Shown in pieces: positions 1-46,160 of a DNA stretch of 46,160 nucleotides. How positions within the stretch are numbered: position 1 is the stretch's first letter; the number at the start of each line of letters is the position of its first letter. Made by a program: the position numbers and the translations under genes. The notes below the pieces were generated by a model. It was not told the DNA's origin. It ran no database searches and saw nothing but the letters and a program-made list of their open reading frames with translations. The stretch lies in sequence record SRR2962707_2796. One strand, written 5' to 3'.

Positions 1-1
1 A

Positions 2-955
2 GATGCGACCGTGACAGATGCCTTGGCCGTGTGCGGCTGGCTGGGCCATTCAGAAATGGCCTATGGCCAGCTCAACATGAAGGTGGATTTGGCGCAAAAA
101 GCAGTCGGGCGGCTGGCGGACCGGCTTGGCCGGACCAATGAAGAAACCGCTCAGGCAATATTGGACATCGCGATTTCGGAGATGTTCGTTGAGGTTGAGA
201 AGCTATCTTCGCGGGCGGGTGTCGACCTGCGTGACTTTGCATTGATGCCCTTTGGGGGCGGCGGCCCGATGCTGGGTGCGTTTCTGGCCCGTGAACTTGA
301 CATGAAACGGGTAATTGCGCCCAGCCGACCGGGGGTCGTTTCGGCGCTTGGCGGATTGGTGGCCGATTTACGCGGCGATTTCATTCGCACCGTCTTTGCC
401 CCCTTGGACGGGGCCGCGCTGTCGGTGCTTCGGACTGAATTCAGGGCATTGCGCGCTGAAGGAAACGCATGGTTGCGAGCCCAAGGCCATGAAGGTGCTG
501 TAGATCTGCGATTGTCAGCCGACATGCGCTATGCCGGACAAAGTTATGAGATCGAAGTGGCGCTGGATGAAGAGAGCTTTGAGACGGTTGATAAAATTGC
601 ACAGGCTTTTCACCAAACCCACCGGCGGATCTATGATTTCGACGACCCCGACGGTGAAATTGAGGTCGTAAATCTGCGTTTGTCCGCCTTGGGAGCGGGA
701 CCGAAACCCGTGCTTGAAAGTGCCAAAACCGGCAAGGCAGAGGCCAAGGCGCAGCGCCATGTGCCGGTCTGGTTGGGCCAGTGGCAAGACGTTCCGCTGT
801 ATCAACGGGATCAACTTTCGGCGGGGGCCTGTTTCGAGGGTCCGGCCATCGTGGCCCAGGAAGACACCACATTTGCCATCCCAATTGGCGCAAGGGCGCG
901 CACAGATCAGCATCACAATATTCACCTCAGCCTCGTGGAGCGGACCGATGTTTGA
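2..955 (+). CDS. Hydantoinase A / 5-oxoprolinase family ATP-binding subunit (5'-truncated by window edge)
   Basis: Frame open from window start; motifs TVTDA, FGGGGPM, PGVVSALG, DMRYAGQSYE and GPAIVAQEDTT typical of the HyuA/OplA C-terminal half; stop overlaps the next gene. Confidence 0.92.
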   Translation, partial: DATVTDALAVCGWLGHSEMAYGQLNMKVDLAQKAVGRLADRLGRTNEETAQAILDIAISEMFVEVEKLSSRAGVDLRDFALMPFGGGGPMLGAFLARELDMKRVIAPSRPGVVSALGGLVADLRGDFIRTVFAPLDGAALSVLRTEFRALRAEGNAWLRAQGHEGAVDLRLSADMRYAGQSYEIEVALDEESFETVDKIAQAFHQTHRRIYDFDDPDGEIEVVNLRLSALGAGPKPVLESAKTGKAEAKAQRHVPVWLGQWQDVPLYQRDQLSAGACFEGPAIVAQEDTTFAIPIGARARTDQHHNIHLSLVERTDV

Positions 956-2933
956 TAAAATGACCCTTCAGGTTTTGGCCAACCACGCGCGGGCCGCCGC
1001 CGAGAATATGGCGTTAACCCTGCACCGTACTGCCCATTCTGCCTTTGTTAAGGAAACGCAGGATTTCACGGTGATGCTGATGGACCGGGAAGGCGCCACC
1101 TTTGCCGTGCCGATGGAGTTAGGGGCCACATGGTACCCTGGTCTGACCTATGGGCGGGCGATCGACATGGTGGAGGATTATCGTCCGGGCGACGTGGCCT
1201 TTACCAATGATCCCTATTCGGGCCATGTCGCGACACATGCCCCTGACACACATCTATGGCGGCCGGTTTTTGTGGACGGTGAGATCATCGCCTGGACCGG
1301 CGGGCATATTCACAACACGGATATGGGCGGGGCCGTACCGGCCTCCCTATCGCGGTCGCTGACCGAAATTCATCAGGAAGGTCTTCGCTTTCCGCCGATG
1401 AAGCTTGTGAACGAAGGGGTGTTCGATCAGCAACTTTTGCGGATTCTGGAAACCAATGTGCGCAAACCTGCCTTGAACATCGGTGACATCAAAGCGCTGG
1501 TCGGCGCGTTGGCCACGGGCGAACGCAAAGTGCAGGCGATGGTCGCTCGGTTTGGCAAAACCGGATTTGTGCAAGGGGTTGCCGCGATGATGGATCAGGC
1601 CGAGGCGCAGGCCAGAGACGTCTTGTCAGAAATCCCGGACGGGTCTTACACTTTCGCGGATTACGCCGATGAGGACAGCGATCATGGCAATCCTTGCCGC
1701 TTGAAGCTGACCTTGCACATCGACGGCGACAGTGCGGTGCTGGATTTCACTGGTTCGGATCCGCAACTTGGGTCATCGCTCAATGTGCCGTCCGGAGGCG
1801 ACCCACGCCACACGCTGCTATTGGTCGGAGTGTATTATGTTCTCTATACGCTTAACCCGCGCATTCTGTTGAATACGGGCCTGACGCGTCCATTCACCTG
1901 TATCGCACCTGAAGGTACGGTTTTGAACCCGGTGGAACCGGCAGCAGTTGGGATGCGGTCATTGACCTGTGCGCGGTTACGGTCTGTGATTTTTGGCGCG
2001 TTTTCGCAGGCCATTCCTGATCGGATGCCCGCGGCGCCTGCGGGTAACAATTGCATCGTGAACGTCATGACACGCGATGAACGCACGCAAAAGACCGTGA
2101 TCGCGGCGGTCAACCCTGTGGTCGGAGGTGGCGGCGGCATGCCACTGCGCGATGGCACCAATGGTTCTGGGGCGGATGCAGCCTATCTCAAAAACACTCC
2201 CATCGAAATCACCGAGACCGAAGTTCCGGTTGAGTTTGTAAAATACGGGTTGGCCCGGGACAGCGGGGGGGCTGGTCTTTGGCGGGGCGGGTTGGCAACT
2301 GAAATGGCGTTCAAGGTCTTTGCTCCCGATACACGAATTACCGCCCGCAACCGGGACCGGTCGTTCTTTCGCCCTTGGGGGGTGCAGGGCGGCCACGCAG
2401 CCGGTCTGGCCGATATGGTGATCAACCCCGACAGTCAGGCTGAGCGTCCTTTGGGCACAAAAGACACCGCCATTCTGCAACCGGGCGACGTGATCGAAAT
2501 CCGATCCGCAGGGGGCGGGGGGCGTGGCGATCCTTTGCAGCGTGCGGCGTGGCGTGTCGCACAGGATGTGGCGCGCGGCTATGTCTCGGCTCAGGCGGCA
2601 AAGGCAGAATATGGCGTTGTTCTGGACGACGGTGTCGTTGACGAAGTCGCGACAGATGCACTGCGCAATTGCCTGCCTACGCATACTGGGCATTTTCATT
2701 ATGGATCAGAACGTGACGGTTATGAGGCGCAGTGGACAGATGCCGCATATGACCGGTTGACTGACATTCTGATGGCGCTGCCGATCCACTGGCGCTTTTT
2801 TGCCAAGACCGAGATTTTCCGGCGGATGACAGGCCGCAGTGGAGTCGAAGGTGTCAATGAAGCCTATGCCGAGATTTGTGCCCGATTTGTGGACCTTCCG
2901 CCATTGGCGACCCCAGCACAGGCTGCAGAATGA
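948..2933 (+). CDS. Hydantoinase B / oxoprolinase family subunit
   Basis: True start is probably ATG 948 (MFDKMTLQ), overlapping the upstream stop; motifs RTAHSAFVKETQDF, NDPY..H..THAPD, HNTDMGG, IHQEGL, NTPIEITE, GGGGRGDP. Confidence 0.93.
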   Translation: MFDKMTLQVLANHARAAAENMALTLHRTAHSAFVKETQDFTVMLMDREGATFAVPMELGATWYPGLTYGRAIDMVEDYRPGDVAFTNDPYSGHVATHAPDTHLWRPVFVDGEIIAWTGGHIHNTDMGGAVPASLSRSLTEIHQEGLRFPPMKLVNEGVFDQQLLRILETNVRKPALNIGDIKALVGALATGERKVQAMVARFGKTGFVQGVAAMMDQAEAQARDVLSEIPDGSYTFADYADEDSDHGNPCRLKLTLHIDGDSAVLDFTGSDPQLGSSLNVPSGGDPRHTLLLVGVYYVLYTLNPRILLNTGLTRPFTCIAPEGTVLNPVEPAAVGMRSLTCARLRSVIFGAFSQAIPDRMPAAPAGNNCIVNVMTRDERTQKTVIAAVNPVVGGGGGMPLRDGTNGSGADAAYLKNTPIEITETEVPVEFVKYGLARDSGGAGLWRGGLATEMAFKVFAPDTRITARNRDRSFFRPWGVQGGHAAGLADMVINPDSQAERPLGTKDTAILQPGDVIEIRSAGGGGRGDPLQRAAWRVAQDVARGYVSAQAAKAEYGVVLDDGVVDEVATDALRNCLPTHTGHFHYGSERDGYEAQWTDAAYDRLTDILMALPIHWRFFAKTEIFRRMTGRSGVEGVNEAYAEICARFVDLPPLATPAQAAE

Positions 2934-3232
2934 CGGGACAGTTGGTGCGTCTTGCGGAAACACAACGTAGTTCAATTCCGTTCTATCTGGATGGCCATAC
3001 TCTTGAAGGTCTTGAGGGCGATACCGTGCTCACTGCGATTTTAATGGCGCGGAGGTATCTGCGACGCGCTGAATTCGGTCCTGAAAATCGTGCGGGCTTT
3101 TGTCTGATGGGGGCCTGTCAGGATTGTTGGGTCTGGCAGGAATCCGGACCCCGGCTGCGGGCTTGTTCTACAGCGCTGGTCGCGGGGATGCGGCTGCTTA
3201 GTGACGTACCAGACGATTGGCCTGCAGCATGA
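2930..3232 (+). CDS. (2Fe-2S)-binding small subunit, HcnA / opine dehydrogenase gamma-like
   Basis: ATGA overlap at 2930; GDTVLTAIL and FCLMGACQDC...RAC cysteine pattern. Confidence 0.88.
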   Translation: MTGQLVRLAETQRSSIPFYLDGHTLEGLEGDTVLTAILMARRYLRRAEFGPENRAGFCLMGACQDCWVWQESGPRLRACSTALVAGMRLLSDVPDDWPAA

Positions 3233-4587
3233 CGCGCGTGTTGATCGTTGGGGCTGGGCCCGCAGGAATTCGGGCTGCTGAAACGCTGGTTGAGGCCGGA
3301 CTTCACCCGATCGTTGTCGACGAAGGCGCGCGGGCCGGGGGGCAGATATACCGCCGACCGCCTGAAAATTTCCGCCGTTCTTCCAAGGTGTTGTATGGCT
3401 CTGAGGCAGGAAAGGCCGATGCCCTGCACCAATGTTTCGAGCGGATGCTTTCTCAGGGCCTTCTGAGTTATCTTCCGAACGCGTCGATCCTGGGATTGGG
3501 CGTAGGACAGGCGCAATTTCTGACAGCAGGTAAGGTAGACAGTCTTTCTTATGACAAAGTGATCCTGGCCACCGGGGCGACCGACAGAATGGCACCGGTA
3601 CCGGGTTGGCAAAATGCGGGGGTTTATAGTCTGGGCGCCACTCAGATCGCCCTGAAGGCACAAGGTGTCGCGTTGGGTCGGCGCATGGTTCTCGCTGGGT
3701 CTGGTCCGTTGCTGACACTTGTGGCGGCACAGCTTATCAAAGCGGGTGCAAATGTTGAGGCTGTGTTGGACACTGCACCGTTGCGAAAGCAGGCCGCCGG
3801 GTTTGCTGGGATGGCTATGGCACGTCCTCTTTTAGCGATACGCGGTCTTTGGCTGCGTGCGCAATTGGGCCGTCGGTACCATGCTGGCGTGCGGCTCGAT
3901 CGGATCGAAGCAGGTGACACCGGGTCGGCCGCTGTACATTGGCGTGATGCGGCCCGACGTGCTCGGGTCAGTGCCTGTGACATGGTTGGCATGGGCTGGC
4001 ACCTAAAGGCCGAGACGCAATTGGCTGATTTGGCAGAGGTGCCCTTTGACTGGGACGAGATCAGCGCGCAATGGCTGCCGCGTACGGATGCCTTTGGACG
4101 CGGAGCAGACGGGGTTTATCTTGCCGGAGACGGAATGCGCATTCTTGGCAGTGATGGCGCAGAGTTGGCTGGAAAACTGGCGGCGAGGGCTTGTTTGACG
4201 GACATTGGGCTGGCGGCCCCCGATGCCAAGGTCGTGTTGAAAAACATCGACCGCATGCAACGGTTTGCAAAAGCTTTGCACCGCAGCTTTCCCTGGCCGG
4301 CGCAGATGGTCCGTGATTTGCCCGACGATACAGTTTTGTGCCGTTGCGAAAATATCAGCGCTGGCGCTTTGCGCGCGACGATCGACCAGTCTGGCCCGGA
4401 AATCAATCGGGCCAAGTCGCTCGGGCGCGTTGGCATGGGGCGATGTCAGGGCCGCTATTGCCAGCTTGCCGGGGCCGAAGTGATCGCTGCGCAGATCGGG
4501 GGGCAGCCGTCGCAGGTTGGGCGTTTAAGGGGGCAACCGCCCGTGCGCCCGGTTCCGCTAGAGGCCTATGTTGAGCCCAATCCCTGA
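3229..4587 (+). CDS. FAD/NAD(P)-binding oxidoreductase, OoxA/HcnB-like (opine oxidase subunit A family)
   Basis: ATGA overlap; IVGAGPAG, GGQIYR, ATGATDR..PVPGW; C-terminal BFD-like CRCE...GMGRCQGRYC and PPVRPV. Confidence 0.9.
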   Translation: MTRVLIVGAGPAGIRAAETLVEAGLHPIVVDEGARAGGQIYRRPPENFRRSSKVLYGSEAGKADALHQCFERMLSQGLLSYLPNASILGLGVGQAQFLTAGKVDSLSYDKVILATGATDRMAPVPGWQNAGVYSLGATQIALKAQGVALGRRMVLAGSGPLLTLVAAQLIKAGANVEAVLDTAPLRKQAAGFAGMAMARPLLAIRGLWLRAQLGRRYHAGVRLDRIEAGDTGSAAVHWRDAARRARVSACDMVGMGWHLKAETQLADLAEVPFDWDEISAQWLPRTDAFGRGADGVYLAGDGMRILGSDGAELAGKLAARACLTDIGLAAPDAKVVLKNIDRMQRFAKALHRSFPWPAQMVRDLPDDTVLCRCENISAGALRATIDQSGPEINRAKSLGRVGMGRCQGRYCQLAGAEVIAAQIGGQPSQVGRLRGQPPVRPVPLEAYVEPNP

Positions 4588-4718
4588 CGAGGTGGCGCAA
4601 TCTTCTGCCTGCGTGGTCAGGTTGCACAGTGTAAAATGCTGTGCGCCGGTACCTTTCGGCAGCTATGACCGAGCCAAATACGCGATCTTGCGAACAGAAT
4701 TTGCTTCCGAGGTGCGCC

Positions 4719-6182
4719 ATGAACATTGCCGTCGATACAGACCAAATCGCTTTGCCCAACCGTCACTTCATCGGCGGTTTGCCCGTCGCCGGGGATAACC
4801 AGATTGCGGTTCTGTCGCCATCGACAGGGATGGTATTGGGCCATATCCCAATCGCAGATGCGGCCACCGTCGACAGGGCTGTAGATGCTGCGCGAACGGC
4901 TTTGGAAACGTCGAACTGGGGCGGCATTGCCCCGAGAGAACGACTGCGCGCTTTGTGCAAATGGGCGGATTTGATCGAGGCCGAGGCGGCCACGCTTGCG
5001 GCATTAGAGGCGGTTTGTTCCTCGCGTCCCTATCAGCAGGTACTTGCGGGCGACATTCGGATCACGGCAGAGCAAATCCGGTTCTTCGCCGAATTTGCGG
5101 ACAAAGAAGGTGGGGTGCTCGCCCCTGTTGCCGGCAGCAGTTTCGGCTATATTTCGGATGAACCCTACGGTGTTATCGGGGCGATAACGCCATGGAACTT
5201 TCCGATCTCCATGGCGGGATGGAAATTGGGCCCGGCCTTGGCCGCAGGCAATGCGGTGGTGATCAAGCCGTCAGAAATGACCCCTTATACGACGCTGTAT
5301 CTGGCCGAGTTGTCGGTGCGCGCCGGAATTCCGGCGGGTCTGATCAATGTGGTTCTTGGCGACGGTGCGGTGACCGGCGCGGCAATTACCGGTCATCCGG
5401 GGATTGATAAAGTGTCCTTTACCGGGTCGACCCGCGCAGGTGGCGCCATCATGGAAAATATCGCGCGCTCTGGGATCAAGCCGATGACGCTCGAATTGGG
5501 CGGGAAAAGCCCGGTCATCGTTTGTGAAGACGCGGATCTTGATCTGGCAGCAGATTGTATTGATCGCGGGATCACAATGAATGCTGGTCAGGTTTGCGTT
5601 GCCAGCTCGCGGATAATAGCTTCCGCAAAGATTGCCGATGCTTTGTCGGCCAAGCTCATAGAGCGCTTTGGCAGACATAACCCTGCGGATACGCTGGCAG
5701 AGAGCGCCGGGTATTCGCCGATTATTTCCGAAAAGCAGTTGAGCCGAATTGATGGAATTGTCCGCGCATCGGCCGAAGAGGGGAGCGAAATCCTCTGTGG
5801 TGGTGCGCGCTTTGATCACGCGGGCAGCTATTACCAACCGACATTGGTGTCCAATGTGACGGACGCGAACCCGGCCGTCCGCGAAGAGATTTTCGGACCA
5901 GTGGCCACCTTTCAGACCTTTAATACTGAGGACGAGGCTTTGGCGCTGGCCAGCCATCCCAGCTATGGATTGTGCTCGGGCTTGTTCACTCGTGATCTTA
6001 GCCGCGCCTTACGTCTGACCCGACGCATCGAAGCGGGGACTGTCTGGGTCAACCGCTACGGCCGTTCGCTGGACCACATCTTGCCCACGGGCGGGTGGAA
6101 GGCCAGCGGATTGGGCAAAGATCTGGGACGCGAAGCCTATACCGCCAACCGCAGAGCGAAATCTGTGCTGATTGATTTGTGA
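4719..6182 (+). CDS. NAD(P)-dependent aldehyde dehydrogenase (PuuC/betaine-aldehyde-dehydrogenase-like)
   Basis: GAGG RBS before ATG 4719; PWNFP, KPSE, FTGST, ELGGKS, catalytic GQVC, EEIFGPV. Confidence 0.92.
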
Positions 6183-6199
6183 TATCTAAGGAAGCTGAC

Positions 6200-7252
6200 A
6201 TGACCACATATAACCTTGCTTTGATCCCCGGAGACGGTATCGGCGTTGATGTCACGGACGCCGCCATGGCAGTGATGAACGCCGCCGCTGCTCGCTATGG
6301 CTTTGCGCTGGATCTGCAAACATTCCCTTGGTCTTGCGAGTATTACCTCAAGACCGGCAAGATGATGCCCGACGACGGTATAGAAACGTTGCGCGGCTTT
6401 GATGCGATTTTCCTTGGTGCCGTAGGTTGGCCCGAAACAGTGCCGGATTCCGTGTCGCTGCATGGTCTTTTGTTGCCAATCCGTAAGGCGTTTAATCAAT
6501 ATGCCAACATCCGGCCTCACAGGGTGCTGACTGGTGTCGAAGGGCCGCTCAAAGCAGACGGGTTCGACATTCTATGCATCCGCGAAAATACCGAAGGCGA
6601 ATATTCCGGCGCCGGTGGGCGCGTCCATCAGGGGCGCGACAACGAGGTGGCTGTCGAAACGTCGATTTTCACCCGTGCCGGGGTCGAACGTATCCTGCGC
6701 TTTGGCTTTGAGCAGGCACAAGCGCGACGCAAGCATCTGACGTCAGTGACAAAATCGAATGCGCAGAAATATTCCATGGTGTTCTGGGATGAGATTACGC
6801 AGGAGCTGGCAAGCGAATACCCTGAGGTTACGGTCAGCCAGATGCACATTGATGCCATGGCGGCCAAGATGGTTATGAACCCACAGGATCTGGATGTCGT
6901 TGTGGCATCGAACCTGTTCGGGGACATTCTAACCGACCTGGGGGCTGCGATCCAAGGCGGATTGGGCTTTGCGGCCTCTGCCAATATTTGCCCCGACCGC
7001 AGCGCTCCGTCGATGTTTGAACCCGTGCACGGCTCAGCGCCGGATATCGCCGGTCAAAACATTGCGAACCCGATTGCCGCAATCTGGTCCGGGGCGCAGA
7101 TGCTGGAGCATCTTGGCGAGACCGCAGCCGCAACAGCAGTGCTTGCGGCCATTGAAACAACGACCGAGCAGGGCATTGGCACACGCCCCGGTCAAAACAC
7201 GACAGACGACATTACAGTGGCTATTTTGACTGCACTTGGGGGCAAGCAATGA
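6200..7252 (+). CDS. Tartrate dehydrogenase / D-malate dehydrogenase-like beta-decarboxylating dehydrogenase
   Basis: AAGGAAG RBS before ATG 6200; IPGDGIG, RENTEGEY, TKSN, NLFGDILTD, EPVHGSAPDIAG; the TKSNA motif points to the tartrate dehydrogenase branch. Confidence 0.85.
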   Translation: MTTYNLALIPGDGIGVDVTDAAMAVMNAAAARYGFALDLQTFPWSCEYYLKTGKMMPDDGIETLRGFDAIFLGAVGWPETVPDSVSLHGLLLPIRKAFNQYANIRPHRVLTGVEGPLKADGFDILCIRENTEGEYSGAGGRVHQGRDNEVAVETSIFTRAGVERILRFGFEQAQARRKHLTSVTKSNAQKYSMVFWDEITQELASEYPEVTVSQMHIDAMAAKMVMNPQDLDVVVASNLFGDILTDLGAAIQGGLGFAASANICPDRSAPSMFEPVHGSAPDIAGQNIANPIAAIWSGAQMLEHLGETAAATAVLAAIETTTEQGIGTRPGQNTTDDITVAILTALGGKQ

Positions 7253-8730
7253 ACATTCACACGACATCCTCCTCTGATTTGCGCGGAAATCTGTCTGATC
7301 CTGATCTGTTTCGCGAAGCGGCGTTGATTGACGGTGATTGGATTGCCCGCGCAGATATGCCCGTGATCGACCCGGCGACTGGGGACGCGATCGGCCACAT
7401 GCCGGACTGCACAGCCATTGAAACCCTAGCGGCCATCACGGCGGCGGAAACGGCGATGAAGGATTGGCGGGCTCTGACCAATATCGCACGGGCAGATATC
7501 TTGATGCATTGGTATCAGCTGATGCTGGATCATGCTGATGACCTTGCGATGATCCTGACCGCCGAACAGGGCAAACCGCTGGACGAAGCCCGCGGTGAGA
7601 TCATCTATGGCGCGTCTTTCGTCCGTTGGTTTGCGGAAGAAGCCCGCCGGATCAATGGCCATATCATCCCGTCACCAGTGCCGGGCAAAAAGATTTTTGC
7701 CATGAAGGAACCGGTCGGTGTCTGTGCGATCATCACCCCCTGGAACTTTCCCAATGCGATGATCACCCGCAAAGTAGCCCCGGGCCTTGCTGCGGGATGT
7801 ACCATGGTGATCAAGCCGTCAGATTTCACGCCCTATTCGGCGCTGGCTTTGGGGGTATTGGCGGAGCGGGCAGGCATTCCTAAAGGAGTGCTGAACATCC
7901 TTACTGGACGCCCGGAGGTCATTGGCGAAACCCTGACTGCCAGCCCGGTTGTGCGAAAGCTGTCGTTTACCGGATCGACCCGGGTGGGAGCGCTTTTGGC
8001 TGGGCAATGTGCCCCGACGCTCAAGAAAATGTCGCTTGAGCTGGGTGGCAACGCGCCGTTTATCGTCTTTGATGATGCTGATCTGGACGCCGCCGTCGAA
8101 GGGGCGATGCTGTCGAAATTTCGCAATGGCGGTCAGACATGTGTCTGTGCCAACCGCATTCTGGTGCAAGCGGGTATTCACGATGCCTTTGTCGCGGCCT
8201 TGGCCGCCAAGGTCGACGCGTTGACCGTGGGTCCGGGAATGGCCAAGGGGGTCACGATTGGTCCGATGATCAACGACAATGCAATTGCCAAGATTGACGC
8301 CCATGTTGAAGACGCGCTTGCCAAAGGGGCCGTGCGTGCCACCCAGCAGCGCGACCTGCCGTCCCAATTCGCGGACCCGGTTGTTCTGTCTGGGGCGACG
8401 ATTGACATGCAACTGGCGCATGAGGAAACCTTTGGTCCGGTTGCTGCCGTATTCCGGTTTGACACCGAAGACGAAGCCTTGGCCTTGGCCAATGGCACGG
8501 CTTTTGGACTGGCCGCCTATTTCTATACAACAGATATGTCTCGTGCCTTCCGTTTTGGAGAGGCGCTTGAGGCGGGGCTCGTTGGGTTGAACACCGGCGT
8601 TGTCAGCCATGCAGAAGCGCCGTTTGGTGGTGTCAAAGCGTCTGGTCTCGGCCGCGAAGGCGCTCAAGAAGGGATCGAGGAATACCTTGAAACAAAGGCC
8701 TTCCATTTTGCAGGGTTGGGGACGACCTAA
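7249..8730 (+). CDS. gabD: NAD(P)-dependent succinate-semialdehyde dehydrogenase
   Basis: ATGA overlap; EQGKPL.EARGE, PWNFPNAMITRK, ELGGNAPFIVFDDAD, KFRNGGQTCVCANR, EETFGP. Confidence 0.9.
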   Translation: MNIHTTSSSDLRGNLSDPDLFREAALIDGDWIARADMPVIDPATGDAIGHMPDCTAIETLAAITAAETAMKDWRALTNIARADILMHWYQLMLDHADDLAMILTAEQGKPLDEARGEIIYGASFVRWFAEEARRINGHIIPSPVPGKKIFAMKEPVGVCAIITPWNFPNAMITRKVAPGLAAGCTMVIKPSDFTPYSALALGVLAERAGIPKGVLNILTGRPEVIGETLTASPVVRKLSFTGSTRVGALLAGQCAPTLKKMSLELGGNAPFIVFDDADLDAAVEGAMLSKFRNGGQTCVCANRILVQAGIHDAFVAALAAKVDALTVGPGMAKGVTIGPMINDNAIAKIDAHVEDALAKGAVRATQQRDLPSQFADPVVLSGATIDMQLAHEETFGPVAAVFRFDTEDEALALANGTAFGLAAYFYTTDMSRAFRFGEALEAGLVGLNTGVVSHAEAPFGGVKASGLGREGAQEGIEEYLETKAFHFAGLGTT

Positions 8731-8805
8731 AGTTCTACTCTTTGGAGTTGATGAGCGTTTGGCAGACGTTTTACTTGCCAATCGCCACCTTGCCCAAATA
8801 TTGGG

Positions 8806-9942
8806 TTAGTTTTTCTTGGGAACCATCAACCAATAAACGATGCCAGCGAGCAACGCGCAGGCGACGGCACCCAGTTGGATTTCAGCAGAGACAAAGGCCA
8901 ATAAAAAACCGGTCACCAAGGGGCCGCACGCCGCGCCAAAATCGCGCCAGGCCTGCATGCGGGCCAAAGGTCCGATGGCATCTTGGTCGGTGGACAGCGA
9001 CTGGGTGATCACAGCGGGCCCAAGTGATGCAAGCGCCCCTCGGAAAAGCATCATGATCAAAGCGCCCAGAACTGTCAGGCCCGAAGCGACGCACACAAAC
9101 CCAAGCATGGTGAGGACCGCTGCGCCAATGAAAACTTGCCGGGCGCCCAATCGGTCTGCGATCCAGCCAAACAAAGGCGCGGCGATGGCTTCTCCAAAGT
9201 GACGCATCGCAAGCAGCGCGCTTCCTCCCATGACGGCATCGGCCAAGGACGCGTCTCTGGCCAAAATCAGCGTGATCGAAATCGCAAAGACTCCATCAAC
9301 TCCATAGCCTTGCAAAAAGAACAGAATATCAATCGGTTGTGGTTTAAACAGACCGGCCGATTTTCCTCGCTTCACCTCTTTGATTTTTGCTTTTGGCAGG
9401 GACAGCGCGATCAGGATCGTTAAGGCTGTGGGCAGTGCAAGCGCGACGAACACTAAGTTTGGTCCGATCAAGGCGATCAACCAAGCCCCGCCAAACAGGG
9501 CAAAAATCGGTCCAACCCTTTGGATCGCCTGACCAACTCCGACACGAGCGCCAACCCCTTGTCGGTATTCAACGGCGTAAGACAAGGTCGCCAAAACCAG
9601 AACGCCATAGGTCAGGCCCCAAAGGATCCGGGCCGCCAGGATGACGGTCGGTCCTTGTCCAAAGCCATAGATGGCTGTGGACAGTGTCGCGCCGATTGCG
9701 GCGTAAATACACATTTGGCGCACACCAACCACCTGCGTTATCCGGGCGATTAAGCCATAGGCAAAGACCCGGACGAAACGGTTCGCCGACAGCATGATCC
9801 CCACCCAAGGGAGGGTCAGGCCAAACTCGTCTGCATAGACCGGTAAAACCGCATAAAGCAGCGCGTCCCCCAGCAAGGCCAAAGACATGATTGAAGAAGA
9901 GCCAATAATTTCGCGCCAACCGTTGCTGGGACTAGGCATCAT
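8806..9942 (-). CDS. MFS transporter
   Basis: About 12 hydrophobic segments; MFS loop motif GWIADRLGAR; N-terminal LLGDALLYAVLP. Confidence 0.85.
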   Translation of the reverse strand: MMPSPSNGWREIIGSSSIMSLALLGDALLYAVLPVYADEFGLTLPWVGIMLSANRFVRVFAYGLIARITQVVGVRQMCIYAAIGATLSTAIYGFGQGPTVILAARILWGLTYGVLVLATLSYAVEYRQGVGARVGVGQAIQRVGPIFALFGGAWLIALIGPNLVFVALALPTALTILIALSLPKAKIKEVKRGKSAGLFKPQPIDILFFLQGYGVDGVFAISITLILARDASLADAVMGGSALLAMRHFGEAIAAPLFGWIADRLGARQVFIGAAVLTMLGFVCVASGLTVLGALIMMLFRGALASLGPAVITQSLSTDQDAIGPLARMQAWRDFGAACGPLVTGFLLAFVSAEIQLGAVACALLAGIVYWLMVPKKN

Positions 9943-10121
9943 TTACGGTCCTCAAAAGTCTAAGAATGCTCGGTCGCACCAGAAATTCCCTTAGTGCCGT
10001 CGCAGTGATGGGCGGGAACAGCGCTGGATTGATTTAAGCAAGCTTGTCTGAGGAAGTCGATATGTCGGCAGACAATCGAATGATGACCTGCCGTTAACAA
10101 AAGCATTGATCAAGGGAAACG

Positions 10122-10138
10122 TGCTTAATAGTTAAGCA
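10122..10138. promoter_or_regulatory. Perfect 7-3-7 inverted repeat TGCTTAA-TAG-TTAAGCA, candidate operator
   Basis: Read directly in the spacer between the divergent MFS and chaC genes. Confidence 0.4.
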
Positions 10139-10565
10139 TTTCTCTGGTCGCCTTGTGTCGGTCTAAATTCCAAAATTCTGATCGTTCGCCAGCTGATCTT
10201 CTTATAAGTGATCCGTCTGCATTCGGTGTTCAAGGCTTTGAGGTTGCTCCAAGAAGAGCTTAAATCTGATTGAGTGGCGTGACGTAGGATTTCAGAGAGA
10301 TCCGTCGTTTATGGGCAAATTCATGGAACACAGACGCAAGGCACTGATTTTCCTGATAGCTCATCATGGGACAATGTAGGGCAACGCTGGCCGCAATTGT
10401 TGGCATGTACCAAAGGGCAAAACGTGAGTTTTTCGGATTTAGCTCTGGTCAGTTGAATGACCGTGCTGCCCAAGTTTGCGTCTTTTGTGGCGGTTACTTT
10501 TCTGGAACTCGTCCAGAATGGTCGTCTCTTCTGGTCTTTCAGAAAAAAAACGACAAGTATTGATC

Positions 10566-11294
10566 ATGCCTTTTCCTGACCACGTCTTTCAACATACACC
10601 AGCGCTTCGCGGTTTGATTACCCCTCCAGATGCGTCGGAGATGCGCTTCCCTCTGGAAAGGTTTGACGACCTGGATGAGCAAGCCAAAGCAGAAGGGTGG
10701 CCGCCCGGCTGGCGCATGGATCATGACGAACGAGAAGCCAATCGCCAGAGTGTTTTGTCTGACCGGTGGTCTCAGGATCTTTGGGTCTTTGCCTATGGTT
10801 CTTTGATCTGGGATCCGGCGGTGTACGTCGAAGAATATCGCCACGGGGTTTTGCCTGATTGGCATCGTAGATTTTGCATGCTGTTGGAAGGTGGACGCGC
10901 GACCCACGCGCAACCGGGGCTTATGGCAGCGCTTGATCAGGGGGGACATTGCGATGGGGTTGTTTTCCGCATCAAGGCAGAGTTGGTAGATCAGGAAACA
11001 CAATTCATGTGGCGGCGCGAAATGTTCGCGGGGGCCTATTGCCCGGTTTTTCTTGAAGTTGCCACGCCCCAAGGACCTGTCGACGCTTTGGTTTTCGTTA
11101 TGGATCAAACCAATCCTCGCTATGTGCCGACATTGTCGGATGAGCAAGCGGCGCGTATGATCGCAGTGGCAGAAGGCGGGCTCGGCACCAATTTCGCTTA
11201 CCTGCACGCCTTGATCAGTCATCTGGATGAATTGGGCATTCAAGATGACAATATGAAAAGACTGTATTCTCTGGCCCGCGCGCATCGCGCCTAA
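10566..11294 (+). CDS. chaC: ChaC-family gamma-glutamylcyclotransferase
   Basis: WVFAYGSLIW signature, PGLMAALD.GG.C.G, WRREM and G.N..YL motifs; ATG 10566 preferred over the TTG start in the ORF track. Confidence 0.85.
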   Translation: MPFPDHVFQHTPALRGLITPPDASEMRFPLERFDDLDEQAKAEGWPPGWRMDHDEREANRQSVLSDRWSQDLWVFAYGSLIWDPAVYVEEYRHGVLPDWHRRFCMLLEGGRATHAQPGLMAALDQGGHCDGVVFRIKAELVDQETQFMWRREMFAGAYCPVFLEVATPQGPVDALVFVMDQTNPRYVPTLSDEQAARMIAVAEGGLGTNFAYLHALISHLDELGIQDDNMKRLYSLARAHRA

Positions 11295-11587
11295 CTTGGC
11301 TGCCCATTGGGGTCTAGAGCCGTATTCCCCCCTAAAGCGGACCCGATCATCGCAACGAGGCTGATCATTATGGTGAAGGTTGGAGCCGATGCTTCTTTGG
11401 GTTGTGAAGTCACTGGGTATTTTAACCTCAAAGGGCGGCGTGGTGGTCTTGAGAAAACGTGAAGACGGGCCAGACCCAACGGTCCCAGACGCATATTTCT
11501 GTATGAAATTCTGGCCGCGTTCAAAAACTCATAAGGGGGTGGGTTTGGCATTTTGCCGCTGACAATGGTGTGAAACGCCGGGCGCTC

Positions 11588-11627
11588 AGAGCTTGAGGTA
11601 TCACTCCAGACCATCCCAGTATTGGAC
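11588..11627 (+). promoter_or_regulatory. CatR-type LysR binding region and -35 (TTGGAC) of the muconate cycloisomerase promoter
   Basis: AGAGCTTGAGGTAT-CACTCC-AGACCATCCCAGTAT-TGGAC; resembles CatR-type AGACC-N5-(G/A)GTAT boxes and recurs at two other promoters in the locus. Confidence 0.65.
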
Positions 11628-11685
11628 TTATGTTGCTGCGCGCGCGACCTTTGCACGAACCGTATTTAGACAAGTGGCAGCCCTC

Positions 11686-12831
11686 GTGACCAAGATTGAA
11701 CGCATAGAAACGACGATCATTGATATTCCCACAATCCGCGGCCATGTTCTGTCGATGACGACGATGATGGTTCAGTCCATCGTCTTAGTTCAGATACGAT
11801 TTTCCGACGGATCCGTTGGATTGGGTGAGGGGACGTCGATTGGCGGGATGAGCTATGGCGCGGAAAGCCCTGAAAGCATCAAAGTCGCCATCGACGCCTA
11901 TATTGCCCCGGCTTTGCAGAGATTGAACGGCGACGACGTCAATGCGGCCACCAACTTGATGCAAAAGATCGTTCGGGGGAATCCAATCGCCCGCTGCGCG
12001 GTAGAAACGGCGCTTTGGGATGGATTGGGGCGACGGCTGAATGTCTCGGTTGCTCAGCTCTTTGGCGGTAAGCAGCGGGACGCAATGCCGGTTGCCTGGA
12101 CGCTGGCCAGCGGAAATTCAGATCAGGATATTGCCGAAGCCCAGCAGATGCTGGATCGCAAGCGGCACAATATTTTCAAACTCAAGATCGGCAAACGTTC
12201 TGTGCAAGAGGACATTGCCCATGTGGCGGCCATCAAATCGGCTGTCGGAGATCGCGCGAGTATCCGGGTTGATGTCAATCAAGCGTGGACGATTTCGCAG
12301 GCGCGGTGGGGGCTGGCCGGATTGCAAGAGATTGGTGTGGATCTTGTGGAACAACCGATCGAGGCCAAACATCTTGGGGCATTGAAGCATCTGACGGATA
12401 CTTATGAAATTGCGGTGATGGCCGATGAAGCCCTACAGGGGCCAGAGGACGCTTTTCAAGTGGCCGCCAACAGATCGGCAGATGTCTTTGCCATCAAAAT
12501 CGCGCAATCAGGCGGTTTGAAACGTGCCTCAGACGTGATTGCAATCGCGCAGGCCGCCGGTATCGGGCTTTATGGCGGCACCATGCTCGAAGCAGGTGTA
12601 GGAACGGCCGCTGCCGTGCAGCTGTTTTCGACTGTGGAAACTTTGGATTGGGGCACAGAGCTGTTTGGCCCCTTGTTGTTCAAAGACGAAATTTTGACCG
12701 TGCCAATCACGTATGCGGATTTCTCGCTGAGCGTCCCGGACGGGCCGGGTATCGGCGTTACGTTGGACAGTGACAAGGTTGCGCATTATCGGCGGGATCG
12801 GGCGACCTCAGTTCATGTGGTTGCCGGTTAA
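11686..12831 (+). CDS. catB: Muconate cycloisomerase (MLE I, enolase superfamily)
   Basis: GTG start about 11686; D.PTIR.H.LS, GEGT.IGG..YG.ESPE, AWTLASG, FKLKIG, RVDVNQ.W, EQP, MADE, YGGTMLE, WGTELFGPLL. Confidence 0.93.
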   Translation: MTKIERIETTIIDIPTIRGHVLSMTTMMVQSIVLVQIRFSDGSVGLGEGTSIGGMSYGAESPESIKVAIDAYIAPALQRLNGDDVNAATNLMQKIVRGNPIARCAVETALWDGLGRRLNVSVAQLFGGKQRDAMPVAWTLASGNSDQDIAEAQQMLDRKRHNIFKLKIGKRSVQEDIAHVAAIKSAVGDRASIRVDVNQAWTISQARWGLAGLQEIGVDLVEQPIEAKHLGALKHLTDTYEIAVMADEALQGPEDAFQVAANRSADVFAIKIAQSGGLKRASDVIAIAQAAGIGLYGGTMLEAGVGTAAAVQLFSTVETLDWGTELFGPLLFKDEILTVPITYADFSLSVPDGPGIGVTLDSDKVAHYRRDRATSVHVVAG

Positions 12832-13184
12832 ACGCTCTGTTGAATAGGGGATTTGCAGGTTGCGACGGAGCCTAAAGATTTTTTAGGTTTAGTGATTGTA
12901 ATCTTTGTTCTTCTTCTTGTGACATGTGGGCGGGTAGGACCGTTGTGATGGTCGGCGTCCCCTTGCGTGCGGTCTGGCGGTCCAAATTTGCCTTATCTCG
13001 AGGCCGCTTTGAAAATTTGGTCACTTAGGTTCGCAAGACTTAGGGGCTCGACGACAAAATCAACCAAGCGTTTGACAGCGCTTTTTGGGAAAATTACACC
13101 TGCGTGCAGTATTTGCCCCTAAACAAGCGGCGTTCAATCCGGAACTGAACGACGATCAAAGGGCCATCCATTAATCGGAATTGT

Positions 13185-14075
13185 TCACAAGGTTTTGCGT
13201 GCAACCGATTGAGCCAATTGAACAAAATTTCGGACATGGACCCCTTGTTCGTCCAGTCGGTAGTTCAATGACAGCTCTGTATGGGCCAAGGCGGGTTCAA
13301 TCTGGTGAAACCGGATGCCATTGCGGGTTCCTGAGGCGACAGAGGCGGGCACGATGCAAACACCTTCTCCGATCGCGACAAGGCTAAGTGCGGTTTGCAG
13401 GTCCATCGTAAAGACCCGGTTTTCGATTTCAACACCTTCTGCAGCACAGCTGTTCAGCACGAAATCGGCGAAGCTGGGCCGAGGGTATTCCGGGTAAAGG
13501 ATAAAGTTCTGGTCAGCGAGGTTGTGTAAATTGGCAATCCCGCGATGCCCGGTGTCTATCGTGTCAGGCACGGCCATTACCAACGGCTCTTCGCCCAGTT
13601 TGCGGTTCACAAACTCACTGTCGGTCAATGCGGGACGGGCAAAGGCCACGTCGATTTCGCGGCTAACCAAAGAGCGGTGCAATTGCGCGTTATTCATCGG
13701 GATCAGGCCTAGGTTCACCTCGGGGTAATTGGCACGAAATGACTTGATCACATTGGGGAGGATGCCAAAAGTTGATGAGCCGACAAAGCCGATGCGCAAC
13801 CGTCCTTCGGCCCCTTGGCCAATCCGGCGCACCTCTAGTTTCACATCTTCAATCTGACGTAAGATATTGACGCCTCTGTCATAAAGACGTTCACCTGCTT
13901 GGGTAAGGGTAATGGCGTTGCGCCCACGGTTGAACAGCTGCGCGCCCAGTTCTTCTTCGGTTTGTTTGATTTGACGGCTCAACGGCGGTTGCGCCATGCC
14001 CAACCGTTCGGCGGCTCGGCCAAAATGAAGTTCTTCGGCCACGGCAACGAAATAGGTCAGCTGTCTCAGGTTCAT
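13185..14075 (-). CDS. LysR-family regulator, CatR/BenM-like
   Basis: HTH MNLRQLTYFVAVAEELHFGRAAERLGMAQPPLSRQI; YP..PRPSFAD and LQTALSLVA.GEG..IVPASV are characteristic of CatR/CatM effector domains. Confidence 0.9.
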   Translation of the reverse strand: MNLRQLTYFVAVAEELHFGRAAERLGMAQPPLSRQIKQTEEELGAQLFNRGRNAITLTQAGERLYDRGVNILRQIEDVKLEVRRIGQGAEGRLRIGFVGSSTFGILPNVIKSFRANYPEVNLGLIPMNNAQLHRSLVSREIDVAFARPALTDSEFVNRKLGEEPLVMAVPDTIDTGHRGIANLHNLADQNFILYPEYPRPSFADFVLNSCAAEGVEIENRVFTMDLQTALSLVAIGEGVCIVPASVASGTRNGIRFHQIEPALAHTELSLNYRLDEQGVHVRNFVQLAQSVARKTL

Positions 14076-14146
14076 CTTTTAGGCCTCGCTTTCCTCGCTG
14101 CCTATCATAGTGGCGAAGTCGGGTTTGTCTGCAAGTGGAATGCGAA

Positions 14147-14169
14147 AATCCCCCGAAGATCGGGGGATT
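14147..14169 (-). terminator. Intrinsic terminator after the dioxygenase gene
   Basis: 10-bp perfect stem AATCCCCCGA-AGA-TCGGGGGATT, followed by T residues on the minus strand. Confidence 0.7.
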
Positions 14170-14193
14170 CCAAAAGTCTTTGATAACGCGGCG

Positions 14194-15063
14194 TTATTCG
14201 GCGGCGATCGCGGTGGCTTCGGCCTTAAGAACAAAGTCAAATTCTACATGCAAATCGTCATGCATGTCGGCGGGAGCCTTTTTGAATTCCGCGATCAAAC
14301 TGTCCTTAACCGCAAAGACTGAGTCATTTTTTAGCCAGTCGCTGCTGCTGTCATACACTTGGCTGATCAATGTTCCGAAACCCTCCTTGGACAAGATAAA
14401 GTGCATGTGGCCGGGACGGTTGGGGTGATGCCCCATATAGCGCAACAGCTCGCCTGCGGTTTCATTGTCCGGGATCGGATAAGGCACAGGACGGACAGCG
14501 CGGAAGGCATAATGCCCGTTTTCATCAGTGACGAAACGGCCACGCAGGTTGTAATCGGGCTGGTTTGGGTCGTGGTTTTCATAAAGCCCGTTTGGCGCGT
14601 CTTCCCAGACATCCATGATCACACCTGCCAGAGGCGCCCCGGATGTGTCACGCACATAGCCTTCGAAATAGACGGATTCTTCGGTATCGAAGTGTTTCTG
14701 AACGGTCGACGCGCCCTTGGGCAGAACCGGCGGGTTCTCACGGTAAAATGGCCCAAGCACCGTGGATTCACTTTCCCCGCTATCGACCGGGTTGGTCATC
14801 ATATCGACCAGAACTTCGACCCCAAGAATGTCGCCCAAAAGGATAAATTCCTGACGCTTGTCGTCACAAATCTGTCCGGCGCGGGCAAGGTAGTCACAAG
14901 CAAACATGAACTCGCTATGCTGCAGCTTCACATCTTTGCAGAACCCATGCAGATGCTTGATCAGAGATTCCAAGATTTCACGCTGCCGGGCGTCAATGTC
15001 ACCATATTTACCAAGCGATGCGATCACCACGTCGCTGACATTTTCCATTGTTACGTTACCCAT
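14194..15063 (-). CDS. Intradiol ring-cleavage dioxygenase (catechol/hydroxyquinol 1,2-dioxygenase family)
   Basis: GGAGGAGG RBS before ATG 15063; RQEFILL.D.LG, STVLGPFY; Fe ligands in GLY, PYPIP and RPGHMH. Confidence 0.92.
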   Translation of the reverse strand: MGNVTMENVSDVVIASLGKYGDIDARQREILESLIKHLHGFCKDVKLQHSEFMFACDYLARAGQICDDKRQEFILLGDILGVEVLVDMMTNPVDSGESESTVLGPFYRENPPVLPKGASTVQKHFDTEESVYFEGYVRDTSGAPLAGVIMDVWEDAPNGLYENHDPNQPDYNLRGRFVTDENGHYAFRAVRPVPYPIPDNETAGELLRYMGHHPNRPGHMHFILSKEGFGTLISQVYDSSSDWLKNDSVFAVKDSLIAEFKKAPADMHDDLHVEFDFVLKAEATAIAAE

Positions 15064-15155
15064 CAGATTTCCTCCTCCAAGGATGTTACTGCAAAACCGT
15101 CCAAGACACTTCGTTTGGACCTGTTGGTGGCGATACTTTCCTAGCAAGCGCGTTC

Positions 15156-15196
15156 CTCCAATGCCCTGAGCGGTATCGACCAATACCTTCGCCTAT
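15156..15196 (-). promoter_or_regulatory. LysR-type binding region of the dioxygenase promoter
   Basis: Minus strand reads ATAGGCGAAGGTAT-TGGTCG-ATACCGCTCAGGGCAT-TGGAG, the same layout as the catB promoter. Confidence 0.6.
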
Positions 15197-15222
15197 GGCC
15201 GCGCCATGAAGCGCCCGGATTG

Positions 15223-15263
15223 ATCCCATAGGGTATTGCCGGATACCCGCCGGGACATTGCAG
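15223..15263 (+). promoter_or_regulatory. LysR-type binding region of the SCP2-like/hydrolase/ABC/BKACE operon promoter
   Basis: ATCCCATAGGGTAT-TGCCGG-ATACCCGCCGGGACAT-TGCAG, the same layout as the other two. Confidence 0.6.
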
Positions 15264-15327
15264 AAGCTTCCCCTCAAAGTTCAGGTTGGGCCCAACAAGT
15301 GGCGCGACTTGCGTCAAAGGAGGGTCC

Positions 15328-15708
15328 ATGTATTCAACGCTACAGACAATGCAGACGCAGTTAAATGCGTCAGAACACCTGAAACATCTGGGCCGGTTGT
15401 TTTCTGAAACCGTTCTGATCGAGGTGGACGGCAACGAATTCTATCTGACTTTTGAAAAAGGCACCTTGGTTTCCTTGTCTCCAGGTCCTAGCCGCAAAAC
15501 CCCTTGGCGCTTTGCTTTTCGCACGGATACCGATGCGCTGCGTCAGTTTTGGCAACCCCGCCCGGCACCGGGATTTCACGACATCTTTGGTTTGGTGAAG
15601 ATCGGTCGGGGCCGGATCGAAGGGGACATGCTGATGTTGGTTAAAAACCTTCGATACTTCAAGGAATTCATGTCGTTAGGACGTCCGAAGCCGGAGGAAA
15701 CGCAATGA
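15328..15708 (+). CDS. Small hypothetical protein with probable SCP2-like (sterol-carrier) fold
   Basis: AAGGAGG RBS before ATG 15328; beta-rich middle and C-terminal G..RIEGD...L..NL pattern reminiscent of SCP2 domains; ATGA-coupled to the hydrolase. The fold call is an inference. Confidence 0.7.
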   Translation: MYSTLQTMQTQLNASEHLKHLGRLFSETVLIEVDGNEFYLTFEKGTLVSLSPGPSRKTPWRFAFRTDTDALRQFWQPRPAPGFHDIFGLVKIGRGRIEGDMLMLVKNLRYFKEFMSLGRPKPEETQ

Positions 15709-16550
15709 TTGAACCTATTGTCGGGCGCTATGTGACCGTAGAGGTCGAAGGGGTCTCTCAGCGGATCTACTTTGAAGAAGCCGGGAAGGGTCGCCCTGTG
15801 CTGTGTCTGCACACAGCTGGCGCAGACACCCGACAGTGGCGCCATCTTATGAATGATGCTGAGATCACTGAGAACAATCGCCTGATTGCTTTTGATCTGC
15901 CATGGCACAGCAAGTCTTTGCCGCCAGAAGGGTTTCAGACAGAAGAATACCTGCTGACGACGGAAACCTATATCGCGACGGTTTTGGCGATGATTTCAGC
16001 CTTGAATTTGGATCGTCCTATCTTGGCAGGGTGTTCAATGGGAGGACGGATCGCCCTTCAACTGGCAGCGCTTCATCCCGAGAAATTCAGTGGTTTCATC
16101 GCCATCGAAGCCAGCGACTTTCAACCGGCCTGGTATGATATTGATTGGTTCGCGCGTCCCGATTCCCATGGCGGCGAAATGGGGGCCGCGCTGGTTTCGG
16201 CCAATATTTCCCCCTTCGCCCCCGAGGCTGAGCGGTGGAACACGTTGTGGATGTTCATGCAATCCGGTCCGGGCGTATTTCGGGGAGACCTGAGTTTTTA
16301 CACCCGCGACGATAGCCTGATTGCCCGGCTTGGCCAAATCGACACCACCAAAACGCCCGTTCATCTGATCGTCGGGGCCTATGATCTGACCTGTACACCA
16401 GAAGATGCGAAACGCACTGCGGACGCCATTTCTGGGGCAACACTCTCTGTCATGGACGAGGTCGGTCACTTCCCAATGAGTGAACATCCGGCGGGCTTTC
16501 GTCCGTTCTTTATCGACGCTCTCGGCAGAATGCCCGGATCGGAGGCCTAG
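15705..16550 (+). CDS. Alpha/beta-fold hydrolase
   Basis: LHTAGAD oxyanion region, FDLPWH, nucleophile elbow GCSMGG, G.YD acid and GHFP catalytic His. Confidence 0.9.
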   Translation: MIEPIVGRYVTVEVEGVSQRIYFEEAGKGRPVLCLHTAGADTRQWRHLMNDAEITENNRLIAFDLPWHSKSLPPEGFQTEEYLLTTETYIATVLAMISALNLDRPILAGCSMGGRIALQLAALHPEKFSGFIAIEASDFQPAWYDIDWFARPDSHGGEMGAALVSANISPFAPEAERWNTLWMFMQSGPGVFRGDLSFYTRDDSLIARLGQIDTTKTPVHLIVGAYDLTCTPEDAKRTADAISGATLSVMDEVGHFPMSEHPAGFRPFFIDALGRMPGSEA

Positions 16551-16591
16551 CGCCCCGGTCCAATTCACATGGTGTAAGGAGGAAACACCCA

Positions 16592-17866
16592 ATGACTCGC
16601 AAGACCACGATTTCACGCCGCCAATTTGGCGCAGGCGTTGCCGCTCTGGGGGCCGCTTCAACACTGCCTTTGCCCGTGCAAGCCAAAACCCAGACCATCA
16701 AAATTGGCTTTGTCACACCGCAAACCGGTCCTTTGGCGGTATTTGCTGAATCTGATGCCTTTGTCCTTGAACAATTCCGCAGTCAACTTGCCGATGGTCT
16801 AGAGATCAACGGAGAGATGTACAACATTGAGATCATTGTAAAAGACAGTCAGTCCAACTCAAACCGTGCGGCGACTGTTGCTCAGGAATTGATGTTCGAC
16901 GACGAGGTGCATTTGATCACAGCGACTTCGACCCCGGACACCACCAATCCAGTTGCGGATCAGGCCGAGCTTAACGAAGTTCCCTGCCTGACCAACGACA
17001 CGCCGTGGCAGCCGCATTTCTTTGGACGTCAGGGAGACCCGGCAAAAGGCTTTGATTGGACCTTCCATTTCTTCTGGGGTCTTGAAGATGTCATTTCGAC
17101 CTTCACAGGTATTTGGAACCAGACCGAGACCAACAAAGTGGTTGGCGCACTTTGGCCAAATGACCCAGATGGCAATGCTTGGGGCAGCCCAGACGTTGGC
17201 TTTCCACCTGTTCTGGAGAAAATGGGCTATACCGTGGTTGATCCGGGCCGATACCAGGTGATGAGCGACGATTTCAGCGCTCAGATCAGCGCCTTTAAGG
17301 CCGCTGGTGTCGAAATATTGACCGGTGTTGTCCCGCCGCCCGATTTCACAACCTTCTGGCTACAGGCTGCCCAGCAGGGCTTTGCGCCCAAAGTGGTGAC
17401 ATTTGGTAAAGCACTCGAATTTCCGCAAGTGATCGGGTCGCTTGGAGATCGGGGTGAGGGGCTGAGCACAGAGGTTTGGTGGTCGCCCGGCCATCCGTAT
17501 AGCTCTGGGTTTACCGGTCAAAGTTCGGCTGAACTGGCCTCGGCCTATGAAGCGGCGACCGGAAACCCTTGGACCATGCCGCTGGCGTTTAAACATTCGT
17601 TGTTCGAAGTCGCGATTGACGCGCTCAAGCGCAGCGAAGACCCGACCGACCCTGCCTCGATCCGCGAAGCGTTGCGCGCCACGGATTACCAATCCATCGT
17701 CGGGCCGGTGAACTTTATGACGGGTCCGGTGCCCAATATTTCCAAAACACCTTTGGTGGGTGGTCAGTGGCACATCAAGGACGGAAAGCCCGTTTTGGAA
17801 ATCGTGGAAAACAGCGATCACGCGGCGATTTCCAAGACATCCACCGTTTCGCTGATTGGCGGGTAA
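16592..17866 (+). CDS. ABC transporter substrate-binding protein (Liv/branched-chain type), Tat-exported
   Basis: AGGAGG RBS; SRRQF twin-arginine signal; IKIGFVTPQTGPLA N-terminal motif. Confidence 0.9.
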   Translation: MTRKTTISRRQFGAGVAALGAASTLPLPVQAKTQTIKIGFVTPQTGPLAVFAESDAFVLEQFRSQLADGLEINGEMYNIEIIVKDSQSNSNRAATVAQELMFDDEVHLITATSTPDTTNPVADQAELNEVPCLTNDTPWQPHFFGRQGDPAKGFDWTFHFFWGLEDVISTFTGIWNQTETNKVVGALWPNDPDGNAWGSPDVGFPPVLEKMGYTVVDPGRYQVMSDDFSAQISAFKAAGVEILTGVVPPPDFTTFWLQAAQQGFAPKVVTFGKALEFPQVIGSLGDRGEGLSTEVWWSPGHPYSSGFTGQSSAELASAYEAATGNPWTMPLAFKHSLFEVAIDALKRSEDPTDPASIREALRATDYQSIVGPVNFMTGPVPNISKTPLVGGQWHIKDGKPVLEIVENSDHAAISKTSTVSLIGG

Positions 17867-17877
17867 CGCCGGCACAG

Positions 17878-17909
17878 GGCCTCGCCAAAATGGCGGGGCC
17901 ACATTTTTT
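17878..17909 (+). terminator. Intra-operon stem-loop after the binding-protein gene
   Basis: GGCCTCGCCA-AAA-TGGCGGGGCC followed by ACATTTTTT. Confidence 0.55.
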
Positions 17910-17922
17910 GAAAGGCGGGGCT

Positions 17923-18642
17923 GTGACTGCTTTGTTAGAAACCCAAGGGTTGGTGAAAAGCTTTGGTGCCGTGCGTGCCGTTGATGATGTGTCGCTTTCT
18001 CTGGCGGCCGGAGGCACGCTTGGGATCATTGGTCCGAACGGGGCAGGGAAGTCTTCACTGTTCAACCTTATCGCCGGTGTCATGCCCGCAGATTCAGGCC
18101 AGGTCTTGTGGCAAGGACAGGATATCACGCGCCTGTCCGCGGCAGAACGCTGTCGAATGGGCGTTGGCCGGACCTATCAAATTCCAAAGCCGTTTAGCGG
18201 TCTCACAGTTTACGAAAACTTACTTGTTGCGGCTGAATTTGGCGGTGAAGAAGGGGACGATTCCGAAGGGCTTTGCCTGTCGATTTTGGATCAAATGGAG
18301 CTGTCACATCTCGCAGATGCCCCAGCCGGGGGGCTGCGATTGTTAGAGCGCAAGAGATTGGAGATGGCCCGTGCGCTGGCGACGCGTCCCAAAGTGTTGT
18401 TGCTGGACGAAATCGCGGGTGGGCTGACCGATCTGGAATGCGACAGTCTTATTGCCGCCATCCGTGACATCAAAGCCCAAGGCGTTGCCATCATCTGGAT
18501 CGAACATGTGGTGCACGCGCTGTTTGCTGTGGTCGATCAGTTGGCCGTCATCAATTTCGGCGCAAAAATTGCTGAGGGTCCGCCAAAACAGACCTTTGAA
18601 AGCGCCGAGGTTCAATCCATCTATTTAGGGATCGAAGCATGA
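17923..18642 (+). CDS. ABC transporter ATP-binding protein (LivG-like)
   Basis: GTG start; GPNGAGKS, RTYQIP, LLLDE..GL, IEH. Confidence 0.92.
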   Translation: MTALLETQGLVKSFGAVRAVDDVSLSLAAGGTLGIIGPNGAGKSSLFNLIAGVMPADSGQVLWQGQDITRLSAAERCRMGVGRTYQIPKPFSGLTVYENLLVAAEFGGEEGDDSEGLCLSILDQMELSHLADAPAGGLRLLERKRLEMARALATRPKVLLLDEIAGGLTDLECDSLIAAIRDIKAQGVAIIWIEHVVHALFAVVDQLAVINFGAKIAEGPPKQTFESAEVQSIYLGIEA

Positions 18643-19355
18643 CCGAATTGCTACGGATCGAAGGGTTAGAAGCGTTTTACGGCGACTTCCAGGCTTTGTT
18701 TGGCATCTCTTTTGAGGTGGCAGAGGCAGAGACGGTTGCGCTTGTCGGTGCCAATGGGGCGGGGAAATCGACCTTTCTGAAATGTCTGACAGGTTTACTA
18801 CCGACACCGGGTCAAAACATAATTTATCGCGGGCAGAATATCGCTGGCTGGCCTTCGCATCAGATCGCACGGCAGGGCATCGCAATGTCACCAGAGGGCC
18901 GTCGGCTATTCCCGTCGCTTTCCGTTGAGGAAAACCTTTGCCTGGGGGCCAATGTCGGCCGAAAGGGGCAATGGGACCTGGCGGCTGTGCATGAGCTTTT
19001 TCCAATCCTCGCCGAAAAGCGCGATACGCCGGCCACGTTGTTGTCGGGGGGACAACAACAGATGGTTGCCATTGGCCGTGCGTTGATGAGCAATCCGGCG
19101 CTTTTGTTACTGGATGAGGTCAGCCTTGGTTTGGCGCCGGTCATTGTGCGCGACATCTATGCGGCGCTGCCGAAAATCCGCTCTGGTGGCACAGCCGTGC
19201 TGTTGGTCGAACAGGATATTGGCATGGCGATGCAAGTTTCAAACCGTCTGTACTGTTTTCAAGAAGGTCATGTCAGTCTGAGCGGCCCTGCTGCCGAGCT
19301 GACCCGCGACATGATTTCAACCGCATATTTTGGTCGCCAGAAAGAGGTGCAGTGA
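18639..19355 (+). CDS. ABC transporter ATP-binding protein (LivF-like)
   Basis: GANGAGKS, PEGRRLFPSL, LSGGQQQM, LLLDE.SLGLAP. Confidence 0.93.
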   Translation: MTELLRIEGLEAFYGDFQALFGISFEVAEAETVALVGANGAGKSTFLKCLTGLLPTPGQNIIYRGQNIAGWPSHQIARQGIAMSPEGRRLFPSLSVEENLCLGANVGRKGQWDLAAVHELFPILAEKRDTPATLLSGGQQQMVAIGRALMSNPALLLLDEVSLGLAPVIVRDIYAALPKIRSGGTAVLLVEQDIGMAMQVSNRLYCFQEGHVSLSGPAAELTRDMISTAYFGRQKEVQ

Positions 19356-20218
19356 TGGAATGGATTAATGCCATTGTGCAAGGCATCATGTTGGGCGGGC
19401 TTTATGCCCTTTTTGCTGCCGGGTTGTCTTTGATGTTCGGCGTGATGCGCTTTGTTAATCTGGCACATGGTGACTTTATCGTTGCAGGCGCGTTTGGCGC
19501 GATGGTGCTGGTACAGCTATTGGGCCTGCATCCGCTAATGACGCTGGCGGTTGTTTTGCCCGTCATGGCTGGGTTCGGCTATCTGGGGCAACGCGTGGTG
19601 CTGAACCGGGTGGTTGGGCGGGACATTTTACCCTCGATCATGGTGACATTTGGGTTTTCGGTAATCTTACAAAACCTGATGTTGGAACAGTTTAGCGCGG
19701 ATAGTCAAAGGCTTAGCGCCGGGGCGTTGGATACGGCGTCATTCGGACTTGGCGCTTTGTCGATCGGCGCGGTGCCGTTGTTAATGTTTGGCGCGGCGGT
19801 TGTGGTTCTGGGCGGGCTGAATTGGTTCTTTGGCCATACCAACACGGGCCGGTTGTTGCGGGCCGCGTCGGATGATGGGGACATTATCGGGTTGATGGGC
19901 GCGGACCGTCGCCATTTATTCGCGATTGCCACAGCCTTGGCCAGCGCCGTTGTCGCCATTGCCGGTGTGCTGATGGCGGTAAAGACCAACTTTGATCCGT
20001 CCGCTGGGCCGATCAGGCTGCTGTTTGCCTTCGAAGCGGTCATCATTGGCGGCTTGGGCAGTCTTTGGGGCACCTTGGCCGGTGGGATCATCTTGGGTGT
20101 GTCGCAAGGGATCGGTGCACAAATCGATCCGGGTTTGCAGATATTAGCGGGTCACATCGTGTTTTTGATCATTCTTGTGGTCCGGCCTCAGGGCTTGTTC
20201 CCAAAGCAAAGAGGATAG
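19355..20218 (+). CDS. ABC transporter permease (LivH-like)
   Basis: GLSLMFGVMRFVNLAHG, IIGGLGS, RPQGLF. Confidence 0.92.
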   Translation: MEWINAIVQGIMLGGLYALFAAGLSLMFGVMRFVNLAHGDFIVAGAFGAMVLVQLLGLHPLMTLAVVLPVMAGFGYLGQRVVLNRVVGRDILPSIMVTFGFSVILQNLMLEQFSADSQRLSAGALDTASFGLGALSIGAVPLLMFGAAVVVLGGLNWFFGHTNTGRLLRAASDDGDIIGLMGADRRHLFAIATALASAVVAIAGVLMAVKTNFDPSAGPIRLLFAFEAVIIGGLGSLWGTLAGGIILGVSQGIGAQIDPGLQILAGHIVFLIILVVRPQGLFPKQRG

Positions 20219-20219
20219 G

Positions 20220-21248
20220 ATGATGCGGATATCAAACGGAGACATTTTACGCATCGGGCTGTTGTCCATCGTCTTGTTTGGACTTGCTGCCGGACCCTTC
20301 TGGGCGGATCGAGGCACAATGCGTTTGCTGATCGAGGCTTTCTATTTTCTGGCCTTGGCGCAGCTTTGGAACCTGCTTGCTGGGTATTCCGGGCTGATCT
20401 CGGTCGGACAACAGGCCTTTGTCGGCCTCGGTGGCTATTTGTTGTTTACCTTGACCATGTTTGCAGGCTTGCCGGTTCTTGTGGCGCTGCCTGTGGCGGG
20501 GGTCCTGACAGGCCTAGTGGCCTGGCCCACAGCGATGGTGGCCTTTCGGTTGACGGGTCCGCATTTCGCGATTGGCACATGGGTGATCGCTGAGGTCTTT
20601 CGGCTAAGTTTTGCGCAGATCAGCAGCCTTGGCGGTGGGTCCGGTATTTCACTGCCCACAGACATCGTACGGAACATGGCCGATGGCCGCGCCGCACGGG
20701 AAAGCCTGACTTATTGGGTGGCGTTGGCCATGGTGCTAGTGGTGGTGCTGGGCATTTGGGTCCTGATGCGATCCCGCATTGGCTTGGGCCTTGGCGCCAT
20801 TCGCGACAACGAAGAAGCCGCAACAAGCGTTGGCGTCCGCACGTCGCGCCTGAAGTTCGGGATCTTTGTTGGTGTTGCGGCAATGACGGGCATGATCGGC
20901 GCGCTGATCTTCCTGCAAAAACTGCGCATAACACCCGAAGCCGCCTTCAGTGTGAATGAGTGGTCCGTCCTTGTGATCTTTATTGTCGTGATCGGCGGCA
21001 TAGGGTCGCTCGAAGGGCCGATCCTTGGTTGTATCCTATTCTTCGTTCTGCGCGAGTTTTTGGCCGATCTAGGCAGTTGGTATATGATCATCCTTGGGGC
21101 CATATCGGTTGGCATCATGCTACTGGAGCCTCGCGGTCTTTGGGGAATGCTGAATAGATGGCGACCGATGACGCTCTTTCCCACAGCGCAACGGGTTCCA
21201 GCAAGATCTGAACAGATTTCCATTTTGACCGCCCCGAGGACGCCATGA
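20220..21248 (+). CDS. ABC transporter permease (LivM-like)
   Basis: WNLLAGYSGLISVGQQAF, AIRDNEEAA, IGGIGS..GP. Confidence 0.92.
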   Translation: MMRISNGDILRIGLLSIVLFGLAAGPFWADRGTMRLLIEAFYFLALAQLWNLLAGYSGLISVGQQAFVGLGGYLLFTLTMFAGLPVLVALPVAGVLTGLVAWPTAMVAFRLTGPHFAIGTWVIAEVFRLSFAQISSLGGGSGISLPTDIVRNMADGRAARESLTYWVALAMVLVVVLGIWVLMRSRIGLGLGAIRDNEEAATSVGVRTSRLKFGIFVGVAAMTGMIGALIFLQKLRITPEAAFSVNEWSVLVIFIVVIGGIGSLEGPILGCILFFVLREFLADLGSWYMIILGAISVGIMLLEPRGLWGMLNRWRPMTLFPTAQRVPARSEQISILTAPRTP

Positions 21249-22072
21249 CAAAACCTTGTATCATTTGTGTCGCGATCACTGGGTCGTTGCCGACAAAGGC
21301 CAACAATCCCGCCGTTCCGGTAACGATTTCAGAGCAGATCGAAAGCACACAAGCTGCTTTTGAATGTGGCGCCAGCATTGTGCACGCCCACGTTCGAACC
21401 GACGGCGGGGCGCCAACCTCTGATCCATACCGGTTTGCGCGGCTCTTGGAAGGGCTGCGGAAATACTGTCCCGGGATGATCCTACAGTTTTCAACCGGCG
21501 GTCGGTCGGGGGCTGAGCGTGAACGGGGCGGAATGCTTTCGCTTCAGCCGGATATGGCGTCGCTCGCAGTGGGATCCAACAATTTCCCAAATCGCGTTTA
21601 CGACAATTCGCCGGATCTGGTCGATTGGTTGGCCAGCGAAATGAAAACCTACCATATCAAACCCGAGATTGAGGCGTTTGATCTGTCCCATATCCATCAG
21701 GCTGTGGCCATGAACAAAGATGGCCGCATTCCCGGCAAACTGTATGTTCAGTTCGTTATGGGCGTGAAAAACGCGATGCCGGTTGATCGGGACGTTTTTG
21801 ATTATTACAGGCGGACAATGGCGCGTCTTGCCCCAGATGCGGAATGGTGCGCGGCGGGGATAGGTCAGCACCAACTTACCGTCAACGAATGGTGCGTGGC
21901 GAACAACGGACACACGAGAACCGGACTTGAGGACAATGTTCGGCTAGACCGAAATACCCTTGCACCGTCTAACGCCGCACTGGTCCGCCGAGTTGTCGAT
22001 CTTTGCAACACTTACGAGCGGCCCGTGGCCACATGGCAGCAGGCGAGAGAGATCTTGGACCTGCCGCTTTAA
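21245..22072 (+). CDS. Beta-keto acid cleavage enzyme (BKACE/DUF849, 3-keto-5-aminohexanoate cleavage family)
   Basis: ATGA overlap; CVAITGS.P.K..NPAVP, H.HVR zinc motif, STGG, KPEIE.FD, RTGLEDN. Confidence 0.92.
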   Translation: MTKPCIICVAITGSLPTKANNPAVPVTISEQIESTQAAFECGASIVHAHVRTDGGAPTSDPYRFARLLEGLRKYCPGMILQFSTGGRSGAERERGGMLSLQPDMASLAVGSNNFPNRVYDNSPDLVDWLASEMKTYHIKPEIEAFDLSHIHQAVAMNKDGRIPGKLYVQFVMGVKNAMPVDRDVFDYYRRTMARLAPDAEWCAAGIGQHQLTVNEWCVANNGHTRTGLEDNVRLDRNTLAPSNAALVRRVVDLCNTYERPVATWQQAREILDLPL

Positions 22073-22145
22073 CGCAGTTTGTTGGTTCGACTTTTTCTCA
22101 ACGAAGTGATTTTGCCGGAAAGTCGAGGTTCGATTCATTGAACTG

Positions 22146-22185
22146 ACAGGCGCTGCTCGCTGTTCTAGAAGCGGGCAGCGCCTGT
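22146..22185. terminator. Long hairpin between the convergent BKACE and TetR genes, probable bidirectional terminator
   Basis: ACAGGCGCTGCTCGCT-N8-AGCGGGCAGCGCCTGT, a 16-bp stem with one G-U pair. Confidence 0.65.
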
Positions 22186-22239
22186 TTCGGGTGGTCGACT
22201 TTCAGGCCTAGAATAGAGTGTGCCGCCGAACGCCCAAGG

Positions 22240-22833
22240 CTAGCAATAAGCGGCCAGGATCGTCGAGACCGCGCGCGAGACACGCCGATCAACGTCTTCA
22301 TAGGCGACATTCGTCACGCCAAACTGTACGCGGACCACACCGAAACCTTCGAAAAGAGAGATCATATCCTCTGCAACCTCAAGGGGATCGATTTTTTTGC
22401 TTAGGAGACCATTTTCCTCCGCTCGGGAAAACAATGCGGCCAGATCGTTTTGGCTCAGAACAAATGCAGCCTTATAAAAGGTTTGGCCTATTTCTGGGTT
22501 TTTCCGTGCGGATTCATGCATCAAGCAGGAAAACTTAAGTGTTTCTGGCTCGTTCAGGAATTTCAGAAGTTTTTGCCCATATTGAGTAAGAGCGTTGCGC
22601 AGGTCATCCTGTGTTTCAACCGATGGTGGCACGGTTTCACGAAATTTGTCGACTTCGCGTTCAGTGACACATCGCAAAACATCCGTCATATTGTCAAAAA
22701 TCCGATAGATGCTGGCCTTAGAGACCGAGGCTTCCTTCGCCAACAAGTCCGTTGAAACGTTTTCGAAGCCTCGTTCGAAGAATAGCCGCCGTGCGGCCGA
22801 GAGAATGCGCTGTTCTGAAGAAATCTTGTTCAT
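22240..22833 (-). CDS. TetR/AcrR-family regulator
   Basis: ILSAARRLFFERGFENVSTDLLAKEASVSKASIY HTH; divergent from the RND pump. Confidence 0.92.
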   Translation of the reverse strand: MNKISSEQRILSAARRLFFERGFENVSTDLLAKEASVSKASIYRIFDNMTDVLRCVTEREVDKFRETVPPSVETQDDLRNALTQYGQKLLKFLNEPETLKFSCLMHESARKNPEIGQTFYKAAFVLSQNDLAALFSRAEENGLLSKKIDPLEVAEDMISLFEGFGVVRVQFGVTNVAYEDVDRRVSRAVSTILAAYC

Positions 22834-22867
22834 TCTCTATACGTAGCGCGACCCAATGAAAAAGAAA

Positions 22868-22883
22868 AGTACTGATCAGTACT
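22868..22883. promoter_or_regulatory. TetR operator 1 (perfect palindrome AGTACTGATCAGTACT)
   Basis: 16-bp perfect palindrome in the tetR/RND divergent spacer. Confidence 0.75.
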
Positions 22884-22915
22884 CTTTGCGCTTGCCTGGG
22901 GGGTTAGAAAGAGTA

Positions 22916-22931
22916 AGTACTGAGCGGTACT
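22916..22931. promoter_or_regulatory. TetR operator 2 (AGTACTGAGCGGTACT)
   Basis: 14/16 match to operator 1, just upstream of the adaptor start. Confidence 0.7.
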
Positions 22932-22947
22932 CAATGGATTCGCTAAT

Positions 22948-24024
22948 ATGAAACTGCTACTAAATCTGCTCTTTTGCCTCGCTTTCCCGGTCGGACTTGC
23001 CGCCCAAAGCGTTGATACTCTTACCCCTTCGGGGGATGTTGCCCCGCTACGGTCGGTCAAATTGATCGAGGCCGGCGGCGAGGCTGCAAAAATTGAACGT
23101 GTTTTTTTTGGGCAAGTGGCTGCCTTGGAAACCGTCGACCTTTCGTTCGAAGTCGGAGGGCGGATGACAATGTTTGACGCGAAAGAAGGCGAGTTTCTTG
23201 ACGCGGGCGTTCAGATCGCCGGGCTGGACCTGGCGCCTTTCGAACGCGCGGTTGAACGGGCCACCCTTCAGTTGAACCAGACAGACCGGGATTTTGCGCG
23301 TTCGCAGCGCTTGGCCAGATCCAATTCTGTATCAGAAACCCAAGCTGAAAACGCCGAAACGGCGCGCGACTTAGCGGCGGTTTCTTTGAAAGAAGCGCGC
23401 GACGCCTATGAGGATGCAAAACTGGTCACCCCATTTCGGGCATTAGTGGCCTCGCGGCTCACTCCGAACTTTGCCAATGTATCACCGGGTCAACCGATCG
23501 TCCGGCTGCACGACATGTCTGAGGTCCGGGTGGAAATCGACGTGCCTGAGCAGCTCTTTCAGCAATTCTCTCGCACGTCCGATATTAGTTTCGTCGGAGA
23601 GTCGGTCCTATTTGACAACGAGGTGCCGCTTGAGTTGCGCGAGTTCAATGCCGAAACCCAAAGCATCGGACAGAGTTACCGGGTGACCTTTGCGTTGCCT
23701 GACGACCTCGCGAGCGCGGCCCTTATTCCCGGAGCGTCGATGACAGTAACTGCGCGGTTGAACAATTCCGATCAAAGCGCCGTCGCCCTGCCGCCATCCG
23801 CAGTTAACATCCAAGACAATACCGCTCGCGTTATGGTCTATACACCCGATGCATCGGGCACTGAAGGAAGGGTATCCTGGATGCCTGTAGAACTCTCCTC
23901 GCGCAGTGGTACAGATCTCACCGTTTCGGGTTTGACGCCCCAGACCCTGATCGTGGCGGCCGGAACACAAATGCTTCGAGAGGGCCAAATTGTGCGTCCT
24001 TTCACTGGCCTGAATGTAGAGTGA
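22948..24024 (+). CDS. RND efflux periplasmic adaptor (membrane fusion protein)
   Basis: Signal peptide; LSFEVGG, alpha-hairpin, L..PF, V.PGQPIV.L, L.PGAS.TV. Confidence 0.9.
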   Translation: MKLLLNLLFCLAFPVGLAAQSVDTLTPSGDVAPLRSVKLIEAGGEAAKIERVFFGQVAALETVDLSFEVGGRMTMFDAKEGEFLDAGVQIAGLDLAPFERAVERATLQLNQTDRDFARSQRLARSNSVSETQAENAETARDLAAVSLKEARDAYEDAKLVTPFRALVASRLTPNFANVSPGQPIVRLHDMSEVRVEIDVPEQLFQQFSRTSDISFVGESVLFDNEVPLELREFNAETQSIGQSYRVTFALPDDLASAALIPGASMTVTARLNNSDQSAVALPPSAVNIQDNTARVMVYTPDASGTEGRVSWMPVELSSRSGTDLTVSGLTPQTLIVAAGTQMLREGQIVRPFTGLNVE

Positions 24025-24028
24025 CCTT

Positions 24029-27000
24029 ATGAAAATCGCACGCTTTTCAATAGCATATCCAATTTATACTTGGATATTCATTCTCTTTTCGCTGTTCGGT
24101 GGAATCTTTGGTTATCTGTCTGTCGGCAAACTGGAAGATCCGACTTTTACCCTTAAATCGGCGTTGGTGATTACGGCATATCCCGGGGCAACGGCGGCAG
24201 AAGTTGCCACTGAAATCTCTGAAGTGTTAGAGGCCGAAATCCAGCAAATGGATGAGGTAAAGACTGTCACTTCCCGCAACACCCAAGGTGTGTCTGTTAT
24301 CGAGGTTGAAGTCGAAGACCAATATGATGGAACGGAGTTACCACAGGTCTGGGACGACCTGCGAGACCGTGTAGCGGATGCACGCGGTGCGCTTCCGGCG
24401 GGTGCCTTGCCTTCAGCGGTCAATGATGATTTCGGTGATGTATTTGGTATCTTATATGCCGTTGCTGCGCCCGGTTTTTCGGATGCCGAAATCTGGGAGA
24501 TTTCGACATTCATCCGGCGTGACCTTTTGACAGTAGACGGCGTCGCCAATGTTGAAATTCAGGGTCTTCCCGAAGAAGCGATCTTTGTTGAACCAGCGTC
24601 TCAGACAATTTCAGCGTTGGGCATTGATCCGGCTTTGGTCATCGGTGCTATTGGCGCATCGACCGAGATTAATCCCACTGGTTTTGTGAACAATGGCAAC
24701 GCAAATATGCGTGTCGAGGGGCCGACGGCCCAAGACAGCGTCAAGGACATCAGCGCGCTGACCTTTGGTTTTCAGGGGGAAGTGTTAAACTTGCTCGATT
24801 TTGCCTCGGTCAGCCGCGGTCGGGTGGACGAACCTGGCCAGATCCTGCGCCATAACGGGCAAGAAGTTTTTACGCTTGGGGTCTCTGGACTGCCGTCGGA
24901 AAACATCGTGTCTGTGGGTCAACGGGTCGAAGCGCAGCTTAAGAAACTGCAGGGCTTTTTGCCTGTGGGCGTCACCGTAACACCGATTTATGAACAACAC
25001 CGTGTTGTCGATGAAGCCAGCAGCAGTTTTATGGTTTCTTTAGCAATGTCAGTAGGGGTCGTGATCGGTGTTTTGGCGTTGTTCATGGGGCCGCGGGCTG
25101 CGATTGTGGTTGGCGTCTCATTGCTGCTGACGGTCTCTGCCACCTTCTTCTTTATGTATTTGTTTAACGTCAAAGTGGAACGGATCAGCCTTGGTGCAAT
25201 GATTATCGCAATGGGGATGTTGGTGGACAATGCCATCGTGATTGCCGAAGGCATGCAGCAAGACATGGCAAAGGGACAGGCATCGGTTGATGCTGCTGAA
25301 GTCACGGCGCAGAAAACTCAGATCCCTCTGCTTGGGGCAACGATTATCGGTATTATGGCTTTTGCGGGCGTTGGCTTGTCGCCGGATGCCAGCGGCGAAT
25401 TCTTGTTTTCCCTGTTTGCGGTGATCGCGCTGTCGTTGATGTTGTCTTGGCTGGTCGCTGTTACAGTGACGCCGCTGTTAGGGCATTACCTGTTTAAAAA
25501 GGGTGGTCTGGAAGAAGGCGACAGCGGATATAATGGCCCTGTCTTCCGTGGCTATGGTTGGATCGTTCGCATGGCTTTACGGTTGCGCTGGCTGGTCATT
25601 ATTGGCCTGATCGGGACTACAGTGGTCTGTGTGATGGCCTTTGGTCAGGTCAAGCAGCAGTTCTTTCCCCCCGCGAGCACGCCTTTGTTTTATCTGGAGT
25701 ATAAGGGCGCACAGGGCACAGCGATTGAAACGACGTCCAAGGATGTTCGAGTCGTGGAAAACTGGTTGCTGGAACGCGACGATGTAGAAGCCGTAACATC
25801 CACGATCGGGCAGGGGTTGTCGCGCTACATCCTCACCTACACACCGGGTGGGCGGGATAGCTCATACGCCCAGCTGATTATTCGGGCCACTTCTGCTGAG
25901 GTAATCCCGGCGTTGCGCGCAGAGCTTGATCAGTTTGTGGTCAAGGTACTGCCCTGGGCAGAACTGCAATCCAAACGTGTGATTTTCGGACCTCCTGTGA
26001 ACTCTGATGTAGAGGTACGGTTTTCTGGCGCCGATCCAGAAGTGTTAAGGGATTTAGCCACGCAAGCGCTGGGTATTTTCCAGGACGCCACGCCTAATCT
26101 CCACTCAGAACACCATGATTGGGGAGAAAAGGAAATCATAACCCGGCCCATCTATGCCGAGGATCGGGCTCAGGCGGCAGGTATTGGGCGGAGCAATGTT
26201 GCGGATTCCATTGCGCTTGCGACCAACGGCATCGCTGCGGGGACCTATCGGGAACGAGATCGTCTTATCGACATTGTTGTGCGAACCCCGCGTTCCGAAG
26301 TCGCCCGCGATGGTCAGTTGTTGGATCAGATCGTGTATTCCTCCGCGATTGGGGGGTACTTACCGCTCAGTCAGGTGATCGACGGGTTTGAGGTTGTAGC
26401 TGAAAATGCTGTGATAGAACGGCGCAATCGTGTTCAAACGATTACTGTGCAAGCCAATGTCATCGATGGCCTGACAGCGCCGGGCACTTTTTCTGAGGTT
26501 CGCCCCTTGATCGAAGCGATTGATGTGCCGCCGGGGTACAACATGGAATGGGGGGGCGAGTTCGAAAGTGCGGGCAACGCTCAGGCGTCCTTGGGACGTC
26601 AAATGCCCATTAGTTTCGGCACGATGCTCATCATCACCATACTTCTTTTCGGGAAGCTGCGTCAGACGGCGGTCATCTGGACAATTGTCCCGATGGCGAT
26701 CAATGGCGTTGCCCTTGGATTGCTGTTCTCGGGCTTGGCCTTTAGTTTTACTGCCTTGCTGGGTCTGTTGTCCTTGTCCGGTATGTTGATCAAGAATGCC
26801 ATTGTTCTGGTAGAAGAGATTGATGCGCAAAAAGACGAAGGGCTGCCACAAGACCAAGCGATTATCATTGCCAGTGTCAGTCGTCTAAGGCCGGTCGTCT
26901 TGGCCGCTGTCACCACGATCCTGGGGATGATCCCATTGCTGGGAGACTCTTTCTTTGCCGCCATGGCCGTAACAATTATGGGTGGTTTGGGTTTTGCTTC

Positions 27001-27100
27001 GATCCTGACTTTGATCGGCGTTCCGGTGCTGTACCACACTTACCTTGGCAAAGAGCGGCGCGCTGATCGGCGTGCGCAATTGGCAACGGCCGCAGCTTAA
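24029..27100 (+). CDS. RND efflux permease (AcrB/AcrD/AcrF family)
   Basis: 1023 aa; EDP.F, YPGA, GMLVDNAIV, KNAIVL, RLRPV. Confidence 0.95.
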   Translation: MKIARFSIAYPIYTWIFILFSLFGGIFGYLSVGKLEDPTFTLKSALVITAYPGATAAEVATEISEVLEAEIQQMDEVKTVTSRNTQGVSVIEVEVEDQYDGTELPQVWDDLRDRVADARGALPAGALPSAVNDDFGDVFGILYAVAAPGFSDAEIWEISTFIRRDLLTVDGVANVEIQGLPEEAIFVEPASQTISALGIDPALVIGAIGASTEINPTGFVNNGNANMRVEGPTAQDSVKDISALTFGFQGEVLNLLDFASVSRGRVDEPGQILRHNGQEVFTLGVSGLPSENIVSVGQRVEAQLKKLQGFLPVGVTVTPIYEQHRVVDEASSSFMVSLAMSVGVVIGVLALFMGPRAAIVVGVSLLLTVSATFFFMYLFNVKVERISLGAMIIAMGMLVDNAIVIAEGMQQDMAKGQASVDAAEVTAQKTQIPLLGATIIGIMAFAGVGLSPDASGEFLFSLFAVIALSLMLSWLVAVTVTPLLGHYLFKKGGLEEGDSGYNGPVFRGYGWIVRMALRLRWLVIIGLIGTTVVCVMAFGQVKQQFFPPASTPLFYLEYKGAQGTAIETTSKDVRVVENWLLERDDVEAVTSTIGQGLSRYILTYTPGGRDSSYAQLIIRATSAEVIPALRAELDQFVVKVLPWAELQSKRVIFGPPVNSDVEVRFSGADPEVLRDLATQALGIFQDATPNLHSEHHDWGEKEIITRPIYAEDRAQAAGIGRSNVADSIALATNGIAAGTYRERDRLIDIVVRTPRSEVARDGQLLDQIVYSSAIGGYLPLSQVIDGFEVVAENAVIERRNRVQTITVQANVIDGLTAPGTFSEVRPLIEAIDVPPGYNMEWGGEFESAGNAQASLGRQMPISFGTMLIITILLFGKLRQTAVIWTIVPMAINGVALGLLFSGLAFSFTALLGLLSLSGMLIKNAIVLVEEIDAQKDEGLPQDQAIIIASVSRLRPVVLAAVTTILGMIPLLGDSFFAAMAVTIMGGLGFASILTLIGVPVLYHTYLGKERRADRRAQLATAAA

Positions 27101-27136
27101 ACGCTGCCAGCCCCATCTTGGGCTAAATCAAAAGAC

Positions 27137-27160
27137 CTCTCGGCGTTGCGACGCCGGGAG
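27137..27160 (+). terminator. Hairpin downstream of the RND operon
   Basis: CTCTCGGCGT-TGCG-ACGCCGGGAG; no clear U tract. Confidence 0.5.
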
Positions 27161-27627
27161 ACATCCTTGGAATAATAAACTCAGCATTGAGAATATTCCG
27201 ACTTCCTGCATCGCAGTATCATCCGCGATTAGCACGTATTTCCATTCCAACTGAACCCGCCAAAGGCTGCTGGAAACCTCTTGCGAATCGCGTGTAGGTT
27301 ACAAGTTATTCGAATTTTGAAGTGTCGAAGGGCGTTCTTGAACGCCACAGTTTTCCGCATTGATTGATTTTCGACGTGAATCTCATGGTCCGAAAATGGT
27401 CCGCGAAAGCAAAGCCTATATGGTGATGACACAGGCTTGCCTCAGGTCAGAAGTTTACGTTAGTCGTGACATCGCTCCAATAATATTCATTTAATACGTT
27501 GATAGAAAAAGCGTTTTCAATGCGCGGCCTTTCTAAAGCCTAGAGTTGAATTAGTGCATTCTTTGCCGAGAATCTTTGTCGGCAAAGGTGGGTCAACGAC
27601 GTTGAGTGGACGCGAATCATCTAAAAA

Positions 27628-27695
27628 TGAACAATGTTCACAAATTCCGTTGACGTCACAGGGTGCGCCATCTATCAAAGCATGAACATTGTTCA
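27628..27695 (+). promoter_or_regulatory. Sigma70-like promoter (TTGACG 27650-27655, N17, TATCAA) bracketed by two TGAACAWTGTTCA palindromes
   Basis: TGAACAATGTTCA at 27628-27640 and TGAACATTGTTCA at 27683-27695; GGAGG RBS follows. Confidence 0.7.
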
Positions 27696-27711
27696 CATTT
27701 TGGAGGTCATC

Positions 27712-28020
27712 ATGAAGACGGTCGTTACACTAGCAAAAGCAAACAGCTCAAACTCCAAGCCCAAAAGGGGGTCTCAAACATTCGGCGGTGGCAAGATTTT
27801 TCGGATGACGGGCGTGCTTTGTGTCGTGGCCATTATGGGGACATTGCTTTTCGCCGGTTGGAAGGCTGATGTCGTAGAACGGGTGACGCAACCGTCTATG
27901 GAGTTCGGACTTGCGTTTGAAAAGCTGACCAGCGTCTTCACGGAATGCTTTTTGCCCACTGACCGGTCTGTCTATGCTTCGGGATTTGCTGATCGGGGCG
28001 GAAAGTGTCGCCTGACCTAA
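27712..28020 (+). CDS. Hypothetical single-pass membrane protein, possibly a truncated remnant
   Basis: GGAGG RBS before ATG 27712; basic N-terminus then hydrophobic GVLCVVAIMGTLLFAGW; no recognisable family. Confidence 0.5.
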   Translation: MKTVVTLAKANSSNSKPKRGSQTFGGGKIFRMTGVLCVVAIMGTLLFAGWKADVVERVTQPSMEFGLAFEKLTSVFTECFLPTDRSVYASGFADRGGKCRLT

Positions 28021-28172
28021 AGTTTGTCACCGTCAAAGGGTTGGCGATTTCGCCGACAAATTCACACCGTTTAGGGTAACAAGAGAAGATAATGCGGTGC
28101 AAAGCCGCGATCAAAGTTCTTTTTTCTTACCGAATTCTAATGATTTACCATTCCAAAGGCCAGGGACAAGAT

Positions 28173-31100
28173 ATGTCATCTCCAGAGTTTTCATTACTTA
28201 CCAAACGCCGCTTTGCACCGCTTTTCATCGTCCAGTTTCTTGGTGCCTTTAATGACAACCTTCTGAAGTTCGCGATGCTTTTTCTGGCGAGCTTTGGGAT
28301 CTATGCGGCAGAGCCAGACAAAGCCGTGTTCTTGGCGACAATCGCGACGGGCGTGTTCATCTTACCCTATGTCCTGTTTTCGGCTTTGGCGGGGCAGATC
28401 GCCGATGCCTATGACAAAGCCTACTTGATACGTCTCGTAAAAGGGGCTGAGATTGGGATAATGGCCTTGGCTTTGACTGGCTTTTACTTTCAGTCGGTGC
28501 CGGTTTTGTTGATCGCTCTGTTCTTTATGGGTTTGCAGTCAGCCATGTTCGGGCCTTTGAAATACGCTATTATCCCTCAGCATTTGCGCGACAACGAAGT
28601 GATGGGCGGCACAGGCTTGGTTGAGGCCGGGACATTTATCGCCATCTTGGGCGGCCAAATGTTGGCGGGTGTCATTGATCCTTGGTTGGCCGGCCTGATT
28701 GCCATCGGGTTGGCGGTTCTTGGGTTTATGGCCAGTTTGGCGGTTCCCAAGGCTCCGGCGAGCAAACCGATCCTTAAGGTCGAGCGAAATATCTTTTCCA
28801 GTACGTTGACCATTTTAAAAGCCGCACGTGCGCTGCGCGGCGTTTGGCTGGCGATCCTTGGCATTGGGTGGTTTTTTGCGACAGGGGCCATTCTGTTGTC
28901 TGAACTGACACCCCTTGTGAGCGGCGTTCTGAAAGCGCAGCAAGAAGTTGCAACTTTGTTTCTGATCGTCTTTTCGATCAGTGTCGCCCTTGGGTCTATG
29001 TTGGTTAGCAAACTGCTTTCAGGCAAGGTTTCGGCGCGCTACGTGCCTGTGTCAGCCTTTGCCTTGGCGGCCTTTATGCTCGACCTGTGGTTTGTGACCC
29101 GTGGCCACCCCGGACTTTCTGCAGGCCGTGATATTACAGGGTTCCTAGAGGCTTCAAACAGCTGGCGGATCATCTTTGATCTCTTTGGGATTGGTGTCGC
29201 CGGCGGAATGTTTGTGGTGCCGCTCTATGCGATTGTGCAAACGTTTAGCCCGCCCGAAAAACGCTCTCGGATGATTGCCGCCAACAATATTATGAGCGCG
29301 ATCATTGTTGTAGCGGTCACCGTTGTCTCGATCCTGTTGGTCAAGATGGGCGTGTCTGTACCGGACATCATCGGTGTTCTTGGCGGTGCCACCTTAATCG
29401 TTGCGCTGATTTCCTGCTGGTTGTTGCCCGAGGTGGTGTTCAAATCGATCATTCGTCGGCTGTTGAAACTCTTCTATCGTGTCGAGGTCAAAGGCGCAGA
29501 GAACATGCCCAAGGCCGGGGAGCCCGCCGTCGTTGTCGTCAACCACGTTTCTTTCCTGGACGGCTTGTTGCTGGGGGCATTTTTGCCGGGCAAACCGACC
29601 TTTGCGTTGAGCGCCAGAATGGCCAAGGCTTGGTGGTTGAAGCCTTTTCTTCCACTTTTTGACGCCTTTCCCGTTGACCCAACGAACCCGATGTCGACCA
29701 AATCCATGGTCAATGCCGTGCGCGCAGGCCGTACTTTGGTGATCTTTCCGGAAGGTCGGATTACGGTGACAGGGGCTTTGATGAAGATCTTTGACGGTCC
29801 CGGTCTCGTCGCATCAAAAGCGAATGCGCCGATCATTCCAGTGCGTATTGATGGCGCGCAGTACACACCGTTCTCTCGCCTAAAAGGTAAAGTGCGCCAG
29901 CGCCGCTTTCCAAAAATTACTCTGACGGTTCTGAAACCGCGGCACATTGAAATCGAAGGTGACATGACGGCGCGAGAACGCAGAGCCAAAGCTGGGCAGC
30001 GCTTGTACGACGAGATGAGCCAGATGATGTTTGACACCTCTGACACGGACCGGACGTTGTTCAGCGCCTTGCTTGAGGCCAAACACATCTTCGGAGGAAA
30101 TTCTCCTATTCTTGAGGATGTTAAGCGCGTCCCTCTGAGTTATTCCAAATTGGTCACCGCGTCTCTTGCCCTTGGGCGACCCTTGTCGCGGATTACAGAA
30201 AAAGGGCAGGCGGTTGGCTTACTGATGCCAAACGTGAACGGGCTTGTCGTGACCTTCTATGCGATGCTGGCCCATGGGCGTGTGCCGGCGATGCTCAACT
30301 ACACAGCAGGTCTTGCCAATATCAAGGCCGCTTGTGTTGCGGCGGATGTCCGCACAATTGTCACAGCGCGCGCCTTTATTGAGCTGGCGGAACTCGGCGA
30401 CATCGTCGCGGGATTGGAGGCCGAAGGCATCACAATTGTCTGGTTGGAAGACATTGGCGCAAAGATCGGTTTTGCAGACAAAATTCGCGCCCTGATCGAA
30501 AGTAAATTTGCCGGACGTAACCATCATGCTTTGAAGATTTCAGCCAATGATCCAGCTGTAATTTTGTTTACCAGCGGTTCCGAAGGATTGCCGAAAGGTG
30601 TGGTTTTGACCCACAAGAACCTCTTGTCAAACTGCCGCCAACTTGCCGCACGGATTGACTTTTCTCCAACGGACACGGTTTTGAATGCTTTGCCGATCTT
30701 TCATAGTTTTGGTCTGACGGGCGGCACGTTACTTCCGATCTTATATGGTGTGAAAACAGTTCTTTATCCAAGCCCGCTGCATTACCGCATCGTTCCGGCG
30801 ATGGTCTATGACAGCAATGCAACGATCCTTTTTGGAACGGACACGTTCCTCGCTGGATATGCACGTATGGCGCACAGCTATGATTTCTATTCGCTGCGCT
30901 ATATTTTTGCCGGGGCAGAGCGGGTTAAGGATGAAACTCGCAAAGCCTATTCCGACAAATTCGGCTTACGGATCCTCGAGGGGTACGGCGCGACAGAAGC
31001 CGGACCTGTGATCGCTGTGAACACGCCGATGCATTTCCAGCCCGGATCGGTTGGCCGCTTGTTGCCCGGTATCGAAGCTCGCTTGGAAGCCGTGCCGGGA

Positions 31101-31568
31101 TTGGACGAGGGCGAACAGGTCTTCGTTCGGGGTCCGAACATTATGGCGGGGTATCTTAAGACGGACGCGCCGGGTGTTCTGCAACCACCAGAGGACGGTT
31201 GGCACGATACTGGGGACATCGTCACAATTGATGCAGAGGGCTTTGTCACCATTCGTGGGCGGGCGAAACGATTTACTAAAATCGCCGGTGAAATGGTCTC
31301 GCTCCCTGCTGTCGAAGGCTATGCCGCAAAGGTTTGGCCGGACGCTGAAAGCGCGGTTGTCACCCGGCCAGATGCCCGTAAAGGCGAACAATTGGTGTTG
31401 TTCACGACGAACAAGGACGCAAAACTGAGCGAGCTGCGGGCTTGGGGTAAGGAAAATGGGATCGCCGAGATCGCAATTCCGCGCGACATTCGAGTGCTGG
31501 ACAGTCTGCCGTTACTCGGAACAGGAAAGCTGGACTACGCAACGTTAAACACCATGGCCGCTCAGTAA
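28173..31568 (+). CDS. aas: Fused MFS (LplT-like) / 2-acylglycerophosphoethanolamine acyltransferase / acyl-ACP synthetase
   Basis: N-terminal QFLGAFNDN MFS domain; NHVSFLD and FPEGR acyltransferase motifs; FTSGSEGLPKG, EGYGATE, DTGD and GTGK AMP-binding motifs. Confidence 0.92.
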   Translation: MSSPEFSLLTKRRFAPLFIVQFLGAFNDNLLKFAMLFLASFGIYAAEPDKAVFLATIATGVFILPYVLFSALAGQIADAYDKAYLIRLVKGAEIGIMALALTGFYFQSVPVLLIALFFMGLQSAMFGPLKYAIIPQHLRDNEVMGGTGLVEAGTFIAILGGQMLAGVIDPWLAGLIAIGLAVLGFMASLAVPKAPASKPILKVERNIFSSTLTILKAARALRGVWLAILGIGWFFATGAILLSELTPLVSGVLKAQQEVATLFLIVFSISVALGSMLVSKLLSGKVSARYVPVSAFALAAFMLDLWFVTRGHPGLSAGRDITGFLEASNSWRIIFDLFGIGVAGGMFVVPLYAIVQTFSPPEKRSRMIAANNIMSAIIVVAVTVVSILLVKMGVSVPDIIGVLGGATLIVALISCWLLPEVVFKSIIRRLLKLFYRVEVKGAENMPKAGEPAVVVVNHVSFLDGLLLGAFLPGKPTFALSARMAKAWWLKPFLPLFDAFPVDPTNPMSTKSMVNAVRAGRTLVIFPEGRITVTGALMKIFDGPGLVASKANAPIIPVRIDGAQYTPFSRLKGKVRQRRFPKITLTVLKPRHIEIEGDMTARERRAKAGQRLYDEMSQMMFDTSDTDRTLFSALLEAKHIFGGNSPILEDVKRVPLSYSKLVTASLALGRPLSRITEKGQAVGLLMPNVNGLVVTFYAMLAHGRVPAMLNYTAGLANIKAACVAADVRTIVTARAFIELAELGDIVAGLEAEGITIVWLEDIGAKIGFADKIRALIESKFAGRNHHALKISANDPAVILFTSGSEGLPKGVVLTHKNLLSNCRQLAARIDFSPTDTVLNALPIFHSFGLTGGTLLPILYGVKTVLYPSPLHYRIVPAMVYDSNATILFGTDTFLAGYARMAHSYDFYSLRYIFAGAERVKDETRKAYSDKFGLRILEGYGATEAGPVIAVNTPMHFQPGSVGRLLPGIEARLEAVPGLDEGEQVFVRGPNIMAGYLKTDAPGVLQPPEDGWHDTGDIVTIDAEGFVTIRGRAKRFTKIAGEMVSLPAVEGYAAKVWPDAESAVVTRPDARKGEQLVLFTTNKDAKLSELRAWGKENGIAEIAIPRDIRVLDSLPLLGTGKLDYATLNTMAAQ

Positions 31569-31586
31569 TGCGGTGACAGACAATTT

Positions 31587-31617
31587 GCATTGGGCCTGCG
31601 CGGATCAGGCCCAATGC
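31587..31617. terminator. Hairpin between the convergent aas and SorC regulator genes
   Basis: 12-bp perfect stem GCATTGGGCCTG-N7-CAGGCCCAATGC. Confidence 0.65.
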
Positions 31618-31720
31618 CCAGGGCACAATAAGCTGAGTTGATCGAGCCAGAGCCAGAGCTGAAATTCAGGAACTTGCGTTGTCTATGGTGGGGTGAAACA
31701 GCAGGTCACTTCGGGATGGG

Positions 31721-32689
31721 TTATGACAAAACCGGGTCCGGATCGGTCAAGCGTTTTGCCGTAAATTTGTCGGTAATCAACAGGTCAATCACGCCCGTCC
31801 GCAACGCACCGCGAATGGCTTCGGTTTTGGATTGTCCCCCGGCCAAGGCAATCACCCGGTCAACGTTGGACAATTCTTCCAAGGTCACCCCGATCACACG
31901 CTCGTCCAACGGAGTCTTAATGAATTGGCCTTCGGCATCAAAGAACCGCAGACTAATGTCGCCGACGCCACCAGCTTGTTCGATTTCGGCATGTTCGCGC
32001 GATGAGAATACGTTACCGCTTCGCGCCAGTAGGCTGGACGGCTCAATCGAACCGATCCCAACAATTGCCAGAGATATCTTGCCGAACAGACCCATGGTTT
32101 CGCGGACGTAGGAATCGCCTGCCAGAACCAACTTTGCCTCACGCGACTGCGCGACACCGGGTGTGCTAAGCAACAGAGCTTCAGCTCCAGTAAGTTTGGC
32201 CAAGCGTGTTGTTAACTGAGTGGCATGGGTTTGAACGGCAGGGTCCCCCATACCGCCAAGGGTTTGGACAACATATTTCGCGCCGCCGGACTTCATCGGA
32301 TGGATGTTGTCGACCATGCGCAGAATGGTTTCCGACCAACTCGACACGCCAATGATCTCTTCTTTTTGCAAAGTGGCTTCAAGAAAGTGAGCGGCCGCCT
32401 CGCCAATGCGGGACATGATCGCCCCATCACGATCTTCTGAGCATTCGACAACAATGGCCTCTGACAGGCCATAACGGGTTCGCAACCCTTCTTCCAACTC
32501 AGAAAAAGTGCCCGATGGGGAAACGACTGTGGTTCGCACAATCTCTTCCTCATGGGCTTTCTTCAGCATCCTAGAGACAGTGGCCTGTGAAATCCTAAGA
32601 TGCCGTGCGATGTCAGCCTGTCGTTGCCCTTCAACATGATACATCTGAGCCACGCGGGCGATCATGCGAAGTTCATTCAATCGGGACAT
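31721..32689 (-). CDS. SorC/DeoR(Bacillus)-family sugar-binding transcriptional regulator
   Basis: VAQMYH....Q..IA..L.ISQATVSR.L HTH; GVSSW, VGIG, GDI..RFFD..G, AGG..K..AI.GAL, LITD. Confidence 0.92.
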   Translation of the reverse strand: MSRLNELRMIARVAQMYHVEGQRQADIARHLRISQATVSRMLKKAHEEEIVRTTVVSPSGTFSELEEGLRTRYGLSEAIVVECSEDRDGAIMSRIGEAAAHFLEATLQKEEIIGVSSWSETILRMVDNIHPMKSGGAKYVVQTLGGMGDPAVQTHATQLTTRLAKLTGAEALLLSTPGVAQSREAKLVLAGDSYVRETMGLFGKISLAIVGIGSIEPSSLLARSGNVFSSREHAEIEQAGGVGDISLRFFDAEGQFIKTPLDERVIGVTLEELSNVDRVIALAGGQSKTEAIRGALRTGVIDLLITDKFTAKRLTDPDPVLS

Positions 32690-32712
32690 TGGCGGCCTTT
32701 ATCTTAGGATTT

Positions 32713-32728
32713 GTGAATATTTATTCAC
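32713..32728 (-). promoter_or_regulatory. SorC-regulator operator (minus strand GTGAATAAATATTCAC) upstream of the regulator gene
   Basis: Near-perfect palindrome; the same motif occurs at 35983 and 36133. Confidence 0.7.
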
Positions 32729-34191
32729 TACACTACGCTCAATGTTCCTTCAATCGCTTTTTTCCATTGAACCAGATCGCTGTTGCGCCGATTGGCGTCG
32801 CTCACAGGAGGGATGCTTGTGTCATGATTGGCCAATTGGGCCAACGCGTCTTGGTCGGGCCAAAAACCAGTGGCCAAACCGGCAAGATGCGCCGCACCAA
32901 TTGCTGAGGCTTCTGAGTTTTTGCACGGCGTGACCGTATGATCCAAGGCGTTGGCGACACCCTGCATCAAGAACTGATTATGGCTCGGACCACCATCGAC
33001 AAACAGACGCCCAATGCCCTTAGCGGCTTTGCTCATGATCGTGAAAATATCATTGACCTGAAACGCCATACTGTCTGCGGCGGCCCGCGCGATGTGGGCC
33101 GGGCCGGATCCAAAGGACAATCCGCAAATTAACCCGCGGGCTTCTGCATTCCAATGGGGTGCACCAAGGCCCACATGGGCGGGTACAAGGGATACACCTT
33201 CACTCGAGTCGACCGTTTGTGCGAGGTCTAGCAGGTCGTCCACACTATCGAGGCCAAGCAGGTTGGCCGTCCATGGAAGAATGGACGCGCTGACCAGAAT
33301 GTTGCCCTCAAAGGCATAAGTGGATTTACCATTGATCGACCAAGCAATGGTTGTTGTGATTCCCTTAGCGGGCACAATGAACTCCGGAATCGTGGTCATC
33401 ACCGAAGATCCGGTGCCAAAAGTGATTTTGCCGTCGCCGGGCCCAAATGCGCCATGGCCAAACAGCGCAGCATGGGAATCCCCAATGGCCGAGGCAATGG
33501 CCACGCCGTCAGGTAAAACATCCGTGTCCTTGGTCGTGCCGAATACAAAGGCAGAATCGCAGACTTTGGGCAGCATGGCGGGGTCAATTCCGAACAGCGC
33601 ACAAAGCGTGGTGTCCCAAGTCCCATCAGCCAGGTTGAAAAGCTGCGTGCGCGCGGCATTCGACCGGTCCGTTGCATGAACAGTGCCGCCGGAAAACTTC
33701 CAGATCAGCCAACTGTCGACGGTTCCAATGCAAATATCCGAGGAGTCCTGCCCGTGGTTTTGCAAAAGCCATGCGGCCTTGGTGGGCGGGAAAAGCGGGT
33801 CCAATGGTAAACCTGTTCGCGCGATGACATCTGTTTCATGTCCCGCTGCGCGCAAGGCTTCGCAGGCGCTCGATGTTCTACGACATTGCCATGTGATCAC
33901 CGGTCCCAAAGGGGCACCGGTATTGCGATCCCAGATCAGAATCGATTCACGTTGGTTTGAAATCCCCAAGGCCGTGATTTCAGCGTCGGGGGCTTTTTCC
34001 AGACAGGCCGCAATCGCGGCTTGGGTGGCGCGCCAAATCTCGTTGGCGTCTTGCTGCACCCAACCGGACTGTGGATGCAGCGTCGGGACGGGGGATGCGC
34101 CGCTTGCGATGATGTCACCGGTTTCGGTGACCAAGACGGCCTTTGAATTGGTCGTCCCTTCATCAATTGCCAGAATGGCCCGTCGTCCCAT
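32728..34191 (-). CDS. FGGY carbohydrate kinase, glycerol-kinase-like (resembles apulose kinase)
   Basis: AIDEGTTNSK, GISNQRES, TWQCRRT, GTVDSWL, GDSHAALFG, TFGTGS, GLGAPHW, VDGG; WQC and DSH replace the WQD and DQQ of many GlpK proteins. Confidence 0.85.
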   Translation of the reverse strand: MGRRAILAIDEGTTNSKAVLVTETGDIIASGASPVPTLHPQSGWVQQDANEIWRATQAAIAACLEKAPDAEITALGISNQRESILIWDRNTGAPLGPVITWQCRRTSSACEALRAAGHETDVIARTGLPLDPLFPPTKAAWLLQNHGQDSSDICIGTVDSWLIWKFSGGTVHATDRSNAARTQLFNLADGTWDTTLCALFGIDPAMLPKVCDSAFVFGTTKDTDVLPDGVAIASAIGDSHAALFGHGAFGPGDGKITFGTGSSVMTTIPEFIVPAKGITTTIAWSINGKSTYAFEGNILVSASILPWTANLLGLDSVDDLLDLAQTVDSSEGVSLVPAHVGLGAPHWNAEARGLICGLSFGSGPAHIARAAADSMAFQVNDIFTIMSKAAKGIGRLFVDGGPSHNQFLMQGVANALDHTVTPCKNSEASAIGAAHLAGLATGFWPDQDALAQLANHDTSIPPVSDANRRNSDLVQWKKAIEGTLSVV

Positions 34192-34194
34192 TAT

Positions 34195-35154
34195 TTACCC
34201 TTTCCGCTTCAGCAGTGCTTCTGCACTATCCGCAATCGCACTGGGGGCCATGCCGAAATCGTCCAGCAGCGTGTTGGCGGACGCCGTGTGCGCAAAGACA
34301 CCCGGTACACCCAAACGCTTCATTGGAACAGAGTAACTGTCGACCACAACTTCGGCCACAGCGCTGCCAAGACCGCCAAAGGTTGTGTGTTCTTCACACG
34401 TCAAAATCGCCCCCGTTTCCTGAGCAGCCTTCAAAATCGCGTCGTCATCCGTTGGCCGAACCGTCGCCATGTTAAGCACACGGGCAGAAACACCGCGTTC
34501 TTTCAGGAGAGCGGCGGCAATCATAGCGCGGTGAGTTAGCACGCCATTTGCAATGATAGTCAGATCGTTCCCATCCTGAAGCAGGTTGGCTTTGCCCAGT
34601 TCAAAGACGTGGTCGTCTGAAAACAGATCCGGCACACCAACCCGGCTGAGACGCAGGAAGCATCCGCCGACATGTTCTGCTGCCCATTTTATGGCAGCCG
34701 CTGTTTCATGCCGATCCGCAGGTGCGATGACTGGCACGTTTGGCAACGCGCGAATCCACGCGAAATCTTCGATGGAGTGGTGTGTCGGTCCCAGTTCGCC
34801 ATAGGCCATGCCGGAACTGATCCCAACCAGTTTGACGTTGGTTTCAGAATACGCAACGTCGGCCTTGATCTGTTCCAGAGCCCGACCTGTCAAAAAGGGG
34901 GAGGCCGCACAGACAAAGGGAATCTTCCCGCCATTGGCCAAACCGGCGCCAACACCGACCATATTCTGTTCAGCAATACCGACATTGATGAGGCGTTCAG
35001 GAAAAGTATCCCGAAAGCCACCCAATTTGGACGATCCGACAGAGTCGTTACATACGGCAACAATGTCTGTGTTTTCGGTCGCCAAGGCCTCTAGCGTGGC
35101 GACAAAGCTGTCGCGACAATCAAAAAGCTTGGCCGTTTCAAAGGGCATGTTCAT
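34195..35154 (-). CDS. Transketolase, C-terminal (pyrimidine-binding) subunit
   Basis: NVGIAEQNMVG, RALEQIK, GPTHHSIED, EEH...GGLGSAVAE. Confidence 0.93.
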   Translation of the reverse strand: MNMPFETAKLFDCRDSFVATLEALATENTDIVAVCNDSVGSSKLGGFRDTFPERLINVGIAEQNMVGVGAGLANGGKIPFVCAASPFLTGRALEQIKADVAYSETNVKLVGISSGMAYGELGPTHHSIEDFAWIRALPNVPVIAPADRHETAAAIKWAAEHVGGCFLRLSRVGVPDLFSDDHVFELGKANLLQDGNDLTIIANGVLTHRAMIAAALLKERGVSARVLNMATVRPTDDDAILKAAQETGAILTCEEHTTFGGLGSAVAEVVVDSYSVPMKRLGVPGVFAHTASANTLLDDFGMAPSAIADSAEALLKRKG

Positions 35155-35972
35155 TTGCCGGCCTCCTCAAGCTCGGCCATCGCCTGCTTGTATTGTTCTT
35201 CGTTCGGGACTTTGTGGTGCCAAGCCACGTTGTCAGACATGAATGAGATACCTTGTCCCTTGTTCGTATGGGCAACGATACATTTGGGTCGACCTGGCGT
35301 TACCGTTTCTGGTGACAGTGCTTCACAGATCTGCCCCATGTCATGTCCGTCGATTTCCTCGACCGCCCAGCCAAACGACGCAAGCTTGGGGGCGAGTGGT
35401 GCCATGTTATTGGTGTCAGCCAGCCGTGCCCCTTGTTGAAGGCGGTTGTGGTCGATGATCAGGGTCAGGTTGTCCAGTTTGAACTGAGCGGCGGCCATGA
35501 TGGCTTCCCAATTGGAGCCTTCTTGCATCTCACCGTCGCCGGTGATCACAAAAGTACGCCAGTTGGCACCATCCAATTTTGCCGCTGACGCCATGCCGAC
35601 GCCGACAGGCAGTCCATGACCCAAGGGACCTGTGTTTGTTTCAACTCCCGGTACTTTGACCCGATTCGGGTGCCCGTTAAGATTGGAACGGTGTTTCAGA
35701 AAGGTTGAAACGTCTTCTTGTGGGATGAATCCCTTTTCCGCCAGCACAACATAAAGCGCCAGGGCCGTGTGTCCCTTGCTCAGCACTAAACGGTCTCGTT
35801 GAGGATCAAGAGGCGCGTCTGGGTTTACAGACATAGTATTGAAATACAGTGCGGTTAAAATGTCTGTTACGGACATCTCCCCACCGATATGACCGGCACC
35901 AGCCTCGTAAACTGCCCGGAGGTCGCGCATTCTGATTTTGTTGGCCAGTGCGCGGAGAGCTGTCTCTTCCAT
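35151..35972 (-). CDS. Transketolase, N-terminal (ThDP-binding) subunit
   Basis: GHIGG, DRLVLSKGH, GHP, TGPLGHG, ThDP motif GDGE.QEG.NWEA...N, WHH. Confidence 0.93.
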   Translation of the reverse strand: MEETALRALANKIRMRDLRAVYEAGAGHIGGEMSVTDILTALYFNTMSVNPDAPLDPQRDRLVLSKGHTALALYVVLAEKGFIPQEDVSTFLKHRSNLNGHPNRVKVPGVETNTGPLGHGLPVGVGMASAAKLDGANWRTFVITGDGEMQEGSNWEAIMAAAQFKLDNLTLIIDHNRLQQGARLADTNNMAPLAPKLASFGWAVEEIDGHDMGQICEALSPETVTPGRPKCIVAHTNKGQGISFMSDNVAWHHKVPNEEQYKQAMAELEEAGK

Positions 35973-35982
35973 TGCTTACCTC

Positions 35983-36148
35983 TGAATAAATATTCTGCCA
36001 ATAGTAAACATGCGCAATGCGGCGATGTCAAGCGACGTAATCGGCTAGAATTATGCTGCGTTGCGGCAATTTTCTAAAAATAATCGCTTCTTGACAAGGG
36101 GGTTGGCGTTCGATAGGTATTTTCCATCATGCGTGAATAAATATGCGC
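35983..36148. promoter_or_regulatory. Divergent promoter pair, each followed by a TGAATAAATAT operator
   Basis: Operators at 35983-35995 and 36133-36148; TTGACA at 36091-36096 (+) and at 36026-36031 (-), the latter with TACTAT at 36001-36006. Confidence 0.7.
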
Positions 36149-36161
36149 TAAAGGAGTGACC

Positions 36162-37142
36162 ATGACGACATCGCCCAGCTTACCACAAGGAAAGTCGCGT
36201 CTTTCCGCTCTATTCTCGTTGGGAGGTGCGACCGGGCCGCTTATCGGCCTTTTGTTGCTCTGTTTGTTTTTGTCCATCGCTACGGATTCGTTCCTGTCGG
36301 TGCGCAACTTTCTGAACATTATGGATCAGATCACGGTTTTGGGGATTTTGGCCGTTGGGATGACCTTTGTTATCCTGATCGGAGGTATCGACCTCTCTGT
36401 TGGATCAGTCCTTGCGCTTTCGATGATGGTTTTGGGCTACCTGAGCGTAGAGATGGGCATGCCGATGAGCATCGCTATCAGTGGAGCGCTCATCGCCTCA
36501 GCAATAACCGGGATAATAGCGGGCCTGATAATCACGGCCTTTAGTGTGCCTGCGTTCATCGCCACGCTGGCCATGATGTCGATCGCTCGTGGTGTCGCCA
36601 ATATGATCACGGACGGGTCTCAGATCATCGGATTTCCGGCTTGGTTCAACATGGGCGCAATTATCCGATATGGTGGCTTTCTGACGATGACAGTCGCCGT
36701 AATGCTGGCCGTGTTTATCGTGGCTTTTGTTTATCAGCGATATCGCGAAGGTGGACGCAAGCTTTATGCGGTTGGTGGAAACCCAGAAGTGGCGCGTTTG
36801 GCGGGTATCAATGTCAACCGAGTTACCGTTCTTGTTTACATGACATCGGCAACGCTTGCAGGCCTTGGTGGGGTTCTTCTTGCCGCCCGTCTGGATGCTG
36901 TACAGCCCTCAATTGGTGTTTCTTATGAGCTTGACGCAATTGCGGCGGTGGTCATCGGCGGGACCAGCCTGTCTGGAGGGACTGGCGGTATCGGGGGAAC
37001 ATTGATCGGTGTGTTGATCATCGGTGTATTGCGCAACGGTTTGAATTTGCTGTCCGTGTCACCCTTCAGTCAGGCCGTGATTATTGGCCTGGTGATCGTA
37101 CTCGCGGTGGCCGCTGAAACTTTCAAGAAGCCGACAAAGTGA
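36162..37142 (+). CDS. Sugar ABC transporter permease (RbsC-like)
   Basis: AAGGAG RBS before ATG 36162; GMTFVILIGGIDLSVGS, VPAFIATL, YAVGGNPEVARLAGI, YELDAIAAVVIGG.SL.GG. Confidence 0.94.
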   Translation: MTTSPSLPQGKSRLSALFSLGGATGPLIGLLLLCLFLSIATDSFLSVRNFLNIMDQITVLGILAVGMTFVILIGGIDLSVGSVLALSMMVLGYLSVEMGMPMSIAISGALIASAITGIIAGLIITAFSVPAFIATLAMMSIARGVANMITDGSQIIGFPAWFNMGAIIRYGGFLTMTVAVMLAVFIVAFVYQRYREGGRKLYAVGGNPEVARLAGINVNRVTVLVYMTSATLAGLGGVLLAARLDAVQPSIGVSYELDAIAAVVIGGTSLSGGTGGIGGTLIGVLIIGVLRNGLNLLSVSPFSQAVIIGLVIVLAVAAETFKKPTK

Positions 37143-37147
37143 TTTCG

Positions 37148-37176
37148 ATGAGTGCCGACACTGTGTCGGTGCTCAT
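37148..37176 (+). other. Intergenic 13-bp stem-loop between the permease and binding-protein genes
   Basis: ATGAGTGCCGACA-CTG-TGTCGGTGCTCAT. Confidence 0.55.
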
Positions 37177-37253
37177 TTCAGATAGTCCGGGAAATCGGGC
37201 TTAATTCGGTCCCTAAACAATGATGGACCAACACAACCTAGGAGGAGACATCC

Positions 37254-38189
37254 ATGAAACGCACTATTAAGGCTCTGCTGGCCGCGACAGCGCTCACAGC
37301 CGTGACAGGTGCCGCCGTCGCAGAAGGAGTCACCAAGATTGGACTTGCTGTGCCGAACCTGCAAGCTGACTTTTTCAACCAGATCAAACTGGGTGTTGAA
37401 GGTTACGCGGCCAAGCTTGGCATCGAAGTCATCACAGTGGACGCCAAGAATGACACGGCTACTCAGGTAAGCCAGGTGCAGGATTTGATCACCCAAGGTA
37501 TTGATGCGTTCATCTATATTCCTGCCGGTGCGGCCGCCGCGACGGTTCCAACACGCTTAGCCCGTGCTGAAGGCATCCCTGTCATCAACGTCGACCGTAC
37601 ACCCGATGGTGAGCCAGGGGATACTTTCATCGCCGGTGAAAGCATCGAGTCCGCCTACGAAGTGTGTAACCACATCATCGGTCTTGCCGGTGGCGAAGGT
37701 AAAATGGCCATCATCCACGGCCAGAAGGGTACAACACCCGAAGTGCTACGCTACCAAGGCTGCAAACGCGCCATCGATGAAAACCCAGGTGTTGAGCTTG
37801 TAACTCAGCAGTGGAGCCAGATGTGGTCGCCAGACGAAGGCTTCTCAATCGCTCAGAACATGTTGCAGGCCCACCCAGACATCAAACTGATCTTTGGTCA
37901 GGCTGATGGTCTTGCGATGGGTGCAGCGAAAGCTGTTGATGTTGCGGGCATGTCCGATCAGGTCATCATCGGCGGCTACGACGGCGACGTTGCAGCACTG
38001 GAATATCTGGCGAAATGTGAAGGTCCGTTTGTGGTTACAGCCACACAAAGCACCCAAGCCATGGGTGTTCTTGCGGTGAATTCTGCAATTGCGGCGTCTT
38101 ACGGTGCCTCTATTCCTGCACGCCAGATCCCAAATGCTGTTCTTACAACATGTGACGATGCGCCTGCATTCGTAGAACATCACCCATAA
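37254..38189 (+). CDS. Sugar ABC transporter substrate-binding protein (RbsB-like)
   Basis: AGGAGGAG RBS; Sec signal peptide; FF, IPVINVDR, D..A.GA, GYDG. Confidence 0.93.
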   Translation: MKRTIKALLAATALTAVTGAAVAEGVTKIGLAVPNLQADFFNQIKLGVEGYAAKLGIEVITVDAKNDTATQVSQVQDLITQGIDAFIYIPAGAAAATVPTRLARAEGIPVINVDRTPDGEPGDTFIAGESIESAYEVCNHIIGLAGGEGKMAIIHGQKGTTPEVLRYQGCKRAIDENPGVELVTQQWSQMWSPDEGFSIAQNMLQAHPDIKLIFGQADGLAMGAAKAVDVAGMSDQVIIGGYDGDVAALEYLAKCEGPFVVTATQSTQAMGVLAVNSAIAASYGASIPARQIPNAVLTTCDDAPAFVEHHP

Positions 38190-38235
38190 GACCTAGGGTC
38201 TGACAGGCATCGCGACATTCATAAAGGCAGTACTG

Positions 38236-39729
38236 ATGACATCCGAAACAAGTTCTCCAATTCTTACCTTGCGAAACATTCACAAGTCCTATGGGCCGAT
38301 TGAAGTTTTGCACGGCATCGACATGGAAATCCATGCCGGAGAAGTTGTGGCTCTTTTGGGTGAAAACGGTGCTGGCAAGTCTACGGTGTCTAATATCATC
38401 TCGGGGACGGTTCTGCCGTCCTCGGGGGAAATGACATGGCAGGGCGCAGATTATGCGCCCGCCACACCGCGCGAAGCAATTGATTTGGGGGTCGGCATGA
38501 TCCACCAGGAATTGTTGCTGTTGCCGCATCTTACAATCGCTGAGAACATTTTTGTGGGCCGGTATCCTATGAGGAATGGGATGGTGGACCGTAAAGAAAT
38601 GAATCGCCGCGCGCGCCAAGGCCTTGAGCGGCTTGGATTAGACATTTCACCACGTCGAACGGTCGAAGGTCTTTCTACTGCTAGCCAGCAGTTGATCGAA
38701 ATTGCCAAGGCGCTCACCTTGAATGCCAAGCTGCTTATTCTTGATGAGCCGACGGCAGCACTTGGTGGTGACGAAACAAAACTACTCTTTGCCCAGATTG
38801 AACGCCTAAAGGCCGAAGGCGTCGGGATCATTTATATCTCGCATCGCCTTGAAGAGATTAAACAAATTGCAGATCGTATTGTCGTCATGCGCGATGGGGA
38901 AAAGGTTCAGGATTTTGACACCGCTGACCTTCCAGTCCGGACTATCGTCGAAGCCATGGTCGGACGTAGTATGGATCAGATGTTCCCCCCGTTAACGGCG
39001 CCGTCCGAAGAAACTGTTTTGGAAGTTGAAAAACTTTCGTCCCCGTCGGGAAGTTTTGACGATGTGAACTTTTCAGTGAAAAAGGGCGAGATTTTCGGCA
39101 TCGCCGGACTTGTCGGAGCAGGGCGCACCGAACTTGTCAGAGCGATTGCAGGGGCAGACCCGATCAAAGCCGGAACTATCACGTTAAACGGCAAGGACAT
39201 TACGCCAAAATCCACAGGGGATGCGATTAAACATGGCATTGTGTTGGTCCCTGAGGATCGTAAACTTCAAGGTGTCATCCTTGATCATGGTATTCGCGAG
39301 AACATCGCCTATTCGAACTTTGATGCCGTCGGCAAAAGTGGCTGGATCTTTTCCCGCCGTGTTGACGAATTTGCCAATGAAAACATCAAGAAATTTGGCG
39401 TCAAAGGGGTTGGACGACAAAAGGCCGGAGAGATGTCAGGCGGCAACCAGCAAAAGGTTGTGATTGCCAAATGGCTCGCCCGTAATCCACGTGTTGTGCT
39501 GTTGGATGAGCCGACCCGTGGAATTGATGTGGGGGCCCGGTCTTCAATCTATGAAATCATCAATGGCCTCGCGGCCCAAGGCGTCGCGGTTATTGTTGTG
39601 AGTTCAGATCTTGAAGAGGTTCTGGGCGTTTCAAACCGCATCCTTGTGATGGCGGCAGGGCGCCAAACAGGTATTCTTGATCGTAGCGAGGCCAATGATG
39701 TCTCGGTTATGGAATTGGCAACTGCTTAA
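38236..39729 (+). CDS. Sugar ABC transporter ATP-binding protein (RbsA-like, two ABC domains)
   Basis: GENGAGKST, LDEPTA, YISHRL, PEDRK, SGGNQQKV, DEPTRGIDVGA. Confidence 0.95.
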   Translation: MTSETSSPILTLRNIHKSYGPIEVLHGIDMEIHAGEVVALLGENGAGKSTVSNIISGTVLPSSGEMTWQGADYAPATPREAIDLGVGMIHQELLLLPHLTIAENIFVGRYPMRNGMVDRKEMNRRARQGLERLGLDISPRRTVEGLSTASQQLIEIAKALTLNAKLLILDEPTAALGGDETKLLFAQIERLKAEGVGIIYISHRLEEIKQIADRIVVMRDGEKVQDFDTADLPVRTIVEAMVGRSMDQMFPPLTAPSEETVLEVEKLSSPSGSFDDVNFSVKKGEIFGIAGLVGAGRTELVRAIAGADPIKAGTITLNGKDITPKSTGDAIKHGIVLVPEDRKLQGVILDHGIRENIAYSNFDAVGKSGWIFSRRVDEFANENIKKFGVKGVGRQKAGEMSGGNQQKVVIAKWLARNPRVVLLDEPTRGIDVGARSSIYEIINGLAAQGVAVIVVSSDLEEVLGVSNRILVMAAGRQTGILDRSEANDVSVMELATA

Positions 39730-39748
39730 ATACTCTAGGGAGAATGGT

Positions 39749-40531
39749 ATGAACCGTTTTGAGGGAAAAACCGTCGTTGTGACCGGCGGCAATAAGGGTA
39801 TTGGGCTCGCCATAGCGACACGGTTCGCAGACGAGGGCGCCAATGTGGTGATTGCCTCGGTCGAGCCGCAGGTTGAAGACGTCGCCGCTGCCTTGCGTGA
39901 GACAGGCGCAAAGGCCCTTGGTGTCTTGTGCGACGTGACCGACCGAGATGCGGTTGTATCACTTTATGATCAAGCGGAAGCCGCTTTTGGTCCCGTGGAC
40001 ATATCCGTTCAAAATGCCGGTGTCATTACGATCGCCAAGATCGAAGATCTGACCGAACGTGAATGGGACATGAATATGAACGTCAACACAAAGGGCGCGT
40101 TCCTGTGTTGCCAAGAAGCGATCCGCCGGATGCGAAAAACCGGGAACGGCGGCAAGCTGATCAATATGGCCTCGGGGCAAGCGCGCGACGGTTTCATCTA
40201 CACCCCGCATTACGCCGCTTCCAAATTCGGCGTCATGGGGATGACTCAGAGCCTCGCGAAAGAAGTGGCGCTGGACAACATCACTGTGAACGCAATCTGT
40301 CCGGGGATCATCCGAACAGACATGTGGGCCTATAATGACAAAGTCTGGGGGGAAATGCTCGGCGATTTCAAACCAGGTGAGCTGATGGAGAGCTGGGTCC
40401 AGAACATCCCGATGAAGCGCGCAGGAGAAGGCAAGGACGTGGCGGGATTGATCGCTTTCTTGGCCAGCGATGACGCAGATTACATCACTGGGCAGACCAT
40501 CAACGTCGATGGCGGGCTGATCATGTCTTGA
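39749..40531 (+). CDS. SDR oxidoreductase (polyol/acetoin-dehydrogenase-like)
   Basis: TGGNKGIG, NAGV, YAASK, CPG, YITGQTINVDGG. Confidence 0.9.
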   Translation: MNRFEGKTVVVTGGNKGIGLAIATRFADEGANVVIASVEPQVEDVAAALRETGAKALGVLCDVTDRDAVVSLYDQAEAAFGPVDISVQNAGVITIAKIEDLTEREWDMNMNVNTKGAFLCCQEAIRRMRKTGNGGKLINMASGQARDGFIYTPHYAASKFGVMGMTQSLAKEVALDNITVNAICPGIIRTDMWAYNDKVWGEMLGDFKPGELMESWVQNIPMKRAGEGKDVAGLIAFLASDDADYITGQTINVDGGLIMS

Positions 40532-40570
40532 AAAAGACACGTGACCTAGAAAACTCTTCAGGAGATCGAA

Positions 40571-41359
40571 ATGACTAAACTCACCTTGAATGCTCCTGCA
40601 ATGTTCGAGCTGACGGACCGTGTGGCCCTTGTCACCGGCGCAGGTAGCGGTATTGGACAGAGAATTGCGTTGGGAATGGCGCAATGTGGTGCTGACGTGG
40701 CCTGTGTCGATCGTCGCACGGATGGCGGGTTGGCTGAAACTCTCGAACTGATTGCGGGGACAGGGCGCAAGGCGATTGCCATCGGTGCCGATGTCACGGA
40801 TCGCGCGGCGCTGGATGCTGCGGTTGCCCAGACCGAAGCCGATTTGGGTCCGCTTCGCATTGCTGTGAATGCGGCTGGGATCGCCAACGCAAATCCCGCC
40901 GAGGACATGAGCGAAGATCAGTACCAGACCCTTATGGATATTAACCTGAAGGGCATCTTTTTGTCCTGTCAGGCCGAAGCAAACGCTATGCTAAAGCACG
41001 GGCAGGGGGCGATCATCAATATCGCCTCTATGTCCGGAGTTATCGTGAATCGGGGGTTGATGCAGGCCCATTACAACGCATCCAAGGCGGGCGTGATCCA
41101 CATGTCCAAATCCATGGCGATGGAATGGGTGGATCGTGGGTTGCGGGTCAATACGATCAGTCCAGGCTATACTGCCACCCCGATGAACACCCGGCCGGAG
41201 ATGGTTCATCAGACAAAAGAGTTTGAGAGCCAGACGCCGATGCAACGGATGGCAAGTGTAGATGAAATCGTCGGTCCAGCCGTCTTTCTGGCATCGGATG
41301 CAGCCTCGTATTGTACCGGTGTAGATTTGCTGGTGGATGGTGGTTTTTGTTGTTGGTAA
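40571..41359 (+). CDS. SDR oxidoreductase (polyol dehydrogenase / ketose reductase-like)
   Basis: [16 protein letters not shown]...Q..YNASKA is typical of mannitol/arabitol-dehydrogenase-like SDRs; SPGY..T. Confidence 0.9.
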
Positions 41360-41369
41360 GGGTCTGGAA

Positions 41370-42119
41370 ATGAAATCGAAACTTGCCGCAGGCAATTGGA
41401 AGATGAACGGTCTCGGCGCAGAATTGTCCGAGATCGAAACACTTATCGCCAATATGGGAACTATGAGTTGCGACGTGCTTATTTGTCCGCCAGCGACATT
41501 GATTGCACGCATGTCCGTCCTTTCAGATGGCACTAACTTGCACGTCGGGGCGCAAGATTGTCACCCTGACGAGAGTGGCGCTCATACCGGCGATCTTTCC
41601 GCTGAGATGCTCGTAGATGCAGGCGCCAGCCATGTCATTCTGGGCCATTCCGAGCGCCGGGCCGACCATGGTGAAACGGATGCTGTGGTGAAGGCAAAAA
41701 CGGTCGCCGCGTGGCGGGCAGGTTTAAACGCGATCGTTTGTGTTGGTGAAACCGAAGCGCAGCGCGACGTTGGCGAAACGATAAACGTGGTTGCCGCTCA
41801 AATGGCCGGGTCTTTGCCTGATGGGTGTTTGGCGCATCAAACCGTTGTGGCATACGAACCGATATGGGCCATTGGTACAGGGCGGACACCGACGTTAGAG
41901 CAAATCGCTGAGGTACACGCCTTTATGCGCGCTGAACTTGTGAAAAGATTTCCAAGTGAGGCAAGTCAAATCAGATTGCTGTATGGCGGGTCCGTAAAAC
42001 CTTCAAATGCGGTGGACATTTTTGCTCAGCCTGACGTGGACGGGGCGCTTGTTGGGGGCGCTTCTCTGAAAGCCTTGGACTTTTCTCAGATTGTCCTCGC
42101 TTTAAACAGTGCGGAATAA
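41370..42119 (+). CDS. tpiA: Triosephosphate isomerase
   Basis: Canonical [42 protein letters not shown]. Confidence 0.95.
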
Positions 42120-42201
42120 GAGAAAAACACACTCCACCTCTTGCGATATTGTCCACAAAAGAGGACATAACCGACGATGATCATCCTTTAGGAGACCCAA
42201 A

Positions 42202-43143
42202 ATGCCGAGTGTTCTTGATCAACTGCGTGAAATGACAGTTGTTGTCGCCGATACAGGCGAAGTTGCCGCTGTTGCACGCTATAAGCCGGTTGATTGTACA
42301 ACCAACCCCTCTTTGGTTCTGGGCGCGTTGAAGGACCCGGCTTCTGAAGGTTTGATTGCATCAGCCATCGAAACAGGCAGCAAAGCCGGGCTATCCCCTG
42401 AGCAGCTGACTGAAACTCTGACGGTTGCTGTTGGCGCAGAGCTGACCAAAATGGTTACTGGCCGGGTGTCGACCGAGGTAGACGCATGTTTGTCTTTTGA
42501 TACGCAAGCCTCTGTTGAACGTGGCCGTGCGATCATTGCTGACTATGCAGAGCGTGGCATTGGAAAAGAGCGGATTTTGATCAAGCTCGCCTCCACTTGG
42601 GAAGGTATCCGCGCCGCTGAGATTTTGCAGGACGAAGGCATCGACTGTAACCTCACGCTTCTGTTCTCGATGGCTCAGGCGGTTGCCTGTGCGGACGCCG
42701 GTGCGTTTTTGATCTCGCCTTTCGTAGGTCGTATCACAGATTGGTACAAAAAAGCCGAGGGTGTCGAAAGCTATCTTCCAGACGAAGATCCAGGCGTGAA
42801 ATCGGTTCGTAGCATTTACGATTATTACAAATCCAATGGCATCAAGACCGTTGTGATGGGCGCGTCTTTCCGCAACACAGATCAGATCAAAGCTCTGGCC
42901 GGTTGTGACAATCTGACAATCGCTCCGAAACTTCTGGATGCGTTGTCGCAAGACCAAGCCACACTGCCACGCGTTTTGTCTCCTGAAACGGCGCAGGATG
43001 CTGCACCGGTCAAAATGGACGAAGCCGCGTTCCGCTGGGCAATGAACAGCGATGCGATGGCGACAGAAAAACTGGCTGAAGGCATTCGTAACTTCGACGC
43101 CGACCACAAGAAACTTATCGAACTGGTCGCAGGCCGGATGTGA
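42202..43143 (+). CDS. tal: Transaldolase (long, TalB type)
   Basis: [46 protein letters not shown]. Confidence 0.95.
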
Positions 43144-43167
43144 TCGGCTGAAAGGCTGACCAACTTA

Positions 43168-43205
43168 GCGCGGCTCCATCTGAAACTTGCTTTCTGGAGC
43201 CGCGC
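43168..43205 (+). terminator. Hairpin ending the sugar operon
   Basis: 11-bp perfect stem GCGCGGCTCCA...TGGAGCCGCGC. Confidence 0.6.
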
Positions 43206-43969
43206 CACGACCACTCTCATCTTCCGCTTTCAGACTAGGCTGCCTTTTAAAGCGACGTGTGATGAGACTTTTCTAATACAGTATTACTATAAAACAATGG
43301 CTTACATAGGGTTTCACGCGAGCCTTGTGTAATTGTTTTTGCGTCTTCCTGATGCGGATAACCGTACAGTCGGTCAGACCGGTTTACCGTAATGCCCAAA
43401 TGTTTGGACGTCCGTTGGTAATTCGAGGCAGGCTTTGCCACCCAGCATCCGCGGCACCCAAACCACTTATCAGGTTGATCTGGACCTAAAGACCACAAGA
43501 CGATGGTGGCGCAACAAAAACAGACCAAATATCGGCAGTTGCTTAATATCGGTTGAGTGGCTAAGTAAAAGATACAAGGGAACGCTGTTTTCTGCTGTCC
43601 AGGCGCATGGCCTGCCGATGCGAATTGCCTTCCTCCATCAAGAAAATTCAGCTGTCACACCCGTTACTGGGGTTTGGTGTATGAGAAGGTTGCCGATGCA
43701 TTCGCGTACGACCCAACCATTTGTGATGCCTGCTTTTCTGAGATCGGGGGCATCCAGCCGCGCGCTTGGCAAACGGTGTGCAAAGCGGCTTCCATATTCA
43801 GGTATTTCGGCTTCAGCAATAAGTTCTTTTGGACCGTTGCCATGGCCTAACTGTGCTGCGAAGTGCCCCCTTTGAAAGTCGCCTTTCAGGAGCGGCTTAA
43901 GTCCAAATCTAATCTACGTCGACAATTGAAACATAGTGAGACGGCGCTTTCTCCGTCAAAGGATCAAAA

Positions 43970-44323
43970 ATGACATTTCCAGAATGGACGAAACCCGGCA
44001 TCTACGGGGCGATCGCGGGCGCGATTGCAATCTCAATCCTTGGCTTTTCGGTCGGTGGCTGGACAACAGGCGGAAGCGCTCAAGAAATGGCTGAAGATCT
44101 CGCTGAGAAGGAAGTCACATTAGCCATGGTTCCTTTATGTGTCAGCATGTCAAAATCAGACCCTGAACGCATCGCAAAGATGGCGACGATTCAAGAGGCT
44201 TCCGGCTTCAGTCGCCGCAAAGCCGTTCTGGATACAGGGTGGGCGACACTGCCTGGAGAAGCAAATCCAAACCGGGATCTGGCCGCTGCTTGTGTTGACG
44301 CGCTAGAGCTTGACGCCTCCTAA
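43970..44323 (+). CDS. Hypothetical membrane-anchored protein (alphaproteobacterial type)
   Basis: AAGGA RBS; N-terminal TM KPGIYGAIAGAIAISILGF..GGW; two Cys and a GWATLPG motif. Confidence 0.8.
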   Translation: MTFPEWTKPGIYGAIAGAIAISILGFSVGGWTTGGSAQEMAEDLAEKEVTLAMVPLCVSMSKSDPERIAKMATIQEASGFSRRKAVLDTGWATLPGEANPNRDLAAACVDALELDAS

Positions 44324-44522
44324 GTAAGATGCCGCTGGTCTACGTAGCCTTCGTTGGTTGATGTTGCCCAGCGGCGCTTTCGTCTAGGTCATGTCCGACC
44401 AGAAACGACGTAAGCCCGCATCCGTTGTTCGCACTTAGACCGGCGGACGTGCGGCATGCGTCGCTGGTAAGAAATGACCGCCCAGCATGTTTAGGGCAGA
44501 AGGTGTTCTGACGTTCAGAACA

Positions 44523-45533
44523 TTATCCGCGAAATGGCTTCACATCCGGGATCGGCGCGTCAGGATGCAGCAACTCTTGTTCTTTCAGAGTGGTCCAAAA
44601 CCCTTGTGGAATATTTTGGTCAATCCATTTCAAAGTGTCCGAAAGCTCTGAAGTATTGCGTAAACCCGGAATGACAGAGGCGACAACCGGATGCCCAAGC
44701 GGGAATTGCAAGGCGGCGGCGGGCAGGTCGACGTTGAACATCGCACAGACCGCTTTGAGCCGTTCAACTTTTTGCCGAACCTCAGGCGGAACAGCCTCAT
44801 AGTTCCAAGTGTCTCCGCCGACCAGCACTCCAGAGTTGAAGGGACCGCCAACGATAATAGAGGTCCCGGCCTCCTGACATTTTGGCAGTAGGTCCGTCAG
44901 GGGCGCTTGCTCAAGTAAGGTATACCGCCCGGCGAGCAGGAACGCGTCCCAATCCCCAATTTCCAAAGCATCAAGGCAAATTTGTGCTTCGTTGACGCCA
45001 AGCCCAATCGCGGAAACCCTGCCTTCCTGACGCAGTGTTTCAAGTGCGCGATAGCCGCTGTCAGTTAGTGTTTTGAAGTGACGCGCGTTTTCGGAACCAT
45101 GCGTGACAACGCCAATGTCATGGACGAAAAGCATGTCGATGCGGTCCAGTCCGAGTCGCTGCAATGACTCGTCAAAGGACCGCATGATGGCATCATAGCT
45201 ATAGTCAAAAACCGGATGAAAGGGCAGGGCATCTGGCCAACCCAAAGAACTGGGGTCATCCATGGCTCCAGGTTCAAGCAATCGACCGACTTTTGTCGAT
45301 AATACATAGGACTTTCCGCGCAGAGTATCCCCAACGCGGCGTTCTGACAGGCCGAAACCATAGTACGGGGCTGTGTCCGCATACGTGAGGCCATGGTCCA
45401 TCGCGTGAGACAATGTCTGGCGCGCCTCATGGTCTGCAACAGCGTTGAACAAGCCTCCAAGAGGGGCCGTTCCAAAGCCCAGCGTGGGGATATGGAGCAC
45501 CGTCTGTCCGATCTGACGTTTGGAAAAGCTCAT
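44523..45533 (-). CDS. Aldo/keto reductase, D-threo-aldose 1-dehydrogenase (L-fucose dehydrogenase) / pyridoxal 4-dehydrogenase-like
   Basis: LGFGTAPLG, DTAPYYG.GLSE.R.G, STKVGRLL, FDYSYD, VHD, LAGRYTLL, GGPFNSG. Confidence 0.88.
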   Translation of the reverse strand: MSFSKRQIGQTVLHIPTLGFGTAPLGGLFNAVADHEARQTLSHAMDHGLTYADTAPYYGFGLSERRVGDTLRGKSYVLSTKVGRLLEPGAMDDPSSLGWPDALPFHPVFDYSYDAIMRSFDESLQRLGLDRIDMLFVHDIGVVTHGSENARHFKTLTDSGYRALETLRQEGRVSAIGLGVNEAQICLDALEIGDWDAFLLAGRYTLLEQAPLTDLLPKCQEAGTSIIVGGPFNSGVLVGGDTWNYEAVPPEVRQKVERLKAVCAMFNVDLPAAALQFPLGHPVVASVIPGLRNTSELSDTLKWIDQNIPQGFWTTLKEQELLHPDAPIPDVKPFRG

Positions 45534-46110
45534 GACGGCGTTCCTGGACGACCATCAAGACGTACTGCGCCCAGGGCTATCGGTGACGCTTTTCCATCAA
45601 GGTAATAAAGCTTAATCACTATTCTCTCCCATTCCCGCGAACCTGACGCAATTAGACTTTGGTCAATTGTTCTAGGCTTGAAATTAACCCTTGATGGAGA
45701 CAGGTCACAAGCTCGATCGACGAAGATCGACAGAAAAGCCGTGGCCAAAAATCGATTGGCCTATGAAGTTCCGTGGCGCATGTTGGCGCCCCCTCCAGCG
45801 AGAGGGCGCGGGATCAGGCCAAATCAGACGGGCGGTCAGGCTCGCGTGGTGCGGGTTACAGATTGCTCTTAGAGAATAACGTTGATCCAGACAGCGAAGC
45901 GGCTGTGCAGAAAGGTTTCAAATCTGTGCTCGCCGATTGTCCCTTGGGGGCGAAAATTTAACAGAAAGCCCTTGGCTTTGCGGCCCCGCGTCGATGGACG
46001 GCGCTTTCATTGGACCTGACCATAGACATGTTTGTCTTGGCTTAGGTCAGAGCTGGGGGAATATATTTTAAATTTTTAGGTAGCTAAGACAGCACCTTAA
46101 GTGGTGTCTT

Positions 46111-46160
46111 TGGTCGGGCTAGCAGGACTTGAACCTGCGACCTTCCGTCCCCCAGACGGA
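46111..46160 (-). tRNA. tRNA-Pro(GGG), 3' portion (5' end lies beyond the window)
   Basis: Minus strand: anticodon arm TCCGT-CTGGGGG-ACGGA, T-arm GCAGG-TTCAAGT-CCTGC, acceptor TAGCCCG-A-CCA. Confidence 0.93.

What the first reader, a model, noticed from the sequence alone, without database searches (positions are those of the whole stretch)
11588..22072. Candidate new catechol/beta-ketoadipate route lacking CatC, canonical CatD and PcaIJF
Seen: intradiol dioxygenase, muconate cycloisomerase and a CatR-like regulator. There is no muconolactone isomerase (the roughly 350 bp after catB has no CatC-like ORF), no typical enol-lactone hydrolase, no CoA transferase or thiolase, and no maleylacetate reductase. 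Instead, a co-regulated operon encodes an SCP2-like protein, an atypical alpha/beta hydrolase, an ABC importer and a BKACE. Known: the standard ortho pathway needs CatA, B, C, D plus PcaIJF, and some BKACEs convert 3-oxoadipate plus acetyl-CoA to succinyl-CoA plus acetoacetate. Inference: a short route of catechol -> muconate -> muconolactone -> (SCP2-like/hydrolase) 3-oxoadipate -> (BKACE) succinyl-CoA + acetoacetate. Alternatively, the hydrolase acts upstream and frees a catechol from an imported conjugate.
Basis: partly seen in the sequence, partly recalled or inferred. Interest (0 to 1): 0.82.

Follow-up and report, generated by a model that had tools for sequence, protein, structure and literature searches.

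The report
Catechol pathway with substitute for CatC
This marine alphaproteobacterial gene cluster breaks down catechol but lacks the textbook enzyme muconolactone isomerase; a conserved, unstudied pair (a small sterol-carrier-fold protein and a lactonase-like hydrolase) probably does that step instead.

Summary
The window has no CatC. CatC was also not found in 8 of 8 relatives' genomes that carry the cluster.

The 126-aa protein has an SCP2 fold and no family or PDB sequence match. A hydrolase gene follows it in 79 of 80 related loci. Natural fusions of the two exist, and a complex model passes its controls (0.71 against 0.44).

Among 37 catB-positive genomes in two samples, 20 had the pair only, 13 CatC only, 1 both and 3 neither. 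In some genomes the pair sits directly after catB, where catC normally lies. Most relatives link the cluster to benABCD. Sulfitobacter D7 carries it, grows on benzoate, and was reported to lack CatC.

Best reading (0.6): the pair turns muconolactone into 3-oxoadipate, replacing CatC and CatD.

The rest of the claim is weaker. The BKACE belongs to a curated 3-oxoadipate:acetyl-CoA family, and relatives also have it beside pcaHG and beside a canonical catBCA cluster. Relatives' genomes encode canonical PcaD, PcaI/ScoA-type transferases and PcaF-type thiolases elsewhere. No biochemistry exists.

The parts
11597..11612 (+). Operator-like dyad GGTATCACTCCAGACC, one mismatch to GGTAT-N6-ATACC, about 75-90 bp upstream of the likely catB start
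   Evidence: 5 window matches at up to 1 mismatch against 0.37 expected; 0 of 100 shuffles reached 5.
11686..12831 (+). catB, muconate/chloromuconate-family cycloisomerase. The ORF opens at 11593; the GTG at 11686 is the likely start.
   Evidence: TIGR02534 509.7 bits against a cut-off of 334.95, and MR_MLE_N/C domains. The start is inferred from the profile match beginning at ORF residue 35 and the sequence.
13185..14075 (-). LysR-family regulator, downstream of the dioxygenase on the same strand
   Evidence: HTH_1 plus LysR_substrate. BenM scores 164.7 bits and CatM 157 bits, both far below their cut-offs; AlsR scores higher at 226.9 bits. Found in 70 of 80 related loci.
14194..15063 (-). 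Intradiol ring-cleavage dioxygenase, the functional CatA candidate. The ORF runs to 15183; the likely start is at 15063.
   Evidence: Dioxygenase_N and Dioxygenase_C. All NCBIfam catechol and chlorocatechol models score below cut-off. The closest PDB chains are hydroxyquinol 1,2-dioxygenases (8r2x, 226.7 bits); catechol 1,2-dioxygenases score about 88-109 bits. It is 72% identical to the annotated 291-aa Sulfitobacter D7 dioxygenase from Met41 of the ORF.
15172..15187 (+). Exact GGTAT-N6-ATACC dyad in the divergent promoter region
15232..15247 (+). Second exact GGTAT-N6-ATACC dyad, 60 bp from the first
   Evidence: At least one exact site is present in 76 of the 80 related loci, mostly 70-180 bp upstream of the small gene.
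15328..15708 (+). 126-aa SCP2-fold protein with an AAGGAGG ribosome-binding site upstream. Proposed isomerase or substrate-handling subunit.
   Evidence: No Pfam, NCBIfam or PDB sequence match. AF2 model pLDDT 77.7. The top Foldseek hit is SCP2 2cx7, TM 0.68, E 6e-5. Public sources name it only 'hypothetical' or 'SCP2 domain-containing'.
15705..16550 (+). 281-aa alpha/beta hydrolase whose start overlaps the stop of the small gene (ATGA). Proposed lactone-hydrolase subunit.
   Evidence: Abhydrolase_1 and _6. The best NCBIfam matches are PcaDC and PcaD, but at 76.6 and 66.8 bits against cut-offs of 390 and 255.85. It is 23-25% identical to relatives' canonical PcaD. S111 (in GCSMGG), D227 and H255 are invariant in 21 sequences. 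Adjacent to the small gene in 79 of 80 loci.
16592..17866 (+). ABC substrate-binding protein, Peripla_BP_6 (LivK type); substrate unknown
   Evidence: This SBP type was found in only 4 of 80 related loci: L001, L002, L013 and L078.
17878..17900 (+). GC-rich stem-loop with a T run just after the SBP gene
   Evidence: 10 pairs, 8 of them GC. This is a pattern match only.
17767..18642 (+). ABC ATPase 1. This is the ORF as listed; the real start probably lies after the stem-loop.
   Evidence: ABC_tran. The homologue annotated on plasmid pP88_c starts 59 bp after the SBP gene.
18639..19355 (+). ABC ATPase 2
   Evidence: ABC_tran.
19352..20218 (+). ABC permease 1
   Evidence: BPD_transp_2.
20175..21248 (+). 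ABC permease 2
   Evidence: BPD_transp_2.
21245..22072 (+). BKACE, 3-oxoadipate:acetyl-CoA acetyltransferase family; its start overlaps the end of the permease 2 ORF
   Evidence: PF05853 297.8 bits. NF053568 equivalog 478.2 bits against a cut-off of 350. Found in 65 of 80 related loci.

Best explanation
The region is a LysR-controlled catechol ortho-cleavage cluster of a type common in Rhodobacterales. The proposed route has four steps.

1. The dioxygenase, a hydroxyquinol-dioxygenase-like enzyme acting as CatA, cleaves catechol to cis,cis-muconate.
2. CatB lactonises cis,cis-muconate to muconolactone.
3. The SCP2-fold protein and the alpha/beta hydrolase act as a two-subunit enzyme. In some organisms they are fused into one chain. 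Together they convert muconolactone to 3-oxoadipate, doing the work of CatC (isomerisation to the enol-lactone) and CatD (hydrolysis).
4. The BKACE converts 3-oxoadipate plus acetyl-CoA to succinyl-CoA plus acetoacetate.

Shown here: gene identities, synteny, absence of CatC, the SCP2 fold, the fusions, and the complementarity with CatC.

Inferred: the substrate of the pair, the split of chemistry between the two subunits, the BKACE reaction (taken from the family name), and what the ABC system imports (catechol or a close precursor).
For: 1. Context. 80 loci encode the small protein. Counts within flanks of 10 kb or less, some cut by contig ends:
- hydrolase directly downstream: 79 of 80
- dioxygenase: 73
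- LysR: 70
- BKACE: 65
- at least one of benA-D: 56
- CatC: 0

L010 reads catB-benABCD | lysR-dioxygenase | small protein-hydrolase-BKACE-CoA-transferase-BenE.

2. CatC (PF02426) was not found in 5 of 5 plus 3 of 3 cluster-carrying genomes, nor in the window.

3. Complementarity with CatC.
- In 351 genomes of the family of G005, 21 have catB above cut-off. Of these, 17 have the small protein only, 3 CatC only, 1 both and 0 neither. The one with both has each partner beside its own catB.
- In 301 genomes of the order of G356, 16 are catB-positive: 10 CatC only, 3 small protein only, 0 both and 3 neither.
- The 3 'neither' catB genes have no dioxygenase within about 8 kb.

4. Position. In G550 and G604 the order is dioxygenase-catB-small protein-hydrolase-lysR on one strand. 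The canonical G647 cluster reads catB-catC-catA-benABCD.

5. On a 22-row CatB tree, CatBs linked to the small protein form two separate starred clades. One is sister to the CatC-linked CatBs. The label needs at least 2 changes.

6. The pair behaves as a unit.
- Stop and start overlap (ATGA).
- P0073 is a 424-aa natural fusion whose hydrolase part is 54% identical to the window's. Three further representatives carry both parts.
- The complex model scores 0.71 against a best control of 0.44. That mark was reached by 51 of 78 solved complexes and 2 of 108 mismatched pairs. The runs agree in at least 92% of contacts and the partner's pLDDT is at least 88.
- The interface joins the hydrolase cap (143-170) and residues 225-231 around Asp227 to residues 78-91 and 101-112 of the small protein.

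7. Lactone chemistry. The hydrolase's best named family hits are PcaDC and PcaD.

8. Physiology in print. Sulfitobacter D7 grows on benzoate as sole carbon source, and its plasmid ben/cat cluster is induced. The authors found every catechol-branch gene except CatC (PMC9873259, passages read). That plasmid carries the pair after the dioxygenase and LysR genes.

9. In G005 and G002 the only Dioxygenase_C matches are a PcaHG pair and the cluster's dioxygenase. G001 has two PcaHG-type pairs plus the cluster's dioxygenase.
Against: - There is no biochemical or genetic test of the pair. To my knowledge no SCP2-fold protein is known to catalyse an isomerisation (recalled).
- 2 of the 20 Rhodobacterales genomes with a strong match to the small protein carry an orphan pair. 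No cat genes lie nearby and no catB was detected. The pair is therefore not tied to catechol alone.
- Distant homologues (27-37% identity) on Rhodococcus, Peribacillus and Agrobacterium plasmids are also followed by a hydrolase, but then by a succinate-semialdehyde dehydrogenase rather than cat genes.
- His84 is not conserved across the wider family. Only G45, P79, G99 and R119 are invariant, and D85 and K112 nearly so. No clear catalytic residue stands out.
- Canonical PcaD exists in 4 of 5 relatives, so a second enol-lactonase is not strictly needed.
- The complementarity is partly a result of physical linkage and shared ancestry. Only two CatB lineages give independent support.
- The completeness of the genomes searched is not reported.
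- One complex control, an unrelated protein in place of the hydrolase, scored 0.44.
- The dioxygenase sits nearer to hydroxyquinol dioxygenases.
- The closest relative's genome (G005) has no benA, so the source of catechol for the window-type cluster is unknown.
Confidence: 0.6

Rival explanations
1. The pair is only a cat-branch enol-lactonase (a CatD analogue, with the SCP2-fold protein as a lid or stabilising subunit). An unidentified, unlinked protein isomerises muconolactone.
For: The hydrolase's best family hits are PcaD and PcaDC. SCP2 folds are known as ligand binders (recalled). No invariant catalytic dyad appears in the small protein.
Against: No other conserved gene of unknown function lies in the clusters. 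Canonical PcaD is already present in 4 of 5 genomes. The pair replaces catC positionally after catB. It is complementary to CatC: 33 of 37 catB-positive genomes have exactly one of the two.
Confidence: 0.15
2. The pair works on another lactone or ester, for example a substituted muconolactone or butenolide, or an imported conjugate that releases a catechol. It is only loosely tied to the catechol route.
For: Orphan pairs occur without cat genes in G159 and G162. Distant pairs are linked to succinate-semialdehyde dehydrogenase. The window-type cluster has its own ABC importer and no benABCD, and G005 has no benA.
Against: In 56 of 80 loci catechol is supplied by the adjacent benABCD, which needs no conjugate hydrolysis. 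The pair lies directly after catB in G550 and G604. Sulfitobacter D7 completes benzoate catabolism without CatC.
Confidence: 0.1
3. The cluster is a hydroxyquinol or maleylacetate route. The dioxygenase cleaves hydroxyquinol, and the pair and the BKACE process maleylacetate-type products without a maleylacetate reductase.
For: The closest solved structures are hydroxyquinol and chlorohydroxyquinol 1,2-dioxygenases at 164-227 bits, against about 88-109 bits for catechol 1,2-dioxygenases.
Against: A muconate cycloisomerase is not needed for hydroxyquinol, yet it is co-located here and carries the shared operator. benABCD linkage points to catechol. In G002 and G005 no other non-PcaHG intradiol dioxygenase exists to serve benABCD or catB.
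Confidence: 0.05

Closest known systems
CatC muconolactone delta-isomerase (PF02426) plus CatD/PcaD 3-oxoadipate enol-lactonase (TIGR02427) of the beta-ketoadipate pathway
   Same: The proposed net reaction is the same: muconolactone to 3-oxoadipate. The position after catB is the same. Genomes with catB usually have one or the other. The hydrolase is a distant alpha/beta-hydrolase relative of PcaD, at 23-25% identity.
   Different: The small protein has an SCP2 fold and no sequence likeness to CatC. The hydrolase scores far below the PcaD cut-off. The two appear to form a complex and occur fused, unlike CatC and CatD, which are separate enzymes (recalled).
SCP2 / UbiJ-type sterol-carrier fold proteins (2cx7, 1wfr, 6h6p)
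   Same: The fold matches: TM 0.68 to 2cx7 and probability 1.00 for the top hits.
   Different: Identity is 12-18%. The protein gets no Pfam hit at all, PF02036 (SCP2) included, at E 0.001. The context is a soluble aromatic-acid pathway, partnered with a hydrolase, rather than lipid or quinone handling.
BKACE 3-oxoadipate:acetyl-CoA acetyltransferase (NCBIfam NF053568; model code 3OXCoAcCUPNH)
   Same: The window BKACE scores 478.2 bits against a cut-off of 350 over the full length.
   Different: No difference was detected. Activity is taken from the family name and was not tested. The primary paper (Bastard et al. 2014, recalled) is not held in the library.
Hydroxyquinol 1,2-dioxygenases (8r2x, 3n9t PnpC, 1tmx)
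   Same: These are the best-scoring solved relatives of the window dioxygenase.
   Different: The genomic partners here are benABCD and catB, which point to catechol as the substrate. No maleylacetate reductase lies nearby.
Alpha/beta-hydrolase lactonases and esterases (5egn esterase; 2xua 3-oxoadipate enol-lactonase)
   Same: These are the nearest solved sequences to the hydrolase: 5egn at E 1.3e-15 and 2xua at E 2.6e-8. The Ser-Asp-His set is conserved.
   Different: Identity is low. The cap region 143-170 is invariant within this family and is predicted to bind the SCP2-fold partner. That 5egn is a lactonase is recalled, not shown by the tool.

Membership tests
Muconolactone isomerase CatC (PF02426) | Sequence match to the MIase profile | tested here: not met
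   The small protein has no Pfam hit. No CatC-like sequence was found in the window by tblastn with 4 CatC proteins. PF02426 was not found in 8 of 8 cluster-carrying genomes.
Muconolactone isomerase CatC (PF02426) | Catalyses muconolactone to 3-oxoadipate enol-lactone | not testable with these tools
   This needs an enzyme assay. Only genomic complementarity supports it.
SCP2 sterol-binding domain (PF02036) | Sequence match to the Pfam profile | tested here: not met
   No Pfam family at E 0.001. A profile of 35 family members finds no PDB sequence.
SCP2 sterol-binding domain (PF02036) | SCP2 alpha/beta fold | tested here: met
   AF2 model pLDDT 77.7, though the other four models scored 56-61. 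The Foldseek top hits are SCP2 2cx7 and 1wfr and UbiJ-SCP2.
3-oxoadipate enol-lactonase PcaD/CatD (TIGR02427) | Score above the curated cut-off of 255.85 bits | tested here: not met
   66.8 bits. Identity to relatives' canonical PcaD is 23-25%.
Alpha/beta hydrolase fold (PF00561 / PF12697) | Profile match and nucleophile elbow G-x-S-x-G with Asp and His | tested here: met
   61.1 and 59.5 bits. GCSMGG is present, and S111, D227 and H255 are invariant in 21 sequences. Assigning these three as the catalytic triad is inferred.
BKACE, 3-oxoadipate:acetyl-CoA acetyltransferase (PF05853; NF053568) | Scores above the curated cut-offs | tested here: met
   PF05853 297.8 bits against 24.8. NF053568 478.2 bits against 350.
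Muconate/chloromuconate cycloisomerase (TIGR02534) | Score above the cut-off of 334.95 bits | tested here: met
   509.7 bits, matching model positions 1-368.
Catechol 1,2-dioxygenase (TIGR02439 / TIGR02438) | Score above the curated cut-off | tested here: not met
   142.4 bits against 392, and 126.8 bits against 404.4. Chlorocatechol scores 160.4 against 359.25. The intradiol dioxygenase Pfam domains are met.
BenM/CatM-type LysR regulators (NF040709 / NF040710) | Score above the curated cut-off | tested here: not met
   164.7 bits against 600, and 157 bits against 580. The generic LysR domains are met.

The most novel reading that the evidence does not exclude
The SCP2-fold protein is a catalytic subunit. 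Docked on the cap of a lactonase-like alpha/beta hydrolase, it forms a new two-subunit (sometimes fused) enzyme that converts but-2-en-4-olides to 4-oxo acids in one complex. In roseobacters the reaction would be muconolactone to 3-oxoadipate, replacing both CatC and CatD. In the Rhodococcus, Peribacillus and Agrobacterium modules that are followed by succinate-semialdehyde dehydrogenase, it would be a simple butenolide to succinate semialdehyde.
Probability: 0.3. Interest if true: 0.8.

Novelty: new variant of a known kind. Interest (0 to 1): 0.68.

Why it matters
The beta-ketoadipate pathway is a textbook route. A replacement of CatC by an unrelated protein would fill a gap already noted in print for a benzoate-growing, alga-associated roseobacter.

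It would correct pathway predictions that call the catechol branch incomplete across many marine Rhodobacterales. More than 950 protein clusters (90% identity) of the small protein score E 1e-10 or better, and every source name among the 120 listed is 'hypothetical' or 'SCP2 domain-containing'. It would also give an SCP2 fold its first role in a soluble catabolic enzyme.

Finally, it shows that in these lineages 3-oxoadipate may be handled by a BKACE in both the catechol and the protocatechuate branches.

Tried and rejected
- Whole-genome search of the window's own genome: none is held, so relatives were used instead.
- Sequence searches of the small protein against Pfam, NCBIfam and PDB, and a 35-member profile against PDB, found nothing.
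- Earlier findings of this scan, looked up by sequence: nothing to show.
- Literature searches found no paper that assigns a function to the pair: BKACE with 3-oxoadipate, beta-keto acid cleavage enzyme with catechol, muconolactone isomerase with Roseobacter and benzoate, muconolactone isomerase/missing/SCP2 (uninformative), muconolactone with sterol carrier protein, and catC/catB/Rhodobacteraceae/benzoate. Subscription journals are mostly not covered.
- The BKACE family paper is not held.
- Sequencing runs: no RNA holder is listed.
- Promoter and terminator pattern scan: the counts are near those of shuffles and uninformative, apart from the stem-loop after the SBP gene.
- ORF 10539-11285 (-) or 10476-11294 (+) upstream of catB has no family, only a weak Atlas result, and no match in the related loci.
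- The 'conjugate hydrolase' and 'hydroxyquinol route' readings were considered and ranked low; see the rival explanations.

Full report
**1. What is in the window**

- catB (ORF 11593-12831, +) scores 509.7 bits on TIGR02534, whose cut-off is 334.95. Its likely start is the GTG at 11686.
- On the minus strand lie an intradiol dioxygenase (ORF 14194-15183) and, downstream of it, a LysR regulator (13185-14075). The dioxygenase probably starts at 15063, judged from its 72% identity to the annotated 291-aa Sulfitobacter D7 protein.
- Divergent from these is an operon. It holds a 126-aa protein (15328-15708, with an AAGGAGG site upstream) and an alpha/beta hydrolase (15705-16550) whose ATG overlaps the small gene's stop. 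A LivK-type ABC system (16592-21248) and a BKACE (21245-22072) follow.
- The 353 bp after catB contain no frame longer than 57 aa.
- Four CatC proteins from relatives find nothing in the window.
- Pfam scans of the other large ORFs found no CoA-transferase, thiolase or Fe-ADH.
- No genome is held for the window.

**2. Relatives and context**

The small protein has relatives in 148 stretches of reference genomes, and 80 loci were kept, mostly Rhodobacterales. An uncultured Lentibacter (L001) and an Antarctobacter MAG (L002) share the window's gene order at 81-93% protein identity.

Counts over the 80 loci, with flanks of 10 kb or less and some cut by contig ends:

| Feature | Loci of 80 |
|---|---|
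| Hydrolase directly downstream of the small gene | 79 |
| Dioxygenase | 73 |
| LysR | 70 |
| BKACE | 65 |
| At least one of benA-D | 56 |
| CoA-transferase B subunit | 26 |
| BenE | 14 |
| catB | 12 |
| Window-type SBP | 4 |
| CatC | 0 |

In Roseobacter sp. MED193 (L010) the order is catB-benABCD | lysR-dioxygenase | small protein-hydrolase-BKACE-CoA-transferase-BenE. This is a benzoate and catechol cluster, so catechol is the ring-cleavage substrate there.

The window type differs. It has no ben genes, and its own ABC importer sits inside the operon. The closest relative's genome (G005) has no benA detectable with the MED193 protein. What feeds catechol into the window's cluster is unknown.

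**3. CatC is missing and the pair takes its place**

PF02426 was not found in 5 of 5 and 3 of 3 genomes that carry the cluster. Two samples of genomes then gave this split among catB-positive genomes (catB above cut-off):

| Sample | Genomes | catB-positive | Small protein only | CatC only | Both | Neither |
|---|---|---|---|---|---|---|
| Family of G005 | 351 | 21 | 17 | 3 | 1 | 0 |
| Order of G356 | 301 | 16 | 3 | 10 | 0 | 3 |
| Total | 652 | 37 | 20 | 13 | 1 | 3 |

- The one genome with both (G188) has catB-catC on one contig, and a second catB next to the small gene on another.
- One of the three 'neither' genomes has a weak 27% match to the small protein on another contig. Their catB homologues (40-44% identical to the window's) have no dioxygenase, LysR or pair within about 8 kb. 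They may not serve catechol.
- In G550 and G604 the order is dioxygenase-catB-small protein-hydrolase-lysR on one strand. The canonical G647 cluster reads catB-catC-catA-benABCD.
- On a CatB tree of the 22 sequences I had at hand, CatBs linked to the small protein fall into two starred clades. One is sister to the CatC-linked CatBs. The label needs at least two changes.

**4. The small protein and the hydrolase as one unit**

- The small protein has no sequence match in Pfam, NCBIfam or PDB.
- An AlphaFold model reached pLDDT 77.7; the other four models scored only 56-61. It matches SCP2 structures: 2cx7 at TM 0.68 and E 6e-5, then 1wfr and UbiJ-SCP2.
- Across all proteins searched, 317 representative clusters match at E 0.001 and 85 at 1e-10. 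Four of these carry both parts in one chain. P0073 is complete at 424 aa, and its hydrolase part is 54% identical to the window's. P0138, P0021 and P0040 carry only part of the hydrolase domain and may be truncated.
- A complex model of the window's two proteins scored 0.71 against a best control of 0.44. That mark was reached by 51 of 78 solved complexes and 2 of 108 mismatched pairs. The runs agree in at least 92% of contacts, and the partner's pLDDT is at least 88.
- The modelled interface joins the hydrolase cap (143-170) and residues 225-231 around Asp227 to residues 78-91 and 101-112 of the small protein. This supports binding but does not show it.
- The hydrolase is very conserved, with 86% mean column identity over 21 sequences and S111, D227 and H255 invariant.
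- Its best named family hits are PcaDC and PcaD, far below their cut-offs. Its nearest solved sequences are an esterase (5egn), meta-cleavage hydrolases and a 3-oxoadipate enol-lactonase (2xua).

**5. The lower pathway is not missing from relatives**

- Canonical PcaD above cut-off is present in 4 of 5 relatives. In G005 it lies about 70 kb from the cluster on the same contig.
- PcaI/ScoA-family transferases are present in 5 of 5.
- PcaF-type thiolases above cut-off are present in 3 of 5.
- The BKACE matches the curated equivalog for 3-oxoadipate:acetyl-CoA acetyltransferase.
- In 4 of 5 relatives a second copy lies next to pcaHG. In G647 a 73%-identical copy lies beside the canonical catBCA-benABCD cluster.
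- The BKACE step is therefore a lineage habit, not a special feature of this route.

**6. The dioxygenase**

It fails every NCBIfam catechol and chlorocatechol model. It is closest to solved hydroxyquinol 1,2-dioxygenases. Even so, in G002 and G005 it is the only Dioxygenase_C match besides a PcaHG pair. G001 has two PcaHG-type pairs plus this dioxygenase. It also sits with benABCD and catB. I read it as a functional CatA.

**7. Regulation**

The dyad GGTAT-N6-ATACC occurs twice exactly in the divergent promoter region, at 15172-15187 and 15232-15247. It occurs once with one mismatch at 11597-11612, upstream of catB. The window has 5 matches at up to 1 mismatch against 0.37 expected, and 0 of 100 shuffles reached 5. 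76 of the 80 related loci have at least one exact site, mostly 70-180 bp upstream of the small gene. This fits control by the adjacent LysR protein, which is inferred.

**8. Literature**

Barak-Gavish et al. 2023 (PMC9873259; passages read) report three things about Sulfitobacter D7:

- It grows on benzoate as sole carbon source.
- Its plasmid ben/cat cluster is induced by algal medium.
- All catechol-branch genes were found except CatC.

That plasmid carries catB-benABCD-ABC | LysR-dioxygenase | 'hypothetical protein'-'alpha/beta hydrolase'. The hypothetical protein is 65% identical to the window's small protein.

None of the six literature searches returned a paper that assigns a function to the pair. 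Every source name given among the 120 proteins listed is 'hypothetical' or 'SCP2 domain-containing'.

**9. Points against**

- Two of the 20 Rhodobacterales genomes with a strong match carry an orphan pair among unrelated genes, with no catB detected.
- Distant pairs on Rhodococcus, Peribacillus and Agrobacterium plasmids (3 of 3 examined) are followed by succinate-semialdehyde dehydrogenase, not cat genes.
- His84 is not conserved family-wide.
- Complementarity is inflated by physical linkage and shared descent.
- The completeness of the genomes searched is not given.
- Nothing has been assayed.

**10. Verdict**

The likely novelty is a replacement of CatC, and probably CatD, by an SCP2-fold protein and hydrolase pair that is unrelated to CatC. 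I put that at 0.6.

A bolder reading is that the pair is a general butenolide to 4-oxo-acid enzyme, which would also explain the dehydrogenase-linked modules. That is inference only, at about 0.3.

Noticed in passing
Relatives' genomes: G005:C12:35144-37185, G001:C1:3173930-3176000, G002:C4:2019663-2022460, G003:C1:3792468-3795787: A second copy of the 3-oxoadipate-type BKACE (485-496 bits on NF053568) lies directly beside pcaG/pcaH, and beside PcaD in G002. The protocatechuate branch in these roseobacters seems to end in a BKACE too.
   Followed up: partly
L083 (Rhodococcus rhodochrous plasmid), L084 (Peribacillus frigoritolerans plasmid), L085 (Agrobacterium larrymoorei plasmid): Distant homologues of the small protein (27-37% identity) are each followed by an alpha/beta hydrolase and then an NAD-dependent succinate-semialdehyde dehydrogenase. 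This is a conserved three-gene module of unknown substrate.
   Followed up: partly
L082, Phaeobacter inhibens P88 plasmid pP88_c, locus 3211-16745: Two copies of the dioxygenase/small protein/hydrolase module lie side by side. One carries a FAD-dependent oxidoreductase. The other is the window type with the ABC system and BKACE, followed by transposases.
   Followed up: no
L101 (G159:C40) and L102 (G162:C11): Orphan small protein-hydrolase pairs sit among unrelated genes: sirohaem synthase and an RTX protein in one, an oligopeptide ABC system and a GFO/IDH/MocA oxidoreductase in the other. No catB was detected in either genome.
   Followed up: partly
window 17878-17900: A strong GC-rich stem-loop with a T run lies right after the SBP gene, inside the operon. 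It may be an attenuator or an mRNA-stabilising element that raises SBP levels relative to the other ABC parts.
   Followed up: no
window 10476-11294 (+) / 10539-11285 (-): Overlapping ORFs of 272 and 248 aa on opposite strands upstream of catB have no Pfam or NCBIfam match, only a weak Atlas result, and no counterpart in the 80 related loci. Which strand codes, if either, is unresolved.
   Followed up: partly
window 28092-31568 (+): A 1158-aa fusion of an MFS transporter, an acyltransferase and an AMP-binding enzyme. By domain order it resembles lysophospholipid transporter plus Aas-type acyltransferase/acyl-ACP synthetase fusions (recalled).
   Followed up: no
window 22240-27100: A TetR regulator lies divergent from an RND efflux pair (a HlyD-type adaptor and a 1023-aa AcrB-family pump), immediately downstream of the BKACE.
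   Followed up: no
L100 (G647:C13:15000-29000): A canonical catB-catC-catA-benABCD cluster has a 73%-identical BKACE and a CoA-transferase subunit next to it, but no enol-lactonase within the 14 kb fetched.
   Followed up: no

Follow-up and report, generated by a model that had tools for sequence, protein, structure and literature searches.

The window, by which we mean the whole stretch of 46,160 nucleotides that was analyzed (record SRR2962707_2796), is carried by an alphaproteobacterium of marine type. It contains 2 divergent operons with candidate control elements, listed here by coordinates, strand and feature:

31721..32689, minus strand: SorC/DeoR-type sugar-binding transcriptional regulator (PF04198, 215 bits), final gene of the minus-strand operon
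32715..32727, minus strand: 13-nt box TGAATAAATATTC, candidate operator after the kinase stop and ahead of the regulator start
32728..34191, minus strand: GlpK-like FGGY kinase (PF00370 and PF02782), proposed apulose (branched ketose) kinase
34195..35154, minus strand: transketolase C-terminal half, AptB-like (PF02779 and PF02780)
35151..35972, minus strand: transketolase N-terminal, thiamine-diphosphate-binding half, AptA-like (PF00456, 146 bits)
35983..35995, plus strand: box TGAATAAATATTC in the divergent promoter region, adjoining the transketolase start
36134..36146, plus strand: box TGAATAAATATGC, 9 nt upstream of the permease start
36156..37142, plus strand: CUT2-type ABC permease (PF02653; ribose-permease-like at 247 bits, under the cut-off)
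37254..38189, plus strand: periplasmic sugar-binding protein (PF13407, 161 bits)
38236..39729, plus strand: two-cassette ABC ATPase (PF00005, 2 stretches)
39749..40531, plus strand: SDR1, FabG/acetoin-reductase-like (PF00106 and PF13561)
40571..41359, plus strand: SDR2, polyol-dehydrogenase-like (NF004774, 485.8 bits against a cut-off of 360)
41337..42119, plus strand: triosephosphate isomerase (TIM), accessory (PF00121, 286 bits)
42202..43143, plus strand: transaldolase of the TalAB type, last plus-strand gene (TIGR00874, 432 bits against a cut-off of 396)
43302..43332, plus strand: terminator-like hairpin of 13 pairs with a T-rich tail, about 160 nt past the transaldolase stop

All of the gene types named in an earlier, sequence-only reading of this DNA were recovered as open reading frames (ORFs) with matches to Pfam and NCBIfam profiles. 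The divergent ABC importer was present as claimed, but the first plus-strand gene of its operon encodes the permease and not the binding protein. The SDR1 ORF opens at 39677, with the ATG at 39749 as the likely start, and the TIM ORF, when read from its first ATG, shows a 23-nt overlap with the SDR2 stop, which means that the true start of this gene may be located later. A Pfam scan of the whole window, covering 37 ORFs (15 + 22), agreed with the claim that sugar isomerases (PF02952, PF01261), lactonases and RuBisCO are absent, none of the ORFs having such a match. The cluster isomerases of Rahnella and Sodalis gave no tblastn match to the window at E ≤ 1e-5.

To examine the conservation of the cluster, genes were counted in 80 fetched loci for which SDR2 was the sole anchor; several of the misses are loci that end at contig ends. 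SDR1 was identified in 77 of these loci (at 65% identity or more), the ATPase in 78, the binding protein in 77, and the permease, the SorC regulator and the transketolase C-terminal half in 75 each, while the N-terminal half was present in 74 and the kinase in 73. The nine-gene core was found again in at least 580 species genomes, and the arrangement is not due to chance. Culturable strains with the cluster include Nioella aestuarii JCM 30752, Martelella limonii NBRC 109441 and Ahrensia kielensis DSM 5890. The TIM and transaldolase genes, which the sequence-only reading listed with the others, do not belong to the conserved unit: TIM recurred in 11 of the 80 loci and the transaldolase in none, the latter thus being known, among these, from the window alone. 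In 3 relatives with a TIM gene in the cluster, the genomes contained 2, 3, and 2 TIM genes, and the recurrence of TIM as an extra copy fits a reaction that has DHAP as product and glyceraldehyde 3-phosphate as co-substrate. No isomerase family was found among the recurrent non-core neighbors in the 80 loci, and the FucI-type isomerase family is absent from the close relatives (none of the 5 closest genomes contained PF02952).

The 13-nt box had 3 matches in the window against 0.08 expected, all 3 of which were located inside the cluster, and when 68 orthologous intergenic regions were compared, related 8- to 10-mers were present in 43 to 61 of them. Both operons are probably controlled by the SorC-type protein through the box that occurs three times. 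The hairpin scan as a whole was not above chance (18 found against 16.3 expected), for which reason the hairpin downstream of the transaldolase gene is at most a plausible operon end.

A D-apiose degradation cluster has been described in Escherichia coli STc131 and STc14 and in Escherichia fergusonii, with SE15 ECSF_RS02670 to ECSF_RS02715 as the reference (J Bacteriol 2026, PMC13001218). The 2 SDRs of the window and the 2 oxidoreductases of E. coli SE15 were reciprocal one-to-one matches, with identities of 57.3% between SDR1 and ECSF_RS02675 and 66.7% between SDR2 and ECSF_RS02670, as compared to 29% for the cross-matches. The cofactor of an SDR can be predicted from its motifs, since a basic residue is associated with NADPH and an Asp at the end of beta-2 with NAD. 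SDR1 has a TGGNKGIG motif with a basic residue ahead of the second Gly, no Asp at the beta-2 end and a YAASK motif, and is proposed to catalyze the first redox step, possibly with NADPH, whereas SDR2 has the Asp at the beta-2 end and a YNASK motif, and is proposed to catalyze a second, NAD-linked step. The solved structures nearest to SDR2 include galactitol, polyol and sorbitol dehydrogenases. It was also noted that NF004774 members with 64% to 65% identity occur at loci with neither kinase nor transketolase (L184 and L185), and membership in this family does not therefore by itself fix the reaction.

A tree inferred from the concatenated transketolase halves (48 rows) placed all 23 transketolases that have the SDR pair or a cluster isomerase of the FucI family as neighbors in a single clade with an SH-aLRT support of 98. 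This clade included the window as well as the AptAB proteins of E. coli, Rahnella and Sodalis, while all 25 split transketolases without such neighbors fell outside it. A rival topology that separated the window-type transketolases from the enterobacterial AptAB proteins was rejected (p-AU 0.0116). Furthermore, the window-type importer and SDR2 were joined to enterobacterial-like transketolases in Pokkaliibacter (L026), which also has SDR1, and at a second locus (L054), and these transketolases were 78% to 80% and 69% to 75% identical to AptA and AptB of E. coli and Rahnella.

The kinase scored 458.9 and 454.6 bits on GlpK models and thereby did not reach the respective cut-offs of 498 and 590, and a separate true GlpK is carried by relatives. 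In a comparison of 29 cluster kinases with 5 true GlpK proteins, the window kinase and all 28 other cluster kinases shared the same pocket changes (Leu/Met in place of Tyr135, no Phe270, and GDSH instead of GDQQ), with Arg83, Glu84, Trp103 and Asp245 being kept in nearly all of the 29 rows. The window kinase joined the cluster kinases in the tree with an SH-aLRT support of 95. A tree that joined the window-type kinases with GlpK was not rejected by the AU test (p 0.111), and the identity of the window kinase was 39% to 40% to the enterobacterial cluster kinases versus 38% to 40% to true GlpK proteins.

The binding protein was only 26% identical to that of the E. coli cluster. Its nearest solved relatives are ribose-binding proteins, the best being 2ioy at 125 bits, as compared to 87 bits for 5ibq, and a fold search gave no separation of ligand classes. 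Since the protein is unlike the E. coli/Rahnella/5ibq type and DUF2291 is absent, the imported compound may differ; the most likely sugar is D-apiose, which is a branched plant sugar, or a close relative.

We favor, with moderate confidence, the interpretation that the cluster encodes the non-oxidative (transketolase) pathway for D-apiose in an alphaproteobacterial form, in which the 2 SDRs would carry out the first step otherwise performed by the isomerase. The core of the sequence-only reading, an apiose-like kinase and split transketolase with SDRs in place of the isomerase, is thereby retained on the basis of SDR orthology, transketolase clade, kinase pocket and shared loci. The analysis shows the gene content, the homologies, the clade membership, the conservation of synteny and the lack of FucI-type isomerases in close relatives, while the reactions, cofactors, order of the SDR steps, ligand and regulation that we infer can be summarized as follows. 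The sugar, most likely D-apiose, would be taken up by the CUT2 ABC system and converted from aldose to the ketose apulose by SDR1 and SDR2, with motifs that suggest NADPH and NAD, respectively. The simplest route would be via apiitol, as in the xylose reductase/dehydrogenase route. The GlpK-derived kinase would then place a phosphate on one hydroxymethyl arm of apulose, and the split transketolase would transfer the C1-C2 unit of apulose 4-phosphate to glyceraldehyde 3-phosphate, yielding xylulose 5-phosphate and DHAP. The TIM of the operon would convert DHAP into the glyceraldehyde 3-phosphate acceptor; with the acceptor recycled in this way, the net reaction would be from apulose 4-phosphate to xylulose 5-phosphate. 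The transaldolase may help to drain the pentose phosphate.

We count against this interpretation the unrelated type of binding protein, the loci that combine the SDR pair with a FucI-family isomerase (described below), the SDR2 family members that occur with neither kinase nor transketolase, and the absence of the transaldolase from the 80 related loci, as well as the near-equal identities of the kinase to the 2 groups and the AU test result. It also counts against it that the FucI and AraA relatives in E. coli could isomerize apiose. Finally, the support from E. coli consists of the growth on D-apiose of strains with the cluster, as opposed to K-12, which does not grow (PMC13001218), rather than of knockouts or enzyme assays.

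A rather unlikely alternative is that only the apulose-type kinase and transketolase trunk is shared, and that the importer and SDR pair of the window form a module for another starting compound, such as apiitol or some other sugar or polyol that is branched or rare, which would be converted in 2 redox steps to apulose or a close analog. D-apiose itself would be handled by a separate module of importer and isomerase where present. Such modules were identified in 2 relatives. In Tropicimonas (L112), an apiose-type importer, with a binding protein 69% identical to that of Sodalis, and a FucI-family isomerase were separated by 212 bp from the SDR2 gene in a cluster of window type, so that the SDR pair and the isomerase lie side by side, each adjoining its own importer. 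In Pseudoxanthobacter, the same module was located about 14 kb from SDR2 on one contig. Neither module has a kinase or transketolase of its own, and each genome contains only one kinase and one transketolase N-terminal half of the clade, both window-type, and these shared loci also support the apiose reading that we prefer. At another locus (L109), one operon contained both the SDR pair and an isomerase of the FucI family. The co-occurrence of both solutions at L109 and L112 argues against the SDR pair being a plain replacement and in favor of a second substrate. The different type of binding protein also speaks for this alternative, as do the 9 of 55 genomes with the SDR cluster that keep both solutions. 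In the other 46 of the 55, no strong homolog of the cluster isomerase was found, which supports the preferred interpretation. Against the alternative stands the finding that E. coli and Klebsiella aerogenes combine the SDR pair with an apiose-type binding protein and no isomerase, the E. coli strains growing on D-apiose (PMC13001218). Moreover, 2 importers for a single sugar are common, one dehydrogenase would suffice for a polyol, and our literature search found no natural source of free apiitol.

We consider it improbable that the cluster encodes an ordinary route for a pentitol or rare pentulose, for example from L-xylulose via xylitol to D-xylulose by means of an NADPH-linked reductase and an NAD-linked dehydrogenase. 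In such a route, the FGGY enzyme would act on pentuloses as a kinase, with the transketolase, the transaldolase and TIM as additional enzymes of the pentose-phosphate pathway. The reductase-like motif of one SDR and the polyol-dehydrogenase-like motif of the other agree with such a route, as do the similarity of the binding protein to ribose-binding proteins and the pentose-phosphate or glycolytic nature of the 3 enzymes. However, on the XylB model, which has a cut-off of 380, the GlpK-derived kinase reached only 196.5 bits, and a true XylB (560 bits) is encoded separately in one relative that carries this cluster. Also against it are the transketolase, which belongs to the clade of apiose-type clusters rather than to the 25 context-free ones, the lack of the transaldolase in all 80 related loci, and the orthology of the SDR pair with the pair in the apiose cluster of E. 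coli. Very unlikely indeed is a route for tetritols and tetruloses, leading from erythritol or threitol to erythrulose, or one for glycerol/dihydroxyacetone, with a GlpK-like kinase. Either would suit the kinase family, the presence of TIM and the scores of about 206 to 208 bits for both SDRs on the GolD/DthD dehydrogenase model. However, the cut-off of that model is 286, which neither SDR reaches, the kinase has changed or lost Tyr135 and Phe270 of the glycerol pocket, relatives keep a true GlpK, the cluster has no erythrulose-phosphate isomerase-type genes by Pfam, and transketolase chemistry suggests no evident role for that enzyme with erythrulose 4-phosphate or DHAP.

The preferred interpretation, a D-apiose pathway with SDRs in the first step, can be compared with several known systems. 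The non-oxidative D-apiose pathway, with ApsI, AplK and AptA/AptB, was reportedly established by Carter et al. in Nat Chem Biol in 2018 (as cited in PMC13001218 and PMC13753588). Clusters of this type in Rahnella, Sodalis and a K. pneumoniae plasmid share with the window the kinase and split transketolase trunk, a SorC-type regulator and an ABC importer, but contain a 472-aa FucI/AraA-family isomerase (PF02952) between transketolase and kinase, whereas the window has 2 SDRs and no isomerase. In the fungal xylose route, as is proposed for the window, the aldose is reduced to a polyol, which is oxidized at C2 to the ketose without an isomerase. The fungal route relies on an aldo-keto reductase together with a medium-chain dehydrogenase; in the window, both enzymes are SDRs. 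The same SDR-type cluster was identified in K. aerogenes NCTC10006, which fits an apiose-induced reductase that is said to have been observed in a 1970 enzyme study of Aerobacter aerogenes. A D-apiose reductase reaction, D-apiose + NADH = D-apiitol, is recorded as KEGG R03577 (PMC1686944), and our literature search found no gene tied to this activity.

The closest system is the E. coli SE15 cluster, which also contains a SorC regulator, a GlpK-like kinase, a split transketolase, a CUT2 importer and 2 SDRs but no isomerase. The regulator, kinase, transketolase halves, permease and ATPase are 38% to 48% identical to those of the window (regulator 42%, AptA 48%, AptB 40%), the transketolase belongs to the same clade, and the pocket changes of the kinase are shared. 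The E. coli authors hypothesized that the 2 oxidoreductases replace apsI (PMC13001218). The claim that the window encodes an additional, undescribed pathway is therefore withdrawn, and the arrangement, having been reported for E. coli in 2026, is not a new design. The window differs from the E. coli cluster in gene order, in the lack of the DUF2291 gene, in the added TIM and transaldolase genes, in having kinase and transketolase subclades of its own, and in an unrelated binding protein, which scores 87 bits to 5ibq as compared to 270 bits to 5ibq/4ry0 for that of E. coli.

Open reading frame calls together with Pfam and NCBIfam assigned the region at positions 31721 to 43143 to 2 divergent operons, which contained the following genes.

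31721-32689, minus strand, SorC-type regulator
32728-34191, minus strand, FGGY kinase (PF00370, 213.6 bits; PF02782, 100.1 bits)
34195-35154, minus strand, transketolase C-half (PF02779 and PF02780)
35151-35972, minus strand, transketolase N-half (PF00456)
36156-37142, plus strand, CUT2 ABC permease
37254-38189, plus strand, binding protein
38236-39729, plus strand, double ATPase
39749 (likely start)-40531, plus strand, short-chain dehydrogenase SDR1
40571-41359, plus strand, short-chain dehydrogenase SDR2 (NF004774)
41337-42119, plus strand, triosephosphate isomerase (TIM)
42202-43143, plus strand, transaldolase

The genes for the N- and C-halves, whose domains are divided as in a split transketolase, were adjacent with a 4-nucleotide overlap and located beside the kinase gene. 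The permease gene was the first plus-strand gene of the cluster and the gene for the binding protein the second, a correction to the sequence-only reading. That reading had also described a gene set without a sugar isomerase, lactonase, or RuBisCO-like gene, and this observation was confirmed, since the Pfam scan of 37 ORFs across the window gave no match to the isomerase families PF02952 and PF01261, to a lactonase, or to RuBisCO. Nor did the isomerases of the Rahnella and Sodalis clusters give a tblastn match in the window.

Directly upstream of the cluster, positions 28092-31568 (plus strand) encoded a 1158 amino acid protein in which an MFS transporter is fused to an acyltransferase and an acyl-ACP synthetase; this protein matched NF005291, acyl-[ACP]--phospholipid O-acyltransferase, with 1609 bits. 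Further away, positions 2-8730 contained genes for hydantoinase/oxoprolinase A and B subunits, 2 aldehyde dehydrogenases, and a member of the isocitrate/isopropylmalate dehydrogenase family; positions 11593-15183 contained a muconate-cycloisomerase-like gene of the enolase superfamily, a LysR regulator, and a catechol-dioxygenase-family gene, resembling a small set for aromatic ring cleavage; and positions 15705-22072 contained a branched-chain-type ABC importer followed by a beta-keto-acid cleavage enzyme (BKACE). Two plus-strand ORFs of 146 and 117 amino acids (43435-43875 and 43970-44323), located between the transaldolase gene and an aldo-keto reductase gene, had no Pfam or NCBIfam match.

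To identify relatives of the cluster, an alignment of SDR2 homologs was used as the sole anchor. A relative was encoded by at least 580 stretches of species-representative genomes, and 80 loci were kept and searched with the window proteins using tblastn. Matches were obtained for the ATPase in 78 of the 80 loci, for SDR1 (at 65% identity or more) and the binding protein in 77, for the SorC regulator, the transketolase C-half, and the permease in 75, for the transketolase N-half in 74, and for the kinase in 73, several of the misses being due to contigs that ended early. The SDR2-anchored gene set is a conserved unit. TIM was matched in 11 loci and the transaldolase in none, the latter being unique to the window. 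The aldo-keto reductase (44523-45533) was likewise found in none of the 80 related loci, and it was therefore placed outside the conserved unit and rejected as a candidate aldose reductase.

The carriers belonged mostly to the Paracoccaceae/Roseobacter group, Rhizobiaceae, Aurantimonadaceae, and Ahrensiaceae, along with a few Gammaproteobacteria. The closest kinase match was only 76% identical (Nioella aestuarii), which argues that the species from which the window derives is absent from the carriers found. Rhizobial plasmids with a matching architecture were found in Shinella and in Sinorhizobium meliloti Rm41 (pRM41A), the latter with tpiA and tkt downstream of the cluster. NF004774, an equivalog model with the product name "SDR family oxidoreductase" only, was matched in 5 genomes of an even sample of 401 alphaproteobacterial genomes, and since 2 of the 5 matches were in unrelated contexts, it was rejected as a pure pathway marker.

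The most common non-core neighbor was RibB (3,4-dihydroxy-2-butanone-4-phosphate synthase, PF00926), encoded just past SDR2 in 25 of the 80 loci, mostly rhizobial (L061:11092-11736 and 24 further loci within L012 to L091); it was also seen at L002:1652-2287. This adjacency may reflect no more than conserved gene order, or else a connection via ribulose 5-phosphate. Other recurrent neighbors were an ABC ATPase (15 loci) and lumazine synthase (6 further loci). In a genome of Geminicoccaceae (G408), the search gave no kinase at the locus of the SDR-type cluster (L015), and the same genome held a separate, complete isomerase-type cluster with a kinase of its own (L108).

Curated models placed the window kinase in neither of the 2 named FGGY families considered. 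Its scores against 2 GlpK models were 458.9 bits (cut-off 498) and 454.6 bits (cut-off 590), and it scored 196.5 bits against the XylB model, for which the cut-off is 380. The cluster kinases of E. coli and Rahnella behaved likewise against the GlpK models (495 and 476 bits). In all 5 genomes or records examined, a separate true GlpK (678 to 767 bits) was encoded in addition to the cluster kinase (445 to 495 bits). The identity of the window kinase was 38% to 40% both to true GlpKs and to the enterobacterial cluster kinases, while the E. coli cluster kinase was about 41% identical to true GlpKs. The window transketolase halves were 48% and 40% identical to AptA and AptB of E. coli, compared to 41% to 49% and 31% to 42% for generic split transketolases. 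Because the identities to true GlpKs and generic split transketolases fell within the same range, percent identity was rejected as a test of AplK or AptAB membership, and context-labelled trees were therefore used.

In a quick maximum likelihood tree, all 29 cluster kinases formed one clade with an SH-aLRT support of 95, apart from the 5 true GlpKs. A topology in which the window-type kinases joined GlpK was not rejected by the AU test (p = 0.111, lnL difference 15.6). The residues of the glycerol pocket, the binding roles and numbering of which (Tyr135, Phe270, and others) follow the E. coli GlpK literature, were more informative. Tyr135 was replaced by Leu or Met and Phe270 was absent (GTGCF changed to GTGS-) in 29 of 29 cluster kinases, GDSH was present in place of GDQQ next to the catalytic Asp245, and the replacements S15N, R17K, H47Q, and T80S were seen in at least 90% of them. 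Arg83, Glu84, Trp103, and Asp245 were kept in nearly all rows, and the 5 true GlpKs all retained the GlpK residues at the pocket positions. Judged from these characters, which are clearer evidence than the tree, an altered glycerol pocket is common to the cluster-kinase branch. With scores below the curated models and without Tyr135 and Phe270, the window kinase falls outside GlpK, and it may be an apulose kinase of the AplK-like branch.

Split transketolases with 40% to 52% identity to the window N-half were identified in 81 of the 401 alphaproteobacterial genomes. The 20 kb surrounding the best 27 of these matches and 4 control regions were labelled by their neighbors, and a tree was inferred from the concatenated halves in 48 rows. 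All 23 rows with the SDR pair or a FucI-family cluster isomerase as neighbors formed a single clade (SH-aLRT 98), which consisted of 13 window-type and 3 alphaproteobacterial isomerase-type sequences, G028, G030, E. coli, Rahnella, Sodalis, Pokkaliibacter (L026), and L054, and the 25 rows without such neighbors were all placed outside it. A constrained rival tree, in which the window and alphaproteobacterial types were joined to the nearest generic group and separated from the enterobacterial AptAB, was rejected with a p-AU of 0.0116, although this group was defined once the tree was known and the program flagged long branches. On this phylogenetic placement, the window transketolase can be assigned to the transketolases of apiose-type clusters, and it is predicted to convert apulose 4-phosphate and GAP to xylulose 5-phosphate and DHAP.

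Since this step would consume GAP and release DHAP, the TIM encoded in the operon would close the loop. TIM was an additional copy in 3 genomes examined, which contained 2, 3, and 2 TIM genes, and this recurrent extra copy is only circumstantial evidence for the predicted transketolase chemistry. The transaldolase gene starts 82 nucleotides after the TIM gene and is followed at a distance of about 160 nucleotides by a terminator-like hairpin, which makes co-transcription plausible. Furthermore, a 13-nucleotide box, TGAATAAATAT[T/G]C, occurred 3 times in the window compared to an expectation of 0.08: one copy precedes the regulator gene, and the divergent promoter region has one at either end. 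Of 68 orthologous intergenic regions, 43 to 61 contained related words. This box is a candidate SorC operator.

Both SDRs keep the NAG and YxxxK motifs. In classical SDRs, a basic residue before the second Gly of TGxxxGxG and the lack of an acidic residue at the end of β2 indicate NADP(H). SDR1 has such a basic residue, which was K or R in all 10 orthologs that covered the motif and R in the E. coli ortholog, and the end of its β2 lacks an acidic residue, which points to NADP(H) as the coenzyme. SDR2 has an Asp at the end of β2, which points to NAD(H). The nearest solved relatives were FabG and acetoin/diacetyl reductases for SDR1, and included galactitol, polyol, and sorbitol dehydrogenases for SDR2. 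These features fit, but do not show, a reductase and dehydrogenase pair that together would convert apiose to apiitol and further to apulose.

An apiose reductase activity was reportedly obtained from Aerobacter (now Klebsiella) aerogenes grown on apiose, and this would agree with the SDR-type cluster carried by K. aerogenes NCTC10006. Text searches of the literature for apiose reductase and apiitol dehydrogenase gave nothing relevant. KEGG reaction R03577 is the NADH-dependent formation of D-apiitol from D-apiose (PMC1686944). A tree of SDR2 left 3 sub-lineages unresolved. The 2 SDRs of the NF004774 family in unrelated contexts, with 64% to 65% identity to SDR2 (L184:9343-10191 and L185:9612-10376), had neither kinase nor transketolase genes nearby, which speaks against SDR2 as a strict marker. 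One was located near a CUT1 ABC importer and a second SDR, and the other near peptide-type ABC ATPases and a TIM-barrel protein resembling xylose isomerase.

With no isomerase gene in or near the cluster, the window does not contain an isomerase-type (ApsI, AplK, AptA/AptB) pathway, and no isomerase was found among the recurrent non-core neighbors in the 80 loci. PF02952 was matched in none of the 5 closest genomes, and the control genomes were positive. A homolog of the cluster isomerase with 44% to 49% identity was identified in 9 of 55 genomes that held the SDR cluster, while only a relative of 27% identity was found in 1 genome and, at the thresholds used, nothing in the other 45. A TIM-barrel isomerase resembling xylose isomerase may be encoded elsewhere in a carrier genome; the scan of the window shows none. 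None of the 120 relatives listed for the FucI-family cluster isomerase had D-apiose isomerase as its name or Pectobacterium as its origin, and no Pectobacterium-type cluster was found in a sample of 400 gammaproteobacterial genomes, which gave only 2 kinase matches.

Two of the 9 isomerase-positive genomes contained a separate, complete isomerase-type cluster each, and in 3 the isomerase gene had no kinase or transketolase gene nearby. In Tropicimonas (L112), a distance of 212 bp separated the SDR2 gene of a window-type cluster from a module of an isomerase and an apiose-type importer, the binding protein of which was 69% identical to that of Sodalis. In Pseudoxanthobacter, such a module and SDR2 were about 14 kb apart on one contig. 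Both contained only one kinase and one transketolase N-half of the clade, each of the window type, so that the isomerase module, if working, must use the window-type kinase and transketolase. A single operon in L109 (the same as L047; positions 3053-14146) combined SDR1, SDR2, and the window-type importer with a FucI-family isomerase, a kinase, and the split transketolase, and thus kept both solutions to the first step together. In L111, an isomerase fragment directly preceded a transketolase N-half 77% identical to that of the window. Conversely, the window-type importer and SDR2, in Pokkaliibacter (L026) also SDR1, were combined in L026 and L054 with enterobacterial-like transketolases, which were 78% to 80% and 69% to 75% identical to AptA and AptB of E. 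coli and Rahnella.

The binding protein of the window is not of the apiose type represented by 5ibq and 4ry0; it scored 87 bits against 5ibq, which we take to be a structure holding D-apiose, whereas the E. coli protein scored 270 bits. Neither a sequence search of solved structures nor comparison of the AlphaFold model (pLDDT 84.5) with PDB chains pointed to a particular ligand, as CUT2 binding proteins for many different sugars were tied (Z 29 to 33.5). Because of this binding protein and the loci in which the SDR pair and the isomerase coexist, we also considered that the window-type importer, SDR1, and SDR2 might form an independent entry module for a compound other than free D-apiose, for example apiitol or a different branched-chain or rare sugar or polyol. 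This module would supply the apulose kinase and transketolase in parallel with the isomerase module. We regard this as unlikely. If true, at least 2 natural substrates would pass through the kinase and transketolase, and the orphan D-apiose/apiitol oxidoreductase activity would be encoded by one of the SDR genes.

Pectic rhamnogalacturonan-II and the apiogalacturonans found in duckweeds and seagrasses characteristically contain apiose, and bacterial breakdown of this sugar is thereby part of the turnover of plant cell wall carbon on land and at the coast. The isomerase-free form of the putative pathway, with 2 dehydrogenases, is not peculiar to Escherichia. Combined with a different importer, it occurs widely among marine and soil Alphaproteobacteria, including Rhizobiaceae and Paracoccaceae, with the marker SDR in at least 580 species-level genomes. 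Culturable, harmless carriers are available for working out both predicted dehydrogenase steps; the cluster is present in Nioella aestuarii JCM 30752, Martelella limonii NBRC 109441, Ahrensia kielensis DSM 5890, Rhizobium etli, and S. meliloti Rm41. NCBIfam currently names the kinase and the transketolase only as generic FGGY kinase and transketolase. Loss of Phe270, replacement of Tyr135 by Leu or Met, and GDSH provide an annotation signature for the kinase, as does clade membership for the transketolase.

The enterobacterial isomerase-type clusters on the Rahnella, Sodalis, and K. pneumoniae pINF102.2 plasmids contain, in order, genes for a binding protein, DUF2291, ATPase, permease, and SorC, followed by the transketolase N-half and C-half, a 472 amino acid isomerase of the L-fucose/L-arabinose isomerase family (PF02952), and the kinase. 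DUF2291 had no match in the window. A D-apiose cluster of the SDR type was described in E. coli STc131/STc14 and E. fergusonii (PMC13001218, J Bacteriol 2026), and a cluster of the E. coli type is also carried by K. aerogenes NCTC10006. According to PMC13001218, cluster-positive E. coli strains grow on D-apiose and K-12 does not, growth being reported there for E. coli strains only. In comparison with the cluster of E. coli SE15, SDR1 and SDR2 of the window were one-to-one orthologs of RS02675 (57.3% identity) and RS02670 (66.7%), with cross-matches of 29%, within a cluster that has no isomerase, and both SDR2 (485.8 bits) and RS02670 (506 bits) exceeded the NF004774 cut-off of 360. The identities were 48% and 40% for the transketolase N- and C-halves, 40% for the kinase, 42% for SorC, 39% for the ATPase, and 38% for the permease, but only 26% for the binding protein. 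The earlier proposal that an SDR pair takes the place of the isomerase in an apiose-like pathway is thus supported in kind by the orthology to the E. coli cluster and by the transketolase clade, whereas its novelty is not upheld, as PMC13001218 already contains this design. Rhizobial and Paracoccus names did not occur in 2 supplement files of that paper. Among apiose clusters of the isomerase-free type described recently, that of the window represents a new alphaproteobacterial member, which is widespread.
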